From contig CAZFAZ010000059.1 of NCBI GenBank assembly GCA_964517155.1, positions 1 through 48,235 on the forward strand: a stretch of DNA of 48,235 nucleotides. Direction: 5' to 3'. Below are positions 1-48,235 of this stretch, one piece after another. Position 1 is the stretch's first letter. Every line of letters starts with the position of its first letter. The position numbers and the translations under genes are program-made. This DNA is from an uncultured Thermoplasmatales archaeon (GTDB taxonomy: Archaea > Thermoplasmatota > E2 > DHVEG-1). The notes under the pieces are model-generated. The model had not been told where the DNA came from. It made no database searches and worked only from the letters and a program-made list of their open reading frames with translations.

Positions 1-341
1 TCGCGCCTGCTGCGCCCCGTAGGGCCTGATATCGTGTCTCAGATATCATCTCCGGGTTATTGCTCTCACAACCCGTATCCGTCGTAGGCTAGTCAGGTCT
101 TTACCCTGACTACAACCTGATAGTCCGCAGACTCATCCTAAGGCACCGAAGTTTTGAGCCTAAGTGCATTCCAGCATCCTAGACCTATGGAGTATTATTC
201 TCAGTTTCCCGAGGTTATCCTCCACCTTAGGGCAGATTATCCACGTGTTACTGAGCCGTCAGCCGAGGGCCGAACCCTCTCGACTCGCATGGCTTAGTCG
301 AATCCCAATAGCAGTGACCTCCGGCAGGATCAACCGGAATC
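1..341 (-). rRNA. rrs: 16S (SSU) rRNA, 5' portion; the gene continues past the window start
   Basis: The reverse complement of 321..341 reads GATTCCGGTTGATCCTGCCGG, the archaeal SSU 5' end. The reverse complement of 1..23 is the conserved CCTACGGGGCGCAGCAGGCGCGA block. Local GC is far above the window average. The ORFs predicted here are spurious. Confidence 0.95.
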
Positions 342-584
342 AAGCACACTATATTTATCATTAAAATTGGCGGGTGAATCAAAATTCACCAACACACGTC
401 ATTCGTCAGATTCAAGAGAGCGCAATCATACCCTAAGGCATTGTTTGCTTTTCTTGAACCTCCACATCAATTTTCCTTTAACCACAGACCAGGAAATGAC
501 CTATTCACTGATAGTGCGATACCATAATCTCATAGGTCGACCGGAAAGGTCCGGGTCAATTCGGATTTTAAACGTATAGAAAAC

Positions 585-597
585 TAATATATAAAGG
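585..597 (-). promoter_or_regulatory. Candidate TATA box (minus strand CCTTTATATATTA) for the rRNA operon; 342..~565 would be the 5' leader
   Basis: TTTATATA on the minus strand lies about 245 nt upstream of the mature 16S 5' end, at the boundary between a very AT-rich spacer and a more GC-rich leader that contains a CCGGA-AAGG-TCCGG hairpin (about 541..556). Confidence 0.4.
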
Positions 598-915
598 TTG
601 CAGTTACTATTTTTGTTTGAATAAATTTTATATTTTTTACTTTTACAATTACCGCTCACTATATTTTACAATTTAATTTGCTAATATTTACTGATTGTAT
701 TATATTAACTAATATATTATATATGGATTTCTAGAGATAATAGCAAAACTAAATTTGATAAATTTTTATAGAAAGTATAATATACTAAATTTACATATTA
801 ATATTTAATCTTATAAAAATCGACAAGAAATGTAAAGACAAAGCAAAAGTATATATATTATAAAAAACAAATATAAAAATAGATAGTTATAAGAAAATAT
901 TGAAGAGTGATATAT

Positions 916-1527
916 ATGAAAAAGATAGCAGCTGTTATAATAGTAGCAATGTTTTTTGGAGCCAGTGCCATATCTCTTTGTGGTGCAGAAGAATTAGATG
1001 GAGAAATAAAAGTAACTGTAAAAGATTATGTTGGTATTGTATATCCTGAAATATGCCTAGAAAATACCAGTGTAACATTTAAAGTTAATATAACAACAGA
1101 TGGAAATGAAACATCATATGTTGTTGAAGATGTATTATCAATACCTCTAAATGTTACAAAAGAAACAGAGAGAGAAACTTTCATATTTCCAAGGTCAATA
1201 TTTTACAGTGTTATAATGAGAAGACCTGCATTAGACTTAAAATTACTACCAATTACTGGTTTAATAAAAAGGATATTCCCTGTATTTGTACCATTTGCCA
1301 CAGCAAATGTTATCGATGGCGCAATTGGTGCAAAGGATGAATATCTAAATATAACAATCAACTATCCAATATCAAATGAAACTTATCTTAATGGCGGTGA
1401 AAACCTTACTATGCATTTTATTGTAATGGGTTTCTTACCAGGCGAAGTAAACGGAATTGCAAATAAGATACCAATTATTGGTCATAAAACAGTAACTCTA
1501 GAAGTAGCATACGAAGAACTTGTGTAA
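916..1527 (+). CDS. Secreted hypothetical protein (N-terminal signal peptide, many N-x-S/T sequons)
   Basis: ORF 907..1527; ATG at 916 gives MKKIAAVIIVAMFFGASAISLCGA, which looks like a signal peptide. At least 7 N-glycosylation sequons. No family recognised. Confidence 0.6.
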   Translation: MKKIAAVIIVAMFFGASAISLCGAEELDGEIKVTVKDYVGIVYPEICLENTSVTFKVNITTDGNETSYVVEDVLSIPLNVTKETERETFIFPRSIFYSVIMRRPALDLKLLPITGLIKRIFPVFVPFATANVIDGAIGAKDEYLNITINYPISNETYLNGGENLTMHFIVMGFLPGEVNGIANKIPIIGHKTVTLEVAYEELV

Positions 1528-1615
1528 TAAAAAAATATTTTATTGCATAAACATTTATTTTTCTTTTTTATTTTTCAATCTTATTTTTTAATTTTTTTTA
1601 AAAAGATTATTTTTT

Positions 1616-1830
1616 GTCGCAGTTGCAGAATTATTTCGTTAAAACAGCAGTGAAATAACCCTGCAACATGTATTGCGACGTTGTTTGACACCATGGTTAT
1701 CCTCTTATTCATTCCATATGACTCTTACGTCTAAAGGTCAAAGAGGGACCCTAATTGTGTGGTATCAATTTTTGTATCCTTGAATTTGCATCTCCAATCA
1801 TTGATCATGGAGACCTTCGAGTCAAGGACA
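1616..1830 (-). ncRNA. Candidate structured non-coding RNA (class unknown, strand uncertain)
   Basis: Lies in a 360-nt spacer between convergent genes, with GC above the intergenic background. Contains a 64-nt interrupted hairpin at 1616..1679 (GTCGCA/TGCGAC, GTTGCAG/CTGCAAC, TTATTTC/GAAATAA). Also contains nested stems TCCTTGA(1777-1783)/TCAAGGA(1822-1828) and TCTCCA(1791-1796)/TGGAGA(1808-1813). No credible ORF. Confidence 0.25.
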
Positions 1831-1888
1831 TTATTTATTTATACTAAAGGTCGTTTTTATTTGTTTTGGTGGCTAAAAAAAATTATTT

Positions 1889-2701
1889 TTATCTATATTT
1901 GTTTATTTCATCTCTTGTTTCTTGTGCTTTTTGTCTTGCTTTTTGAGCATAATTTTTATCAAGGCTTGAATAAATTATACCTCGTGAAGAATTAATTATT
2001 GCCATATCGCCTTTTTTATTTGTACCATTTTTAACTGTTTTGTCTATATCTGCACCTTGTGCACCAATACCAGGTATCAAAAAAGGGATGTCTTCTCCAA
2101 GAGCATATCTTATTTCTTTTAATTCTTCAGGATATGTTGCTCCGACTACCGCACCACAGTTTTTATTTGTATTCCATTTTTTTATTTTTGCTGCGACTAC
2201 TTTAAATAGTATTCCTTCTGGTGTTTGAATGTCTTGAAAATCTTTTGCAGAAGGGTTTGATGTCCTACAAAGTATAAAACTGCATTTATCTTTATATTCT
2301 AAAAAGGGTTTTACTGAATCAAAACCAAGATATGGATTAATTGTTGCTGCATCAGCGTTTAGTGTTTCAAAAAGACTTTGTGCATATTTTTTTGCAGTGT
2401 TATCGATATCGTTTCTTTTACCGTCGAGAATTATAACTATTTCATCTGGAATATACTGAATTGTTTTTTCTAATAATTCATATCCTTTTATACCAAGGAC
2501 TTCATAAAATGCCATATTTAGTTTATAAGCGCAGACTAGGTCTTTTGTAGCATCTATTATTTTTTTGTTAAATTTAAGATAAGGATTTTTTGATTCTTCA
2601 AAAAGAAAACTCGGCATTTTTTCAGAATCAATATCAAGACCTACACAAAGAAGACTATTGTTTTTATCAACTATTTTTGATAGTTTCTCTTTAAAGTTCA
2701 T
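1889..2701 (-). CDS. pyrF: Orotidine 5'-phosphate decarboxylase (long type-2 form)
   Basis: The translation shows LCVGLDID, ILDGKRNDIDNT and a C-terminal IPGIGAQG...SSRGI, which match the OMP decarboxylase pattern. ATG at 2701 (MNFKEK) is preferred over the TTG at 2713. Confidence 0.88.
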   Translation of the reverse strand: MNFKEKLSKIVDKNNSLLCVGLDIDSEKMPSFLFEESKNPYLKFNKKIIDATKDLVCAYKLNMAFYEVLGIKGYELLEKTIQYIPDEIVIILDGKRNDIDNTAKKYAQSLFETLNADAATINPYLGFDSVKPFLEYKDKCSFILCRTSNPSAKDFQDIQTPEGILFKVVAAKIKKWNTNKNCGAVVGATYPEELKEIRYALGEDIPFLIPGIGAQGADIDKTVKNGTNKKGDMAIINSSRGIIYSSLDKNYAQKARQKAQETRDEINKYR

Positions 2702-2798
2702 AATCGTTCTCAACTGTGTGAATATACCTTCTTATTTAAATATATTTTATTTTCCAGTTATCTATTTAACATGTTATTTAATTCAGCGTTTTGTAAAT

Positions 2799-3887
2799 AT
2801 GAAGATGATATATGCAGTTTGTTCCTGGGGCCTTGGTCATGCAACACGTTCTCTACCTGTTATAAGAAAACTAATCAAAGAGAAAAATAATCTTACGATT
2901 ATTTCTTACGGCCGATCTCTACAGTTATTAAAAAATGAATTAGGCGACAATCTTAATTATATAGAAATTGAAGATTACCCGATGCTTATTTCTGAAAATT
3001 CACGGCAATTTATGGCAAAAAGCATGATTCATTGGCCTACTTTTATAAGTAAAATGATACAGGGACAAGGTAAAACTCAAAAGATACTTGAAAAAGAAAA
3101 ATATGATAGAATTATATCTGATGGTAGATATGATATTTATAGTAGAAAAATACCTAGTTTTTTTATTTCTCATCAGATAAGAATTATGAATCCTTTAAGA
3201 ATTAAAATGTTTGAGCGTGGCAGTGAAATTTTTAACTTGTTTTTTTTCAAACGCTTCTGTGGTGTTATCGTTCCTGATTTTAAGGATGATAATTTATCTG
3301 GTGATCTTTCACATAATCTGCATCGTATTGATGAAAACAAAATCCATTACGCAGGAGTTTTATCTGATTTTAAAAAAATAAATAAAACTAAAGATATTGA
3401 TTATTTGATTTCAATTTCAGGACCTGAACCACAACGTACTATGCTTGAAGAAAAACTCCTACCGCAAGTTAGTGATTTGAAAGGAAAAGTTGTTGTAACA
3501 CTTGGTAAAACAGAAAATTTGGATAAATTCAAAAAAGGAGGAGTTGAGACATATTCTTTTTTACCTGCAGATAAACGCGAAGAGTTTCTAAACAGAGCAA
3601 AAATGGTGGTATCACGCAGTGGCTATTCAACTATACTTGATCTTGCAGTAATAGGATGCAAGGCACTTATGACGCCGACACCCGGACAAATTGAGCAAGA
3701 ATATCTTGCAGGATATCACAACAAAAAAGGTAATTTTTATTGTGTAAATCAAGAAAAAATTGATTTATGTCAAAATGTAGAAACTGCGAAAAAAACAACC
3801 GGCGTAACACGTGAATGCCGTGTCGATAAAACTGTTGAAAATATACTTGAAATCGTAAATAATACTCTTAAAAGCCCTTTTAGTTGA
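2799..3887 (+). CDS. Glycosyltransferase, MurG/UDP-glycosyltransferase-like (MJ1255-type family)
   Basis: N-terminus MKMIYAVCSWGLGHATRSLPVIRKL (G-x-G-H-x-x-R nucleotide-sugar GT-B motif) and a C-terminal SRSGYSTILD...TPGQIEQ donor-binding motif. The first 47 codons of track ORF 2658.. overlap pyrF and are rejected. Confidence 0.7.
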   Translation: MKMIYAVCSWGLGHATRSLPVIRKLIKEKNNLTIISYGRSLQLLKNELGDNLNYIEIEDYPMLISENSRQFMAKSMIHWPTFISKMIQGQGKTQKILEKEKYDRIISDGRYDIYSRKIPSFFISHQIRIMNPLRIKMFERGSEIFNLFFFKRFCGVIVPDFKDDNLSGDLSHNLHRIDENKIHYAGVLSDFKKINKTKDIDYLISISGPEPQRTMLEEKLLPQVSDLKGKVVVTLGKTENLDKFKKGGVETYSFLPADKREEFLNRAKMVVSRSGYSTILDLAVIGCKALMTPTPGQIEQEYLAGYHNKKGNFYCVNQEKIDLCQNVETAKKTTGVTRECRVDKTVENILEIVNNTLKSPFS

Positions 3888-3939
3888 TTATTTTTAGACA
3901 GGATAAATTTTATATCTTGCTTTATTGTACCTGGGCTAA

Positions 3940-5727
3940 ATGAAAGATGCTAGTGATAAGAAAAAGAGTTTACTTCACAATTGGATGTTCTGGTTAATAT
4001 CTATTACTCTTATTGCTATTACTCTGCGCTCTATTCCAGCATGGTTTAATGCGGCGTGGGGACTTGATTTTGGTATTTATTATGGTTTAACAAATTCTTT
4101 TATAGAAACAAAAGAACTTATTAATCCTTATACTGGCTGGGGTAGCTCTTATCAGTTTTTTCCAGTTCTTTATGTAATTACTGGTATTTCACATTGGATT
4201 ACAGGAGTTCCTGTAATTGAGTTAATGTCAAAAATTGCACCTATTTTTGGCGGACTTGTGGTAACTATTTTTTATTTTGTGGTATATGCCCTTATAAAAG
4301 ACAAGAGAGTTGCTTTAATTTCTTCAGGAATTTTAGCAGTCACTGTATTTCATGTTTATCAAACAAGTCATGCAGCACCTTTAACCATTGGACATTTTTT
4401 TATGATGCTTTCACTTTATTTTTTTATTAAATATGAAAAACATCCAATGTTTTCTATACCTCTTATCTTATCGACAGGACTGCTTATTCTTTCGCATCAT
4501 TTTACCACATATTTTTACATAATTGGCATTACTTTCATGTGCTTTGCTTATGTGTCACGTAGAAGACAATTAAACCGGCAATCAATACTTATTTTAGCAT
4601 ATGTCATCTTTACTTCAGCTGCGGCTTTTAGTTACTGGTTTTTTGTTGCGACTCCTGTTTATAATTGGTTTATGGGTGAAAAATTTTTAGTACCTTCAAA
4701 TGGAATAATTTTACTGTACTATCTTTTTGTATTTTTAGGTGTTTTTCTTGCGACTAAATGGTTTATTTTTAAACAGTTTTTAGATTCTATATTTAGCCGT
4801 TTAGATCTTCATAGAAATCAAAAAATTGCTTTAGGTTTTTTTGTTTCTCTTATTTTACTAATTATTGTATCATTTACAGGAATTCCCGGAGTACATATAA
4901 AAATTACGCCTCTTGCTATTCTTTATTCTTTGCCTATGATTGCTTTGATTAGTCTTTCTTACGCAGGACTTAGTTATTTAAAACATGTTCACAATGGTTT
5001 TTTAATTAAGGGCTGGCTTTTTGGAATACTTTTATCATTTTTTTATTCAATTGCATCTACAAATCTTCTACCAGATAGACATTTTGAATACCTTATAGTT
5101 CCACTTTGCATACCTGCTGCTTTAACTTTAAAGGAAATAATCGCAGAGCATCCTATTAGAAAACTTACAAGGCATACCAGCTCAGCCATAGAACATTCTA
5201 TAGAATCGATGCATCATAAAAGAAGTATCATTGTAATAATCTGCATTATACTTTTGTTTATTACAAATATAATGGTTGCTTATCCCTCTATTGATTCACT
5301 TAATAGTATTGATGAGCGTGTTTCAGATCCTTGTATAAATGTAATTGAATGGATGAACGGAAACGTCAGCAATAAAAGTATTATTGCATCTGATCATAGA
5401 CTTGAAATGATACTCTGGGCAAAAGGTTTCAAGATTACATCTGGAGAAACTAATGCAACTTGGACTTCAGATAATCTTTTAAACTGTACTGACGAGTTGT
5501 TGCAACTTAATATCTCGTACGTTTTAATTGATGATATAATGCGAAACAAGGTAGTAAACATCGACTTAGGTAAATACTATTACATGACCAATGAATCCTA
5601 TGATAAATTTACTGTATGGCCATTTGAAATGGCTTATAGAAATGCTACACTAAATAAAGATAATGAAGAAATTCACTGGGTTGAAATATACAAGATAAAT
5701 CAAAGTTTTTTTAAAAAGGAAGTGTAA
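3940..5727 (+). CDS. Polytopic membrane glycosyltransferase, GT-C fold (PMT/ArnT-like) with a C-terminal extracytoplasmic domain
   Basis: About 12 hydrophobic segments followed by a roughly 150-aa soluble, sequon-rich tail. No WWDxG motif, so it is not called AglB. Confidence 0.5.
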   Translation: MKDASDKKKSLLHNWMFWLISITLIAITLRSIPAWFNAAWGLDFGIYYGLTNSFIETKELINPYTGWGSSYQFFPVLYVITGISHWITGVPVIELMSKIAPIFGGLVVTIFYFVVYALIKDKRVALISSGILAVTVFHVYQTSHAAPLTIGHFFMMLSLYFFIKYEKHPMFSIPLILSTGLLILSHHFTTYFYIIGITFMCFAYVSRRRQLNRQSILILAYVIFTSAAAFSYWFFVATPVYNWFMGEKFLVPSNGIILLYYLFVFLGVFLATKWFIFKQFLDSIFSRLDLHRNQKIALGFFVSLILLIIVSFTGIPGVHIKITPLAILYSLPMIALISLSYAGLSYLKHVHNGFLIKGWLFGILLSFFYSIASTNLLPDRHFEYLIVPLCIPAALTLKEIIAEHPIRKLTRHTSSAIEHSIESMHHKRSIIVIICIILLFITNIMVAYPSIDSLNSIDERVSDPCINVIEWMNGNVSNKSIIASDHRLEMILWAKGFKITSGETNATWTSDNLLNCTDELLQLNISYVLIDDIMRNKVVNIDLGKYYYMTNESYDKFTVWPFEMAYRNATLNKDNEEIHWVEIYKINQSFFKKEV

Positions 5728-5760
5728 ATATCTCTATAGAATAACCAGAGGAAAAATAAA

Positions 5761-6726
5761 ATGAAAGTAAATTTTATTGTTGAAGATAAAGGTGTACTAA
5801 AGTATCTTGGTTGTGCAACTGCTGCAAAAAATTTATACAAAGGCCTTTCTAAGAAAATTGATATCAGTTATAATAATCCTTCAAATGATTTTGATATAGC
5901 TCATTTTCATACTTTTGGCCCTAAATCAATATTATATTTAAAACGCTTCAAAGGAAAAACAGTTATAACTGCACATTCGACACCTAATTTAAACTATGGG
6001 AATCTTGCATTTCCCGGTCTTGTGAACTGGTTGTATATACCACTTTACAATCAATTCAATCATATCATTGCAGTTTCAGAAAAATGTAAAAAAGAACTGG
6101 AAAATCTCAAATGCAAACCAAAAGTTACAACTATATATAACGGTATAGACACAAAGAATTTTTTGCCAGATGCACAAAAAAGAAAAAAACTGCGTGATTC
6201 TTATAACATAAAAGAGGATGAATTGCTTGTTTTAACTGTTGCACAAAGAACACCTAGAAAAGGCATTTATGACTTTTTAAAATTAGCCCAAAATTTTCCA
6301 GACTTTAAATTTTTATGGATAGGGGGGTTTCCATATAACTTATTTTCAAAGGATTATAAAAAAGTAAATAAAGCCATAAAAAAACATACGCCTAATGCTA
6401 TTTTCCCAGGTTTTGTTGAGGATATAATACAAGTTTATTCAGCAGCCGATGTTTTTTTTATGCCTAGTTATGCTGAAGGACATTCAATTGTCATGCTTGA
6501 AGCATTATCAATGGGGCTACCAATGATTGCTCGTGATGTAGAAGAATTCCGTGAAGCATTTGCTGATAATCTACTATATTTTTCAAACGTTAAAGATATC
6601 GATAAATCTATGTTTAGCAAAAAAGAAATGCAAAAATATAAGGATAAAACTAATGTTATTGAAAAATACACACTTGATAAAATTGTACAGGAACACATAA
6701 AACTGTATGAACAATTAATAAATTGA
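5761..6726 (+). CDS. Glycosyltransferase family 4 (GT-B, retaining type)
   Basis: C-terminal signature FFMPSYAEGHSIVMLEALSMGLPMIARDV, an E-x7-E-type GT4 motif. Confidence 0.85.
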   Translation: MKVNFIVEDKGVLKYLGCATAAKNLYKGLSKKIDISYNNPSNDFDIAHFHTFGPKSILYLKRFKGKTVITAHSTPNLNYGNLAFPGLVNWLYIPLYNQFNHIIAVSEKCKKELENLKCKPKVTTIYNGIDTKNFLPDAQKRKKLRDSYNIKEDELLVLTVAQRTPRKGIYDFLKLAQNFPDFKFLWIGGFPYNLFSKDYKKVNKAIKKHTPNAIFPGFVEDIIQVYSAADVFFMPSYAEGHSIVMLEALSMGLPMIARDVEEFREAFADNLLYFSNVKDIDKSMFSKKEMQKYKDKTNVIEKYTLDKIVQEHIKLYEQLIN

Positions 6727-6746
6727 TATCCTTAGATGTGTTTTTT

Positions 6747-9227
6747 ATGATTCACCAGGAAATAGACAAAGATGTTACATTTTCAAATGACATATATACT
6801 GTTACAAAACCTTTAAAAAAAATATTACTTAAAAAGATAAAAATTCAAAAAAAACCGCTTTTATATAGTTTTTTAGGCGGAATGTGGTACACTAAAGAGA
6901 GTTTTTCTTTAAAACAAGATATTTCTTTACCATATCCTTTTTCAACATATTTTACAATTAAAATTCCTGATAAAATAATAAATAATATTTGTTATAGATC
7001 ATTACTTTATATTAAAACACCATTAATGGTTTTACAGTTTGAAAATTCCTGTGTCTCAATAGAGTTTGATCCTTTTATTAAAATAAACAATCAAGAGATA
7101 TTTCCATTTATAAGTTTAGAAGAAAACGACGAATTTTACATTATTTCATTTTATTTGTTTTCTTCATTTGAAATCAAAAAAAAAGACGCAGCATGGCTTG
7201 GTTTTCCTAAAAAAGAAACAATAGAACTTAACTTTAAAAAAGGAGATACTTTTAATTTTTCTGTTAAAACATTTGAATATAAAAATTGGAAAGAAGCAGT
7301 AGAGCATGTATTTAAGAAACATATCTCTGAAGATATCAATATTGAAAAACCAGAAGAGATATTTAAATCTGCAAAAAATGTTTTGTATAGGTCATATGAT
7401 GATATAACAGGTTCGTTTCTACAACTACCTTGGAGAGATACACCGGGTTTTACTTTTAGCAATGCAAGCTATTCCTTAACTTCCTATGAAGCCGTTAGAC
7501 TTAATTATTTTAGTAAATGGTCAGATGAAATAAAAGATGAAGAATTAAAAAAATGGAGCGAAAAACTAAAACAGCATTTTTCCAACCCTGTACTTTATAA
7601 AAAAAATCCTAAAACAGGTAAAGGAATAATCTGGTATAATATGACAAATCTTACAAAAAAAGGACTTATAGGATATTTCTATATGGACTGCGGATATTCA
7701 GGTTACCCTGGTGGACAAGCAACAATAGCGTATAACATTTTACAATTTTTAGAAAAACATCCTGATGAGAAACTAAAAGATTTAACAAAAAAATCATTAG
7801 AATATTTAATGTCAACGCAAAAAACAAATGGCTCGTGGCCAATGGCAATAAAACAAGAAGGATTAATGAAGTTTAGACCTGAAAAATTATCAGAATATGA
7901 GACACATGGTGGTACAGCAGAATGCGCCTCTGCACTTTTGTTAGGATACAAAACTTTTAAAGATGAAAAAATGAAAAAAGCAGCAATTAACGCTTTATCA
8001 TATCTAGATGACATATATCCTATCTGTTATAATGGTCTGCGCGATATCGGACTTAACGAACCTGAAGCATTTTCTGCAGTAAATATCATTAACGCATTTA
8101 TTGAAGCATATGAAACAACAAAAGACAAAAAATATTTAAAAAATGCAGAAAATTATGCTTATTATATTTTACCATGGTTTTATCTATTTGATACAAAAGG
8201 ATGGTCTATGAAATTTGATTTTCATCCTATTTCTTATTCTATTACGCCCCGTCTTTCACCATATGAGACTACATGGATTGTATCAACTTTTCTAAGACTT
8301 GCAAAATATAACAATAAATCATTCTGGGAGAAACTAGGCAAAGAAGCATTTAAATCAGCAGCAAAATGGATTTCTGAAAATGGAGGTTTATCAGAAGGAG
8401 TATTCCCAAAGGATTTTACAAAAATGCAGTCTTTACCCATGGAGCAGACTTTTGCAACTGTTGAACTAATGAACGCAGCATATAATTTTATAGAAGATAA
8501 AAAAATTCTTTTTGATAAAAAACCTCAGAAAACAGATAAAAGCAAGAAGATTCATCTTTTAAAAACAGGAAATTTTTTAGAAATAAAAAATGAAAAAGAA
8601 ATAATTGCTAGATTTAATCTAAAAAAATGCAACCTTGATTATATTAAAGGGCAAAAACTAAACAAATATGGCATCTCTTTTTCTTTTTATGGACCCTATC
8701 TGCTTAAAAGCAGGGTAAAAAGAAGAATAAAAAAAGTTTTACGGGGAAGCATCGGAAAATATCTTCTTTCAGCACCAGATGCTAACTATTTTATTCGCGG
8801 AGTCTGTGGACCTAAACCGCTGAAAAAAAACAAAATTGATATTTTTGGAAAATATGTAAAAAGCTATAAAATTGTATCTTTAGAAAAATATCAGTCCACC
8901 ATAGAATTTTTATCTGATTTTCATAAAATTACACTTAAGTTATCAGTTTATGAAAATAAAGAAGAAGTAAAAATAATCGTAGATCTTATTGAAATAAAGA
9001 TGTTAAAACATGACCTAGATTGCTACAAGGTTTTAATTCCAATAATTGGTGCAGAATTAAAAGATTGCAAACATGATAAATTATTTTTTGAAAAAATTAT
9101 TTTAAAAACTAAGATTAGTTCTATTGTAAAAACAGAAGAATTTGCAGGTGTTGATAAAACTCTTGCAACAAATTGGACTCATGGTGGGATATACATAGGA
9201 AATTTTGAAATTATAATAATTAAGTAG
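6747..9227 (+). CDS. Large hypothetical protein with a central (alpha/alpha)-toroid-like domain
   Basis: Long open frame in an AT-rich genome. The centre carries prenyltransferase/terpene-cyclase-like repeat signatures (STQKTNGSWP, HGGTAECASALLLGY). The start is ambiguous: TTG 6723, GTG 6738 or ATG 6747. Confidence 0.55.
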   Translation: MIHQEIDKDVTFSNDIYTVTKPLKKILLKKIKIQKKPLLYSFLGGMWYTKESFSLKQDISLPYPFSTYFTIKIPDKIINNICYRSLLYIKTPLMVLQFENSCVSIEFDPFIKINNQEIFPFISLEENDEFYIISFYLFSSFEIKKKDAAWLGFPKKETIELNFKKGDTFNFSVKTFEYKNWKEAVEHVFKKHISEDINIEKPEEIFKSAKNVLYRSYDDITGSFLQLPWRDTPGFTFSNASYSLTSYEAVRLNYFSKWSDEIKDEELKKWSEKLKQHFSNPVLYKKNPKTGKGIIWYNMTNLTKKGLIGYFYMDCGYSGYPGGQATIAYNILQFLEKHPDEKLKDLTKKSLEYLMSTQKTNGSWPMAIKQEGLMKFRPEKLSEYETHGGTAECASALLLGYKTFKDEKMKKAAINALSYLDDIYPICYNGLRDIGLNEPEAFSAVNIINAFIEAYETTKDKKYLKNAENYAYYILPWFYLFDTKGWSMKFDFHPISYSITPRLSPYETTWIVSTFLRLAKYNNKSFWEKLGKEAFKSAAKWISENGGLSEGVFPKDFTKMQSLPMEQTFATVELMNAAYNFIEDKKILFDKKPQKTDKSKKIHLLKTGNFLEIKNEKEIIARFNLKKCNLDYIKGQKLNKYGISFSFYGPYLLKSRVKRRIKKVLRGSIGKYLLSAPDANYFIRGVCGPKPLKKNKIDIFGKYVKSYKIVSLEKYQSTIEFLSDFHKITLKLSVYENKEEVKIIVDLIEIKMLKHDLDCYKVLIPIIGAELKDCKHDKLFFEKIILKTKISSIVKTEEFAGVDKTLATNWTHGGIYIGNFEIIIIK

Positions 9228-9275
9228 ATTTTATTAAACCATAAACATGATAAACAGTCCTTAAATTATAATGCT

Positions 9276-10370
9276 GTGAAAAACAAAGAAAAAGGTAAAA
9301 AAACTGTTAAATTTTCAATTATAGCAAGTATCCTTCTTAGTTTGATAGTTATTCTAGTTGTGCTGTACTTAACAATTAATCCTAGCGATATTGAACTTTT
9401 GAAGAAAATAAATATTCATTATGAGTTTTTTGCAACTGCAATTTTTCTAAATTTTCTTAGCTGGTGTATCTGGGGATTAAGATTAAAAATATTAAGCAAC
9501 GCTAGTGATAAAGACATAAACATTAGCTGGTGGAAATCAACAAAAATTATAATGGCAAATCATTTTCTTGCAGGTATCACACCTAGCATGGCTGGTGGTG
9601 AACCGGTTCGCATATATCTTCTTAACAGAGAAGGAATGAGTACAGGATGTGCAACTGCAAGTGTTTTGGGCGAGCGTTTAATCGACGCTATTTTTTTATT
9701 GTTTTGTGTACCCTTTGCATTGTTTATTCTAAGAAATAATCTAAAGGATATTGGGATAAGTGTTGTAGGAATTGGTCTTACTTTAAGTGTCATAATTTTT
9801 TTAATTGCAATCTTTTTGTTTTTTTATGCTATTTTTAAACCTGAGAAAACAAAAAAATTTTTGATATGGTTAAATAAAAAATTTAGTCGTTTTTCAAATA
9901 AAAAAGGAAAAGAAATTGTTGAAAGAATTAGTGGCGAAGTTGATAATTTTCATTGCAGCATGATGGTTTTCTTAAAAGAAAAAAAAGGAATTTTTGTTTT
10001 ATCCAGTGTTTTAACTGTTTTTATGTGGCTATGTTCATGGCTCATTGCTTCTTGCATACTTATGAGTTTAGGATTAGACCCGTTTGTTGTTGAGTCTATT
10101 GCGGTACAAGTGTTTTTGATTATTCTTGTTATGATGCCTACTACGCCTGGTGCCGCAGGTGTCACTGAAGGTGGAGCCTCCGGATTATATTATTTTATAG
10201 TTGGTGAATCTAATTTGTATCTTCTCGGCATTTTTGTGCTTATATTTAGAAGCATAACATATTATATGAATTTGATAGTTGGCGTAATTTTTCAGTATCG
10301 CATTTTTAAATCTGTTTTATCATTTAGCAAAGATATCGTTAAAAAACAAGATTCTGATAAAAAATGTTAA
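9276..10370 (+). CDS. Integral membrane protein, lysyl-phosphatidylglycerol-synthase transmembrane-region / flippase-like family
   Basis: At least 8 transmembrane segments with the motif GITPSMAGGEPVRIYLL and a second TTPGAAGVTEGG loop, typical of this family. GTG start. Confidence 0.65.
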   Translation: MKNKEKGKKTVKFSIIASILLSLIVILVVLYLTINPSDIELLKKINIHYEFFATAIFLNFLSWCIWGLRLKILSNASDKDINISWWKSTKIIMANHFLAGITPSMAGGEPVRIYLLNREGMSTGCATASVLGERLIDAIFLLFCVPFALFILRNNLKDIGISVVGIGLTLSVIIFLIAIFLFFYAIFKPEKTKKFLIWLNKKFSRFSNKKGKEIVERISGEVDNFHCSMMVFLKEKKGIFVLSSVLTVFMWLCSWLIASCILMSLGLDPFVVESIAVQVFLIILVMMPTTPGAAGVTEGGASGLYYFIVGESNLYLLGIFVLIFRSITYYMNLIVGVIFQYRIFKSVLSFSKDIVKKQDSDKKC

Positions 10371-10373
10371 TCT

Positions 10374-11102
10374 TTAAAAATAATATTTTTTAGGATAAAA
10401 TATCAGTACCTCCGAATGTAAAAATCTACCACGGAAAGCATCATCTCCTGAAGAAGAATCGCTATTAGAACATCGATTTTTACGAGCAGTTTTACTCTGT
10501 TTTTTACCAAAGAGACTAAGTTTTTCCTTTTTTGATAGATTTACATCAAAAACATTTGATATCTCCGCAATCTCCTGATAACAAAAAATCTTAGATTTCC
10601 TATGCTGAATAATTGATTTTAAAGCAATCTTGTTCTTATCATCAAGATAATAAACTGCTCCTCCACCGATTTGTGATCGTTGAATCATAGGCAGATATCT
10701 TTTAAGTCTTCGAAGTTGATGAGTATTCTCCCTAGTAGAAACAACATATCCTTCTTTCAATAATTCTTTGAGTAAATCCAGTGTTTTACCCACAAGACCC
10801 TCCTCACGATACACATGATTAGGAAGATCCTGTGTATAATAATACACAGCACCAAATTTCAAACCTCTTTCCTTTGCTATCTTATATTTTGATTTACCCC
10901 TAAGAACTTCCTCTCGAATCCCTTGTATGAGCTCCTCTGAAAATTGTCCCTCCTTTTTTGGACTAGGTATGCCCTTAGCAAACTTATAAACAGTAGAAAG
11001 ACCAATACCCAACTCTTTTGCAATACACTGTTTAGACTTTCCACAAAGAGCAAGTTCACGAATTTTTCTAATGACTTCTTTAGATAATTGCCCTGTCATC
11101 AT
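10374..11102 (-). CDS. DNA-binding protein with two tandem resolvase/Hin-like HTH repeats and an unknown C-terminal domain
   Basis: Internal repeat: KIRELALCGKSKQCIAKELGIGLSTVYKFAKGIP versus GIREEVLRGKSKYKIAKERGLKFGAVYYYTQDLP. Confidence 0.55.
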   Translation of the reverse strand: MMTGQLSKEVIRKIRELALCGKSKQCIAKELGIGLSTVYKFAKGIPSPKKEGQFSEELIQGIREEVLRGKSKYKIAKERGLKFGAVYYYTQDLPNHVYREEGLVGKTLDLLKELLKEGYVVSTRENTHQLRRLKRYLPMIQRSQIGGGAVYYLDDKNKIALKSIIQHRKSKIFCYQEIAEISNVFDVNLSKKEKLSLFGKKQSKTARKNRCSNSDSSSGDDAFRGRFLHSEVLIFYPKKYYF

Positions 11103-11328
11103 TTTCTATGTTGAAAGCGTATATAAAAAGTTAATCAAAGAAACCGATTTTTAGACGAAATTTATTTTAATTTATATGCTAGAATATTTTTAGTATGCGT
11201 GAAATCCAGTTTTTGTCGTTTTCCACCAAAAATAAAACAAAATCACTTTTTTTAGTATTTTGTAGGAATTTCTTGATAACGGGCTTTATGTTGTAATAAG
11301 ATATTATTAAAATAGAGGCAAAAAAAGA

Positions 11329-12261
11329 ATGACTGAATGTAAATGCCCAAATATTTACAATACACCAAAAATCCAAGAATATAATTTTACTGAGAAAATC
11401 AATAGTTTTAAGAAATTCGTATTAAATGAATTTATTCATGGAGGTCACTTAGCTGCATTAAGTGTTATGGCAATTGCTCTTTCAGCTATACTTCTTTTCA
11501 ATATGTCAATAAAATTCGAATTGCTTCTTACCGTTTATCTATTAACATTATGTGTATATAGTTATGATCACTACAAAGAACTTAAAGAAGAGTCATTAGG
11601 AAATAAAGATAGATTAGATCATCTTAAGAAATATAATAAAATGCTTCCTTTGTTACTACTTTCCTATGGACTAATATTTTTGTTTGTGCTTTTTTATTTT
11701 GGAACATTTGGTAGTATAATAATTGGATTACTGCTTTTATTTTCGGGGTTATTATATACTGAAAAATTCAAAAAAATAACGGAAAAAATAGCAGGATTTA
11801 AGAACATATACACATCTTTTTCGATTTCATCATTAGTTATTTTAATTGCCGTCTACTACTCTGCATCTATCATAACTTGGTCATTAATTCTAATTTTTAC
11901 AATTCTTTTCCTACGCTTAATGATTAATACGAGTTTTTGTGATATAAAAGATATTGATTCCGATAAAAAAAATAATCTGTTAACTTTACCAATAATTTTT
12001 GGTAAAAGTAAATTTTTAAAATTTCTTCATTTCATTAATTTATCATTTATTATTCCAATAATTTTTGGAGTATACATTGGAGCGCTACCAATATTCTCTT
12101 TATTTTTGCTAATATCCTCAATTTATAGCTTTTTATACGTTTATAAGACAAAAAAAGAAACAATAGATGTAAAATCAATTTCATCAACTCTTGTTGATGG
12201 TGAATTTATAATATGGCCAGTTTTACTTTTCCTAGGAAGAATTTTTATATTGACAATATAA
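11329..12261 (+). CDS. UbiA-superfamily prenyltransferase-like membrane protein, paralog 1
   Basis: About 8 transmembrane segments. Second Asp-rich motif NTSFCDIKDIDSDKKNNLLTLPIIFG. The first-motif position reads YSYDHYKELKEE rather than NDxxDxxxD. Confidence 0.7.
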   Translation: MTECKCPNIYNTPKIQEYNFTEKINSFKKFVLNEFIHGGHLAALSVMAIALSAILLFNMSIKFELLLTVYLLTLCVYSYDHYKELKEESLGNKDRLDHLKKYNKMLPLLLLSYGLIFLFVLFYFGTFGSIIIGLLLLFSGLLYTEKFKKITEKIAGFKNIYTSFSISSLVILIAVYYSASIITWSLILIFTILFLRLMINTSFCDIKDIDSDKKNNLLTLPIIFGKSKFLKFLHFINLSFIIPIIFGVYIGALPIFSLFLLISSIYSFLYVYKTKKETIDVKSISSTLVDGEFIIWPVLLFLGRIFILTI

Positions 12262-12316
12262 AACAATAAACATATTAAAAAAATAACATTATTTATATAA
12301 TGAATTGCATATTAAT

Positions 12317-13171
12317 ATGTCGATGAAATACTCAAATATCATTTGGAACGAATTCATCTATGGCAGTCATTGGGGCTCACTGAATGCTATAGCTATTTCA
12401 TTATCAGCAATTCTTCTTCTTAATATTAGTATTAAATGGGAGTTTTTACTCATATCATATCTACTTACTCAATGTATCTACTCTTACAACCATTGCAAAG
12501 AAATAGAGATAGATTCTATTTCAAATGTTCCAAGAGTAGAGCATCTAAAAAGATACAGTAATGTCCTTCCATTATTGACTGGTTTTTATGGCGTTTTGTT
12601 TTTTAGTTTATTGATATATTTTGGTAATAAAGAAAGTATCTTTTTTGGTGGGTTCTTATTGCTACTAGGGTTATTATTTACAATAATTGGTAAGAAAATT
12701 TCCAAAAAGATAATTGGTTTTAAATCTGTTTATACTGCTTCCGCATGGGCCTTTTTAATTATTTTTACAGCGATCTATCATTCATTTCCAATAAATAGTG
12801 CAATATTAATAATTTGGATATTTGTTTTTCTAAGATTAATGATTAACACAAGTTTCTCAGATATAAAAGATATTGAAGGCGATAGAAAGGAAAAGCTCAT
12901 TACTTTACCAATGATTTTTAAAAATCCTAATAATTGGTTAAATTTCCTTCACTTGTTGAATATAATTTCATTTACTCCTTTATTATTTGGAATACTTCTA
13001 AACATTATTCCAATATATGCCTTATTTTTATTTTTTACATATTTTTATACTTTCTATTATTTACAAAAAGCAAAGATAAAGAATAGTGACAAAAACTCTT
13101 TATATAACGTACTAGTGGATGGAGAATACTATTATTGGCCATTTCTATTACTTTTAGGATTAATTATTTAA
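12317..13171 (+). CDS. UbiA-superfamily prenyltransferase-like membrane protein, paralog 2
   Basis: Colinear with the upstream gene at roughly 40% identity by eye. NTSFSDIKDIEGDRKEKLITLPMIF. The first-motif position reads YSYNHCKEIEID. Confidence 0.7.
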   Translation: MSMKYSNIIWNEFIYGSHWGSLNAIAISLSAILLLNISIKWEFLLISYLLTQCIYSYNHCKEIEIDSISNVPRVEHLKRYSNVLPLLTGFYGVLFFSLLIYFGNKESIFFGGFLLLLGLLFTIIGKKISKKIIGFKSVYTASAWAFLIIFTAIYHSFPINSAILIIWIFVFLRLMINTSFSDIKDIEGDRKEKLITLPMIFKNPNNWLNFLHLLNIISFTPLLFGILLNIIPIYALFLFFTYFYTFYYLQKAKIKNSDKNSLYNVLVDGEYYYWPFLLLLGLII

Positions 13172-13238
13172 TATAAGGCCACTCAAAGCAAACATATATA
13201 TAGTATAATATAAATAAAAATATTGAAGGCGATATAGT

Positions 13239-14363
13239 TTGATTAACGATATTGTAATTATAGGCGGGGGTCCTGCAGGATCTTATCTCGGGTATCTTCT
13301 TGCAAAAAATGGCAAAAAACCGATTATTTTTGATCATTCACACCCACGAGAAAAACCATGTGGTGGAGGCATTACAGCTCTTGCAATAGAAAAATTTCCT
13401 TTCGTACAAAAATTCCCTGGAGAAAAGATACCAGAACATGGAATTGAACTTATTTCTCCAGATGGCTTAAGTGTTATGTCTACAGGCAAAAATCCTTCTT
13501 TTACATTCCCAAGGTTACTATTTGATAAATTTATCTTAGATGAAGCTGTAAAAGAGGGCTGCAAGCTTATCGAAGAAAAAGTAATTGATATAGAATTGAA
13601 AAATGATATATGGGAGATTAAAACTAAAAAAAAGAGTTACAAAGCTAAAATTATAATTGGTGCAGATGGAGTGAATAGTATTGTCCGTAAAAAAATCCTT
13701 AGTCCCATACCACAAGAAGATATTGGTATCTGTTATGGTTGCTTTGCAACGAGCAAAAAAACTGAGATACCACGTATCAAATTTTTAGAAAACAAACAAG
13801 GATATATATGGTGTGCAACACGTAATGACCACCTTAGCATTGGAATCGGTGCAGAATCATCAAATCCAAAGAATATTAAAAAAATTTTTAACGATTTTTT
13901 ATCGTCATATTATCCCGATATCACAATTACTTCCACATGGGGTGCAAAGATTCCACATGTAAAAAACCATAATTTTTACAAAACTAAATGCTCAGGTAAA
14001 AATTGGATATTAATTGGCGATGCTGCGGGACATGTTGATTCAATTAGTGGTGAAGGGATAACGTATGCGTTATGGTCTGCAGAATTAGCAAGTAAAGCAT
14101 TAATTAATAATGATCCTCTCTCCTACGATAAACTATGGAGAGACAGATATGGGGAAGAATTAATTGCTAGTTGTAAAATGAGAGATGTCTTTTATAACCC
14201 CCGGTTACTTAAATTTGTATTAAAACTAGCAAAGGAAAATAAAACAATTTCAACATTGTTATATGATGTTATGAATAGTCAACAACCTTATCAAAATCTA
14301 ATCGGAAGAGCCATCATTGATTTTCCTAAAATATTCAAAGATTATGTCAAAAGTCGTATTTAG
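13239..14363 (+). CDS. Geranylgeranyl reductase family FAD-dependent oxidoreductase
   Basis: IIGGGPAGSYLG (dinucleotide fold), PREKPCGGGI, GADGVNSIVRKK and GDAAGHVDSISGEGITYA, all hallmarks of the GGR family. TTG start. Confidence 0.85.
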   Translation: MINDIVIIGGGPAGSYLGYLLAKNGKKPIIFDHSHPREKPCGGGITALAIEKFPFVQKFPGEKIPEHGIELISPDGLSVMSTGKNPSFTFPRLLFDKFILDEAVKEGCKLIEEKVIDIELKNDIWEIKTKKKSYKAKIIIGADGVNSIVRKKILSPIPQEDIGICYGCFATSKKTEIPRIKFLENKQGYIWCATRNDHLSIGIGAESSNPKNIKKIFNDFLSSYYPDITITSTWGAKIPHVKNHNFYKTKCSGKNWILIGDAAGHVDSISGEGITYALWSAELASKALINNDPLSYDKLWRDRYGEELIASCKMRDVFYNPRLLKFVLKLAKENKTISTLLYDVMNSQQPYQNLIGRAIIDFPKIFKDYVKSRI

Positions 14364-14400
14364 TTACTTTATTTTTCTATCAATATATTTTTTTCAGAAT

Positions 14401-14443
14401 TTCCAGAAAACTTTATAACTCCAGAATATATTTATTTCTGGAA
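14401..14443 (+). promoter_or_regulatory. 9-nt inverted repeat TTCCAGAAA ... TTTCTGGAA bracketing a TATA-like TTTATAAC; candidate operator/promoter of the KaiC-like operon
   Basis: Arms at 14401..14409 and 14435..14443; TATA-like box at 14412..14419; GGAGGGG Shine-Dalgarno at 14463. Confidence 0.35.
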
Positions 14444-14476
14444 AGTATTATATTCGAAATTGGAGGGGTATAATTG

Positions 14477-15232
14477 ATGGATAACTTAGAATTTGAAAAC
14501 GCTGGAAGAATCAAATCAGGAATAAGTGGATTAGATGAATATATTCAAGGAGGTTTTCCAAAAGGTAGTACTATTGTTGTTACTGGTTCAGCAGGTAGTG
14601 GAAAAAGCATTTTTGGAATGCAATATTTGAGTGAAGGATTAAAAAATAATGAGAAATGTTTATACATAAACGTTGAACAAACATCTGAGAAAATAGTTTC
14701 CCAGGCAAAACATTTTAATTGGGCTTTTGACCAATGGGAAAATGAAGGCAGACTTAAAATTTGGTCTATCAGTCCACATGATCTTTTTGAAATGAAACAT
14801 TTAAACAATATTAAACAAGACATCATGGAAAATAATTATGACAGAGTTGTAATTGATAGTATAACATCTTTAGTATATGCACCATATACCGCAAATAATA
14901 TTGTAAACCTTGCAGATAAAGGTTTAGGGCCTCGCTCCATTATTGAAATGAGTCGAGCTGAAGTAATAGCATTAATAGATTTCTTACAAAGCCATAATAT
15001 AACTACAGTTGTAATATCTCAAAAAATTGATGGAATGCCGGGAGATACCTACGATATGACTAGTGAATTCAAAGCAGATGGGTTACTTCTTATGGGCGCA
15101 AAAATCCTTGGAAAAACATCAAATAGAACTTTACAAATCAAAAAATTACGTAAAACAAAGATCGATATAATTCCACTTAGCTTTGACTTTACAGATACAG
15201 GTATCGCTATACTAAAAAATGAAGAAGTTTAA
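14477..15232 (+). CDS. Single-domain KaiC-like / RecA-superfamily ATPase
   Basis: Walker A VTGSAGSGKSIFGMQY; Walker B-like YDRVVIDSITSL. The length (about 250 aa) and layout match archaeal KaiC/RadA-like ATPases. Confidence 0.85.
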   Translation: MDNLEFENAGRIKSGISGLDEYIQGGFPKGSTIVVTGSAGSGKSIFGMQYLSEGLKNNEKCLYINVEQTSEKIVSQAKHFNWAFDQWENEGRLKIWSISPHDLFEMKHLNNIKQDIMENNYDRVVIDSITSLVYAPYTANNIVNLADKGLGPRSIIEMSRAEVIALIDFLQSHNITTVVISQKIDGMPGDTYDMTSEFKADGLLLMGAKILGKTSNRTLQIKKLRKTKIDIIPLSFDFTDTGIAILKNEEV

Positions 15233-15234
15233 AT

Positions 15235-16368
15235 ATGCCTGTAAAAGATAGAGTAGTCACTTGGTGGATTCAAAATATAGTTACTCCTCAAAGAGAAATA
15301 ATAGATAAGCCAGGTTTTGTAATAACTACTTTTACAGAAAAAGACCAGATGACTTACTTAAGAGATATTTTTTTTGCAGAAGAGCTCTTTGAATTAATTG
15401 AAAATAAAATCGTACAAAATTATGGAGATCAAGGAAAACAAACATTGTATTCCGCAGGTAAAAAAAATGGCTATCTATATGCCTCAATCTCAAATTTTCC
15501 CAATATAAAAGAAAATTCTAAAAAAACAGTTTCGGACTTTGCCTATTTATTTGTAAGATATTGTGAAGGTGTATTTGCTCAAAAAGCCAAACATGAAATA
15601 GATATAGATAAAAAGATATTTTCAATGGATCTTGAGGATTATATAGTATGCCGTCATAATGGTCATGGTTATATAATGAACGATGGCGGAAGTGCAGGCA
15701 TCTGGGCATATTTAATGCAGGACAAATTAATAGAAGGAGTACAATTAGAGTGTCAAGGTAGAGGCGATGAAAGATGTTTTGTAATGTGTGCTCCAAAAAA
15801 AGAACTTCTTACTAAGAAAGATGAAATTTTTTATGAAAACAATCTAACTAATCAGAAATTTGATGAAATTTATCAAATAAGAAATGAAATCCGTGAAGAT
15901 ACTTATGCTCAACTATCTCTTAGAGATATGATTGATGCTGGTTTTTTTGATTATAAAAAAGGAATACTTTCATATAAAAATAGTAGATTTTTTGGTTCGG
16001 AATCGCATATATTTTATATTATCGAAAATGAAATATCAAAATTAGAAGGTGGAGAACAACTATTGTTTGATATTTGTGTTGAATATGGTAAATCTCTTAG
16101 GAAACTATATGGAGAAAGAGATTATCAAAAATTTATAATGGATTTTTTTTCTGCTTTGGGTTTTGGTGATATAACTTTTTTAGATTCAAATACTATTGTT
16201 GCAAGTTATTATCCTTGGACAATATTTTCAGAAAAATCAAAATATATAATCTTTAGAGGCATATTATCAGGAATAGTATCTGATTCACTTGAAAAAAAAG
16301 TAGAATTTAATGATTATAAAATTGATGTTGAAGATTTTTTGACATTAACTATCAAACAAAAAAATTAA
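15235..16368 (+). CDS. Hypothetical protein with an N-terminal V4R-like (4-vinyl-reductase-type) domain and a degenerate second copy
   Basis: The start is 2 nt after the KaiC-like stop. CRHNGHGY...GGSAGIWAYL...EGVQLECQGRGDERCFVMC resembles the V4R C-x-G...E-x-x-C-x-x-G-x-x-x-C-x-F pattern. Confidence 0.45.
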   Translation: MPVKDRVVTWWIQNIVTPQREIIDKPGFVITTFTEKDQMTYLRDIFFAEELFELIENKIVQNYGDQGKQTLYSAGKKNGYLYASISNFPNIKENSKKTVSDFAYLFVRYCEGVFAQKAKHEIDIDKKIFSMDLEDYIVCRHNGHGYIMNDGGSAGIWAYLMQDKLIEGVQLECQGRGDERCFVMCAPKKELLTKKDEIFYENNLTNQKFDEIYQIRNEIREDTYAQLSLRDMIDAGFFDYKKGILSYKNSRFFGSESHIFYIIENEISKLEGGEQLLFDICVEYGKSLRKLYGERDYQKFIMDFFSALGFGDITFLDSNTIVASYYPWTIFSEKSKYIIFRGILSGIVSDSLEKKVEFNDYKIDVEDFLTLTIKQKN

Positions 16369-16901
16369 CCGTAAAATTCAATAAATCTATTATCTGTTTG
16401 TTTTGCATTCAAATTTGATGGTGTATTTATCTTATGTTTTTCAGTTAGGTCTAACTTTTTTTTAACATAATCTTGAACCCATTTATTTGCCATCTGTTGG
16501 GCTTTAAATTCTTTATCAGAAACAAAATCTTTATTATTTTCTAATGACCAAAAACCCGAATCATTATCTAAATAACAATGAGCAATCTGAATAAGTATGA
16601 AACCAAAAATTTCATCATCTGTATAATCCCATAAAAAAGAAGAGAAATGAACAATGAATTCAAATTCATTATCTTTTTTTGTATTGAAACGAACAACCTC
16701 CTAGGAATTATCGTTCGAATCCCAACAAAACAAAATTTGCCTCTTATTAAAATAATTTAGTACTTCATCAAGCAGAACATATAGTGCTTTAAAAAGAAGT
16801 TCTTTAGGACGGGTTGAGTTTGAATTTGGAGGAAATCTATATCTTACTTTGAATTTTTTCTTATTTTTATCTTTGCTTTTCAAATTCATAAAATATCTCA
16901 T
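16365..16901 (-). pseudogene. 179-codon frame (177 sense codons) interrupted by one in-frame TAG (16701..16703); putative toxin-position partner of the upstream AbrB-like gene
   Basis: My manual translation gives 66 codons, then TAG, then 111 further stop-free codons in the same frame ending at TAA 16365..16367. A stop-free run that long is unexpected by chance at this AT content. Confidence 0.5.
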
Positions 16902-16908
16902 TTTGTAT

Positions 16909-17079
16909 TTAATTCATTGGTATGACTATGATTACTAATTTTCCATCCTTTATTTCTATATTCCACTCCAACTCATCTTTTTCTTTTAACTTAAAGTGAC
17001 TTACTACCCCAGATGGAACAGTAGTCCTAAGCGAATCGCTTTTAGATGTTGCTTTTGTTAATCTTGTTATTTCACCCAT
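16909..17079 (-). CDS. AbrB/SpoVT (MazE/VapB-like) swapped-hairpin DNA-binding protein, 56 aa
   Basis: Not in the ORF track (under 60 aa). My translation: MGEITRLTKATSKSDSLRTTVPSGVVSHFKLKEKDELEWNIEIKDGKLVIIVIPMN. The R-x-T-V-P-x-x-V ... G-D/K-x-L pattern fits AbrB-type antitoxins. The stop lies 7 nt before the next ATG. Confidence 0.6.
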   Translation of the reverse strand: MGEITRLTKATSKSDSLRTTVPSGVVSHFKLKEKDELEWNIEIKDGKLVIIVIPMN

Positions 17080-17088
17080 AAAGATCAA

Positions 17089-18951
17089 TATTAAAATCTA
17101 ACTTAATAAATTTTACCTACAATACTATAAATAATTTTACCTAAAAGTTTATATATAATAAATCATTATAGGTAATTAAATAGGTAAAATTATTGTCAAG
17201 AGGAGGGTTTTCCTTGACTGGAGATTTTCCGAATGCAATCGAGCAAACAAAATAACTCCAAAGAAAAAATAGAATCGGAGATATATAGCACATTCGAACA
17301 ATTCAAAAAAGAAAAAAACATAAAGATAGTTGATTATCTAAACATATTTGATGTAAAACTGTTAAAAAACAGGAACTATAGATCAATTGACTATACTTAT
17401 GAATCTTTCATTAAACTTATTTTATTTCAACAGCTAAAAGGAATAAGGTTTCAAACAGAACTCGTAGCATATCTAAAAAGACACCCGAGTGAAAAATATG
17501 CACTTGGTTTTAGCAAAACACCTAACCAAAGGACAATTAGTAAATTCATATGTAGAATTATTGACAAGGATACAAAGAAACTCATGAAACATACAGCAAA
17601 AAAGATAGAAGTGATTTCTGAGAAATTTGGAATACTTCTTGATGTAAAAACATTTGAACCAAATAAAATAACTAAAAAAACAAAGATTAGAAACCAGTAT
17701 TTACAAAAAAATGATAAAACAAAAGAAATTTGTAAACTTCTCAAAAAACGATTATCACCTTTTATAAAACTAAACCTAAATCATAACACAGTTTATTCTA
17801 AAAATCAGTTCATAGACCTAATGATCCATATGGGCATGACAAAAGACTTTGCAGAGAACGGATCAAAAACTTACAAAGAACTAAGAACAAACATTAGCCC
17901 TAATGCAGATACATTACTTTATCATTTGAAGAACTACAGTGATTTCAGAGAAATACAACAAATGTATCTAACTCTATTTGAAATACTTTGGAACATGACA
18001 AAACAAACCAACATCATAGATGTTCATAAGCGATATGATGTGGCAATAGATTATACTGAATGGTATTTCTATGGAGATAGAAATACTCCTATGGTTGTTG
18101 GTAAAAAACCAGATCATGGAACCACGAAATGCTACAAATTTGCTACTATCAACATAGTTGAATCAGGAAAACGATTTACTCTTCTTGCTTTACCTGTTGG
18201 TCCATTTGATAGTAAAAAACAGATTCTAAAGAAACTTCTTAGTTTTACTCAACAAAGGATAAAAATAAATCAAATATACGCTGACCGTGGATTTTTTGAC
18301 TCAAATTCGATTAATATTTTCAAGAGTTTTAGGCTTAAATTTCTTATTCCTTGTTCTGCAAATTCAAGAATTAAGAAACTTTTAGAAATTATGCCTACAT
18401 CAACTGTGGTAAATGATTATGAGATGGAAAACAGTGTTTTTAACGTAGTAATTGTGAATGACGAAGACGGAAACAAGCGAGCATTTGCCACTAATGAAAT
18501 ATTTGATGAAAACGATGTAAATCTTGCTGAAAGACTATTTCTTTTGTATGGTAAACGTTGGGGTATTGAAACAAGTTATCGTATTAAAAAACATTCATTC
18601 TTGCCTAAAACTACATCTAAGAATTATCAAATACGGATTTTTTATTTCTTATTTTCAGTTTTATTGTATAATCTTTGGTTACTCGCTGATATAATGATTT
18701 GGCTTGCATTATTTGGATGTGTAAAAGAAGATCATTTGATTACTTCGAAGTATTTTGGAACTGTTTTGTATACTATTGATCCAGGAGGTGGATAGCAAGT
18801 ATGTTCTCTGGTCTTTTATTCAATCTTTTTTTAGTTTAGAGTAGATTTTTATCTTGATTTTTTGTTGATTTTAAGGAGTAATTAATCATTTTTCTCCTAT
18901 TTTTATCACTGATTTACTCCTATAAAATTACAGTATTGTTAGATTTTTATA
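17089..18951 (+). mobile_element. IS4-family insertion sequence (about 1.86 kb) with imperfect terminal inverted repeats
   Basis: Left end TATTAAAATCTAAC...AATACTATAA matches the reverse complement of the right end, TATAAAAATCTAACAATACTGTAA. The left copy carries an extra roughly 18 nt. A single DDE transposase ORF lies inside. No clear target-site duplication seen. Confidence 0.55.
17233..18795 (+). CDS. IS4-family DDE transposase
   Basis: C-terminal YGKRWGIETSYRIKK fits the IS4 Y-(2)-R-(3)-E-(6)-K signature exactly. An upstream DRGFFD-type aspartate region is present. Confidence 0.85.
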   Translation: MQSSKQNNSKEKIESEIYSTFEQFKKEKNIKIVDYLNIFDVKLLKNRNYRSIDYTYESFIKLILFQQLKGIRFQTELVAYLKRHPSEKYALGFSKTPNQRTISKFICRIIDKDTKKLMKHTAKKIEVISEKFGILLDVKTFEPNKITKKTKIRNQYLQKNDKTKEICKLLKKRLSPFIKLNLNHNTVYSKNQFIDLMIHMGMTKDFAENGSKTYKELRTNISPNADTLLYHLKNYSDFREIQQMYLTLFEILWNMTKQTNIIDVHKRYDVAIDYTEWYFYGDRNTPMVVGKKPDHGTTKCYKFATINIVESGKRFTLLALPVGPFDSKKQILKKLLSFTQQRIKINQIYADRGFFDSNSINIFKSFRLKFLIPCSANSRIKKLLEIMPTSTVVNDYEMENSVFNVVIVNDEDGNKRAFATNEIFDENDVNLAERLFLLYGKRWGIETSYRIKKHSFLPKTTSKNYQIRIFYFLFSVLLYNLWLLADIMIWLALFGCVKEDHLITSKYFGTVLYTIDPGGG

Positions 18952-19034
18952 GAATATCGGCTTTTTAAATCTACTTTCGGAGGTACTGAATATGAGTTAA
19001 CATTTAAATATGGGTTTAGTATTTAGCCACTTTC

Positions 19035-19199
19035 ATGGATAAAGCAGAAAAATGTATATCTTGTGGAAAAGGTCTACTTGCGCGCGGTTCTACAACATTT
19101 AACTGTCCAAATTGTGAAGAAATAATTGGACGATGCAGAAACTGCAGAGAGCAGAGTGTAAAATATACTTGTATGAAATGCGGGTTCATAGGGCCATAA
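19035..19199 (+). CDS. Small zinc-ribbon protein with four C-x-x-C pairs (54 aa)
   Basis: Not in the track. My translation: MDKAEKCISCGKGLLARGSTTFNCPNCEEIIGRCRNCREQSVKYTCMKCGFIGP. It ends 21 nt before aEF-1beta, an arrangement widely conserved in archaea. The antisense track ORF 19016..19219 is rejected. Confidence 0.75.
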   Translation: MDKAEKCISCGKGLLARGSTTFNCPNCEEIIGRCRNCREQSVKYTCMKCGFIGP

Positions 19200-19220
19200 A
19201 CAAACAGGAGGAAGAACACT

Positions 19221-19499
19221 ATGGGTGACGTTGTAGGTCTTATTCAAATTATGCCAACTGAGATTTTAGAGGATGCTAAATTAGCTGAGATGATTGAAGA
19301 GATAAAAGCAGTTGTAAAACCTCCAGCAAAAGTTGGTAATATCGAGATTAAAAATATCGCATTTGGTTTAAAGGGAATTAATTTAACAGTGGTAATTCCT
19401 GATAGTTCTGGTACAGGCGGACTTGACCCAATTGCAGAAGAAATATCAAAAATGAAATATATAGAATCTGCAGAAGTAACAGATGTAGGTTTACTTTAA
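19221..19499 (+). CDS. ef1b: Translation elongation factor aEF-1 beta
   Basis: 92 aa. MGDVVGLIQIMPT...IAFGLKGINLTVVIPD...IESAEVTDVGLL matches the archaeal EF-1beta pattern. GGAGGA Shine-Dalgarno upstream. Confidence 0.9.
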   Translation: MGDVVGLIQIMPTEILEDAKLAEMIEEIKAVVKPPAKVGNIEIKNIAFGLKGINLTVVIPDSSGTGGLDPIAEEISKMKYIESAEVTDVGLL

Positions 19500-19534
19500 A
19501 AAAAACAAATTTTTTTAAATATTTTTGAGCAGTT

Positions 19535-20224
19535 TTATGCTGCTCTACCTGGTTTTTTAAGATAATCTGAAAAGTTTTTAGATACTTCAAAGCCTAAATC
19601 TGTTGGGTAATACACAGGATATGCAGAGTTACTTGTGTCGCCGTCTACTAGCTCAGCTAGATACATTTTTTTGATATGCCATTTAACTGTATGATGATTA
19701 AGGTTTAATGCATGTGCGATTTCTAGTAGATGTTTTCCGGGGTGATCTACAAGGTATTGCATTATTTCTTTTGCATTTTTGTTTCTAAGTATTGCTTCGG
19801 CTATTGCTTCTTTTCTTGCATCGGCTCCGCCCTCAACTAGATAATATACCCTTTTTCCGCCGATATCTCTGCTTCTTACAAGGTTTGTTTGCTCTAGTTT
19901 TCTTAGATGCCATGCTGCATTACTTGGTTTTAAATCTAGCTCTCGTGCTATTTCTCTAAGATGTGATCCAGGATATTCTTCGATATATTCATAAAGGTTT
20001 TTTCTAACCTCTGTATTTAGGACATTGTCTTGTGTTACATATTTTATTCCGCCAAACATGAAAAACGAAATTATTAGCGCTATTGCTGCAACGACTATAG
20101 CAATAGATATGCCAATGTTGTCTAAGTTTGGCACAAAATCTTCTGCTACTGCATTTTCTGCAAATATTGTTATAAATATTAAAAACAATGTTAGACTTAG
20201 AATTATTTTTTTAATATGATGCAT
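19535..20224 (-). CDS. Membrane-anchored transcriptional regulator with two ArsR/MarR-like winged-helix domains
   Basis: Two N-terminal hydrophobic segments, then repeats YIEEYPGSHLREIARELDLKPSNAAWHLRKLE and YLVDHPGKHLLEIAHALNLNHHTVKWHIKKM. Confidence 0.7.
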   Translation of the reverse strand: MHHIKKIILSLTLFLIFITIFAENAVAEDFVPNLDNIGISIAIVVAAIALIISFFMFGGIKYVTQDNVLNTEVRKNLYEYIEEYPGSHLREIARELDLKPSNAAWHLRKLEQTNLVRSRDIGGKRVYYLVEGGADARKEAIAEAILRNKNAKEIMQYLVDHPGKHLLEIAHALNLNHHTVKWHIKKMYLAELVDGDTSNSAYPVYYPTDLGFEVSKNFSDYLKKPGRAA

Positions 20225-20352
20225 GTGTCATCCCATCCTTTTTATATTTTTGAGTGCAATTTGTTAATATTTTGTTTATTTAAAAAGTTTTACCTGTTGT
20301 TTTACGGAAAGACTTTTATATATTATATTTTAATATATTAAGTAAAATAAAT

Positions 20353-21186
20353 ATGTGTGTATCTCATATGAAAAAACAAAATAAACCTAAATTTAGAATT
20401 ATATCATACCTACTTTTACTAGGAATATTTATAATAATTATGATAACCCCTGTAACAAACGCAAGTAAAATATTATATGTAGATGACAATGGATTTTTTG
20501 AATATACAAAAATACAAGATGCTATAGATAACACAACAAATGGTGATACAGTCTATGTATACAGCGGAACATACTACGAAAACATTGTAATCAACAAAAC
20601 AATAAATCTTGTAGGAGATAAACAAAAAACAACAATTATAGACGGTAAAGAAAAAGATACAGTGATAAAACTTAATCCTGAATCAAACAACGTAAACATT
20701 ACAGGATTTACAATTCAAAACTCTGGATACGAATATTACAGATCAGGAATCGATATAAATTCAGATAAAAACCACATCGCAGGAAACACAATTAAAGGAT
20801 GCAGATATGGCATATCTTTAGACTTATGGGCACATAACTGCATAGTGAACAATAACACATTTACGCAAAACACATATGGAGTATTCGTCTACTCAGTTAC
20901 ACCAAATAACAATTTGATATATCACAACAATTTTATAGACAACTATCTAGGTGCTTATGACGACTCAAATAGTATTTGGAATCTAAATTCTAAGGGAAAC
21001 TACTGGGATGATTTCAATGGAACAGACGACAATAACGATGGAATAGGAGATACAGCCTACAACATACCTGGCGGTTCTGCAAAAGATCAGTATCCATTAA
21101 TGAAACCAGTTGAAACACCAGGGTTTGAAATACTATTGACAATGATTTCAATACTAGTTATTATTAGGCTAAAAAAGAAAAAATAA
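20353..21186 (+). CDS. Right-handed parallel beta-helix (NosD/PbH1-repeat) surface protein with a PGF-CTERM anchor
   Basis: Signal/transmembrane N-terminus, NosD-like repeats, GNYWDDFNGTDDNNDGIGD motif, and a C-terminal TPGFEILLTMISILVIIRLKKKK (PGF-CTERM pattern). The start could instead be the ATG at 20368. Confidence 0.75.
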   Translation: MCVSHMKKQNKPKFRIISYLLLLGIFIIIMITPVTNASKILYVDDNGFFEYTKIQDAIDNTTNGDTVYVYSGTYYENIVINKTINLVGDKQKTTIIDGKEKDTVIKLNPESNNVNITGFTIQNSGYEYYRSGIDINSDKNHIAGNTIKGCRYGISLDLWAHNCIVNNNTFTQNTYGVFVYSVTPNNNLIYHNNFIDNYLGAYDDSNSIWNLNSKGNYWDDFNGTDDNNDGIGDTAYNIPGGSAKDQYPLMKPVETPGFEILLTMISILVIIRLKKKK

Positions 21187-21191
21187 AAATT

Positions 21192-22904
21192 TTATTTATG
21201 AGCCCTATAGCCAATTAACTCATTGTCTTTTTTCCCAAGTCTTACAAAACCAAAACGTTCAAACTGAACAATTTCACCATCAGAAATATTTTTTACTGAT
21301 TCTTCAGCATAACCTTTCACCGTTTCAAGGCTATCAATATTATAAATTTCTTCATTAAACAATTGATGAGGGACAAAAACATCCATCTTAACAAAACTAT
21401 CTGTAGTCCATTGAATCTTAAGGCTATCTGCTATTAAATTCTCACCAACATATTCTCCATAAACTACACTATTTTTCTTGACTACTTTAACATTATACAA
21501 ATCTTTAAGTCTAAAAATATCACCAATTTTTATTTTTTCAACATCTGATTTAGGAATATAAAACAAATCATGTGCTTTAACTAGTCTACTACCAAGGCCT
21601 TTATCAGAAGGATGAAAATTTATCTCTTTTTGTTTTACAGGAGCATTTTCAACAACAAGTTTTACAGGATCTGGCACAAAAAAATATCTTTTAACAATCG
21701 GATCTAAAATTTTTCTGTTAGCAGATTCAACAAGGCTAAATGTAACTGTAGACTCAACCTTTGAAATACCCTGTGAAAAAACAAACTGTTTAATTGCATC
21801 AGGTAAAATCCCGCGTTTTTTAAGACCACGCAGTGTAGGAAGACGTATATCATCATAGCCCAAGACTGTTTTATTATCAATTAAAGGCTTGATTTTACGT
21901 TTTGAAACTGGCATACCCTCTATATTAAGACGAGCAAACTCCATAAGATGCGGTTTGCGTAAACCAAGAAGATCAAGCAGTTTAAAATAACACTCATCCC
22001 TAAGTTCATATTCTTTAGTTCTAAAAGGATGAGTAACGCCACTGAGACTGTCTTCTACGGCTCCAGCAAAATCATAAGTGGGCCATACACAATATTTATC
22101 ATCTTGTATAGGATGAGTAGTTTTAATTATCCTAAAAAGTGTTGGGTCACGCATAGCAGTATTAACACAACGCATATCACCTTTCATACGAAGAATTGCA
22201 TTCTCCAAACCACCGTTTAACATCTGCTTCCATTTATCTAGATTATCGCCGCAATTAAAATGACGACATTTACATTCACGGCCATTATAACGACATTCTT
22301 TAATTATATCTGGAGAACAAACGCAAACATATGCATCACCCTGTTTAATCAATTGCTCTGCTAGTTTGTAATGTTTCTCAAGATTACTAGAAGTATTATA
22401 TTCTTCATCCCATTCTATACCAAGCCAACGTAAATCTTCTTTTTGTGCATCATAAAACTTAATATCAGCATTATCAGGATTAGTATCATCAAAACGAAGA
22501 ATGAATTTTCCGTCATATATCCTTGCATATTCATGATCTACAATACTTGCTTTTGCATGACCTATATGTAGATAGCCGTTAGGCTCTGGAGGAAAACGAG
22601 TAACAACCTTGCCGGTTTCTGCATTTGGAAGAGGAGGAAGCGAGAAATCTCTTTCTTTTTTTTCTTTTACCAATAATTCTGGTGCAATTTTTTCCAACTC
22701 AGATAACTGTTTATCTGCCGAAATTTTATTAACATCAGATATAACCTGATTTACAATAGGAATTATTTCTTGAGGAGAAAAACCATCTTTTCTTAGCTCA
22801 GCAATAACTTTACCAACAACTGCTTTTGGGTTTGCTTTACCATTAAACTGAACAGCGTTTTGCAGTGCATATTTTTTTGCAACTTGTTTTATTTTTTCAG
22901 ACAT
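21192..22904 (-). CDS. gltX: Glutamyl-tRNA synthetase, archaeal type
   Basis: PEPNGYLHIGHAKA (HIGH motif), MPVSKRK (KMSKS variant), archaeal/eukaryal GlxRS architecture, 570 aa. Confidence 0.93.
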   Translation of the reverse strand: MSEKIKQVAKKYALQNAVQFNGKANPKAVVGKVIAELRKDGFSPQEIIPIVNQVISDVNKISADKQLSELEKIAPELLVKEKKERDFSLPPLPNAETGKVVTRFPPEPNGYLHIGHAKASIVDHEYARIYDGKFILRFDDTNPDNADIKFYDAQKEDLRWLGIEWDEEYNTSSNLEKHYKLAEQLIKQGDAYVCVCSPDIIKECRYNGRECKCRHFNCGDNLDKWKQMLNGGLENAILRMKGDMRCVNTAMRDPTLFRIIKTTHPIQDDKYCVWPTYDFAGAVEDSLSGVTHPFRTKEYELRDECYFKLLDLLGLRKPHLMEFARLNIEGMPVSKRKIKPLIDNKTVLGYDDIRLPTLRGLKKRGILPDAIKQFVFSQGISKVESTVTFSLVESANRKILDPIVKRYFFVPDPVKLVVENAPVKQKEINFHPSDKGLGSRLVKAHDLFYIPKSDVEKIKIGDIFRLKDLYNVKVVKKNSVVYGEYVGENLIADSLKIQWTTDSFVKMDVFVPHQLFNEEIYNIDSLETVKGYAEESVKNISDGEIVQFERFGFVRLGKKDNELIGYRAHK

Positions 22905-22922
22905 TTCTTAAAAAATCTCCTT

Positions 22923-23906
22923 TTATTTATTACGAGTTATTGAATAATCTGCAAGACTTAAAAGTATATTTTTTGCTTCTGAAGCAGGAATAACATTTAA
23001 TGCTTGCTTTGCAGTATTTACAAAAAATATAGCTTTTTGTTTTGCGTAATCTGCAGAACCGATTCTTCTGAATAAATCATAAACTTTTTTGATTTGTTCA
23101 TCTGTTGCATTAAGATTACCAAATATTTTATCAAGACTTTTTTTATCTTCACCTGATGTATTTTTTAGACAATGGCAAGCAATAAGTGTTTTTTTACCGT
23201 TTCGTATATCATTTCCGATATCCTTTCCAAGAGTGTCTAAGTCACTGCTTATATCCAGATAATCATCCCAGATTTGAAAACCTAATCCCAAATTTAAACC
23301 ATATTGACTTAATGCATTTGATTGTTCAGTGTTTGCACCGCCAAATATTGCACCTGCTTCAGCAGCATATTGAAAAAAAACTGCTGTTTTTTTACGTATC
23401 ATCTCAAGATATTCTTCTTCAGAAACCATTTTTCTTTTTTCAAATTCCATGTCAAGTTGTTGACCTTCGGAAATTTCACGTATGCAATCTATAAGACCAT
23501 ATTCAACGTTTTTGAAGATATTTGCATCAACTGTTGTTTTATGAATTGCTTCAAAAGCTTTGGTAAATAACAAATCACCTGCAATTATAGCTGTTGGTTC
23601 ACCATATTTCATATGAACCGCGGGTAAACCCCGCCTCACTTTTGAGTTATCCATTATATCATCATGAACAAGAGTAAAATTATGAGCAAGTTCACAAGCA
23701 ATTGAAAGAGGTATTACTTTTATTACATCACCTTTTACTGCTTCGCAGGAAAGCATTGCAATTACCGGCCTTAATCTTTTTCCACCAGCTAAAGGCAGAT
23801 GCCTCATGGCATCATATAATGTTTCAGGGGAACCACCCTGCATAAATTTTTCTAGTTGAATATTGAAAAAATCTGCTCTTTTTTTCAGTTCAATTTTTAA
23901 ATCCAT
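22923..23906 (-). CDS. idsA: Geranylgeranyl diphosphate synthase (short-chain trans-prenyl diphosphate synthase)
   Basis: First and second Asp-rich motifs LVHDDIMD and QIWDDYLD; GKDIGNDIRNGKKT. Confidence 0.9.
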   Translation of the reverse strand: MDLKIELKKRADFFNIQLEKFMQGGSPETLYDAMRHLPLAGGKRLRPVIAMLSCEAVKGDVIKVIPLSIACELAHNFTLVHDDIMDNSKVRRGLPAVHMKYGEPTAIIAGDLLFTKAFEAIHKTTVDANIFKNVEYGLIDCIREISEGQQLDMEFEKRKMVSEEEYLEMIRKKTAVFFQYAAEAGAIFGGANTEQSNALSQYGLNLGLGFQIWDDYLDISSDLDTLGKDIGNDIRNGKKTLIACHCLKNTSGEDKKSLDKIFGNLNATDEQIKKVYDLFRRIGSADYAKQKAIFFVNTAKQALNVIPASEAKNILLSLADYSITRNK

Positions 23907-24952
23907 AATTGCCCACCAACAATAGTCCAGTCAACCTCAGGCATATTTGATACTTTATCTATGCCAAGAAGATACATCGTTACCCTTAGTTCTTTTACAA
24001 TAGCATCAAGCTCATCAAGAGTTTGTGTTTTTGAAGAAACTGCAGATTCAAGTAATACTCTTGCTATTCCTGCAACATCTGCACCTAACGCAAGGGCTTT
24101 TGCAGCATCCAGCCCATTTCTAATCCCACCTGTTGCAATTATTGGTATTTTCCAGTTTGTTGCATCACCAACATGAAGAATAGAAGTAGGCGTTGGTATT
24201 CCCCAGTTCCAAAATGTTTTTCCGCCACGCTCATGAAGTTTATCATCAATCATTTTAGCTCTATAATGCTCAATTGCAGAAAAACTAGTTCCACTAAGAC
24301 CACCTACATCAATTCCAGAGATTTTTGTTTTAGATAGTTTCTTTGCTACATTATAAGAGATTCCTGCACCTGATTCTTTAACGATAACTGGAATGTCTAA
24401 ATCCTCTGCCAACTGTTTTATAGCATTATAAACGCCTTTTGCGTTGGATTCGCCTTCAGGCATCACTGCTTCCTGTAAAAAATTAAGACAAACTATGAAT
24501 GCATCAGCGTTTATCATGTCTATCATATGCTGAGCATTTTCAATTGTTTTTTCTTTACCCCAAACGACAATCTGTGATGCACCAATGTTTGCAAAACGAA
24601 GAGGAACATCATAGTTTTTAATGATAGAATACGTTTCATGTAAATCTTTTTTTTCAAGTGCTGCCCTCTGAGAGCCTACACCAATGCCAAGCTGGTATTT
24701 CTCTGCAGCAATAGCCAGATTTTCATTTATTTTTTTGGCTTTGCTGTAGCCGCCAGTCATACTTGCAATAATTATTGGTGCTCCAAGTTTTTTATTAAAA
24801 AGTTTTGTAGAAAGATCGATATCTTCTTTGTTAATTTCAGGAAGGGCATTATGAACTAGTTTGACATCATCCCAATAGTTATAATCAGATGATACATTTT
24901 TTTTTAGTGCTACCTGTACATGCTCATCTTTTCTACTCTCAGTTTTATTCAT
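23897..24952 (-). CDS. fni: Isopentenyl-diphosphate delta-isomerase, type 2 (FMN-dependent)
   Basis: TIM-barrel FMN motifs IIASMTGG, VKESGAGIS, GIDVGGLSGTSF, ATGGIRNGLDAAKALALGA. Overlaps idsA by 10 nt. Confidence 0.92.
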   Translation of the reverse strand: MNKTESRKDEHVQVALKKNVSSDYNYWDDVKLVHNALPEINKEDIDLSTKLFNKKLGAPIIIASMTGGYSKAKKINENLAIAAEKYQLGIGVGSQRAALEKKDLHETYSIIKNYDVPLRFANIGASQIVVWGKEKTIENAQHMIDMINADAFIVCLNFLQEAVMPEGESNAKGVYNAIKQLAEDLDIPVIVKESGAGISYNVAKKLSKTKISGIDVGGLSGTSFSAIEHYRAKMIDDKLHERGGKTFWNWGIPTPTSILHVGDATNWKIPIIATGGIRNGLDAAKALALGADVAGIARVLLESAVSSKTQTLDELDAIVKELRVTMYLLGIDKVSNMPEVDWTIVGGQLWI

Positions 24953-25734
24953 TTTATTTTTTCTCCATAAACTATTGTACTTTTTGCTTTTTCTCCAACA
25001 AGTACCTTGTATAATCTATCAGGTTTATTACCATTTACTAAAATAGTTTTTATACCGTTTTTTGAGATTTTTTTAATGGCCTGTATTTTTCCAGCCATAC
25101 CTCCTGTTACATCTGCGTGAGCATCAGCTAATGTTGTAAGGTTTTCAAGTTCTTTTATCGTTGTTTTCTCAATTAATTTTGCTTTTTTATCAATTTTTGG
25201 ATTAGCCGTAAAAATACCATCTTCATCTATTACAAAAACTACTTTTTCAGGTTTGAAATGTTTTGATAAAGCCTGGATTAATAAATCTCCAGAACATATT
25301 GAAAAACCCAGCGTTTTATCTAAAACTACATCTCCAAATGTAACTGGTGTAAAGTTTTTATCAAGATATTCTTCAAAGATTTTATAATCCATTTTATGCA
25401 GTTTATGATTATTTAATTTAACACTTGAATGAGGAGATATTGAAACAGCAGGTATATCATGATTTTGTAAAGATTTTAAAACTAGTGAATTTAATGTTTG
25501 TACTTTTTCATGAGTAAGTGAAAAACCTTTGATTTGCTCAAGTCTTTTGTAACCTTGGTTTAAATCATATTCCTTTGCAAGTATATGACCAAAAGATCCT
25601 GCACCATGAACAATTATTGTTTTTTTATTTGCTTTTTTTATGTTTTTTGATAGTTTATCCATTATTTCTGTTTTAAAAGTGCATTCTTCGGCTTTATCTG
25701 TAATAACGCTGCCACCAAGTTTTATAATAATCAT
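24949..25734 (-). CDS. Isopentenyl phosphate kinase (amino-acid-kinase fold)
   Basis: IIKLGGSVITDK and VHGAGSFGH motifs. ATGA overlap with fni. Operon context with fni and idsA. Confidence 0.88.
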   Translation of the reverse strand: MIIIKLGGSVITDKAEECTFKTEIMDKLSKNIKKANKKTIIVHGAGSFGHILAKEYDLNQGYKRLEQIKGFSLTHEKVQTLNSLVLKSLQNHDIPAVSISPHSSVKLNNHKLHKMDYKIFEEYLDKNFTPVTFGDVVLDKTLGFSICSGDLLIQALSKHFKPEKVVFVIDEDGIFTANPKIDKKAKLIEKTTIKELENLTTLADAHADVTGGMAGKIQAIKKISKNGIKTILVNGNKPDRLYKVLVGEKAKSTIVYGEKIK

Positions 25735-25778
25735 ATTCTGCGAAATAAAATCAAAGTATAAAAAGAGTTTACATAACT

Positions 25779-26039
25779 TTATCGTCTTTTCACGGTCATC
25801 ATAGTTTTATCTTTGTTTTGCTCATGTATAAGCCAGAGCCCTATTGGCATACCTTTATATGGATCTTGCATAGTAGTTTTTGTTAAACATTTTATTTCTT
25901 CAAGTTTATGCCTATCACTACATTCACCACATACAAAAAGTTCATCTTTGAATACTAAACCAGATGGATTTTCATGAAGACTAAATTTTCTACTGCAGAC
26001 ACTACATATCTTTTCTGGCAATTTTCCACCCCTATACAC
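25779..26039 (-). CDS. Small hypothetical zinc-ribbon protein
   Basis: CSVCSRKF...CGECSD (two C-x-x-C pairs). GTG start. Same strand as the isoprenoid operon, 44 nt upstream. Confidence 0.45.
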   Translation of the reverse strand: MYRGGKLPEKICSVCSRKFSLHENPSGLVFKDELFVCGECSDRHKLEEIKCLTKTTMQDPYKGMPIGLWLIHEQNKDKTMMTVKRR

Positions 26040-26159
26040 GAAACTTATTTTACTATTTTAATGTATATCTTTTAAACATTTATAAATGCACTCATTAAAA
26101 ATGAAATGTTTTATAAGATTGAGGCGTATTTACATATTTAAAAGGTGGCAGGAGAAAGG

Positions 26160-27857
26160 ATGGAGAACGAAGTCCCAATTCAGAAAAGCATTGTTAGTCT
26201 TGGTGGTAAACCAAAAATTGCATATTTCTCTATGGAAATAGGCATCGATGAAAATATTCCTTCATATAGCGGCGGTCTAGGAATTCTTGCAGGAGATACC
26301 ATTAAATCTTGTGCAGATCTAAATGTTCCTGTAGTTGGTATTACCCTTCTGTCGGAAAACGGTTATTTTTATCAGAAACTAGATGAACAGGGAAATCAAA
26401 TCGAGCTACCAATTCAATTTTCTGTTTCTAATTTCTTACAGGAATTACCTTCAGATACAAATGTTGAAATTGAAGGTAGAAAAGTTAAAGTTCGCGCTTG
26501 GCTGTATCAATATCGTGGCGTTGGAGGATATATAGTTCCAGTATTTTTCTTGGATACAAACATTGAAGGAAACACTGATTGGGACAGACAGCTAACTAAA
26601 TATTTATACGGCGGGGATAACAGATATAGACTTGCTCAAGAAATAATCCTTGGAATTGGTGGCGTAAGAATCCTTAGAGATTTAGGTTATACTACTATTG
26701 ACAAGTATCACATGAATGAAGGTCATGCTGCACTTGGTACTCTTGAACTTTACAATCAATGCAATGATGTTGAAAAAGTTCGCCAGCAATGTGTTTTTAC
26801 TACACATACTCCTGTTGCAGCAGGTCATGACCAGTTTGATATAAACATGGCAAAACCTATGATAGGAAGCATTCTGCCTGATTTTATCCTTGACGATGTA
26901 ACTTTTGAAAACCGGCTTAATATGACGCGCCTTGCCTTGTTTTTCAGCCATTATGTAAACGGCGTTGCAAAGAAACACGGCGAGGTTTCACGCATGATGT
27001 TTCCAGGTTATTCTATTGATTCAATTACTAATGGAGTCCATTCAGCAACATGGGTTTGTGAGCCATTTCAAAGAATTTTTGATAAACATGTACCTGGTTG
27101 GCGCTCTGACCCAAATAGCCTTAGAGCAGCATCAGGGATGGATAAAACTTCGATATGGAATGCTCATATGGAGGCTAAAAGAGAACTTATTAATTTTGTT
27201 AATAAAAGATACAACATTGGAATGAACTATAATGATTTTACTATTGGTTTTGCACGAAGGCAAACCGCATATAAAAGACCAGATCTTCTAATATCTGATC
27301 CAAACAGGCTAACTGATATAGCAGATAAAGTAGGACCAATCCAGATAATATATGCAGGTAAAGCACATCCAAAAGACGGCGGCGGAAAAGATACTATAAA
27401 AAAGATTTTTGATGTTATGAAGAAAATAAATGGCAAAGTAAAAATTGCTTATATTCATAATTATGAAATGTCAATTGCCAAAATGATGATATCTGGTGTG
27501 GATTTATGGCTTAACACACCAAGACGCCCTATGGAAGCATCAGGTACATCAGGTATGAAAGCAGCACATAATGGTGTACCACAGTTTAGCACTCTTGATG
27601 GATGGTGGATAGAAGGCTGGATTGAAAACATCACTGGTTGGTCTATAGGTTCAAGAAGATCAAATGAAAGAGAATCAGATGACGATGCCGATAGAAAAGA
27701 TCTGTATAATAAACTTGAAACATGGATTATGCCAAAATTTTATAAAGATCGCGATAACTGGATTAGAACTATGAGAAGCAGCATAGCGGTTAATGCATCT
27801 TTTTTTAATACAAATCGCATGATACAACAATATGTATTAAATGCTTATTTTATTTAG
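26160..27857 (+). CDS. glgP: Alpha-glucan (glycogen/maltodextrin) phosphorylase, archaeal short GT35 type
   Basis: SGGLGILAGD near the N-terminus and the PLP-lysine region EASGTSGMKAAHNG. ATG at 26160, preceded by GGAGAAAGG, is preferred over the GTG at 26145. Confidence 0.9.
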   Translation: MENEVPIQKSIVSLGGKPKIAYFSMEIGIDENIPSYSGGLGILAGDTIKSCADLNVPVVGITLLSENGYFYQKLDEQGNQIELPIQFSVSNFLQELPSDTNVEIEGRKVKVRAWLYQYRGVGGYIVPVFFLDTNIEGNTDWDRQLTKYLYGGDNRYRLAQEIILGIGGVRILRDLGYTTIDKYHMNEGHAALGTLELYNQCNDVEKVRQQCVFTTHTPVAAGHDQFDINMAKPMIGSILPDFILDDVTFENRLNMTRLALFFSHYVNGVAKKHGEVSRMMFPGYSIDSITNGVHSATWVCEPFQRIFDKHVPGWRSDPNSLRAASGMDKTSIWNAHMEAKRELINFVNKRYNIGMNYNDFTIGFARRQTAYKRPDLLISDPNRLTDIADKVGPIQIIYAGKAHPKDGGGKDTIKKIFDVMKKINGKVKIAYIHNYEMSIAKMMISGVDLWLNTPRRPMEASGTSGMKAAHNGVPQFSTLDGWWIEGWIENITGWSIGSRRSNERESDDDADRKDLYNKLETWIMPKFYKDRDNWIRTMRSSIAVNASFFNTNRMIQQYVLNAYFI

Positions 27858-27871
27858 AAAATATATCTACA

Positions 27872-29740
27872 TCAAATTTGCACTATTAGTGTATTTTCAA
27901 AAAAAAATTTTTCATATTTTGGTTTTATGTTTTCTATATCTTCAACCCATGTACGAAGTATTTCTGCAACACTCCAGGCTTGAGAAATACATCCGCGTGG
28001 AATGTAAACTGGATCACCGTCAAATATCTCATGAATATTTCCATCCCAGTTATCACCAAAAATATCAAGCATTGGTTTTATAAACTCTTTAAATGCATAA
28101 TCGCGACTTTTTTTATCACTGTTAAGCTTAACATAAGATTTAATAAAAGAACCCATAAGCCAAGGCCAAACTGTTCCATTATGATAAGCAATATCTTTGT
28201 GATACGCACCAATATAGCTTCCCTTATAGTTTGGATCGTAAAAAGAAAGTGTTCTAAGTCCAAAAACTGTTAAAAGTTGATCTTTAACCTGCTCAATTAT
28301 CTTCTTTTGAGTTTTTTCATTTATCATTGAATAATCAAGTGAAACTAGAAAAATAGCATTAGGTCTAACTGAAGTATCTTTTGCATCAATTACATCATAA
28401 AACTCATTATACTGCTCATTAAAACTATCGTTTACACAGGCTGCCAACTCTTTATAACAATCCTTTTTACCAAGGCTTTCTGCAAGCTTGCTCATTATCA
28501 TTAAAACATTATACCATAAAGCCTGTATCTCAACTGCTTTTCTACAGCGTGGTGTTGGATAATAATCACCAAGTTTTACATCCATCCAGGTAAGACCTGG
28601 GTCATGACTTATCAGATAATCTTTATCCATGAAAATATTGTAATCGGTTCCATTTTTGTAGCCATGTATAATATTTTCCATTGTCTCCCAAACATCTTTA
28701 AGAAAATCAATATCTTTTGTATATTTCATATACTGATAAACGCGGTCTATAAACCACAAAGATGCATCAACTGTATTATATGAAGGCTTTGAATCTCTAT
28801 CGCCAAAAACATTTGGAATAAGACCATTTCTGCAATAACTTGCAAATGTAGAAAGTATATTTTTTGCTTCATTAAAACGATGTGTCACAAGAGTTAAACC
28901 AGGAAGAGCAATTAAAGTATCTCTACCCCAATCTCCAAACCAGGGATAACCTGCTATAACCGATTTACCAGTTCCTTTTTTAACAATGAAATTATCAGAT
29001 GCAAGAACTAGTTTTTCAAATTTTTCAGAAAGATTTGTGTCTTGAATTAATTGTTGTTTCCTTTGTTTTTCTTTTGAAAAAACAGCAGATGGATTAATGT
29101 TTAAATCATCTTCAATTGTTAAAACCAAATAATAAACAGTAGGCTTTTTTATAAGTTTATAAAAATAGCCTGTATGAACAGCATTATCTATCCAGGAATC
29201 ACCACGATTTCTATCTTTTTCATAATACATTGTTTCCCAGTAATTTTTCTGAGAATATGCACAATCCTTAAGAATAATTTTAAGGGTTTTATCAGTGTTT
29301 TCCGGTTTAACAAAAAGAGTGCTATCCTTTATATTTTGTTGAAAAGAAAGATATCTTTGGCTGTTAACATCATAAAAATGTCTGGAATGAACAAAGGGGG
29401 CATGAACCATTGTCAAAGGTTTCTTAGTTTTAACATCATATCTGATAATTGTTGTGTTTTTACTATGCTGCATTAGAATTGTTTTTTTGATTTTAATGTC
29501 ATCTTTTTCATAAGTAAAACTTGGAAAAGTATCAAAACTAAAATTTTGTTTAAATTGTTCAAGAGAATGTGCTTCATCACCGATTTGTAGCTTATCAATT
29601 ATATTTGATACAAAAATCCATCTTTGTGTAGGAGGATTAAGACTTGTAATTAAAAGCCCGTGAAATTTACTAGTATTAGTATTTTGAGATGTAAGACTAG
29701 CATATCCACCGAGACCATTTGTAACAAGCCATTCTCTCAT
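27872..29740 (-). CDS. Glycogen debranching enzyme, archaeal type (amylo-alpha-1,6-glucosidase domain)
   Basis: N-terminus MREWLVTNGLGGYAS, plus GYPWFGDWGRDT and HNGTVWPW motifs typical of the GDE_C (alpha/alpha)6 family. Confidence 0.87.
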   Translation of the reverse strand: MREWLVTNGLGGYASLTSQNTNTSKFHGLLITSLNPPTQRWIFVSNIIDKLQIGDEAHSLEQFKQNFSFDTFPSFTYEKDDIKIKKTILMQHSKNTTIIRYDVKTKKPLTMVHAPFVHSRHFYDVNSQRYLSFQQNIKDSTLFVKPENTDKTLKIILKDCAYSQKNYWETMYYEKDRNRGDSWIDNAVHTGYFYKLIKKPTVYYLVLTIEDDLNINPSAVFSKEKQRKQQLIQDTNLSEKFEKLVLASDNFIVKKGTGKSVIAGYPWFGDWGRDTLIALPGLTLVTHRFNEAKNILSTFASYCRNGLIPNVFGDRDSKPSYNTVDASLWFIDRVYQYMKYTKDIDFLKDVWETMENIIHGYKNGTDYNIFMDKDYLISHDPGLTWMDVKLGDYYPTPRCRKAVEIQALWYNVLMIMSKLAESLGKKDCYKELAACVNDSFNEQYNEFYDVIDAKDTSVRPNAIFLVSLDYSMINEKTQKKIIEQVKDQLLTVFGLRTLSFYDPNYKGSYIGAYHKDIAYHNGTVWPWLMGSFIKSYVKLNSDKKSRDYAFKEFIKPMLDIFGDNWDGNIHEIFDGDPVYIPRGCISQAWSVAEILRTWVEDIENIKPKYEKFFFENTLIVQI

Positions 29741-29752
29741 AGTTTCACATCC

Positions 29753-30997
29753 TTATCTTATGAATTCTTGATAAATATTTAATGTCCTCTGTGTAACTGC
29801 ATCCCAACTAAATGTTTCAAGCACTCTTTTTCTTGCGTTTTGCCCCATCCATTCTGCTCTTTTTTTATCCTGCAAGACCTGTTTTATACCCCATGCTATA
29901 TCATTTGGTTCATGCGGGTTTATATGAAAACCGCTTTGTTTTTCACCAGTCGGCAGAATTTGTTCTCTAAAACCATTTGTCCCGCGTGCACCTACAACTG
30001 TTGGTTTTGCCATGCTCATTGATTCTGTGCAGACTATGCCAAAAGGCTCATAAATAGAAGGTAGAACCACGCAATCTGATGCAGCATAATGTTTTATCCT
30101 CTCAGGTTCACTTATAAATTCTGTTCTAAAAATTACTTTATCCCCGATTCCAAGATTTCTTGCAGTGTCTTTTAAATTCCATTCCATATCACCAATTCCT
30201 AGAACAACTAGTTTTGTATTTGGAAAATCATCAAGAACACTAGGCATTGCTCGCACTAGTTTGTCGATACCTTTGACTGTTACTAGACGGCCTACAAAAA
30301 AAATCATGTTTTCGCCATCATTTATTCCATAACCTCGTCTGAGCTGAAGTCGTTCGTCTTTTGATACTTTTGCAGGATCATATTTTTTGGGGTCGACTCC
30401 ATTCCAACAAACACGTATTTTATCTGGTGGAAAACCTAGTTTTTCCAGTTCGTCTTTCATTGCAAAAGAAACAGTTATTACACAATCTGCGTTTTGTCCG
30501 CCTTCATATTCTATATCTTTTATAGTATGACTTCCACGACCTACAGAACGGCCTACTTCTGTCGAATGAACATGAAATATTAAAGGAATTTTTAGTTCTT
30601 TTTTTGCTATCATTCCACCCATAATTCCCAGCCAATCATGTGCATCAACGATATCAAACTGTTTTTTTTCTTTTCTAACAAGTAAGTTTACCATTTGCGA
30701 AGCAGACATAGTGCTATAGCTTACAACATCTGCAAAAAACTTAAAGTTTGCACCCCATGATTTAAGCTCATGCTCTGCAAAAAGCCTAAACGTCTCTGTT
30801 AAATCAAGTGTTTTAGGCCTGTATACATCTATACCATTGTAGTCTTCATAAGTTGGAAGAGCATTGTTTTCGTTTAAGCAAAAAACTGTGACGTTATGGC
30901 CAAAAAAAGCCTGTTTTTGCGTAATTTCTGTTGCAAAAGTTCCTAGACCGCCGAATATAACTGGCGGGTACTCCCAACTGAAATGAGCTATCTTCAA
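29753..30997 (-). CDS. Glycogen-synthase-like glycosyltransferase (GT4/GT5, GT-B)
   Basis: MKIAHFSWEYPPVIFGGLGTF (K-x-GGL-like motif) and C-terminal LPSIYEPFGIVCTESMSMAKP. TTG start preceded by GGAGAGG. Confidence 0.8.
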   Translation of the reverse strand: MKIAHFSWEYPPVIFGGLGTFATEITQKQAFFGHNVTVFCLNENNALPTYEDYNGIDVYRPKTLDLTETFRLFAEHELKSWGANFKFFADVVSYSTMSASQMVNLLVRKEKKQFDIVDAHDWLGIMGGMIAKKELKIPLIFHVHSTEVGRSVGRGSHTIKDIEYEGGQNADCVITVSFAMKDELEKLGFPPDKIRVCWNGVDPKKYDPAKVSKDERLQLRRGYGINDGENMIFFVGRLVTVKGIDKLVRAMPSVLDDFPNTKLVVLGIGDMEWNLKDTARNLGIGDKVIFRTEFISEPERIKHYAASDCVVLPSIYEPFGIVCTESMSMAKPTVVGARGTNGFREQILPTGEKQSGFHINPHEPNDIAWGIKQVLQDKKRAEWMGQNARKRVLETFSWDAVTQRTLNIYQEFIR

Positions 30998-31077
30998 ATT
31001 AGCCTCTCCTCAAAAATGTAAAACAAGTACCTCTTTAAAAACTTATATAATTTAAAATAAAGAAATTTTTAAGTTAA

Positions 31078-33117
31078 TTATATGTCAACTGGATTCATTA
31101 GTGGATAATTGTCTGCATTATATGAATTATCACCAATTCCATCTCCATCATTATCTACGCCAGCATATTTATCATAATAATTCCCAACTGAACCATTATC
31201 CCATCTATTTGTACCATCGTCTGTCTCTTTTAGGAATATATAATCAATAAAATTATTTGAAAATATTGTATTATAATATCCTGAGATACTAACACCATAA
31301 TAATTTGAAGTAAGATTGTTATTTTTTATTGTATTATTTGAGCTGCTAACCTTTATTCCAGCACCACCACTTCCTGAAGATATTTTGTTATTATTAATTG
31401 TATTATAATCAGAGTAATATACCAGTTCAATTCCATTTTTGTTATCTGTTAATACATTATTTTCGACTACGTTATTGTTGCTATATGCGTTTAGATAGAT
31501 GCCTTTTGACTCTGTAATTGCAGATGGTCCATTAATATAGGCAAATACATCATAGTTAATCTTGTTATTTCTAATAGTGCTATTCTGAGTATTAAACAAC
31601 CCTATACCTGTAAATGCGTTATTTATTTCTTGATTCTCAACAATTATGTTATCGCATCTAATAAGTATCACTTGACCTGCATCTTCATTAACAACCGTGT
31701 CTGATTCATCTTCTAAATAGATTAGAGGTTTTCCATTGACAAAATTATTTTGAACTGTATTGTCTATTGTGTAAAAATCAATTTCTAAACCATAATTATT
31801 GAAATTATTATTGATAATGATGTTGTTTGTGCTATTACTATCATAGAAGAAATGGATTGAACCATTAATAGTGTTATCTTGTATGGTGTTATAGTCAGAC
31901 TTATCTAGTAATAAGTTACCCAAATTATTATTCGAAATAGTATTGTAAAAAGAATTGTAAAATCTGATACTTCTGGATTTACAATCAATGAACTCATTGT
32001 TTTGAATGATATTATTGTTTACAGACCAAAGCATTATACTTTCTCTACAATTTTTAAAATCATTATTTTCAATTAAGTTATCATCTGAGCTAGATATGGT
32101 AAGCCCCGATGTAGATATATCTGAAAATTGATTATTTGAAATGATACAATCTTCGGAATTAATAAGATAAAGACCATATGAAATATATTCTATTTTTTGA
32201 TTTTGAACTGTTATGTTGTCAGAATTAATTATTATGATTTGACCTACTTCTTCATCAACAATTAAATTGGACTTATTTTCTAGATATATAAGCTCTTTTT
32301 CTCTTACATAATTATTACTAACATCGTTGTTAGATGAATCTGATAAATGAATACCATTATTTTCAAACGTGTTTCCTATAATGCTATTTTTACTTGAGTC
32401 TATGATAAACAGACTTTCGTCTGTTGTCGATATTTCATTATTTAAGATTTTGTTGTCTAATCCATTATTTATAATCATAATTCCATAATTTTCTCCGGTT
32501 AGGATATTATCATATATTGTATTATTTTTACAACTATTATTTAGTTTTATACGAGAACCAGAAAATTCATTATTTGAAATATTGTTATTATCTGAAAAAT
32601 CTAAGTATACTCCAGCATCATTCAAATCAACAAAATCATTGTTAATGATTTTAGTATTATTTGAATAGTTTAGATAAATGCCATAGTAACTTTTTGAGAA
32701 AACATTATTTGATATTTCATTGAAATTTGAATTGATTTGTATGCCACAATTATTATTTGGATGTCGGGAGTTAACTTGTAAATTTCTAATAGTAAAATTA
32801 CTGATTTTTACATCATCAGAATTGATTGTAATAGCACTTCCGGTACTCCAAATTGCTGGAAACATGCCATCAATAATTGTATTAGCTTTATTATTGCCAT
32901 TTAATGTTATCGATTTATTAATGAATATGGTTTCATTATAAACTCCAATTGGGATATTAATTACATCGCCCGGAGATGCACTGTCAATTAATTGTTGTAT
33001 GCTCATTGTTTCTGTTGTATTATAAGAATCTTTAGGTGTTTCTTCTTCAACACATCCGACAAAAATTATAACAATTAATAAAACGACAAAAAATACCGTA
33101 AATATTTTTCTCCTCAT
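31078..33117 (-). CDS. Secreted parallel beta-helix (NosD/PbH1 repeat) protein, probable lipoprotein
   Basis: The N-terminus FFVVLLIVIIFVGCVEEE looks like a lipobox. About 25 beta-helix coils rich in N-x-I/V-x-x-N. C-terminal GNYYDKYAGVDNDGDGIGD motif shared with 20353..21186. No PGF-CTERM. Confidence 0.75.
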   Translation of the reverse strand: MRRKIFTVFFVVLLIVIIFVGCVEEETPKDSYNTTETMSIQQLIDSASPGDVINIPIGVYNETIFINKSITLNGNNKANTIIDGMFPAIWSTGSAITINSDDVKISNFTIRNLQVNSRHPNNNCGIQINSNFNEISNNVFSKSYYGIYLNYSNNTKIINNDFVDLNDAGVYLDFSDNNNISNNEFSGSRIKLNNSCKNNTIYDNILTGENYGIMIINNGLDNKILNNEISTTDESLFIIDSSKNSIIGNTFENNGIHLSDSSNNDVSNNYVREKELIYLENKSNLIVDEEVGQIIIINSDNITVQNQKIEYISYGLYLINSEDCIISNNQFSDISTSGLTISSSDDNLIENNDFKNCRESIMLWSVNNNIIQNNEFIDCKSRSIRFYNSFYNTISNNNLGNLLLDKSDYNTIQDNTINGSIHFFYDSNSTNNIIINNNFNNYGLEIDFYTIDNTVQNNFVNGKPLIYLEDESDTVVNEDAGQVILIRCDNIIVENQEINNAFTGIGLFNTQNSTIRNNKINYDVFAYINGPSAITESKGIYLNAYSNNNVVENNVLTDNKNGIELVYYSDYNTINNNKISSGSGGAGIKVSSSNNTIKNNNLTSNYYGVSISGYYNTIFSNNFIDYIFLKETDDGTNRWDNGSVGNYYDKYAGVDNDGDGIGDNSYNADNYPLMNPVDI

Positions 33118-33138
33118 CCTTTCACATCAAACATTTTA

Positions 33139-34317
33139 TCATATTTTTTGTTTTAAATCTTGTAAGATATTCATATAATTAATAAAGCCGTCATAAGGTC
33201 CATCATAAGGACTAAAATACGCATGGACATCACCATCGGCAAGACCTTTTGTCGAGCAATAATAAAGATGATCACTTGTCTGAAGCCTGCGCCAAGTTGC
33301 AAGAAGCGCTGGGTCTTTTTTTTCTTTGATTTTACGACCTATAGTTTTAAGCTCATTAAAACATGCAATTTGCATATCGTTACCTAGCCATGTTGATACA
33401 TTGCGGTCTTCATCTGCCCAAGAAATAGCCCAAGGAACATCGATATCACCTACGGCATCGTATTTTTCAACAGCCGTAGATGTTGTTATAAAATCCATAT
33501 GTTGATGTTTTAAGACTTCACCAGGCAAATGCCCAAGAAAATCAAATATACCTGTCTCAGTCCACTGATGCTCACCAAAGGTTTCATAATCCATAAATAA
33601 ATTAATTAAATCACCTTGAATACGAGACATCCAACTAGCGTATTTATCAGCCGTAAGTGGCCAGCCTTTCCACATCTGTGAAGAAAATCTAAAACCTACA
33701 TCATCGCTTAAATCATAATTTCTTAAAAGAACCTTTAAATCTGAATTAACTGGCTTATACAAAAAGTTTGGACTACGCCATCCAAGAATCTTTTCTGTTC
33801 CCTCAGTTAGTATTCCTTTATAACCCATATCTGCTACTTTTTTTGCTATACGATTATCATAAATTGCTTCAGTGTTTCTAAAAACCCTAGGTTTATAATT
33901 AAAAATATTTTTAATCATCTGACGATGCAGTTTAACCTGATCTTCAAACTCATCCATCTCATCATACAGACTAGAAAGCGAGTGATAATAAGTCTCCTCC
34001 ATTATATCTATTGAACCAGTCTTAAAAAGTTCTTTAAAACTATCAAGCACCTCAGGCATAAACTCCTGACAATACTCTACAAAAGTACCAGTCAAGCTAA
34101 AAGAAACCCTAAAATTTCCATCATGCTTTCTTATAAGCTCAAGCAACAGATTATTAGTTGGAAGATAACATTTTTTTGCAACCTTTGTAAAAATCTGCTC
34201 ATTTAATTTCTTATTAAAATAATCAAAATGATTACTCTCTCCACCAATATTAAAAACTGAGAACTTGTTAAGTCTCATTGGCTGATGCACTTCAAAATAC
34301 ATACAAACAGAGGTCAT
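33139..34317 (-). CDS. Glycoside hydrolase family 57 protein (alpha-amylase / alpha-glucan-active)
   Basis: N-terminal YFEVHQPMRL and DYETFGEHQW motifs characteristic of GH57. Confidence 0.87.
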   Translation of the reverse strand: MTSVCMYFEVHQPMRLNKFSVFNIGGESNHFDYFNKKLNEQIFTKVAKKCYLPTNNLLLELIRKHDGNFRVSFSLTGTFVEYCQEFMPEVLDSFKELFKTGSIDIMEETYYHSLSSLYDEMDEFEDQVKLHRQMIKNIFNYKPRVFRNTEAIYDNRIAKKVADMGYKGILTEGTEKILGWRSPNFLYKPVNSDLKVLLRNYDLSDDVGFRFSSQMWKGWPLTADKYASWMSRIQGDLINLFMDYETFGEHQWTETGIFDFLGHLPGEVLKHQHMDFITTSTAVEKYDAVGDIDVPWAISWADEDRNVSTWLGNDMQIACFNELKTIGRKIKEKKDPALLATWRRLQTSDHLYYCSTKGLADGDVHAYFSPYDGPYDGFINYMNILQDLKQKI

Positions 34318-34319
34318 TA

Positions 34320-35450
34320 TTAATTTATTCCCCTATAGACGTCGATTGTTTTATCTGCAACACGATCCCAGGTAAATAAATCTATCTCCTGTTTTCCTTC
34401 TTTTGCAAGTGTTCTACGCAAAGGATCATATCTAAGAAGAGATACAATTTTATTTGCCATCTCATCAGTATCCCAAAAATCAACACGAAGACAATTTTTA
34501 AAAGCCTCTGAAAAACCAGCAGTTTTACTAGCAATCGTTGGAGTACCTGCAGAAATTGCTTCAAGGGCAGTAATACCAAAAGGCTCACTTACCGAAGGCA
34601 TTACATAAACACTAGAAATACCATAAATATGTTTGACTTCTTCTTCAGTAAGCCTACCTGTAAAAATTACTCTGTCAGATATACCCATATCAACTGCCTG
34701 GCTGATAAGCTGAGGCAGCATATCTCCTGTTCCTGCTACAACAAACTTTGCATCAGACTCAAAATCTTTTACTTTTTGAGCAGCTTTTAAGAAAAACTCA
34801 GCACCCTTTTGAATAGTAAGACGACCTAAAAAAAGTACAATTTCTTTTTTATGTCCTTCAGAAAGTGGATAAACCGCGTTATGCACAACAGTTATCTTAT
34901 CAGGATTAATGCCATATTTTTCAACACAAACACGCTTAGTAAAATGACTTACAGCAATAATTCTATCGGCTTTTTGCATACCTTGGCGCTCAATGTCAAT
35001 AAACCATTGATTTGGATAAAGCCAACCAGAGCGATCATACTCTGTAGAATGAATTGTAAGTACTAAGGGTATATCCCATTTTTCCTTAATTTCAATTCCA
35101 GCCTTCATCGTAAGCCAATCATGACAGTGAACTGCATCAAATTTTCCTTCTTTTTTGATACTTTCTTCAACTTTTGATACAACCAGGCTGTTATAGTAAT
35201 AAACAGCCTCATAAAAATTGCCGCCAATTTCCTTTGAATCAGGTCTATCATATGGAAAAACTTCAGTTTCTCCAACTTCTATAATTTTTAAATTTTCTTT
35301 ATCGCTTTTCGCAGATTCCTTAGTCTTTGGCATAAAAAAATAGACTTTTGTATTTTTATCAGCAAGACTGCGTGTAAGCCCATAGCAATGAGTAGCAAGA
35401 CCACCTGCTTTAAACGGTGGATACTCCCAACCAATCATTGCTATTTTCAT
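34320..35450 (-). CDS. glgA: Glycogen synthase (archaeal GT5-type)
   Basis: MKIAMIGWEYPPFKAGGLATH (KAGGL motif) and MPSVSEPFGITALEAISAGTP. ATG at 35450 is preferred over the GTG at 35459. Its stop lies 2 nt upstream of the GH57 gene start. Confidence 0.85.
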   Translation of the reverse strand: MKIAMIGWEYPPFKAGGLATHCYGLTRSLADKNTKVYFFMPKTKESAKSDKENLKIIEVGETEVFPYDRPDSKEIGGNFYEAVYYYNSLVVSKVEESIKKEGKFDAVHCHDWLTMKAGIEIKEKWDIPLVLTIHSTEYDRSGWLYPNQWFIDIERQGMQKADRIIAVSHFTKRVCVEKYGINPDKITVVHNAVYPLSEGHKKEIVLFLGRLTIQKGAEFFLKAAQKVKDFESDAKFVVAGTGDMLPQLISQAVDMGISDRVIFTGRLTEEEVKHIYGISSVYVMPSVSEPFGITALEAISAGTPTIASKTAGFSEAFKNCLRVDFWDTDEMANKIVSLLRYDPLRRTLAKEGKQEIDLFTWDRVADKTIDVYRGIN

Positions 35451-35594
35451 CTTATACACCTTTTTATTAATCTTAAATCAGTTCCTAAAGTAATGCATTT
35501 CTTTGAATTATTTTCAATTATTTCTTCTTTAACTATCATCTAACAATTTTTTAATTTTGTGTTTTTTTTCTCCCCAAATCAAACGCATATTAAA

Positions 35595-35987
35595 TTACTT
35601 CAATTTAAACCTATTCCTTTCATCAGTATATATTTTATCTTCACGTGCAAGCCAACCAAGAGCACTATGAACCTGAGTATCATCAAGATCGGAAAGCCTT
35701 TTTATCGAATCGTAATCAACATCCTCCCATATATCTAAAATCTTGTAGACTCTTCCAGCATGAGTACCAATCTCATGTCCGATATTAGTATTATCAAGTT
35801 TGAAACACTCGTTATCATACTTTGAAACTTTATTTTCACGTGCAAGCCAGCCAACTGCTGAATAAAACTCTTTTTCATTAAGTTTTGTGACTTCTAAAAT
35901 ATCATCTTTTTTTAAGCATCCCTTCTCATTTAAAATAGTCCAAAGTCTACCTGCATTCTCTCCAAACTTTTTTGTAACATGACTCAT
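35595..35987 (-). CDS. Tandem winged-helix protein (two DUF2582-like wHTH repeats)
   Basis: Repeats AGRLWTILNEKG...SAVGWLARENKV and AGRVYKILDIWE...SALGWLAREDKI. GAGGAGG Shine-Dalgarno; the second ATG (35987) has the better spacing. Confidence 0.65.
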   Translation of the reverse strand: MSHVTKKFGENAGRLWTILNEKGCLKKDDILEVTKLNEKEFYSAVGWLARENKVSKYDNECFKLDNTNIGHEIGTHAGRVYKILDIWEDVDYDSIKRLSDLDDTQVHSALGWLAREDKIYTDERNRFKLK

Positions 35988-36266
35988 GAGCATCCTCCTC
36001 TAGTTAAAAAGGGTATAAAATAACATATTATAAGATTATCTAAAAAAAAGAAAATTGTCAGTATTTAATTATTTTTTGTAACATAATTTATTTTTTTAGA
36101 ATAAACTATGTAAAGGACATTAGAAAATTTTCATATATTTTTTAGTTTATTGCATGTTTTTCATCTAAGAAAGCCCTGCACAGCCCTTCAAGGCTCTATC
36201 TGTTGTAAGATTTCGTAACCTCTGCAAAAGTCATAGGCTTCTTGTCATCTAATGGCTGTTTGTATC

Positions 36267-39200
36267 TTATCCCAATACCAGACCTGCACACCATTGTTCT
36301 GTTACAGTTAATTCGAAATTTACACTTAACCATCCCGGAAATCCAAAACCTGAAATATCTGGTAGGAATAAACTTGCCTGTATCTCAAAGTACGTTGTAT
36401 CGATACAAAACATAAAACCATCACCCCATGGTTTAAATTCAAACGCAACACTACCATCAATTATAATATTTGCGTTAACTGAATTAATCTGCCAATCACC
36501 AATGGTAAAGGCAATAGAAATATCCCCCAGTTCAATAACGCTTTCACTTTCTATATGAATACCTGTTTCATTTACAAAAATATCTACAGTTCTATTGAAA
36601 AATATCTTCTCAGTATAAAAATAGAAAGTATCTGTCTGTATCTCAAAATCTGTTATATTGATGTTTACATTTTTATATCCAAATAGATCTCCACCGATGC
36701 TCAGATTATTTTTTGATATTCCATCGTTGAAATCCCAGTCAAACCATATAGTTCCATCCATTTGACCGTCAATGTCTATATCAAAGTTACCTGCAACTGA
36801 GAAGTTTGTATATTCATCGATATTTAAGTTTATATCTATATCTACATCTGTAAATGTATCATCAACATATATTGTAAGATTACCGCTTCTCCCTTTTCTC
36901 CAATGAATACCACCGGTTATTACCTTACTTATTTCTATAGTTATATTATCTCCATATTTGAATCTAAAGTTATCAACAGTAAAATCTGCAGAGCCTTCGA
37001 CTGAAAAGTTGCCGATATTTCCTTTTGTAAAGTTTATATAAATATATGATTCATTTGTATCAAAGATGAAATGACCATTAATCTCAGCAATTACTCCATT
37101 TATATCAGTCTGGAAGTTATTGAGATGTATCTCATTTGAGCCACCTATTGCGATACTTACATTTCCATTTCCCTCTTCAGTTACTGTAACATTACCGTTT
37201 CCAGGTAAGCTTGGATTTTGTATTCCAACATGAACTGAAACTTCAGCCACATTTACTGGATCATCTATATCAGTAACCTCGATTATTCCAGCAAGATTTG
37301 CATCTTCTTCATTTGGTGCATTGACTGTAAAATAAACTGTTTCTGCTCCACCCGGCAGTATTGTTCCATCAGTTTTCTGAAAACTATAATTGTCATTTGA
37401 AACGTTTGTTATACTCCAGCCAAGAGCTTCGGCTTTGTTATTATGAATCCAAATTGAGGAGGTTTTTTGTTCACCAGGGCTTAAATCCGGAAGATAAATT
37501 GAAGAAGGAAAAACAGTAAGTGATTGCTTTATAGTCATAGGTATGCCAGCACCATCTCCTCCATATCCTGTATAGTTTATATTATCCGCCGAAAAATATA
37601 TTGTACTATGTTCTTTGTGATCAAGAGGAGGATAAAATGATGTATTAACCCTAACAGTTTCTTGAGGACCTAATATTCCCATCTCTGGTTCAACAATTGG
37701 ATCCATTCCTGTACTGTCAAATAATGCTGGTATAATAGCAGCCTCCCATTCAAGATTATAGTTTTCCTCTGCCTTATTACGTATTGTAAACCATGTATGA
37801 ATTCTTCCATCGCCTTCAACATCATCATATGTAAAAGATAATGGTCCATTTTCTGATATCTCAAGATAAGCTATTTTCTTGATGACTTCAAATGACAATA
37901 CATCGTATATAGGGGCAACTGAAGAATCAGAAGGTGTAACAATTACGGAGGCATTATAAGAACCTAAATTGAAAATATGATCGCCTGTAACTATTCTTGT
38001 ATTATCTGTAGTTTCTTCGTAATATGTTCCATCATCAAAAGAAACATTATATGTAAAAGGACCTATACTTGCACTACTCTCACCTATTGGTGGCGCATAC
38101 CACACTTCAAATCCTAAACTTTTGTTATCTCCATTTGTAGTGGTTATAAATTCATCAGCTATATCTGGAGGATTCATAAAAGATGCTTGGCACAAAAGTA
38201 TTACCTGACCAGAAGTATTAAACGGACTAATTGGAATCCAATCAGTATCATTTCCTTTAACTTGTACAACCGCAGAAATCTCTCCACTAACATTCAAATA
38301 AAGATCTGAATAGGTCGTAGTATCATCACTTTTGTTTATATTTATACTAAATTCGATATGCGCATTTAGTTTACCTGCAAATCTTAAAGAATCTGCAAGT
38401 ATAACCACTCCACTTACTTCTTTTGCATCTATAACAAAAGATTTGGTTCCATCACTTGATTCAGATTTACTGAACCATACATTTAATGCACCTATTAACT
38501 TAATCAGTTCCTTATCATTTGCTTTTATAGTTATCCAACTGGAACTATAACCAAAAAGATATATATCGCCTGTATTTTGGAGTAAAAAATCGATTTCACC
38601 GGGTTTTAAAACCAAGGAAAAATCAGACAAATCAGCAGGCAAATTCAAAATTGGAATAACAACATTTTCAACTGTAATAATTGTTTCTTCTTCAACAGTA
38701 CCTCTTAGATATACATAAGTAAATCCAGCTATATCTAAAAATCCTTCTAATTGTGCAGTTCCATTTATTGAAAGATTAGACATTGGGATTAAAATTCCTG
38801 CTAAATATAAGTTCAAATCTCCAATAAAACAACTGCTGTGGTCAAAATCAAAAACCGGTTGGCTTGTTGCCATGTTTAAACCTAAACCTACACTTCCACC
38901 TGTTCCACCACCAACAAAATCATAAACGAAAATTTGTAAAACTCCAGGGTAACCCAAATAAATTGTACCTGCCGTAATTTCATTTTCAGATATGATTGTT
39001 ATCATAAAAGGTGTGTCTTGTGATATATCAACATCAAATTCAATAGTTGTAGAACCATCAATATACAATGCCTCAACATTCAACTCGATAGGTAAAGTTG
39101 GAACGGGTACTACAAACCATAAAGAGTTTATTAAAATATTTGAATTACCAATAACTTGACCGCTAAGCAAAACAGTATCATTAACAGATAAAACTTCAAT

Positions 39201-41744
39201 TTTTCCATTTCCATCAAATGTTATATCCATATCAGCACTAACACCCAACGGCTGTGAAATAGAACTGTAGACACTCAAATCTGAAATTATGATATCTGTT
39301 AAATCAACATCTGCATAAAGTGAGATATTTCCATCGATGCTGCTGAAATTAACATTTAAACCGCCATTTATAAAAAGCCTGCTCATCGAGATATCTACTA
39401 ATGTTTTATATCTAAACTCAAAATCAGTAATATCAATAAAACCTGTTGCATCTGCTTCAAAGTCTCCATCGATAGATGTAACTCCTGATTCATTCCAAGC
39501 AATATTGATTACTCCAGAAGCTGTGGCATCAAGACCAACTTGTAAAGAACCTTTCAAAGTTATATCAAATAAATCAGTGATATTTATATTTTCAATGTTA
39601 ACATTTGCAGAAATCATATTATCATTAAGATGCAACATTAAACTACCAGTTTTTCCAACAGTATTTAACTCAAAGTTTATAGATATCTCAGGAATAGATA
39701 TTTCTGCCTTATCTTTAATCCATAAATAAAAATCAGAAAGACCAACAAGAGCACTACCATTTATGTTAAAACTAGTGTTTGCATCAATTATCTCCCATGA
39801 AACATTAAAAAGATCACTTGTTGTTTTAAACTGAATCGTACCAGAAACACGACCTACTACACCACTTTCATCACTATATGTTGAGTTAAATGAAAGAATA
39901 GCCGAACTGTTACTCTTAATTACAATATACCCACTTGAAAGATCGCTTGCTACATGCCACTCAACAATTGATACACAAATGGAAAACGGATACTCTTTTA
40001 CAACACTTCCAGAGGTGCTAATACTTTCACGAGCAAATACAAAATTATTAAATTTTAACAAAAGATTTTCTATTTCTGCACCGCGGTCTATTTCAAAACG
40101 ACAAATACCAGTTATATTATTTCCTTGTTTTTCAACTGAAAGACTAAAACTTATAAAACCATAGGTTTCTTTTATAAGACTATCCATTGAAACAGAAAAA
40201 TTCCCACCTATAATCTCTGAAAAACCCGTTATATCTACATCATAAAGTTCAAATGATTTACCAGATAGATATATCTCTAATTCGCCATCATATAAATCAT
40301 CAAAGAAAATCTCAAAAGGACCATCGCTAAGACGAGCAATATTAAAAGAACCAGAAAGAGTAGAAAGAAAACTGCTTATTGACTCATTTAAAACAGAAAT
40401 AGAAAACGACACAAATAAGTCAAACTCGTTTCTATTAATCCTAAAATAACCTTCTGATAAATCAAGCTCCAAAGAAGCATCAATAACTGTTGCATCAGGG
40501 CTTATGCTAAAATCAGCATTACCGCCAGAATCACCTTCAAGATGAATATTAAAGCTTACACCTGCACCTTCTGTATAAATACTAGCGTTGAAACTACCTT
40601 GTTTTAAAAGCAGGAAAGGATCACGATTCCATTCAAGAATTGCTGTTGTAAACATATCTGAGAAATATACTTTGTTTTTAGGGTTATCAATATTATCACA
40701 CAGACCAATTTCCGCGATTGCTGAATCTGTGCTAAACTCAGCCTTACCCTGCTGGCCAAGTCTTAATGAAAAACCAACATAACTAGGTAAATCAAGTGCA
40801 TAAGCATATGTTTTATTTTCGCCTTTTATATGTGCAAGATATAAATCAACATTCGTCTGAGAAGAAACAGTTCTTTCATACTCAAAAAACGAAACACCAG
40901 AGCCTCTGCTTCTTTTAAATGTTATTTCAGATGAAACAACAGGATCGTACGACACCTTTGAAAAAACCTCTGATCTGTCATCTGCTTCTGTAAAGCCAAA
41001 TATAAGATTAAGTTTAGCAGAGCCTTCTGAAACAGCATCTGTATCTATTGCAAAAATATGATCAGGTGTTTTTTTAATAGAAAAAATATGAGGCACTAGT
41101 TTATATGTTACAGAACATTTCTCAGGAATATTTTCCCCTTCAGCAGATTCATACCCAAATTCTAGTTTATCATCTGTTAGATTTTTAGATAAAATTCCAG
41201 GGAAATTTAACTCAGACATAGCCTTAAAATACGCGTTTTTGTCAAGGTCATCAAAACCTGAAAGCTGATTTATTGATATTTTATAATTTATTGAAAGAGC
41301 AAGTGATGATTCAATACCCGGATAAAGTTGTAGTAAAACTACAATATCGTCTTTTGAATCATCATTTAAATCAATTTTTGTTTGCCTAAAAAGTCTTAAA
41401 GTATCTGTTTTTTCATTACCATTATAGTTTGTATAAAATTCAAGACCTGTTTTAATAATACTAAATAAATTCATAGTTTTGTAAAGGGAAAATTGTTTGA
41501 GTTGAATATCTGATTCATCTGAAAAATATTCAACTGTGTTTAGCTGATTTTTAAAGTTTTGTATTTTTTCTTTTAAATCCTCTATTTTTTCTTTAAAAGC
41601 TGATTTTAGGTTTAAATTATTTGTATCAATTTTTTTGTTATTGTTATAAAAAGCACTTGCTACCGCAGAGAATCCTGAAAGTACTAACACTATTACAACA
41701 AGAAAACTAACTACTCTTTTTGATTTTTTTTTCAGCATATGCAT
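36267..41744 (-). CDS. Giant (1825 aa) secreted or cell-surface protein, mostly unassignable
   Basis: Uninterrupted 5.5-kb frame. Signal peptide VVIVLVLSGFSAVASA, a short coiled-coil-like segment, dozens of N-x-S/T sequons, and PKD/Ig-like stretches near aa 1150-1400 (YNVSFDDGTYY). No PGF-CTERM. Confidence 0.8.
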   Translation of the reverse strand: MHMLKKKSKRVVSFLVVIVLVLSGFSAVASAFYNNNKKIDTNNLNLKSAFKEKIEDLKEKIQNFKNQLNTVEYFSDESDIQLKQFSLYKTMNLFSIIKTGLEFYTNYNGNEKTDTLRLFRQTKIDLNDDSKDDIVVLLQLYPGIESSLALSINYKISINQLSGFDDLDKNAYFKAMSELNFPGILSKNLTDDKLEFGYESAEGENIPEKCSVTYKLVPHIFSIKKTPDHIFAIDTDAVSEGSAKLNLIFGFTEADDRSEVFSKVSYDPVVSSEITFKRSRGSGVSFFEYERTVSSQTNVDLYLAHIKGENKTYAYALDLPSYVGFSLRLGQQGKAEFSTDSAIAEIGLCDNIDNPKNKVYFSDMFTTAILEWNRDPFLLLKQGSFNASIYTEGAGVSFNIHLEGDSGGNADFSISPDATVIDASLELDLSEGYFRINRNEFDLFVSFSISVLNESISSFLSTLSGSFNIARLSDGPFEIFFDDLYDGELEIYLSGKSFELYDVDITGFSEIIGGNFSVSMDSLIKETYGFISFSLSVEKQGNNITGICRFEIDRGAEIENLLLKFNNFVFARESISTSGSVVKEYPFSICVSIVEWHVASDLSSGYIVIKSNSSAILSFNSTYSDESGVVGRVSGTIQFKTTSDLFNVSWEIIDANTSFNINGSALVGLSDFYLWIKDKAEISIPEISINFELNTVGKTGSLMLHLNDNMISANVNIENINITDLFDITLKGSLQVGLDATASGVINIAWNESGVTSIDGDFEADATGFIDITDFEFRYKTLVDISMSRLFINGGLNVNFSSIDGNISLYADVDLTDIIISDLSVYSSISQPLGVSADMDITFDGNGKIEVLSVNDTVLLSGQVIGNSNILINSLWFVVPVPTLPIELNVEALYIDGSTTIEFDVDISQDTPFMITIISENEITAGTIYLGYPGVLQIFVYDFVGGGTGGSVGLGLNMATSQPVFDFDHSSCFIGDLNLYLAGILIPMSNLSINGTAQLEGFLDIAGFTYVYLRGTVEEETIITVENVVIPILNLPADLSDFSLVLKPGEIDFLLQNTGDIYLFGYSSSWITIKANDKELIKLIGALNVWFSKSESSDGTKSFVIDAKEVSGVVILADSLRFAGKLNAHIEFSININKSDDTTTYSDLYLNVSGEISAVVQVKGNDTDWIPISPFNTSGQVILLCQASFMNPPDIADEFITTTNGDNKSLGFEVWYAPPIGESSASIGPFTYNVSFDDGTYYEETTDNTRIVTGDHIFNLGSYNASVIVTPSDSSVAPIYDVLSFEVIKKIAYLEISENGPLSFTYDDVEGDGRIHTWFTIRNKAEENYNLEWEAAIIPALFDSTGMDPIVEPEMGILGPQETVRVNTSFYPPLDHKEHSTIYFSADNINYTGYGGDGAGIPMTIKQSLTVFPSSIYLPDLSPGEQKTSSIWIHNNKAEALGWSITNVSNDNYSFQKTDGTILPGGAETVYFTVNAPNEEDANLAGIIEVTDIDDPVNVAEVSVHVGIQNPSLPGNGNVTVTEEGNGNVSIAIGGSNEIHLNNFQTDINGVIAEINGHFIFDTNESYIYINFTKGNIGNFSVEGSADFTVDNFRFKYGDNITIEISKVITGGIHWRKGRSGNLTIYVDDTFTDVDIDINLNIDEYTNFSVAGNFDIDIDGQMDGTIWFDWDFNDGISKNNLSIGGDLFGYKNVNINITDFEIQTDTFYFYTEKIFFNRTVDIFVNETGIHIESESVIELGDISIAFTIGDWQINSVNANIIIDGSVAFEFKPWGDGFMFCIDTTYFEIQASLFLPDISGFGFPGWLSVNFELTVTEQWCAGLVLG

Positions 41745-42052
41745 TTTCTCCCCGAATTTAATTTTACTTTTTAAATATTATAATAATAATTATGTATAAC
41801 ATCTTATATATACTTTTTTATAAAATCAATATTTTAAAATGCTAAAATTATAGCTTTTATTCTAGTATTTATGTAATAACCTATTATATATATTCTAAAG
41901 ATATCGGGTTAAAATGTCAAAACGTTAAATTCAATTTTGTTTCAAAGTATTACCTCTAAAAAAAGATTTTAGTTAGAAAATCCTCATCCATCTGCCACAA
42001 CAGTATAAAAAGGGGTGAAAATGCTGTGCCAAAACCCTTCAAGAAAGAACAG

Positions 42053-42126
42053 CGGGCTTGAGGGGATTCGAACCCCTGGCCAATCGGTTAAGAGCCGATT
42101 GCTCTACCTAGCTGAGCTACAAGCCC
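42053..42126 (-). tRNA. tRNA-Lys (anticodon CUU), no encoded CCA
   Basis: A manual cloverleaf fold gives: acceptor GGGCTTG/CAAGCCC, D stem GCTC/GAGC, anticodon stem ATCGG/CCGAT with loop CTCTTAA, T stem AGGGG/CCCCT with loop TTCGAAT, discriminator G. Confidence 0.9.
42097..42126 (-). repeat. att-like direct repeat copy 1 (tRNA-Lys positions 1-30, inside the intact gene)
   Basis: GATTGCTCTACCTAGCTGAGCTACAAGCCC on the plus strand. Confidence 0.8.
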
Positions 42127-42219
42127 ATCTTGTAAATCGTATGGAGAAACAGGATTAGATATTTAGGCTTAACGATACCAAACGGCTCATAATATTTAAT
42201 ACCATTTCAGCATGTTTAT

Positions 42220-43551
42220 TCATTTGATTATTTCCCAATAACCACCTTTTGCAGGGCCAACTCTCTTAAGAAATTCTTTTTCTTTTAATTTAGCGATATT
42301 CTTTTCTACAGCAGTAGTGGACAAACCAAGTAATTTAGAAAGCTTAGAAATAGTTACAAATCTGTCATCCTTTATGATTTCTAGGATTTTCTCCTCATTT
42401 TCTCCCAACTTTCTCCCAACTTTCTCCCAACTTTTCTCCGTACTTTCTCCTTTTGGAGCAGAAAATGTTATATGAAAATGATGATCTGTTGGTTTGATCT
42501 CAACTTTGTTATTATTTTTCTTGCATTCCTCTTGTATCCTTTTTATTCCTGTACCGACTTTCTCCATAAAATACGTACGAGACAGAAGATCTGCAAGAAG
42601 TGTATTTCTAGGTTTACTTACCGTTCCAAATTCTTCCTTTTTAAGATATGGAACAAGACCACCAGGGTTATTAATATAAATAAAATCCCTCATTTTCTCA
42701 ACAGCAACTTCACCACTATCAAAATAATCACGATGAACAATGGCATTTACAACTGCCTCACGATATGCATCTTTTGGAAATTGGGGAAATTCCTTTCGAT
42801 ACAGTCCATCAATCTCAAATCTGACAGGAACTTGTTCTTCTAGATAGTTTACAGCAAACTCAATATTACCAATTATGCCCCTATCCACCTCTTTTTTATC
42901 AAGGATATGAACACGATCATTGCCTTTAAAAAGAACACAACGAATACGAGAAGTCATAAGATACTTGAATGGTTTTTTTGCAAAAAACAAAACACCAGCA
43001 TTTGTCATTCCTTTTTCAGTTAAAACATGTAGACTACGAAGAATATCATCTCTTTTAAGATTCCTAGAGATACGTGCAAGTTTGAGATAATATTCAAATT
43101 TTTCATCATCAAAATCTGAAAAATCAAAGTTTTCACATATTTGCTCATCAAAACGAATTTTATTTTCATATATACAGAATTGGATGATTTCATCACGTGT
43201 AAGTTTTTGAGAATTATAACCAAGTCTAAGATAAAAACCACTTGAACATTGATATGGTTTATCTTTTCCTTCTTCAACTTCGATAATCAATATATTTTCA
43301 TATTCTTCTAAATCTACAAAGATTTTTGGATCACAATTCTTTCCGATATCGATAATCTTGGACTTCAGATCATTTGTGGTTTTTATACCTTTTACAATGT
43401 TTTCATCAGTAACTCCAAGAAAAATTCTCCCACCCGAAGCATTAGCAAAAGCCACTATGTCCTTAACAACATGTTTACTAAAATTTTCTTTAAACTCAAT
43501 GAATTGTCCTTCACCTTCTTCCAAGATCTGCTTTAAATCATCCTGATTCAT
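42220..43551 (-). CDS. AlbA_2 (Schlafen-like) domain / HATPase_c_4 / C-terminal wHTH protein (the class often annotated as RecG-like putative transcriptional regulator)
   Basis: N-terminus EGEGQFIEFKENFSKHVVKDIVAFANASGGRIFLGV (AlbA_2 pattern). YREAVVNAIVHRDY...INNPGGL (HATPase_c_4 pattern). C-terminal ILEIIKDDRFVTISKLSKLLGLSTTAVEKNIAKLKE (wHTH). Confidence 0.8.
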   Translation of the reverse strand: MNQDDLKQILEEGEGQFIEFKENFSKHVVKDIVAFANASGGRIFLGVTDENIVKGIKTTNDLKSKIIDIGKNCDPKIFVDLEEYENILIIEVEEGKDKPYQCSSGFYLRLGYNSQKLTRDEIIQFCIYENKIRFDEQICENFDFSDFDDEKFEYYLKLARISRNLKRDDILRSLHVLTEKGMTNAGVLFFAKKPFKYLMTSRIRCVLFKGNDRVHILDKKEVDRGIIGNIEFAVNYLEEQVPVRFEIDGLYRKEFPQFPKDAYREAVVNAIVHRDYFDSGEVAVEKMRDFIYINNPGGLVPYLKKEEFGTVSKPRNTLLADLLSRTYFMEKVGTGIKRIQEECKKNNNKVEIKPTDHHFHITFSAPKGESTEKSWEKVGRKLGENEEKILEIIKDDRFVTISKLSKLLGLSTTAVEKNIAKLKEKEFLKRVGPAKGGYWEIIK

Positions 43552-43721
43552 GTTACTGATAACCTTCTTTTTTCAAATCTGTAGATTATATCTAATATAG
43601 ATATGTAAAAACATCTTATAAAACTCATCATTTGTTGAATGATTGCAATATTTTCAAAATCTTTTCGTTATACAATATAACGAAATATTTCTTTAATTTA
43701 ACAGAAGAGCAGATTGAATTA

Positions 43722-43751
43722 GATTGTTCTACCTAGCTGAGCTACAAGCCC
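43722..43751 (-). repeat. att-like direct repeat copy 2 (truncated tRNA-Lys 5' half with its own promoter-like region)
   Basis: GATTGTTCTACCTAGCTGAGCTACAAGCCC, matching copy 1 at 29/30. The 17-mer AGGCTTAACGATACCAA at 43789..43805 is identical to 42165..42181 and sits at the same offset. Confidence 0.8.
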
Positions 43752-43895
43752 AAAGAAAAAACATAGGAAGAAACAAGAACGATTATATAGGCTTAACGAT
43801 ACCAAGCGCATCAAAAAAAGAATGACTCTACATTACAAATAATTGCTATTATAAAAAAACTGATTATGGTTAAATCAAATTGAGAAAATGAGGTT

Positions 43896-48235: not shown

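Follow-up and report, generated by a model that had tools for sequence, protein, structure and literature searches.

Islet A, as we call the segment enclosed between the first two of three tRNA-Lys core repeats, is best explained as a promoter-carrying, recombinase-less tRNA-Lys cassette, moved by a related serine recombinase and bearing as cargo a Schlafen protein with a role in defence or addiction, a reading to which we assign a probability of about 0.55. The window in which it lies, i.e., the whole stretch of DNA that was analysed, measures 48,235 nt and derives from an uncultured Thermoplasmatales archaeon.

Anatomy of the tRNA-Lys Hotspot

The features of the hotspot are collected in Table 1. 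The 24-nt sequence TCTACCTAGCTGAGCTACAAGCCC has exactly three matches (42103-42126, 43728-43751 and 48091-48114; 0 expected by chance), and the repeat around it extends to 28 nt, which correspond to tRNA-Lys positions 1-28, with one mismatch in copy 2. The spacing from copy 1 to copy 2 is 1,625 bp, and islet A is bounded at both ends by direct 28-nt core repeats at a site-specific target. The first-pass annotation had described the segment between these copies as holding one gene and no integrase, and both statements proved correct: there is a single real gene, and the nearest recombinase is the serine recombinase of the neighbouring element, islet B. The hypothesis that islet A is an autonomous serine-integrase element or a provirus was rejected, since 42127-43751 encodes no recombinase. 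An Rfam scan of 41700-48235 (E<=0.1) returned the tRNA as the sole match, so that the arms hold no known ncRNA. KptA is the native upstream gene, and the chromosomal limit of the insertion hotspot lies at the 3' end of this gene.

Table 1. Features of the tRNA-Lys hotspot, in coordinates of the window
Feature	Position	Strand	Basis or remark
tRNA-Lys(CTT), intact	42052..42126	-	ARAGORN; Rfam tRNA 72.9 bits; only intact one found
Core copy 1	42099-42126	-	tRNA nt 1-28; attR side of islet A
Right arm of islet A (U1), upstream of rebuilt tRNA	42127..42196	-	TATA-like box ~42159-42166
Cargo gene, 443 aa	42220..43551	-	Pfam SLFN_AlbA_2, HATPase_c_4, wHTH; sole islet A cargo
11-nt tandem repeat, 5.6 copies, GAGAAA-rich	42388..42450	-	TRF; encodes GHKL-wHTH linker
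Islet-A-specific 5' region of cargo gene	43552..43656	-	Sequence; presumed promoter and leader
Left arm, 67 nt, conserved	43657..43723	-	Common to recombinase-less islets with different cargo
20-nt palindrome TTCGTTATAywrTATAACGA	43664-43684		Within 67-nt left arm
Core copy 2	43724-43751	-	1 mismatch; attL of islet A and attR of islet B
Right arm of islet B (U2)	43752..43816	-	Homologous to U1
PGF-pre-PGF / CTERM surface protein, 941 aa, islet B cargo	43896..46721	-	NCBIfam TIGR04213, 1.5e-32
Serine recombinase of islet B, 314 aa from M29 of ORF	46780..47724	-	Pfam Resolvase + Recombinase
Ribbon-helix-helix (CopG-like), 61 aa, islet B	47852..48037	+	Pfam RHH_1; divergent from recombinase gene
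Core copy 3	48087-48114	-	Outermost attL, beside native flank
KptA/Tpt1 (RNA 2'-phosphotransferase), 3' end	48153..48235	-	blastn vs L002 KptA, 82%

From its sequence, the U1 arm is presumed to be the replacement promoter of the rebuilt tRNA-Lys. It is conserved in loci L001, L002, L003 and L118, it is 75% identical to U2 of islet B in the window, and arms of this type are 75-93% identical to the right-end arm of recombinase-bearing elements; upstream of tRNA-Lys at empty sites, the U1 motif is absent. It had been claimed that the islet brings both the promoter and the 5' half of the tRNA. A conserved arm with a TATA-like box, missing from empty sites, is indeed there, and its promoter role is what we infer from it; a 5' piece of the tRNA is duplicated as well, but it comprises the first 28 nt (acceptor strand and D-arm), not a full half.

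The left arms of islets A and B both start with gctaat and, in the window, diverge after 6-9 nt. The palindrome of the islet A arm sits 40 nt from the core. It is confined to islets, with one occurrence in the window (0 expected) plus 10 loci, and it is also found in cassettes devoid of the Schlafen-wHTH protein. Scanning IMG/VR with the cassette left-arm pattern gave 0 matches, that is, no viral carrier of the cassette arm in that collection; the scan with the tRNA-Lys core gave 1 match.

The Cargo Protein

In the 443-aa protein, Pfam detects an SLFN_AlbA_2 domain (PF04326, 1.1e-21, residues 14-117), a GHKL domain of the HATPase_c_4 type (PF13749, 4.3e-15) and, at residues 384-431, a C-terminal wHTH (HTH_24, 9e-07; HTH_11; HTH_DeoR), while PADLOC matches the protein to its Schlafen-pAgo and Aga models. 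Following the definitions Ex4(E/D)xK and (S)AFAN given in PMC13056530 and bioRxiv 10.64898/2026.05.29.728809, the Schlafen Ex4ExK motif (E14-GQFI-E19-F-K21) and the AFAN box (V33-AFAN37) are present. Residues E14, E19, K21 and N37 are invariant across 60 homologs, as are those of the GHKL ATP motifs (E265, N269, N295, G297 and G333-T334-G335). The AF2 model (pLDDT 85) was matched by Foldseek to the N-domains (nuclease domain) of SLFN14, 13, 12 and 11, with E from 2e-4 to 2e-3, and further to 3LMM, to His-kinase CA domains and to the MarR/ZitR wHTH. The PDB sequence search matched only 3LMM, an uncharacterised member of the same family, and wHTH regulators; it was insufficient to reveal the link to the Schlafen nucleases, which required the fold search. 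Judged by these domains and motifs, the protein is a stand-alone 'Schlatpase'-wHTH prokaryotic Schlafen.

Its domains have diverged to different extents. In L101 and L118 the body of the protein is 91-98% identical, versus 52-55% for the wHTH, and the linker encoded by the tandem repeat is the breakpoint of this module swap among relatives. Neither an antitoxin nor a second gene was found in islet A, as the other ORFs are antisense inside the gene, or short and unconserved; a 27-aa ORF upstream of the cargo gene (43552..43656) is not conserved in L002. A type II toxin-antitoxin module was rejected, because the gene stands single with no adjacent partner.

Related Elements at the Same Site

Other recombinase-less islets occupy the same tRNA-Lys site. 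Those with HEPN-like/Polbeta-NTase (MNT) cargo were found at 7 distinct loci (L045 duplicates L044 and was counted once), and their first 95 nt (core + 67), palindrome included, are 88-90% identical to islet A of the window. An islet with a wHTH and a DUF6036-nucleotidyltransferase has the first 64 nt in common with islet A, which cover only the first 36 nt of the 67-nt arm and leave out the palindrome.

These sister islets bear on whether the Schlafen protein might serve the mobility or regulation of the cassette, for instance as a directionality or att-binding factor, rather than act as an RNase effector. A wHTH protein encoded beside att sites, with the palindrome 40 nt from the core, would suit such a role; nevertheless, we consider it highly improbable, given that islets of the HEPN-like/MNT type lack this protein and yet possess the same arm, that homologs occur widely among bacteria and archaea at a distance from att sites, and that neither nuclease motif (Ex4ExK, AFAN) varies. 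We also asked whether a Schlafen that cleaves tRNA might be functionally tied to the tRNA-Lys beside it, and found no support for this: unrelated cargo lies in the same position, which indicates that the location is set by the specificity of the recombinase.

The recombinase of islet B falls into the CcrB/XisF-like group of NCBIfam and into PHROG 95 (integrase), and has homologs of 297-315 aa; the 61-aa RHH gene adjoins the recombinase gene in L044 and L047 too. This enzyme is a candidate helper for islet A. Moreover, circular 10.4-kb contigs, taken as episomes, encode a recombinase 58-62% identical to that of islet B and contain an attP that combines a promoter-like arm with tRNA-Lys nt 1-21 and gcta. 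By tblastn, neither the Schlafen gene nor HEPN-like/MNT cargo was found on these episomes.

The right arm of islet A in L003 is identical to the islet B arm of L044 at 56/60 positions and to the islet B arm of the window at 53/60; within the window, the right arms of islets A and B match at just 42/60. With a recombinase reading more than ~10 nt outside the core, the A and B sites of the window would thus be non-equivalent. In L044 a cassette and B stand in tandem with the cassette ahead of B, the opposite of the window, suggesting that the two inserted independently.

Occupancy and Spread of Islet A

Among related genomes, KptA precedes tRNA-Lys in 80 species representatives, and in 45 of the 80 the native site is empty, with a spacer of ~49 nt (median) between KptA and tRNA-Lys. 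Within this set the AlbA_2 islet is intact in L101 only and truncated in L118, which retains just the last 165 codons of the cargo gene; further copies are those of the window and of four metagenome contigs (L001, L002, L003 and L142). The islet is therefore patchy and far from syntenic in all relatives, with the site empty in 45/80, and homologs of its gene do not lie uniformly in conserved core contexts. The 1,625-bp islet is found directly beside KptA without B in L003, beside a decayed B in L002, in which the left core copy is mutated and the recombinase gene is reduced to its 3' 254 nt, and beside an intact B in the window; the cassette thus exists in relatives both with and without islet B (the window compared with L003). 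In the three fully bounded copies (window, L003 and L002) its size is 1,624-1,625 bp, with the same boundaries.

From the core to the tRNA 3' end the copies are 89-94% identical, versus 66-78% for adjacent genes. Between hosts, the dS of the cargo gene is 0.22-0.50, to be compared with 1.2-4.2 for the flanking DUF2582, GT4 and GH57 genes, i.e., 5-10 times below the neighbouring core genes, and its dN/dS is ~0.07. Taken together, the low dS and the dN/dS value indicate that islet A spread horizontally and that its gene is under selection.

L142 is a contig of 1,650 nt with the core at both ends and a length matching islet A. Its reading as a circular cassette was not retained, because the 24-nt terminal repeat is shorter than the k-mer overlap of the assembler and variable strain flanks would explain the ends equally well; as a trace of a circular cassette, the contig is at most suggestive.

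The first-pass annotation had left open whether the islet is a remnant or a minimal cassette. An inert deletion remnant, vertically inherited, with its gene domesticated as an ordinary transcription regulator, would be in keeping with the wHTH in which the protein terminates and with the decay that does occur at this locus (the last 165 codons in L118; the mutated left copy and the 3' 254 nt of recombinase in L002). We regard this as very unlikely: size (1,624-1,625 bp) and boundaries are the same in the window, L003 and L002, and the length of L142 agrees; the dS lies 5-10 times below that of the core neighbours, with dN/dS ~0.07; the islet is missing in 45/80 related species; and the catalytic motifs of both RNase and ATPase are invariant. 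Uniform size and boundaries, the low dS and the arms in common with recombinase-bearing elements favour, rather, a cassette moving as a unit.

At most loci with recombinase-less islets there is no recombinase within 10 kb, so that a helper would have to be transient. This distribution would also suit a spread by homologous recombination (for example after DNA uptake or cell fusion) through the tRNA and the 28-nt repeat, in which no site-specific recombinase takes part and the att-like repeats are the fossil of one ancient integration, and the near identity of the tRNA (75 nt) and core across hosts would suit it as well. However, on the left the usable homology amounts to 28 nt only, with the flanks beyond it 66-75% identical, cassette and B follow each other in a different order in the window and in L044, as for independent site-specific insertions, and the arms are held in common with autonomous elements, including free circles carrying attP. 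Such a route is, in our opinion, unlikely.

Proposed Mobility

We infer, instead, that islet A is mobilised by a recombinase of the islet B type. In this Thermoplasmatota archaeon, islet A would have entered tRNA-Lys(CTT) within nt 1-28, just downstream of KptA. Its right end would have brought the promoter-like arm and a tRNA 5' segment, so that the tRNA stays intact after insertion, and the displaced original 5' segment would be the left repeat. The islet would pass from one genome to another as a unit of fixed size (1,625 bp), most likely through core-core recombination catalysed by the serine recombinase of a related element (islet B, or the free 10.4-kb episomes), and it could move alone or jointly with B as a composite. 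The crossover is predicted within tRNA-Lys nt 8-21, around the TAGCTCAGCTA dyad. The junction of the circular cassette would read U1 right arm, core and left arm 'gctaattcaatctgc', and the junction after loss of islet A would read U2 or KptA, core and 'tcggctcttaacc'.

More tentatively, islet A may be one of a Thermoplasmatota family characterised by the tRNA-Lys core and the 67-nt palindrome arm, with interchangeable immunity or TA cargo (Schlafen-ATPase, HEPN-like/MNT, wHTH/NTase), which would hitch-hike on the ~300-aa serine recombinases of 4-10-kb integrative episomes as an archaeal counterpart of integron cassettes, CIMEs or satellites, the palindrome coupling cargo expression or recombination to the helper. 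We hold this wider picture to be possible, and less probable than the mobile cassette itself.

Proposed Function of the Cargo

The likeliest role of the cargo protein would be defence, exerted by cutting tRNA or other RNA under the control of ATP. The N-terminal Schlafen RNase lobe (Ex4ExK, AFAN box) would be the effector, the GHKL ATPase would, by analogy, drive oligomerisation into the active nuclease, and the swappable C-terminal wHTH would act as a sensor or autoregulator; ATP-gated cleavage of tRNA or other RNA would then result in abortive-infection-type defence or in addiction to the cassette. The SLFN+GHKL 'Schlatpase' of SLFN-pAgo has been reported to bind ATP, to form tetramers and to cut tRNA (bioRxiv 10.64898/2026.05.29.728809). 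The pSlfn-HisKinase-HTH proteins represent 19.2% of prokaryotic Schlafens, 69.6% of pSlfn genes lie <=10 kb from defence genes, and two pSlfn-HisKinase proteins expressed in E. coli gave no defence versus the phage panel used (PMC13056530). Around homologs 50-60% identical to the protein studied here (17 loci, no control set), the neighbours included PIN, Zeta, AbiEii, MNT, HicAB and paralogous Schlatpases, and also polysaccharide genes. The earlier suggestion of a stand-alone defence or addiction function is strengthened by the TA-like sister cassettes with the same left arm and by the Schlafen catalytic motifs; the accompanying remark that these proteins have no established function still applies to this architecture, and since 2025-26 no longer to the Schlafen family.

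A variant of this proposal is that the gene serves above all to stabilise the hotspot or to addict the cell to it, encoding a self-regulated toxin that kills when lost or de-repressed, rather than an antiviral sensor-effector. The sister cassettes do carry TA-like pairs (HEPN-like/MNT; wHTH/DUF6036 NTase), and a toxin with a fused wHTH could control its own expression via the conserved palindrome. On the other hand, no antitoxin gene and no conserved small ORF were found in islet A, the palindrome occurs also in cassettes without this wHTH protein, and the swapping of the wHTH on bodies 91-98% identical looks more like the diversification of a sensor. A chiefly addictive function appears to us rather improbable, and defence is preferred.

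Comparison with Known Systems

The cassette type and the protein family are both already known; their combination in archaea is new. The protein resembles the pSlfn HisKinase-HTH or Schlatpase-HTH proteins (Perez Taboada et al. 2026, PMC13056530; Kuzmenko et al. 2026, bioRxiv 10.64898/2026.05.29.728809) in the order SLFN_AlbA_2 - PF13749 GHKL - C-terminal HTH, and the Schlatpase in Ex4ExK, (S)AFAN and the GHKL E..N pair, E265/N269 here corresponding to E314/N318 in RzAgo. The gene lies in a tRNA insertion hotspot whose other cargo is TA-like, a setting that may resemble the variable, defence-associated surroundings of pSlfn genes. Only Schlafens fused to DUF262, Ig-like, Csx15 or pAgo have been shown to defend, and for the stand-alone architecture no phenotype has been demonstrated. 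What sets the present case apart is that an archaeal, tRNA-targeting cassette carries the gene alone, and that the wHTH is exchanged among near-identical bodies.

As for the cassette, the closest likeness is with the streptococcal CIMEs (Pavlovic 2004, Bellanger 2011, as reviewed in PMC5704250), which are described as bounded by attL and attR, without integration genes, and found in tandem with a related autonomous element of the same specificity, so that composite or trans excision is expected. Likewise, islet A has no integration, excision or transfer genes, and its arms are related to those of an autonomous element found in tandem. By contrast, the host is here an archaeon, a ~300-aa serine recombinase takes the place of a tyrosine integrase, insertion is at the 5' rather than the 3' end of the tRNA gene, and the islets, unlike sporadic products of decay, recur as a family in which the 67-nt arm is shared and the cargo can be exchanged. 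Insertion at the 5' end of a tRNA implies that the element must also bring a promoter.

Insertion into tRNA genes, with partial tRNA repeats at the ends, is shared with the Prochlorococcus tycheposons (bioRxiv 10.1101/2020.12.28.424599) and the Islander-type tDNA islands (PMC4383910), in which serial insertions also push older elements outward and leave degenerate ones. Those elements, however, mostly use tyrosine recombinases (910/937), are larger and have replication modules, and recombinase-less cassettes of fixed size with a common arm are not a described feature there. Small serine recombinases marking defence loci place, similarly, a recombinase beside defence cargo, and a Schlafen-domain protein has been validated as antiphage; these loci belong to Bacillota, and the available part of that report (PMC13552941) describes neither a tRNA att structure nor recombinase-less cassettes. 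Finally, HEPN/MNT and AbiE-type TA modules hold the equivalent cargo position in the sister cassettes at the same site, whereas islet A has a single, partnerless gene and the protein families are unrelated. In the literature searched, we found no description, for these archaea, of serine-recombinase elements hitting the tRNA 5' end with a replacement promoter.

Significance

Stand-alone Schlafen-GHKL(-HTH) proteins account for more than half of the >100,000 prokaryotic Schlafens, none of them with a demonstrated function. Here, one such Schlafen stands by itself on a small mobile unit, as its only cargo, and this unit spread recently between diverged archaeal genomes, under strong purifying selection. 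The same arm and site carrying modules of TA/Abi type make this unusually clean comparative evidence for a self-sufficient, selectable trait of immunity or addiction, and the 443-aa protein, with its swappable wHTH, is a compact candidate for biochemistry. More generally, cassettes mobilisable in cis or in trans, as known in bacterial ICE systems, would shape archaeal genomes too.

Organization of Islets A and B

The window, with a G+C content of about 30%, holds a single tRNA gene, tRNA-Lys(CTT), whose nucleotides 1–28, GGGCTTGTAGCTCAGCTAGGTAGAGCAA, form a core found again in two further copies; a 24-nt sub-string of it occurs 3 times in the window, against 0 expected by chance. Copies 1 and 2, 1,625 bp apart, delimit islet A. 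The first-pass annotation had described islet A as a one-gene, AlbA_2-type islet, and this was borne out by a single convincing ORF with the Pfam domains described, the other ORFs of the islet being antisense to the cargo gene or short and unconserved. It had also placed there the 5′ half of the tRNA and its promoter: the duplication is real but covers nt 1–28 rather than the full half, and a conserved arm is present, on which the presumed promoter is based.

Islet B, between copies 2 and 3, comprises three genes. The mechanical ORF of its recombinase opens at a TTG; all homologs begin 28 codons further downstream (MLYDFDAF...), and M29 is the probable true start, for a protein of 314 aa like the homologs. 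At ~314 aa there is no room for the zinc-ribbon/coiled-coil part that large serine integrases have. The window closes with 83 nt from the 3′ end of the KptA/Tpt1 gene.

Features of the window and of related loci (L-numbers)
Feature	Coordinates	Strand	Description
tRNA-Lys(CTT)	42052..42126	minus	
Core copy 2	43724-43751		one mismatch
Core copy 3	48087-48114		exact
Islet A cargo gene	42220..43551	minus	443 aa; SLFN_AlbA_2, HATPase_c_4, winged HTH (Pfam)
Islet A palindrome	43664-43684		TTCGTTATAywrTATAACGA
Linker repeat, window	42388-42450		11-nt unit
Linker repeat, L101	11950-12070		11-nt unit
Linker repeat, L118	10905-11010		12-nt unit
Islet B surface protein			PGF-CTERM, 941 aa
Islet B serine recombinase	46780-47808 (mechanical ORF)		Resolvase + Recombinase domains
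Islet B RHH gene			divergent from recombinase gene
Surface protein gene	36267-41744		1,825 aa, secreted/surface, no Pfam match
NosD gene	31078-33117		679 aa, NosD/beta-helix
L101 extra genes	12213-14494		482-aa SWIM-zinc-finger protein; 242-aa protein
L044 NTase islet	8400-9640		1.21 kb; MNT-type nucleotidyltransferase with extra C-terminal domain
L078 islet	5029-6968		1.9 kb; 311-aa wHTH protein + DUF6036 nucleotidyltransferase
L121 islet	10654-11753		one gene, 329-aa membrane protein
L111 cargo, same hotspot	10627-15291		subtilase-like 1,047-aa + 414-aa secreted pair
L047/L048 B-type element (GCA_964597365.1)	7627-12055		recombinase 85% identical
Native KptA-core spacers	L074:2637-2706; L063:10675-10714		…taatcgtt.ttgtttct…
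Episomal attP	L138:4994-5021		promoter-like arm, GGGCTTGTAGCTCAGCTAGGT, gcta

The Site in Related Genomes

A KptA-alignment scan of species-representative genomes gave 80 loci, nearly all labelled Thermoplasmatota, Thermoplasmatales or Thermoplasmata MAGs, including SG8-52-3 and SM1-50. The site was empty in 45, with 36–247 nt (median 49) between KptA and a lone intact tRNA-Lys(CTT); 18 were occupied or otherwise arranged, and in 17 the contig end was too near to call the state of the site. The native order 3′ of the site is tRNA-Lys, DUF2582, GT4, GH57, GT4, debranching enzyme and phosphorylase.

The AlbA_2 islet is rare among relatives and occurs in several states. The check proposed in the first-pass annotation, namely whether the cassette occurs with and without islet B, was run, and islet A was found without it in L003 (KptA, core, islet A, tRNA) and after a decayed B-type element in L002, in which the recombinase gene is cut down to its final 254 nt, the cargo is of NosD type and the core is mutated. 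In L001 islet A and the tRNA are followed by syntenic downstream genes; in L101 the intact AlbA_2 gene adjoins KptA; in L118 it is reduced to the last 165 codons, and L142, a contig of 1,650 nt, is exactly the islet with the core at its bounds. L044/L045 have a B-type element and lack the AlbA_2 gene.

The nucleotide identity of islet A to the window was 94% in L003, 93% in L001 and 89% in L002, with the high-identity stretch running from the core to the tRNA 3′ end, and neighbouring core genes on the same contigs were 66–78% identical. Synonymous divergence of the cargo gene was 0.22–0.50, versus 1.2–4.2 (saturated) for DUF2582, GT4 and GH57, and its dN/dS was ~0.07. Islet A thus moved as a unit between genomes that had already diverged, and its gene is functional. 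On these sequence comparisons islet A is young and its gene under selection. Overall, the cautious interpretation originally given to the islet is supported.

The 1,825-aa gene directly downstream of the tRNA is missing in L001, L003 and L044, where DUF2582 comes after the tRNA, so that variability extends to both sides of the tRNA. The sequence immediately 3′ of the tRNA is common to the window and L118. Relative to L001 and L044, the NosD gene is an insertion into the glycogen-type cluster, where it separates GH57 from the second GT4. In L101 two genes following the AlbA_2 gene replace the right (tRNA-side) arm and the tRNA, a further insertion or rearrangement on a contig that stops short of any tRNA.

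Sister Cassettes Share an Arm with Islet A

Seven separate loci (L044, of which L045 is a duplicate; L066, L074, L084, L107, L110 and L111) carry between two core copies a 1,206–1,218-bp islet, the NTase islet, coding for a HEPN-like protein of 125 aa (Rx5H motif, no Pfam match) and a 204–206-aa Polbeta/NTP_transf_2 nucleotidyltransferase (PADLOC candidates PDC-S09 and PDC-M05A). Its first 95 nt (core + 67 nt) are common to islet A, with 88–90% identity, and include a palindrome restricted, among all sequences compared, to recombinase-less islets. NTase islets have a second copy, and in their promoter region the two flank a TTTAAATA box that immediately precedes the start codon; this pairing suggests an operator. 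Two native KptA-core spacers resemble the element-borne promoter arm, and the sequences hint that this arm was originally captured from upstream of a host tRNA-Lys gene.

Other cargo was found at the hotspot. The L078 pair resembles the AbiE arrangement, but an AbiE match was absent; the L121 islet has a right arm of the same type, and a promoter-like right arm ends each of the L078, L121 and L111 cargo stretches. The L047/L048 element has extra cargo in the stretch from core to RHH gene, namely one radical SAM/SPASM and one DUF7523 protein. At most recombinase-less islets, no recombinase homolog was present within 10 kb.

Recombinase-Bearing Elements and a Possible Crossover Site

The reconstructed attP of islet A of L003 and of the B-type element of L044 agree at 56/60 positions of the right arm and in the core, and their left arms share the first 6 nt (gctaat) and then diverge; the right arms of A and B in the window match at 42/60. 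The order is KptA, cassette, B, tRNA in L044 and KptA, B, cassette, tRNA in the window, and this opposite order indicates independent insertions.

Recombinase homologs, 58–62% identical, lie on ~10.4-kb contigs (L138, L139, L140), each with ~22 small co-oriented ORFs and almost no Pfam matches. L138 and L139 have 141–144-nt terminal repeats and are circularly permuted relative to each other, and so are circular episomes. At least 10 further homologs were on 10.2–10.8-kb contigs. The ~10.4-kb contigs probably represent a family of small Thermoplasmatota plasmids or viruses that has not been described before.

The episomal attP mimics tRNA-Lys nt 1–21, and its promoter-like arm matches the NTase-islet right arm at 41–43/60. 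Left core copies often depart from the tRNA at positions 22–28, resembling the episomal attP, and tRNA-side copies are always identical to the tRNA; this pattern suggests a crossover within nt 1–21, near the TAGCTCAGCTA dyad.

The Cargo Protein

More than 1,400 homologs were found in archaea and bacteria, usually misnamed 'RecG helicase' or 'DNA-binding protein'. Across 60 aligned homologs (52–82% identity) the invariant residues were E14, E19 and K21 (Ex4ExK motif), N37 in VAFAN (Schlafen box) and, in the GHKL motifs, E265, N269, N295, G297 and G333-T-G335. The AlphaFold model (pLDDT 85) best matched 3LMM (E=1e-20), itself an uncharacterised member of this family, followed by SLFN14, 13, 12 and 11 nuclease domains, histidine-kinase CA domains and MarR-type wHTHs; PADLOC matched the Schlafen-pAgo model and Argonaute-associated proteins.

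Between the window and L101/L118 the body of the protein is 91–98% identical, versus only 33–55% for linker and wHTH, and the break falls at a GAGAAA-rich tandem repeat. The alignments thus depict a modular wHTH, swapped among relatives exactly at the linker repeat. The repeat encodes the linker ahead of the wHTH; because 11 nt do not divide into whole codons, the unit is translated in all three frames, and gain or loss of a single unit would cut off the wHTH.

It has been reported that Schlafen-HisKinase-HTH proteins make up 19.2% of prokaryotic Schlafens, that 69.6% of pSlfn genes lie ≤10 kb from a defence gene, and that in E. coli DUF262- and Ig-like fusions were defensive and the tested HisKinase fusions were not (PMC13056530). 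The Schlafen+GHKL pair has been named 'Schlatpase', and its members are mostly small proteins that may or may not end in an HTH; in SLFN-pAgo, ATP binding leads to a tetramer with a two-lobed Schlafen nuclease, which cleaves tRNA (bioRxiv 10.64898/2026.05.29.728809). Cash proteins also cleave tRNA (PMC13462974). In our survey of distant homologs, which had no control set, neighbourhoods were variable, with many TA genes (HicAB, PIN, Zeta, AbiEii, MNT, paralogous Schlatpases, MORC-like GHKL and large helicases among the neighbours), and often lay inside polysaccharide gene clusters. The islet A protein adds a member to a known, functionally uncharacterised class and, by analogy with the published Schlafen nucleases, is most likely an ATP-gated RNase, whose wHTH would act as sensor or autoregulator.

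A Probably Mobilisable Cassette

CIMEs keep their att sites, have lost the recombination genes and are mobilised once a related element integrates alongside (PMC5704250), a concept that fits islet A and its sister cassettes. That islet A is mobilised by an enzyme, that its arm acts as a promoter, that its protein cleaves RNA and that it has any role in defence are inferences. Compared with known CIME and tDNA accretion, here the host is archaeal and the serine recombinase small, the target is the 5′ part of the tRNA, so that a replacement promoter is needed, and a shared arm accompanies exchangeable immunity-type cargo; the archaeal cassettes are more regular in appearance than sporadic decay products would be.
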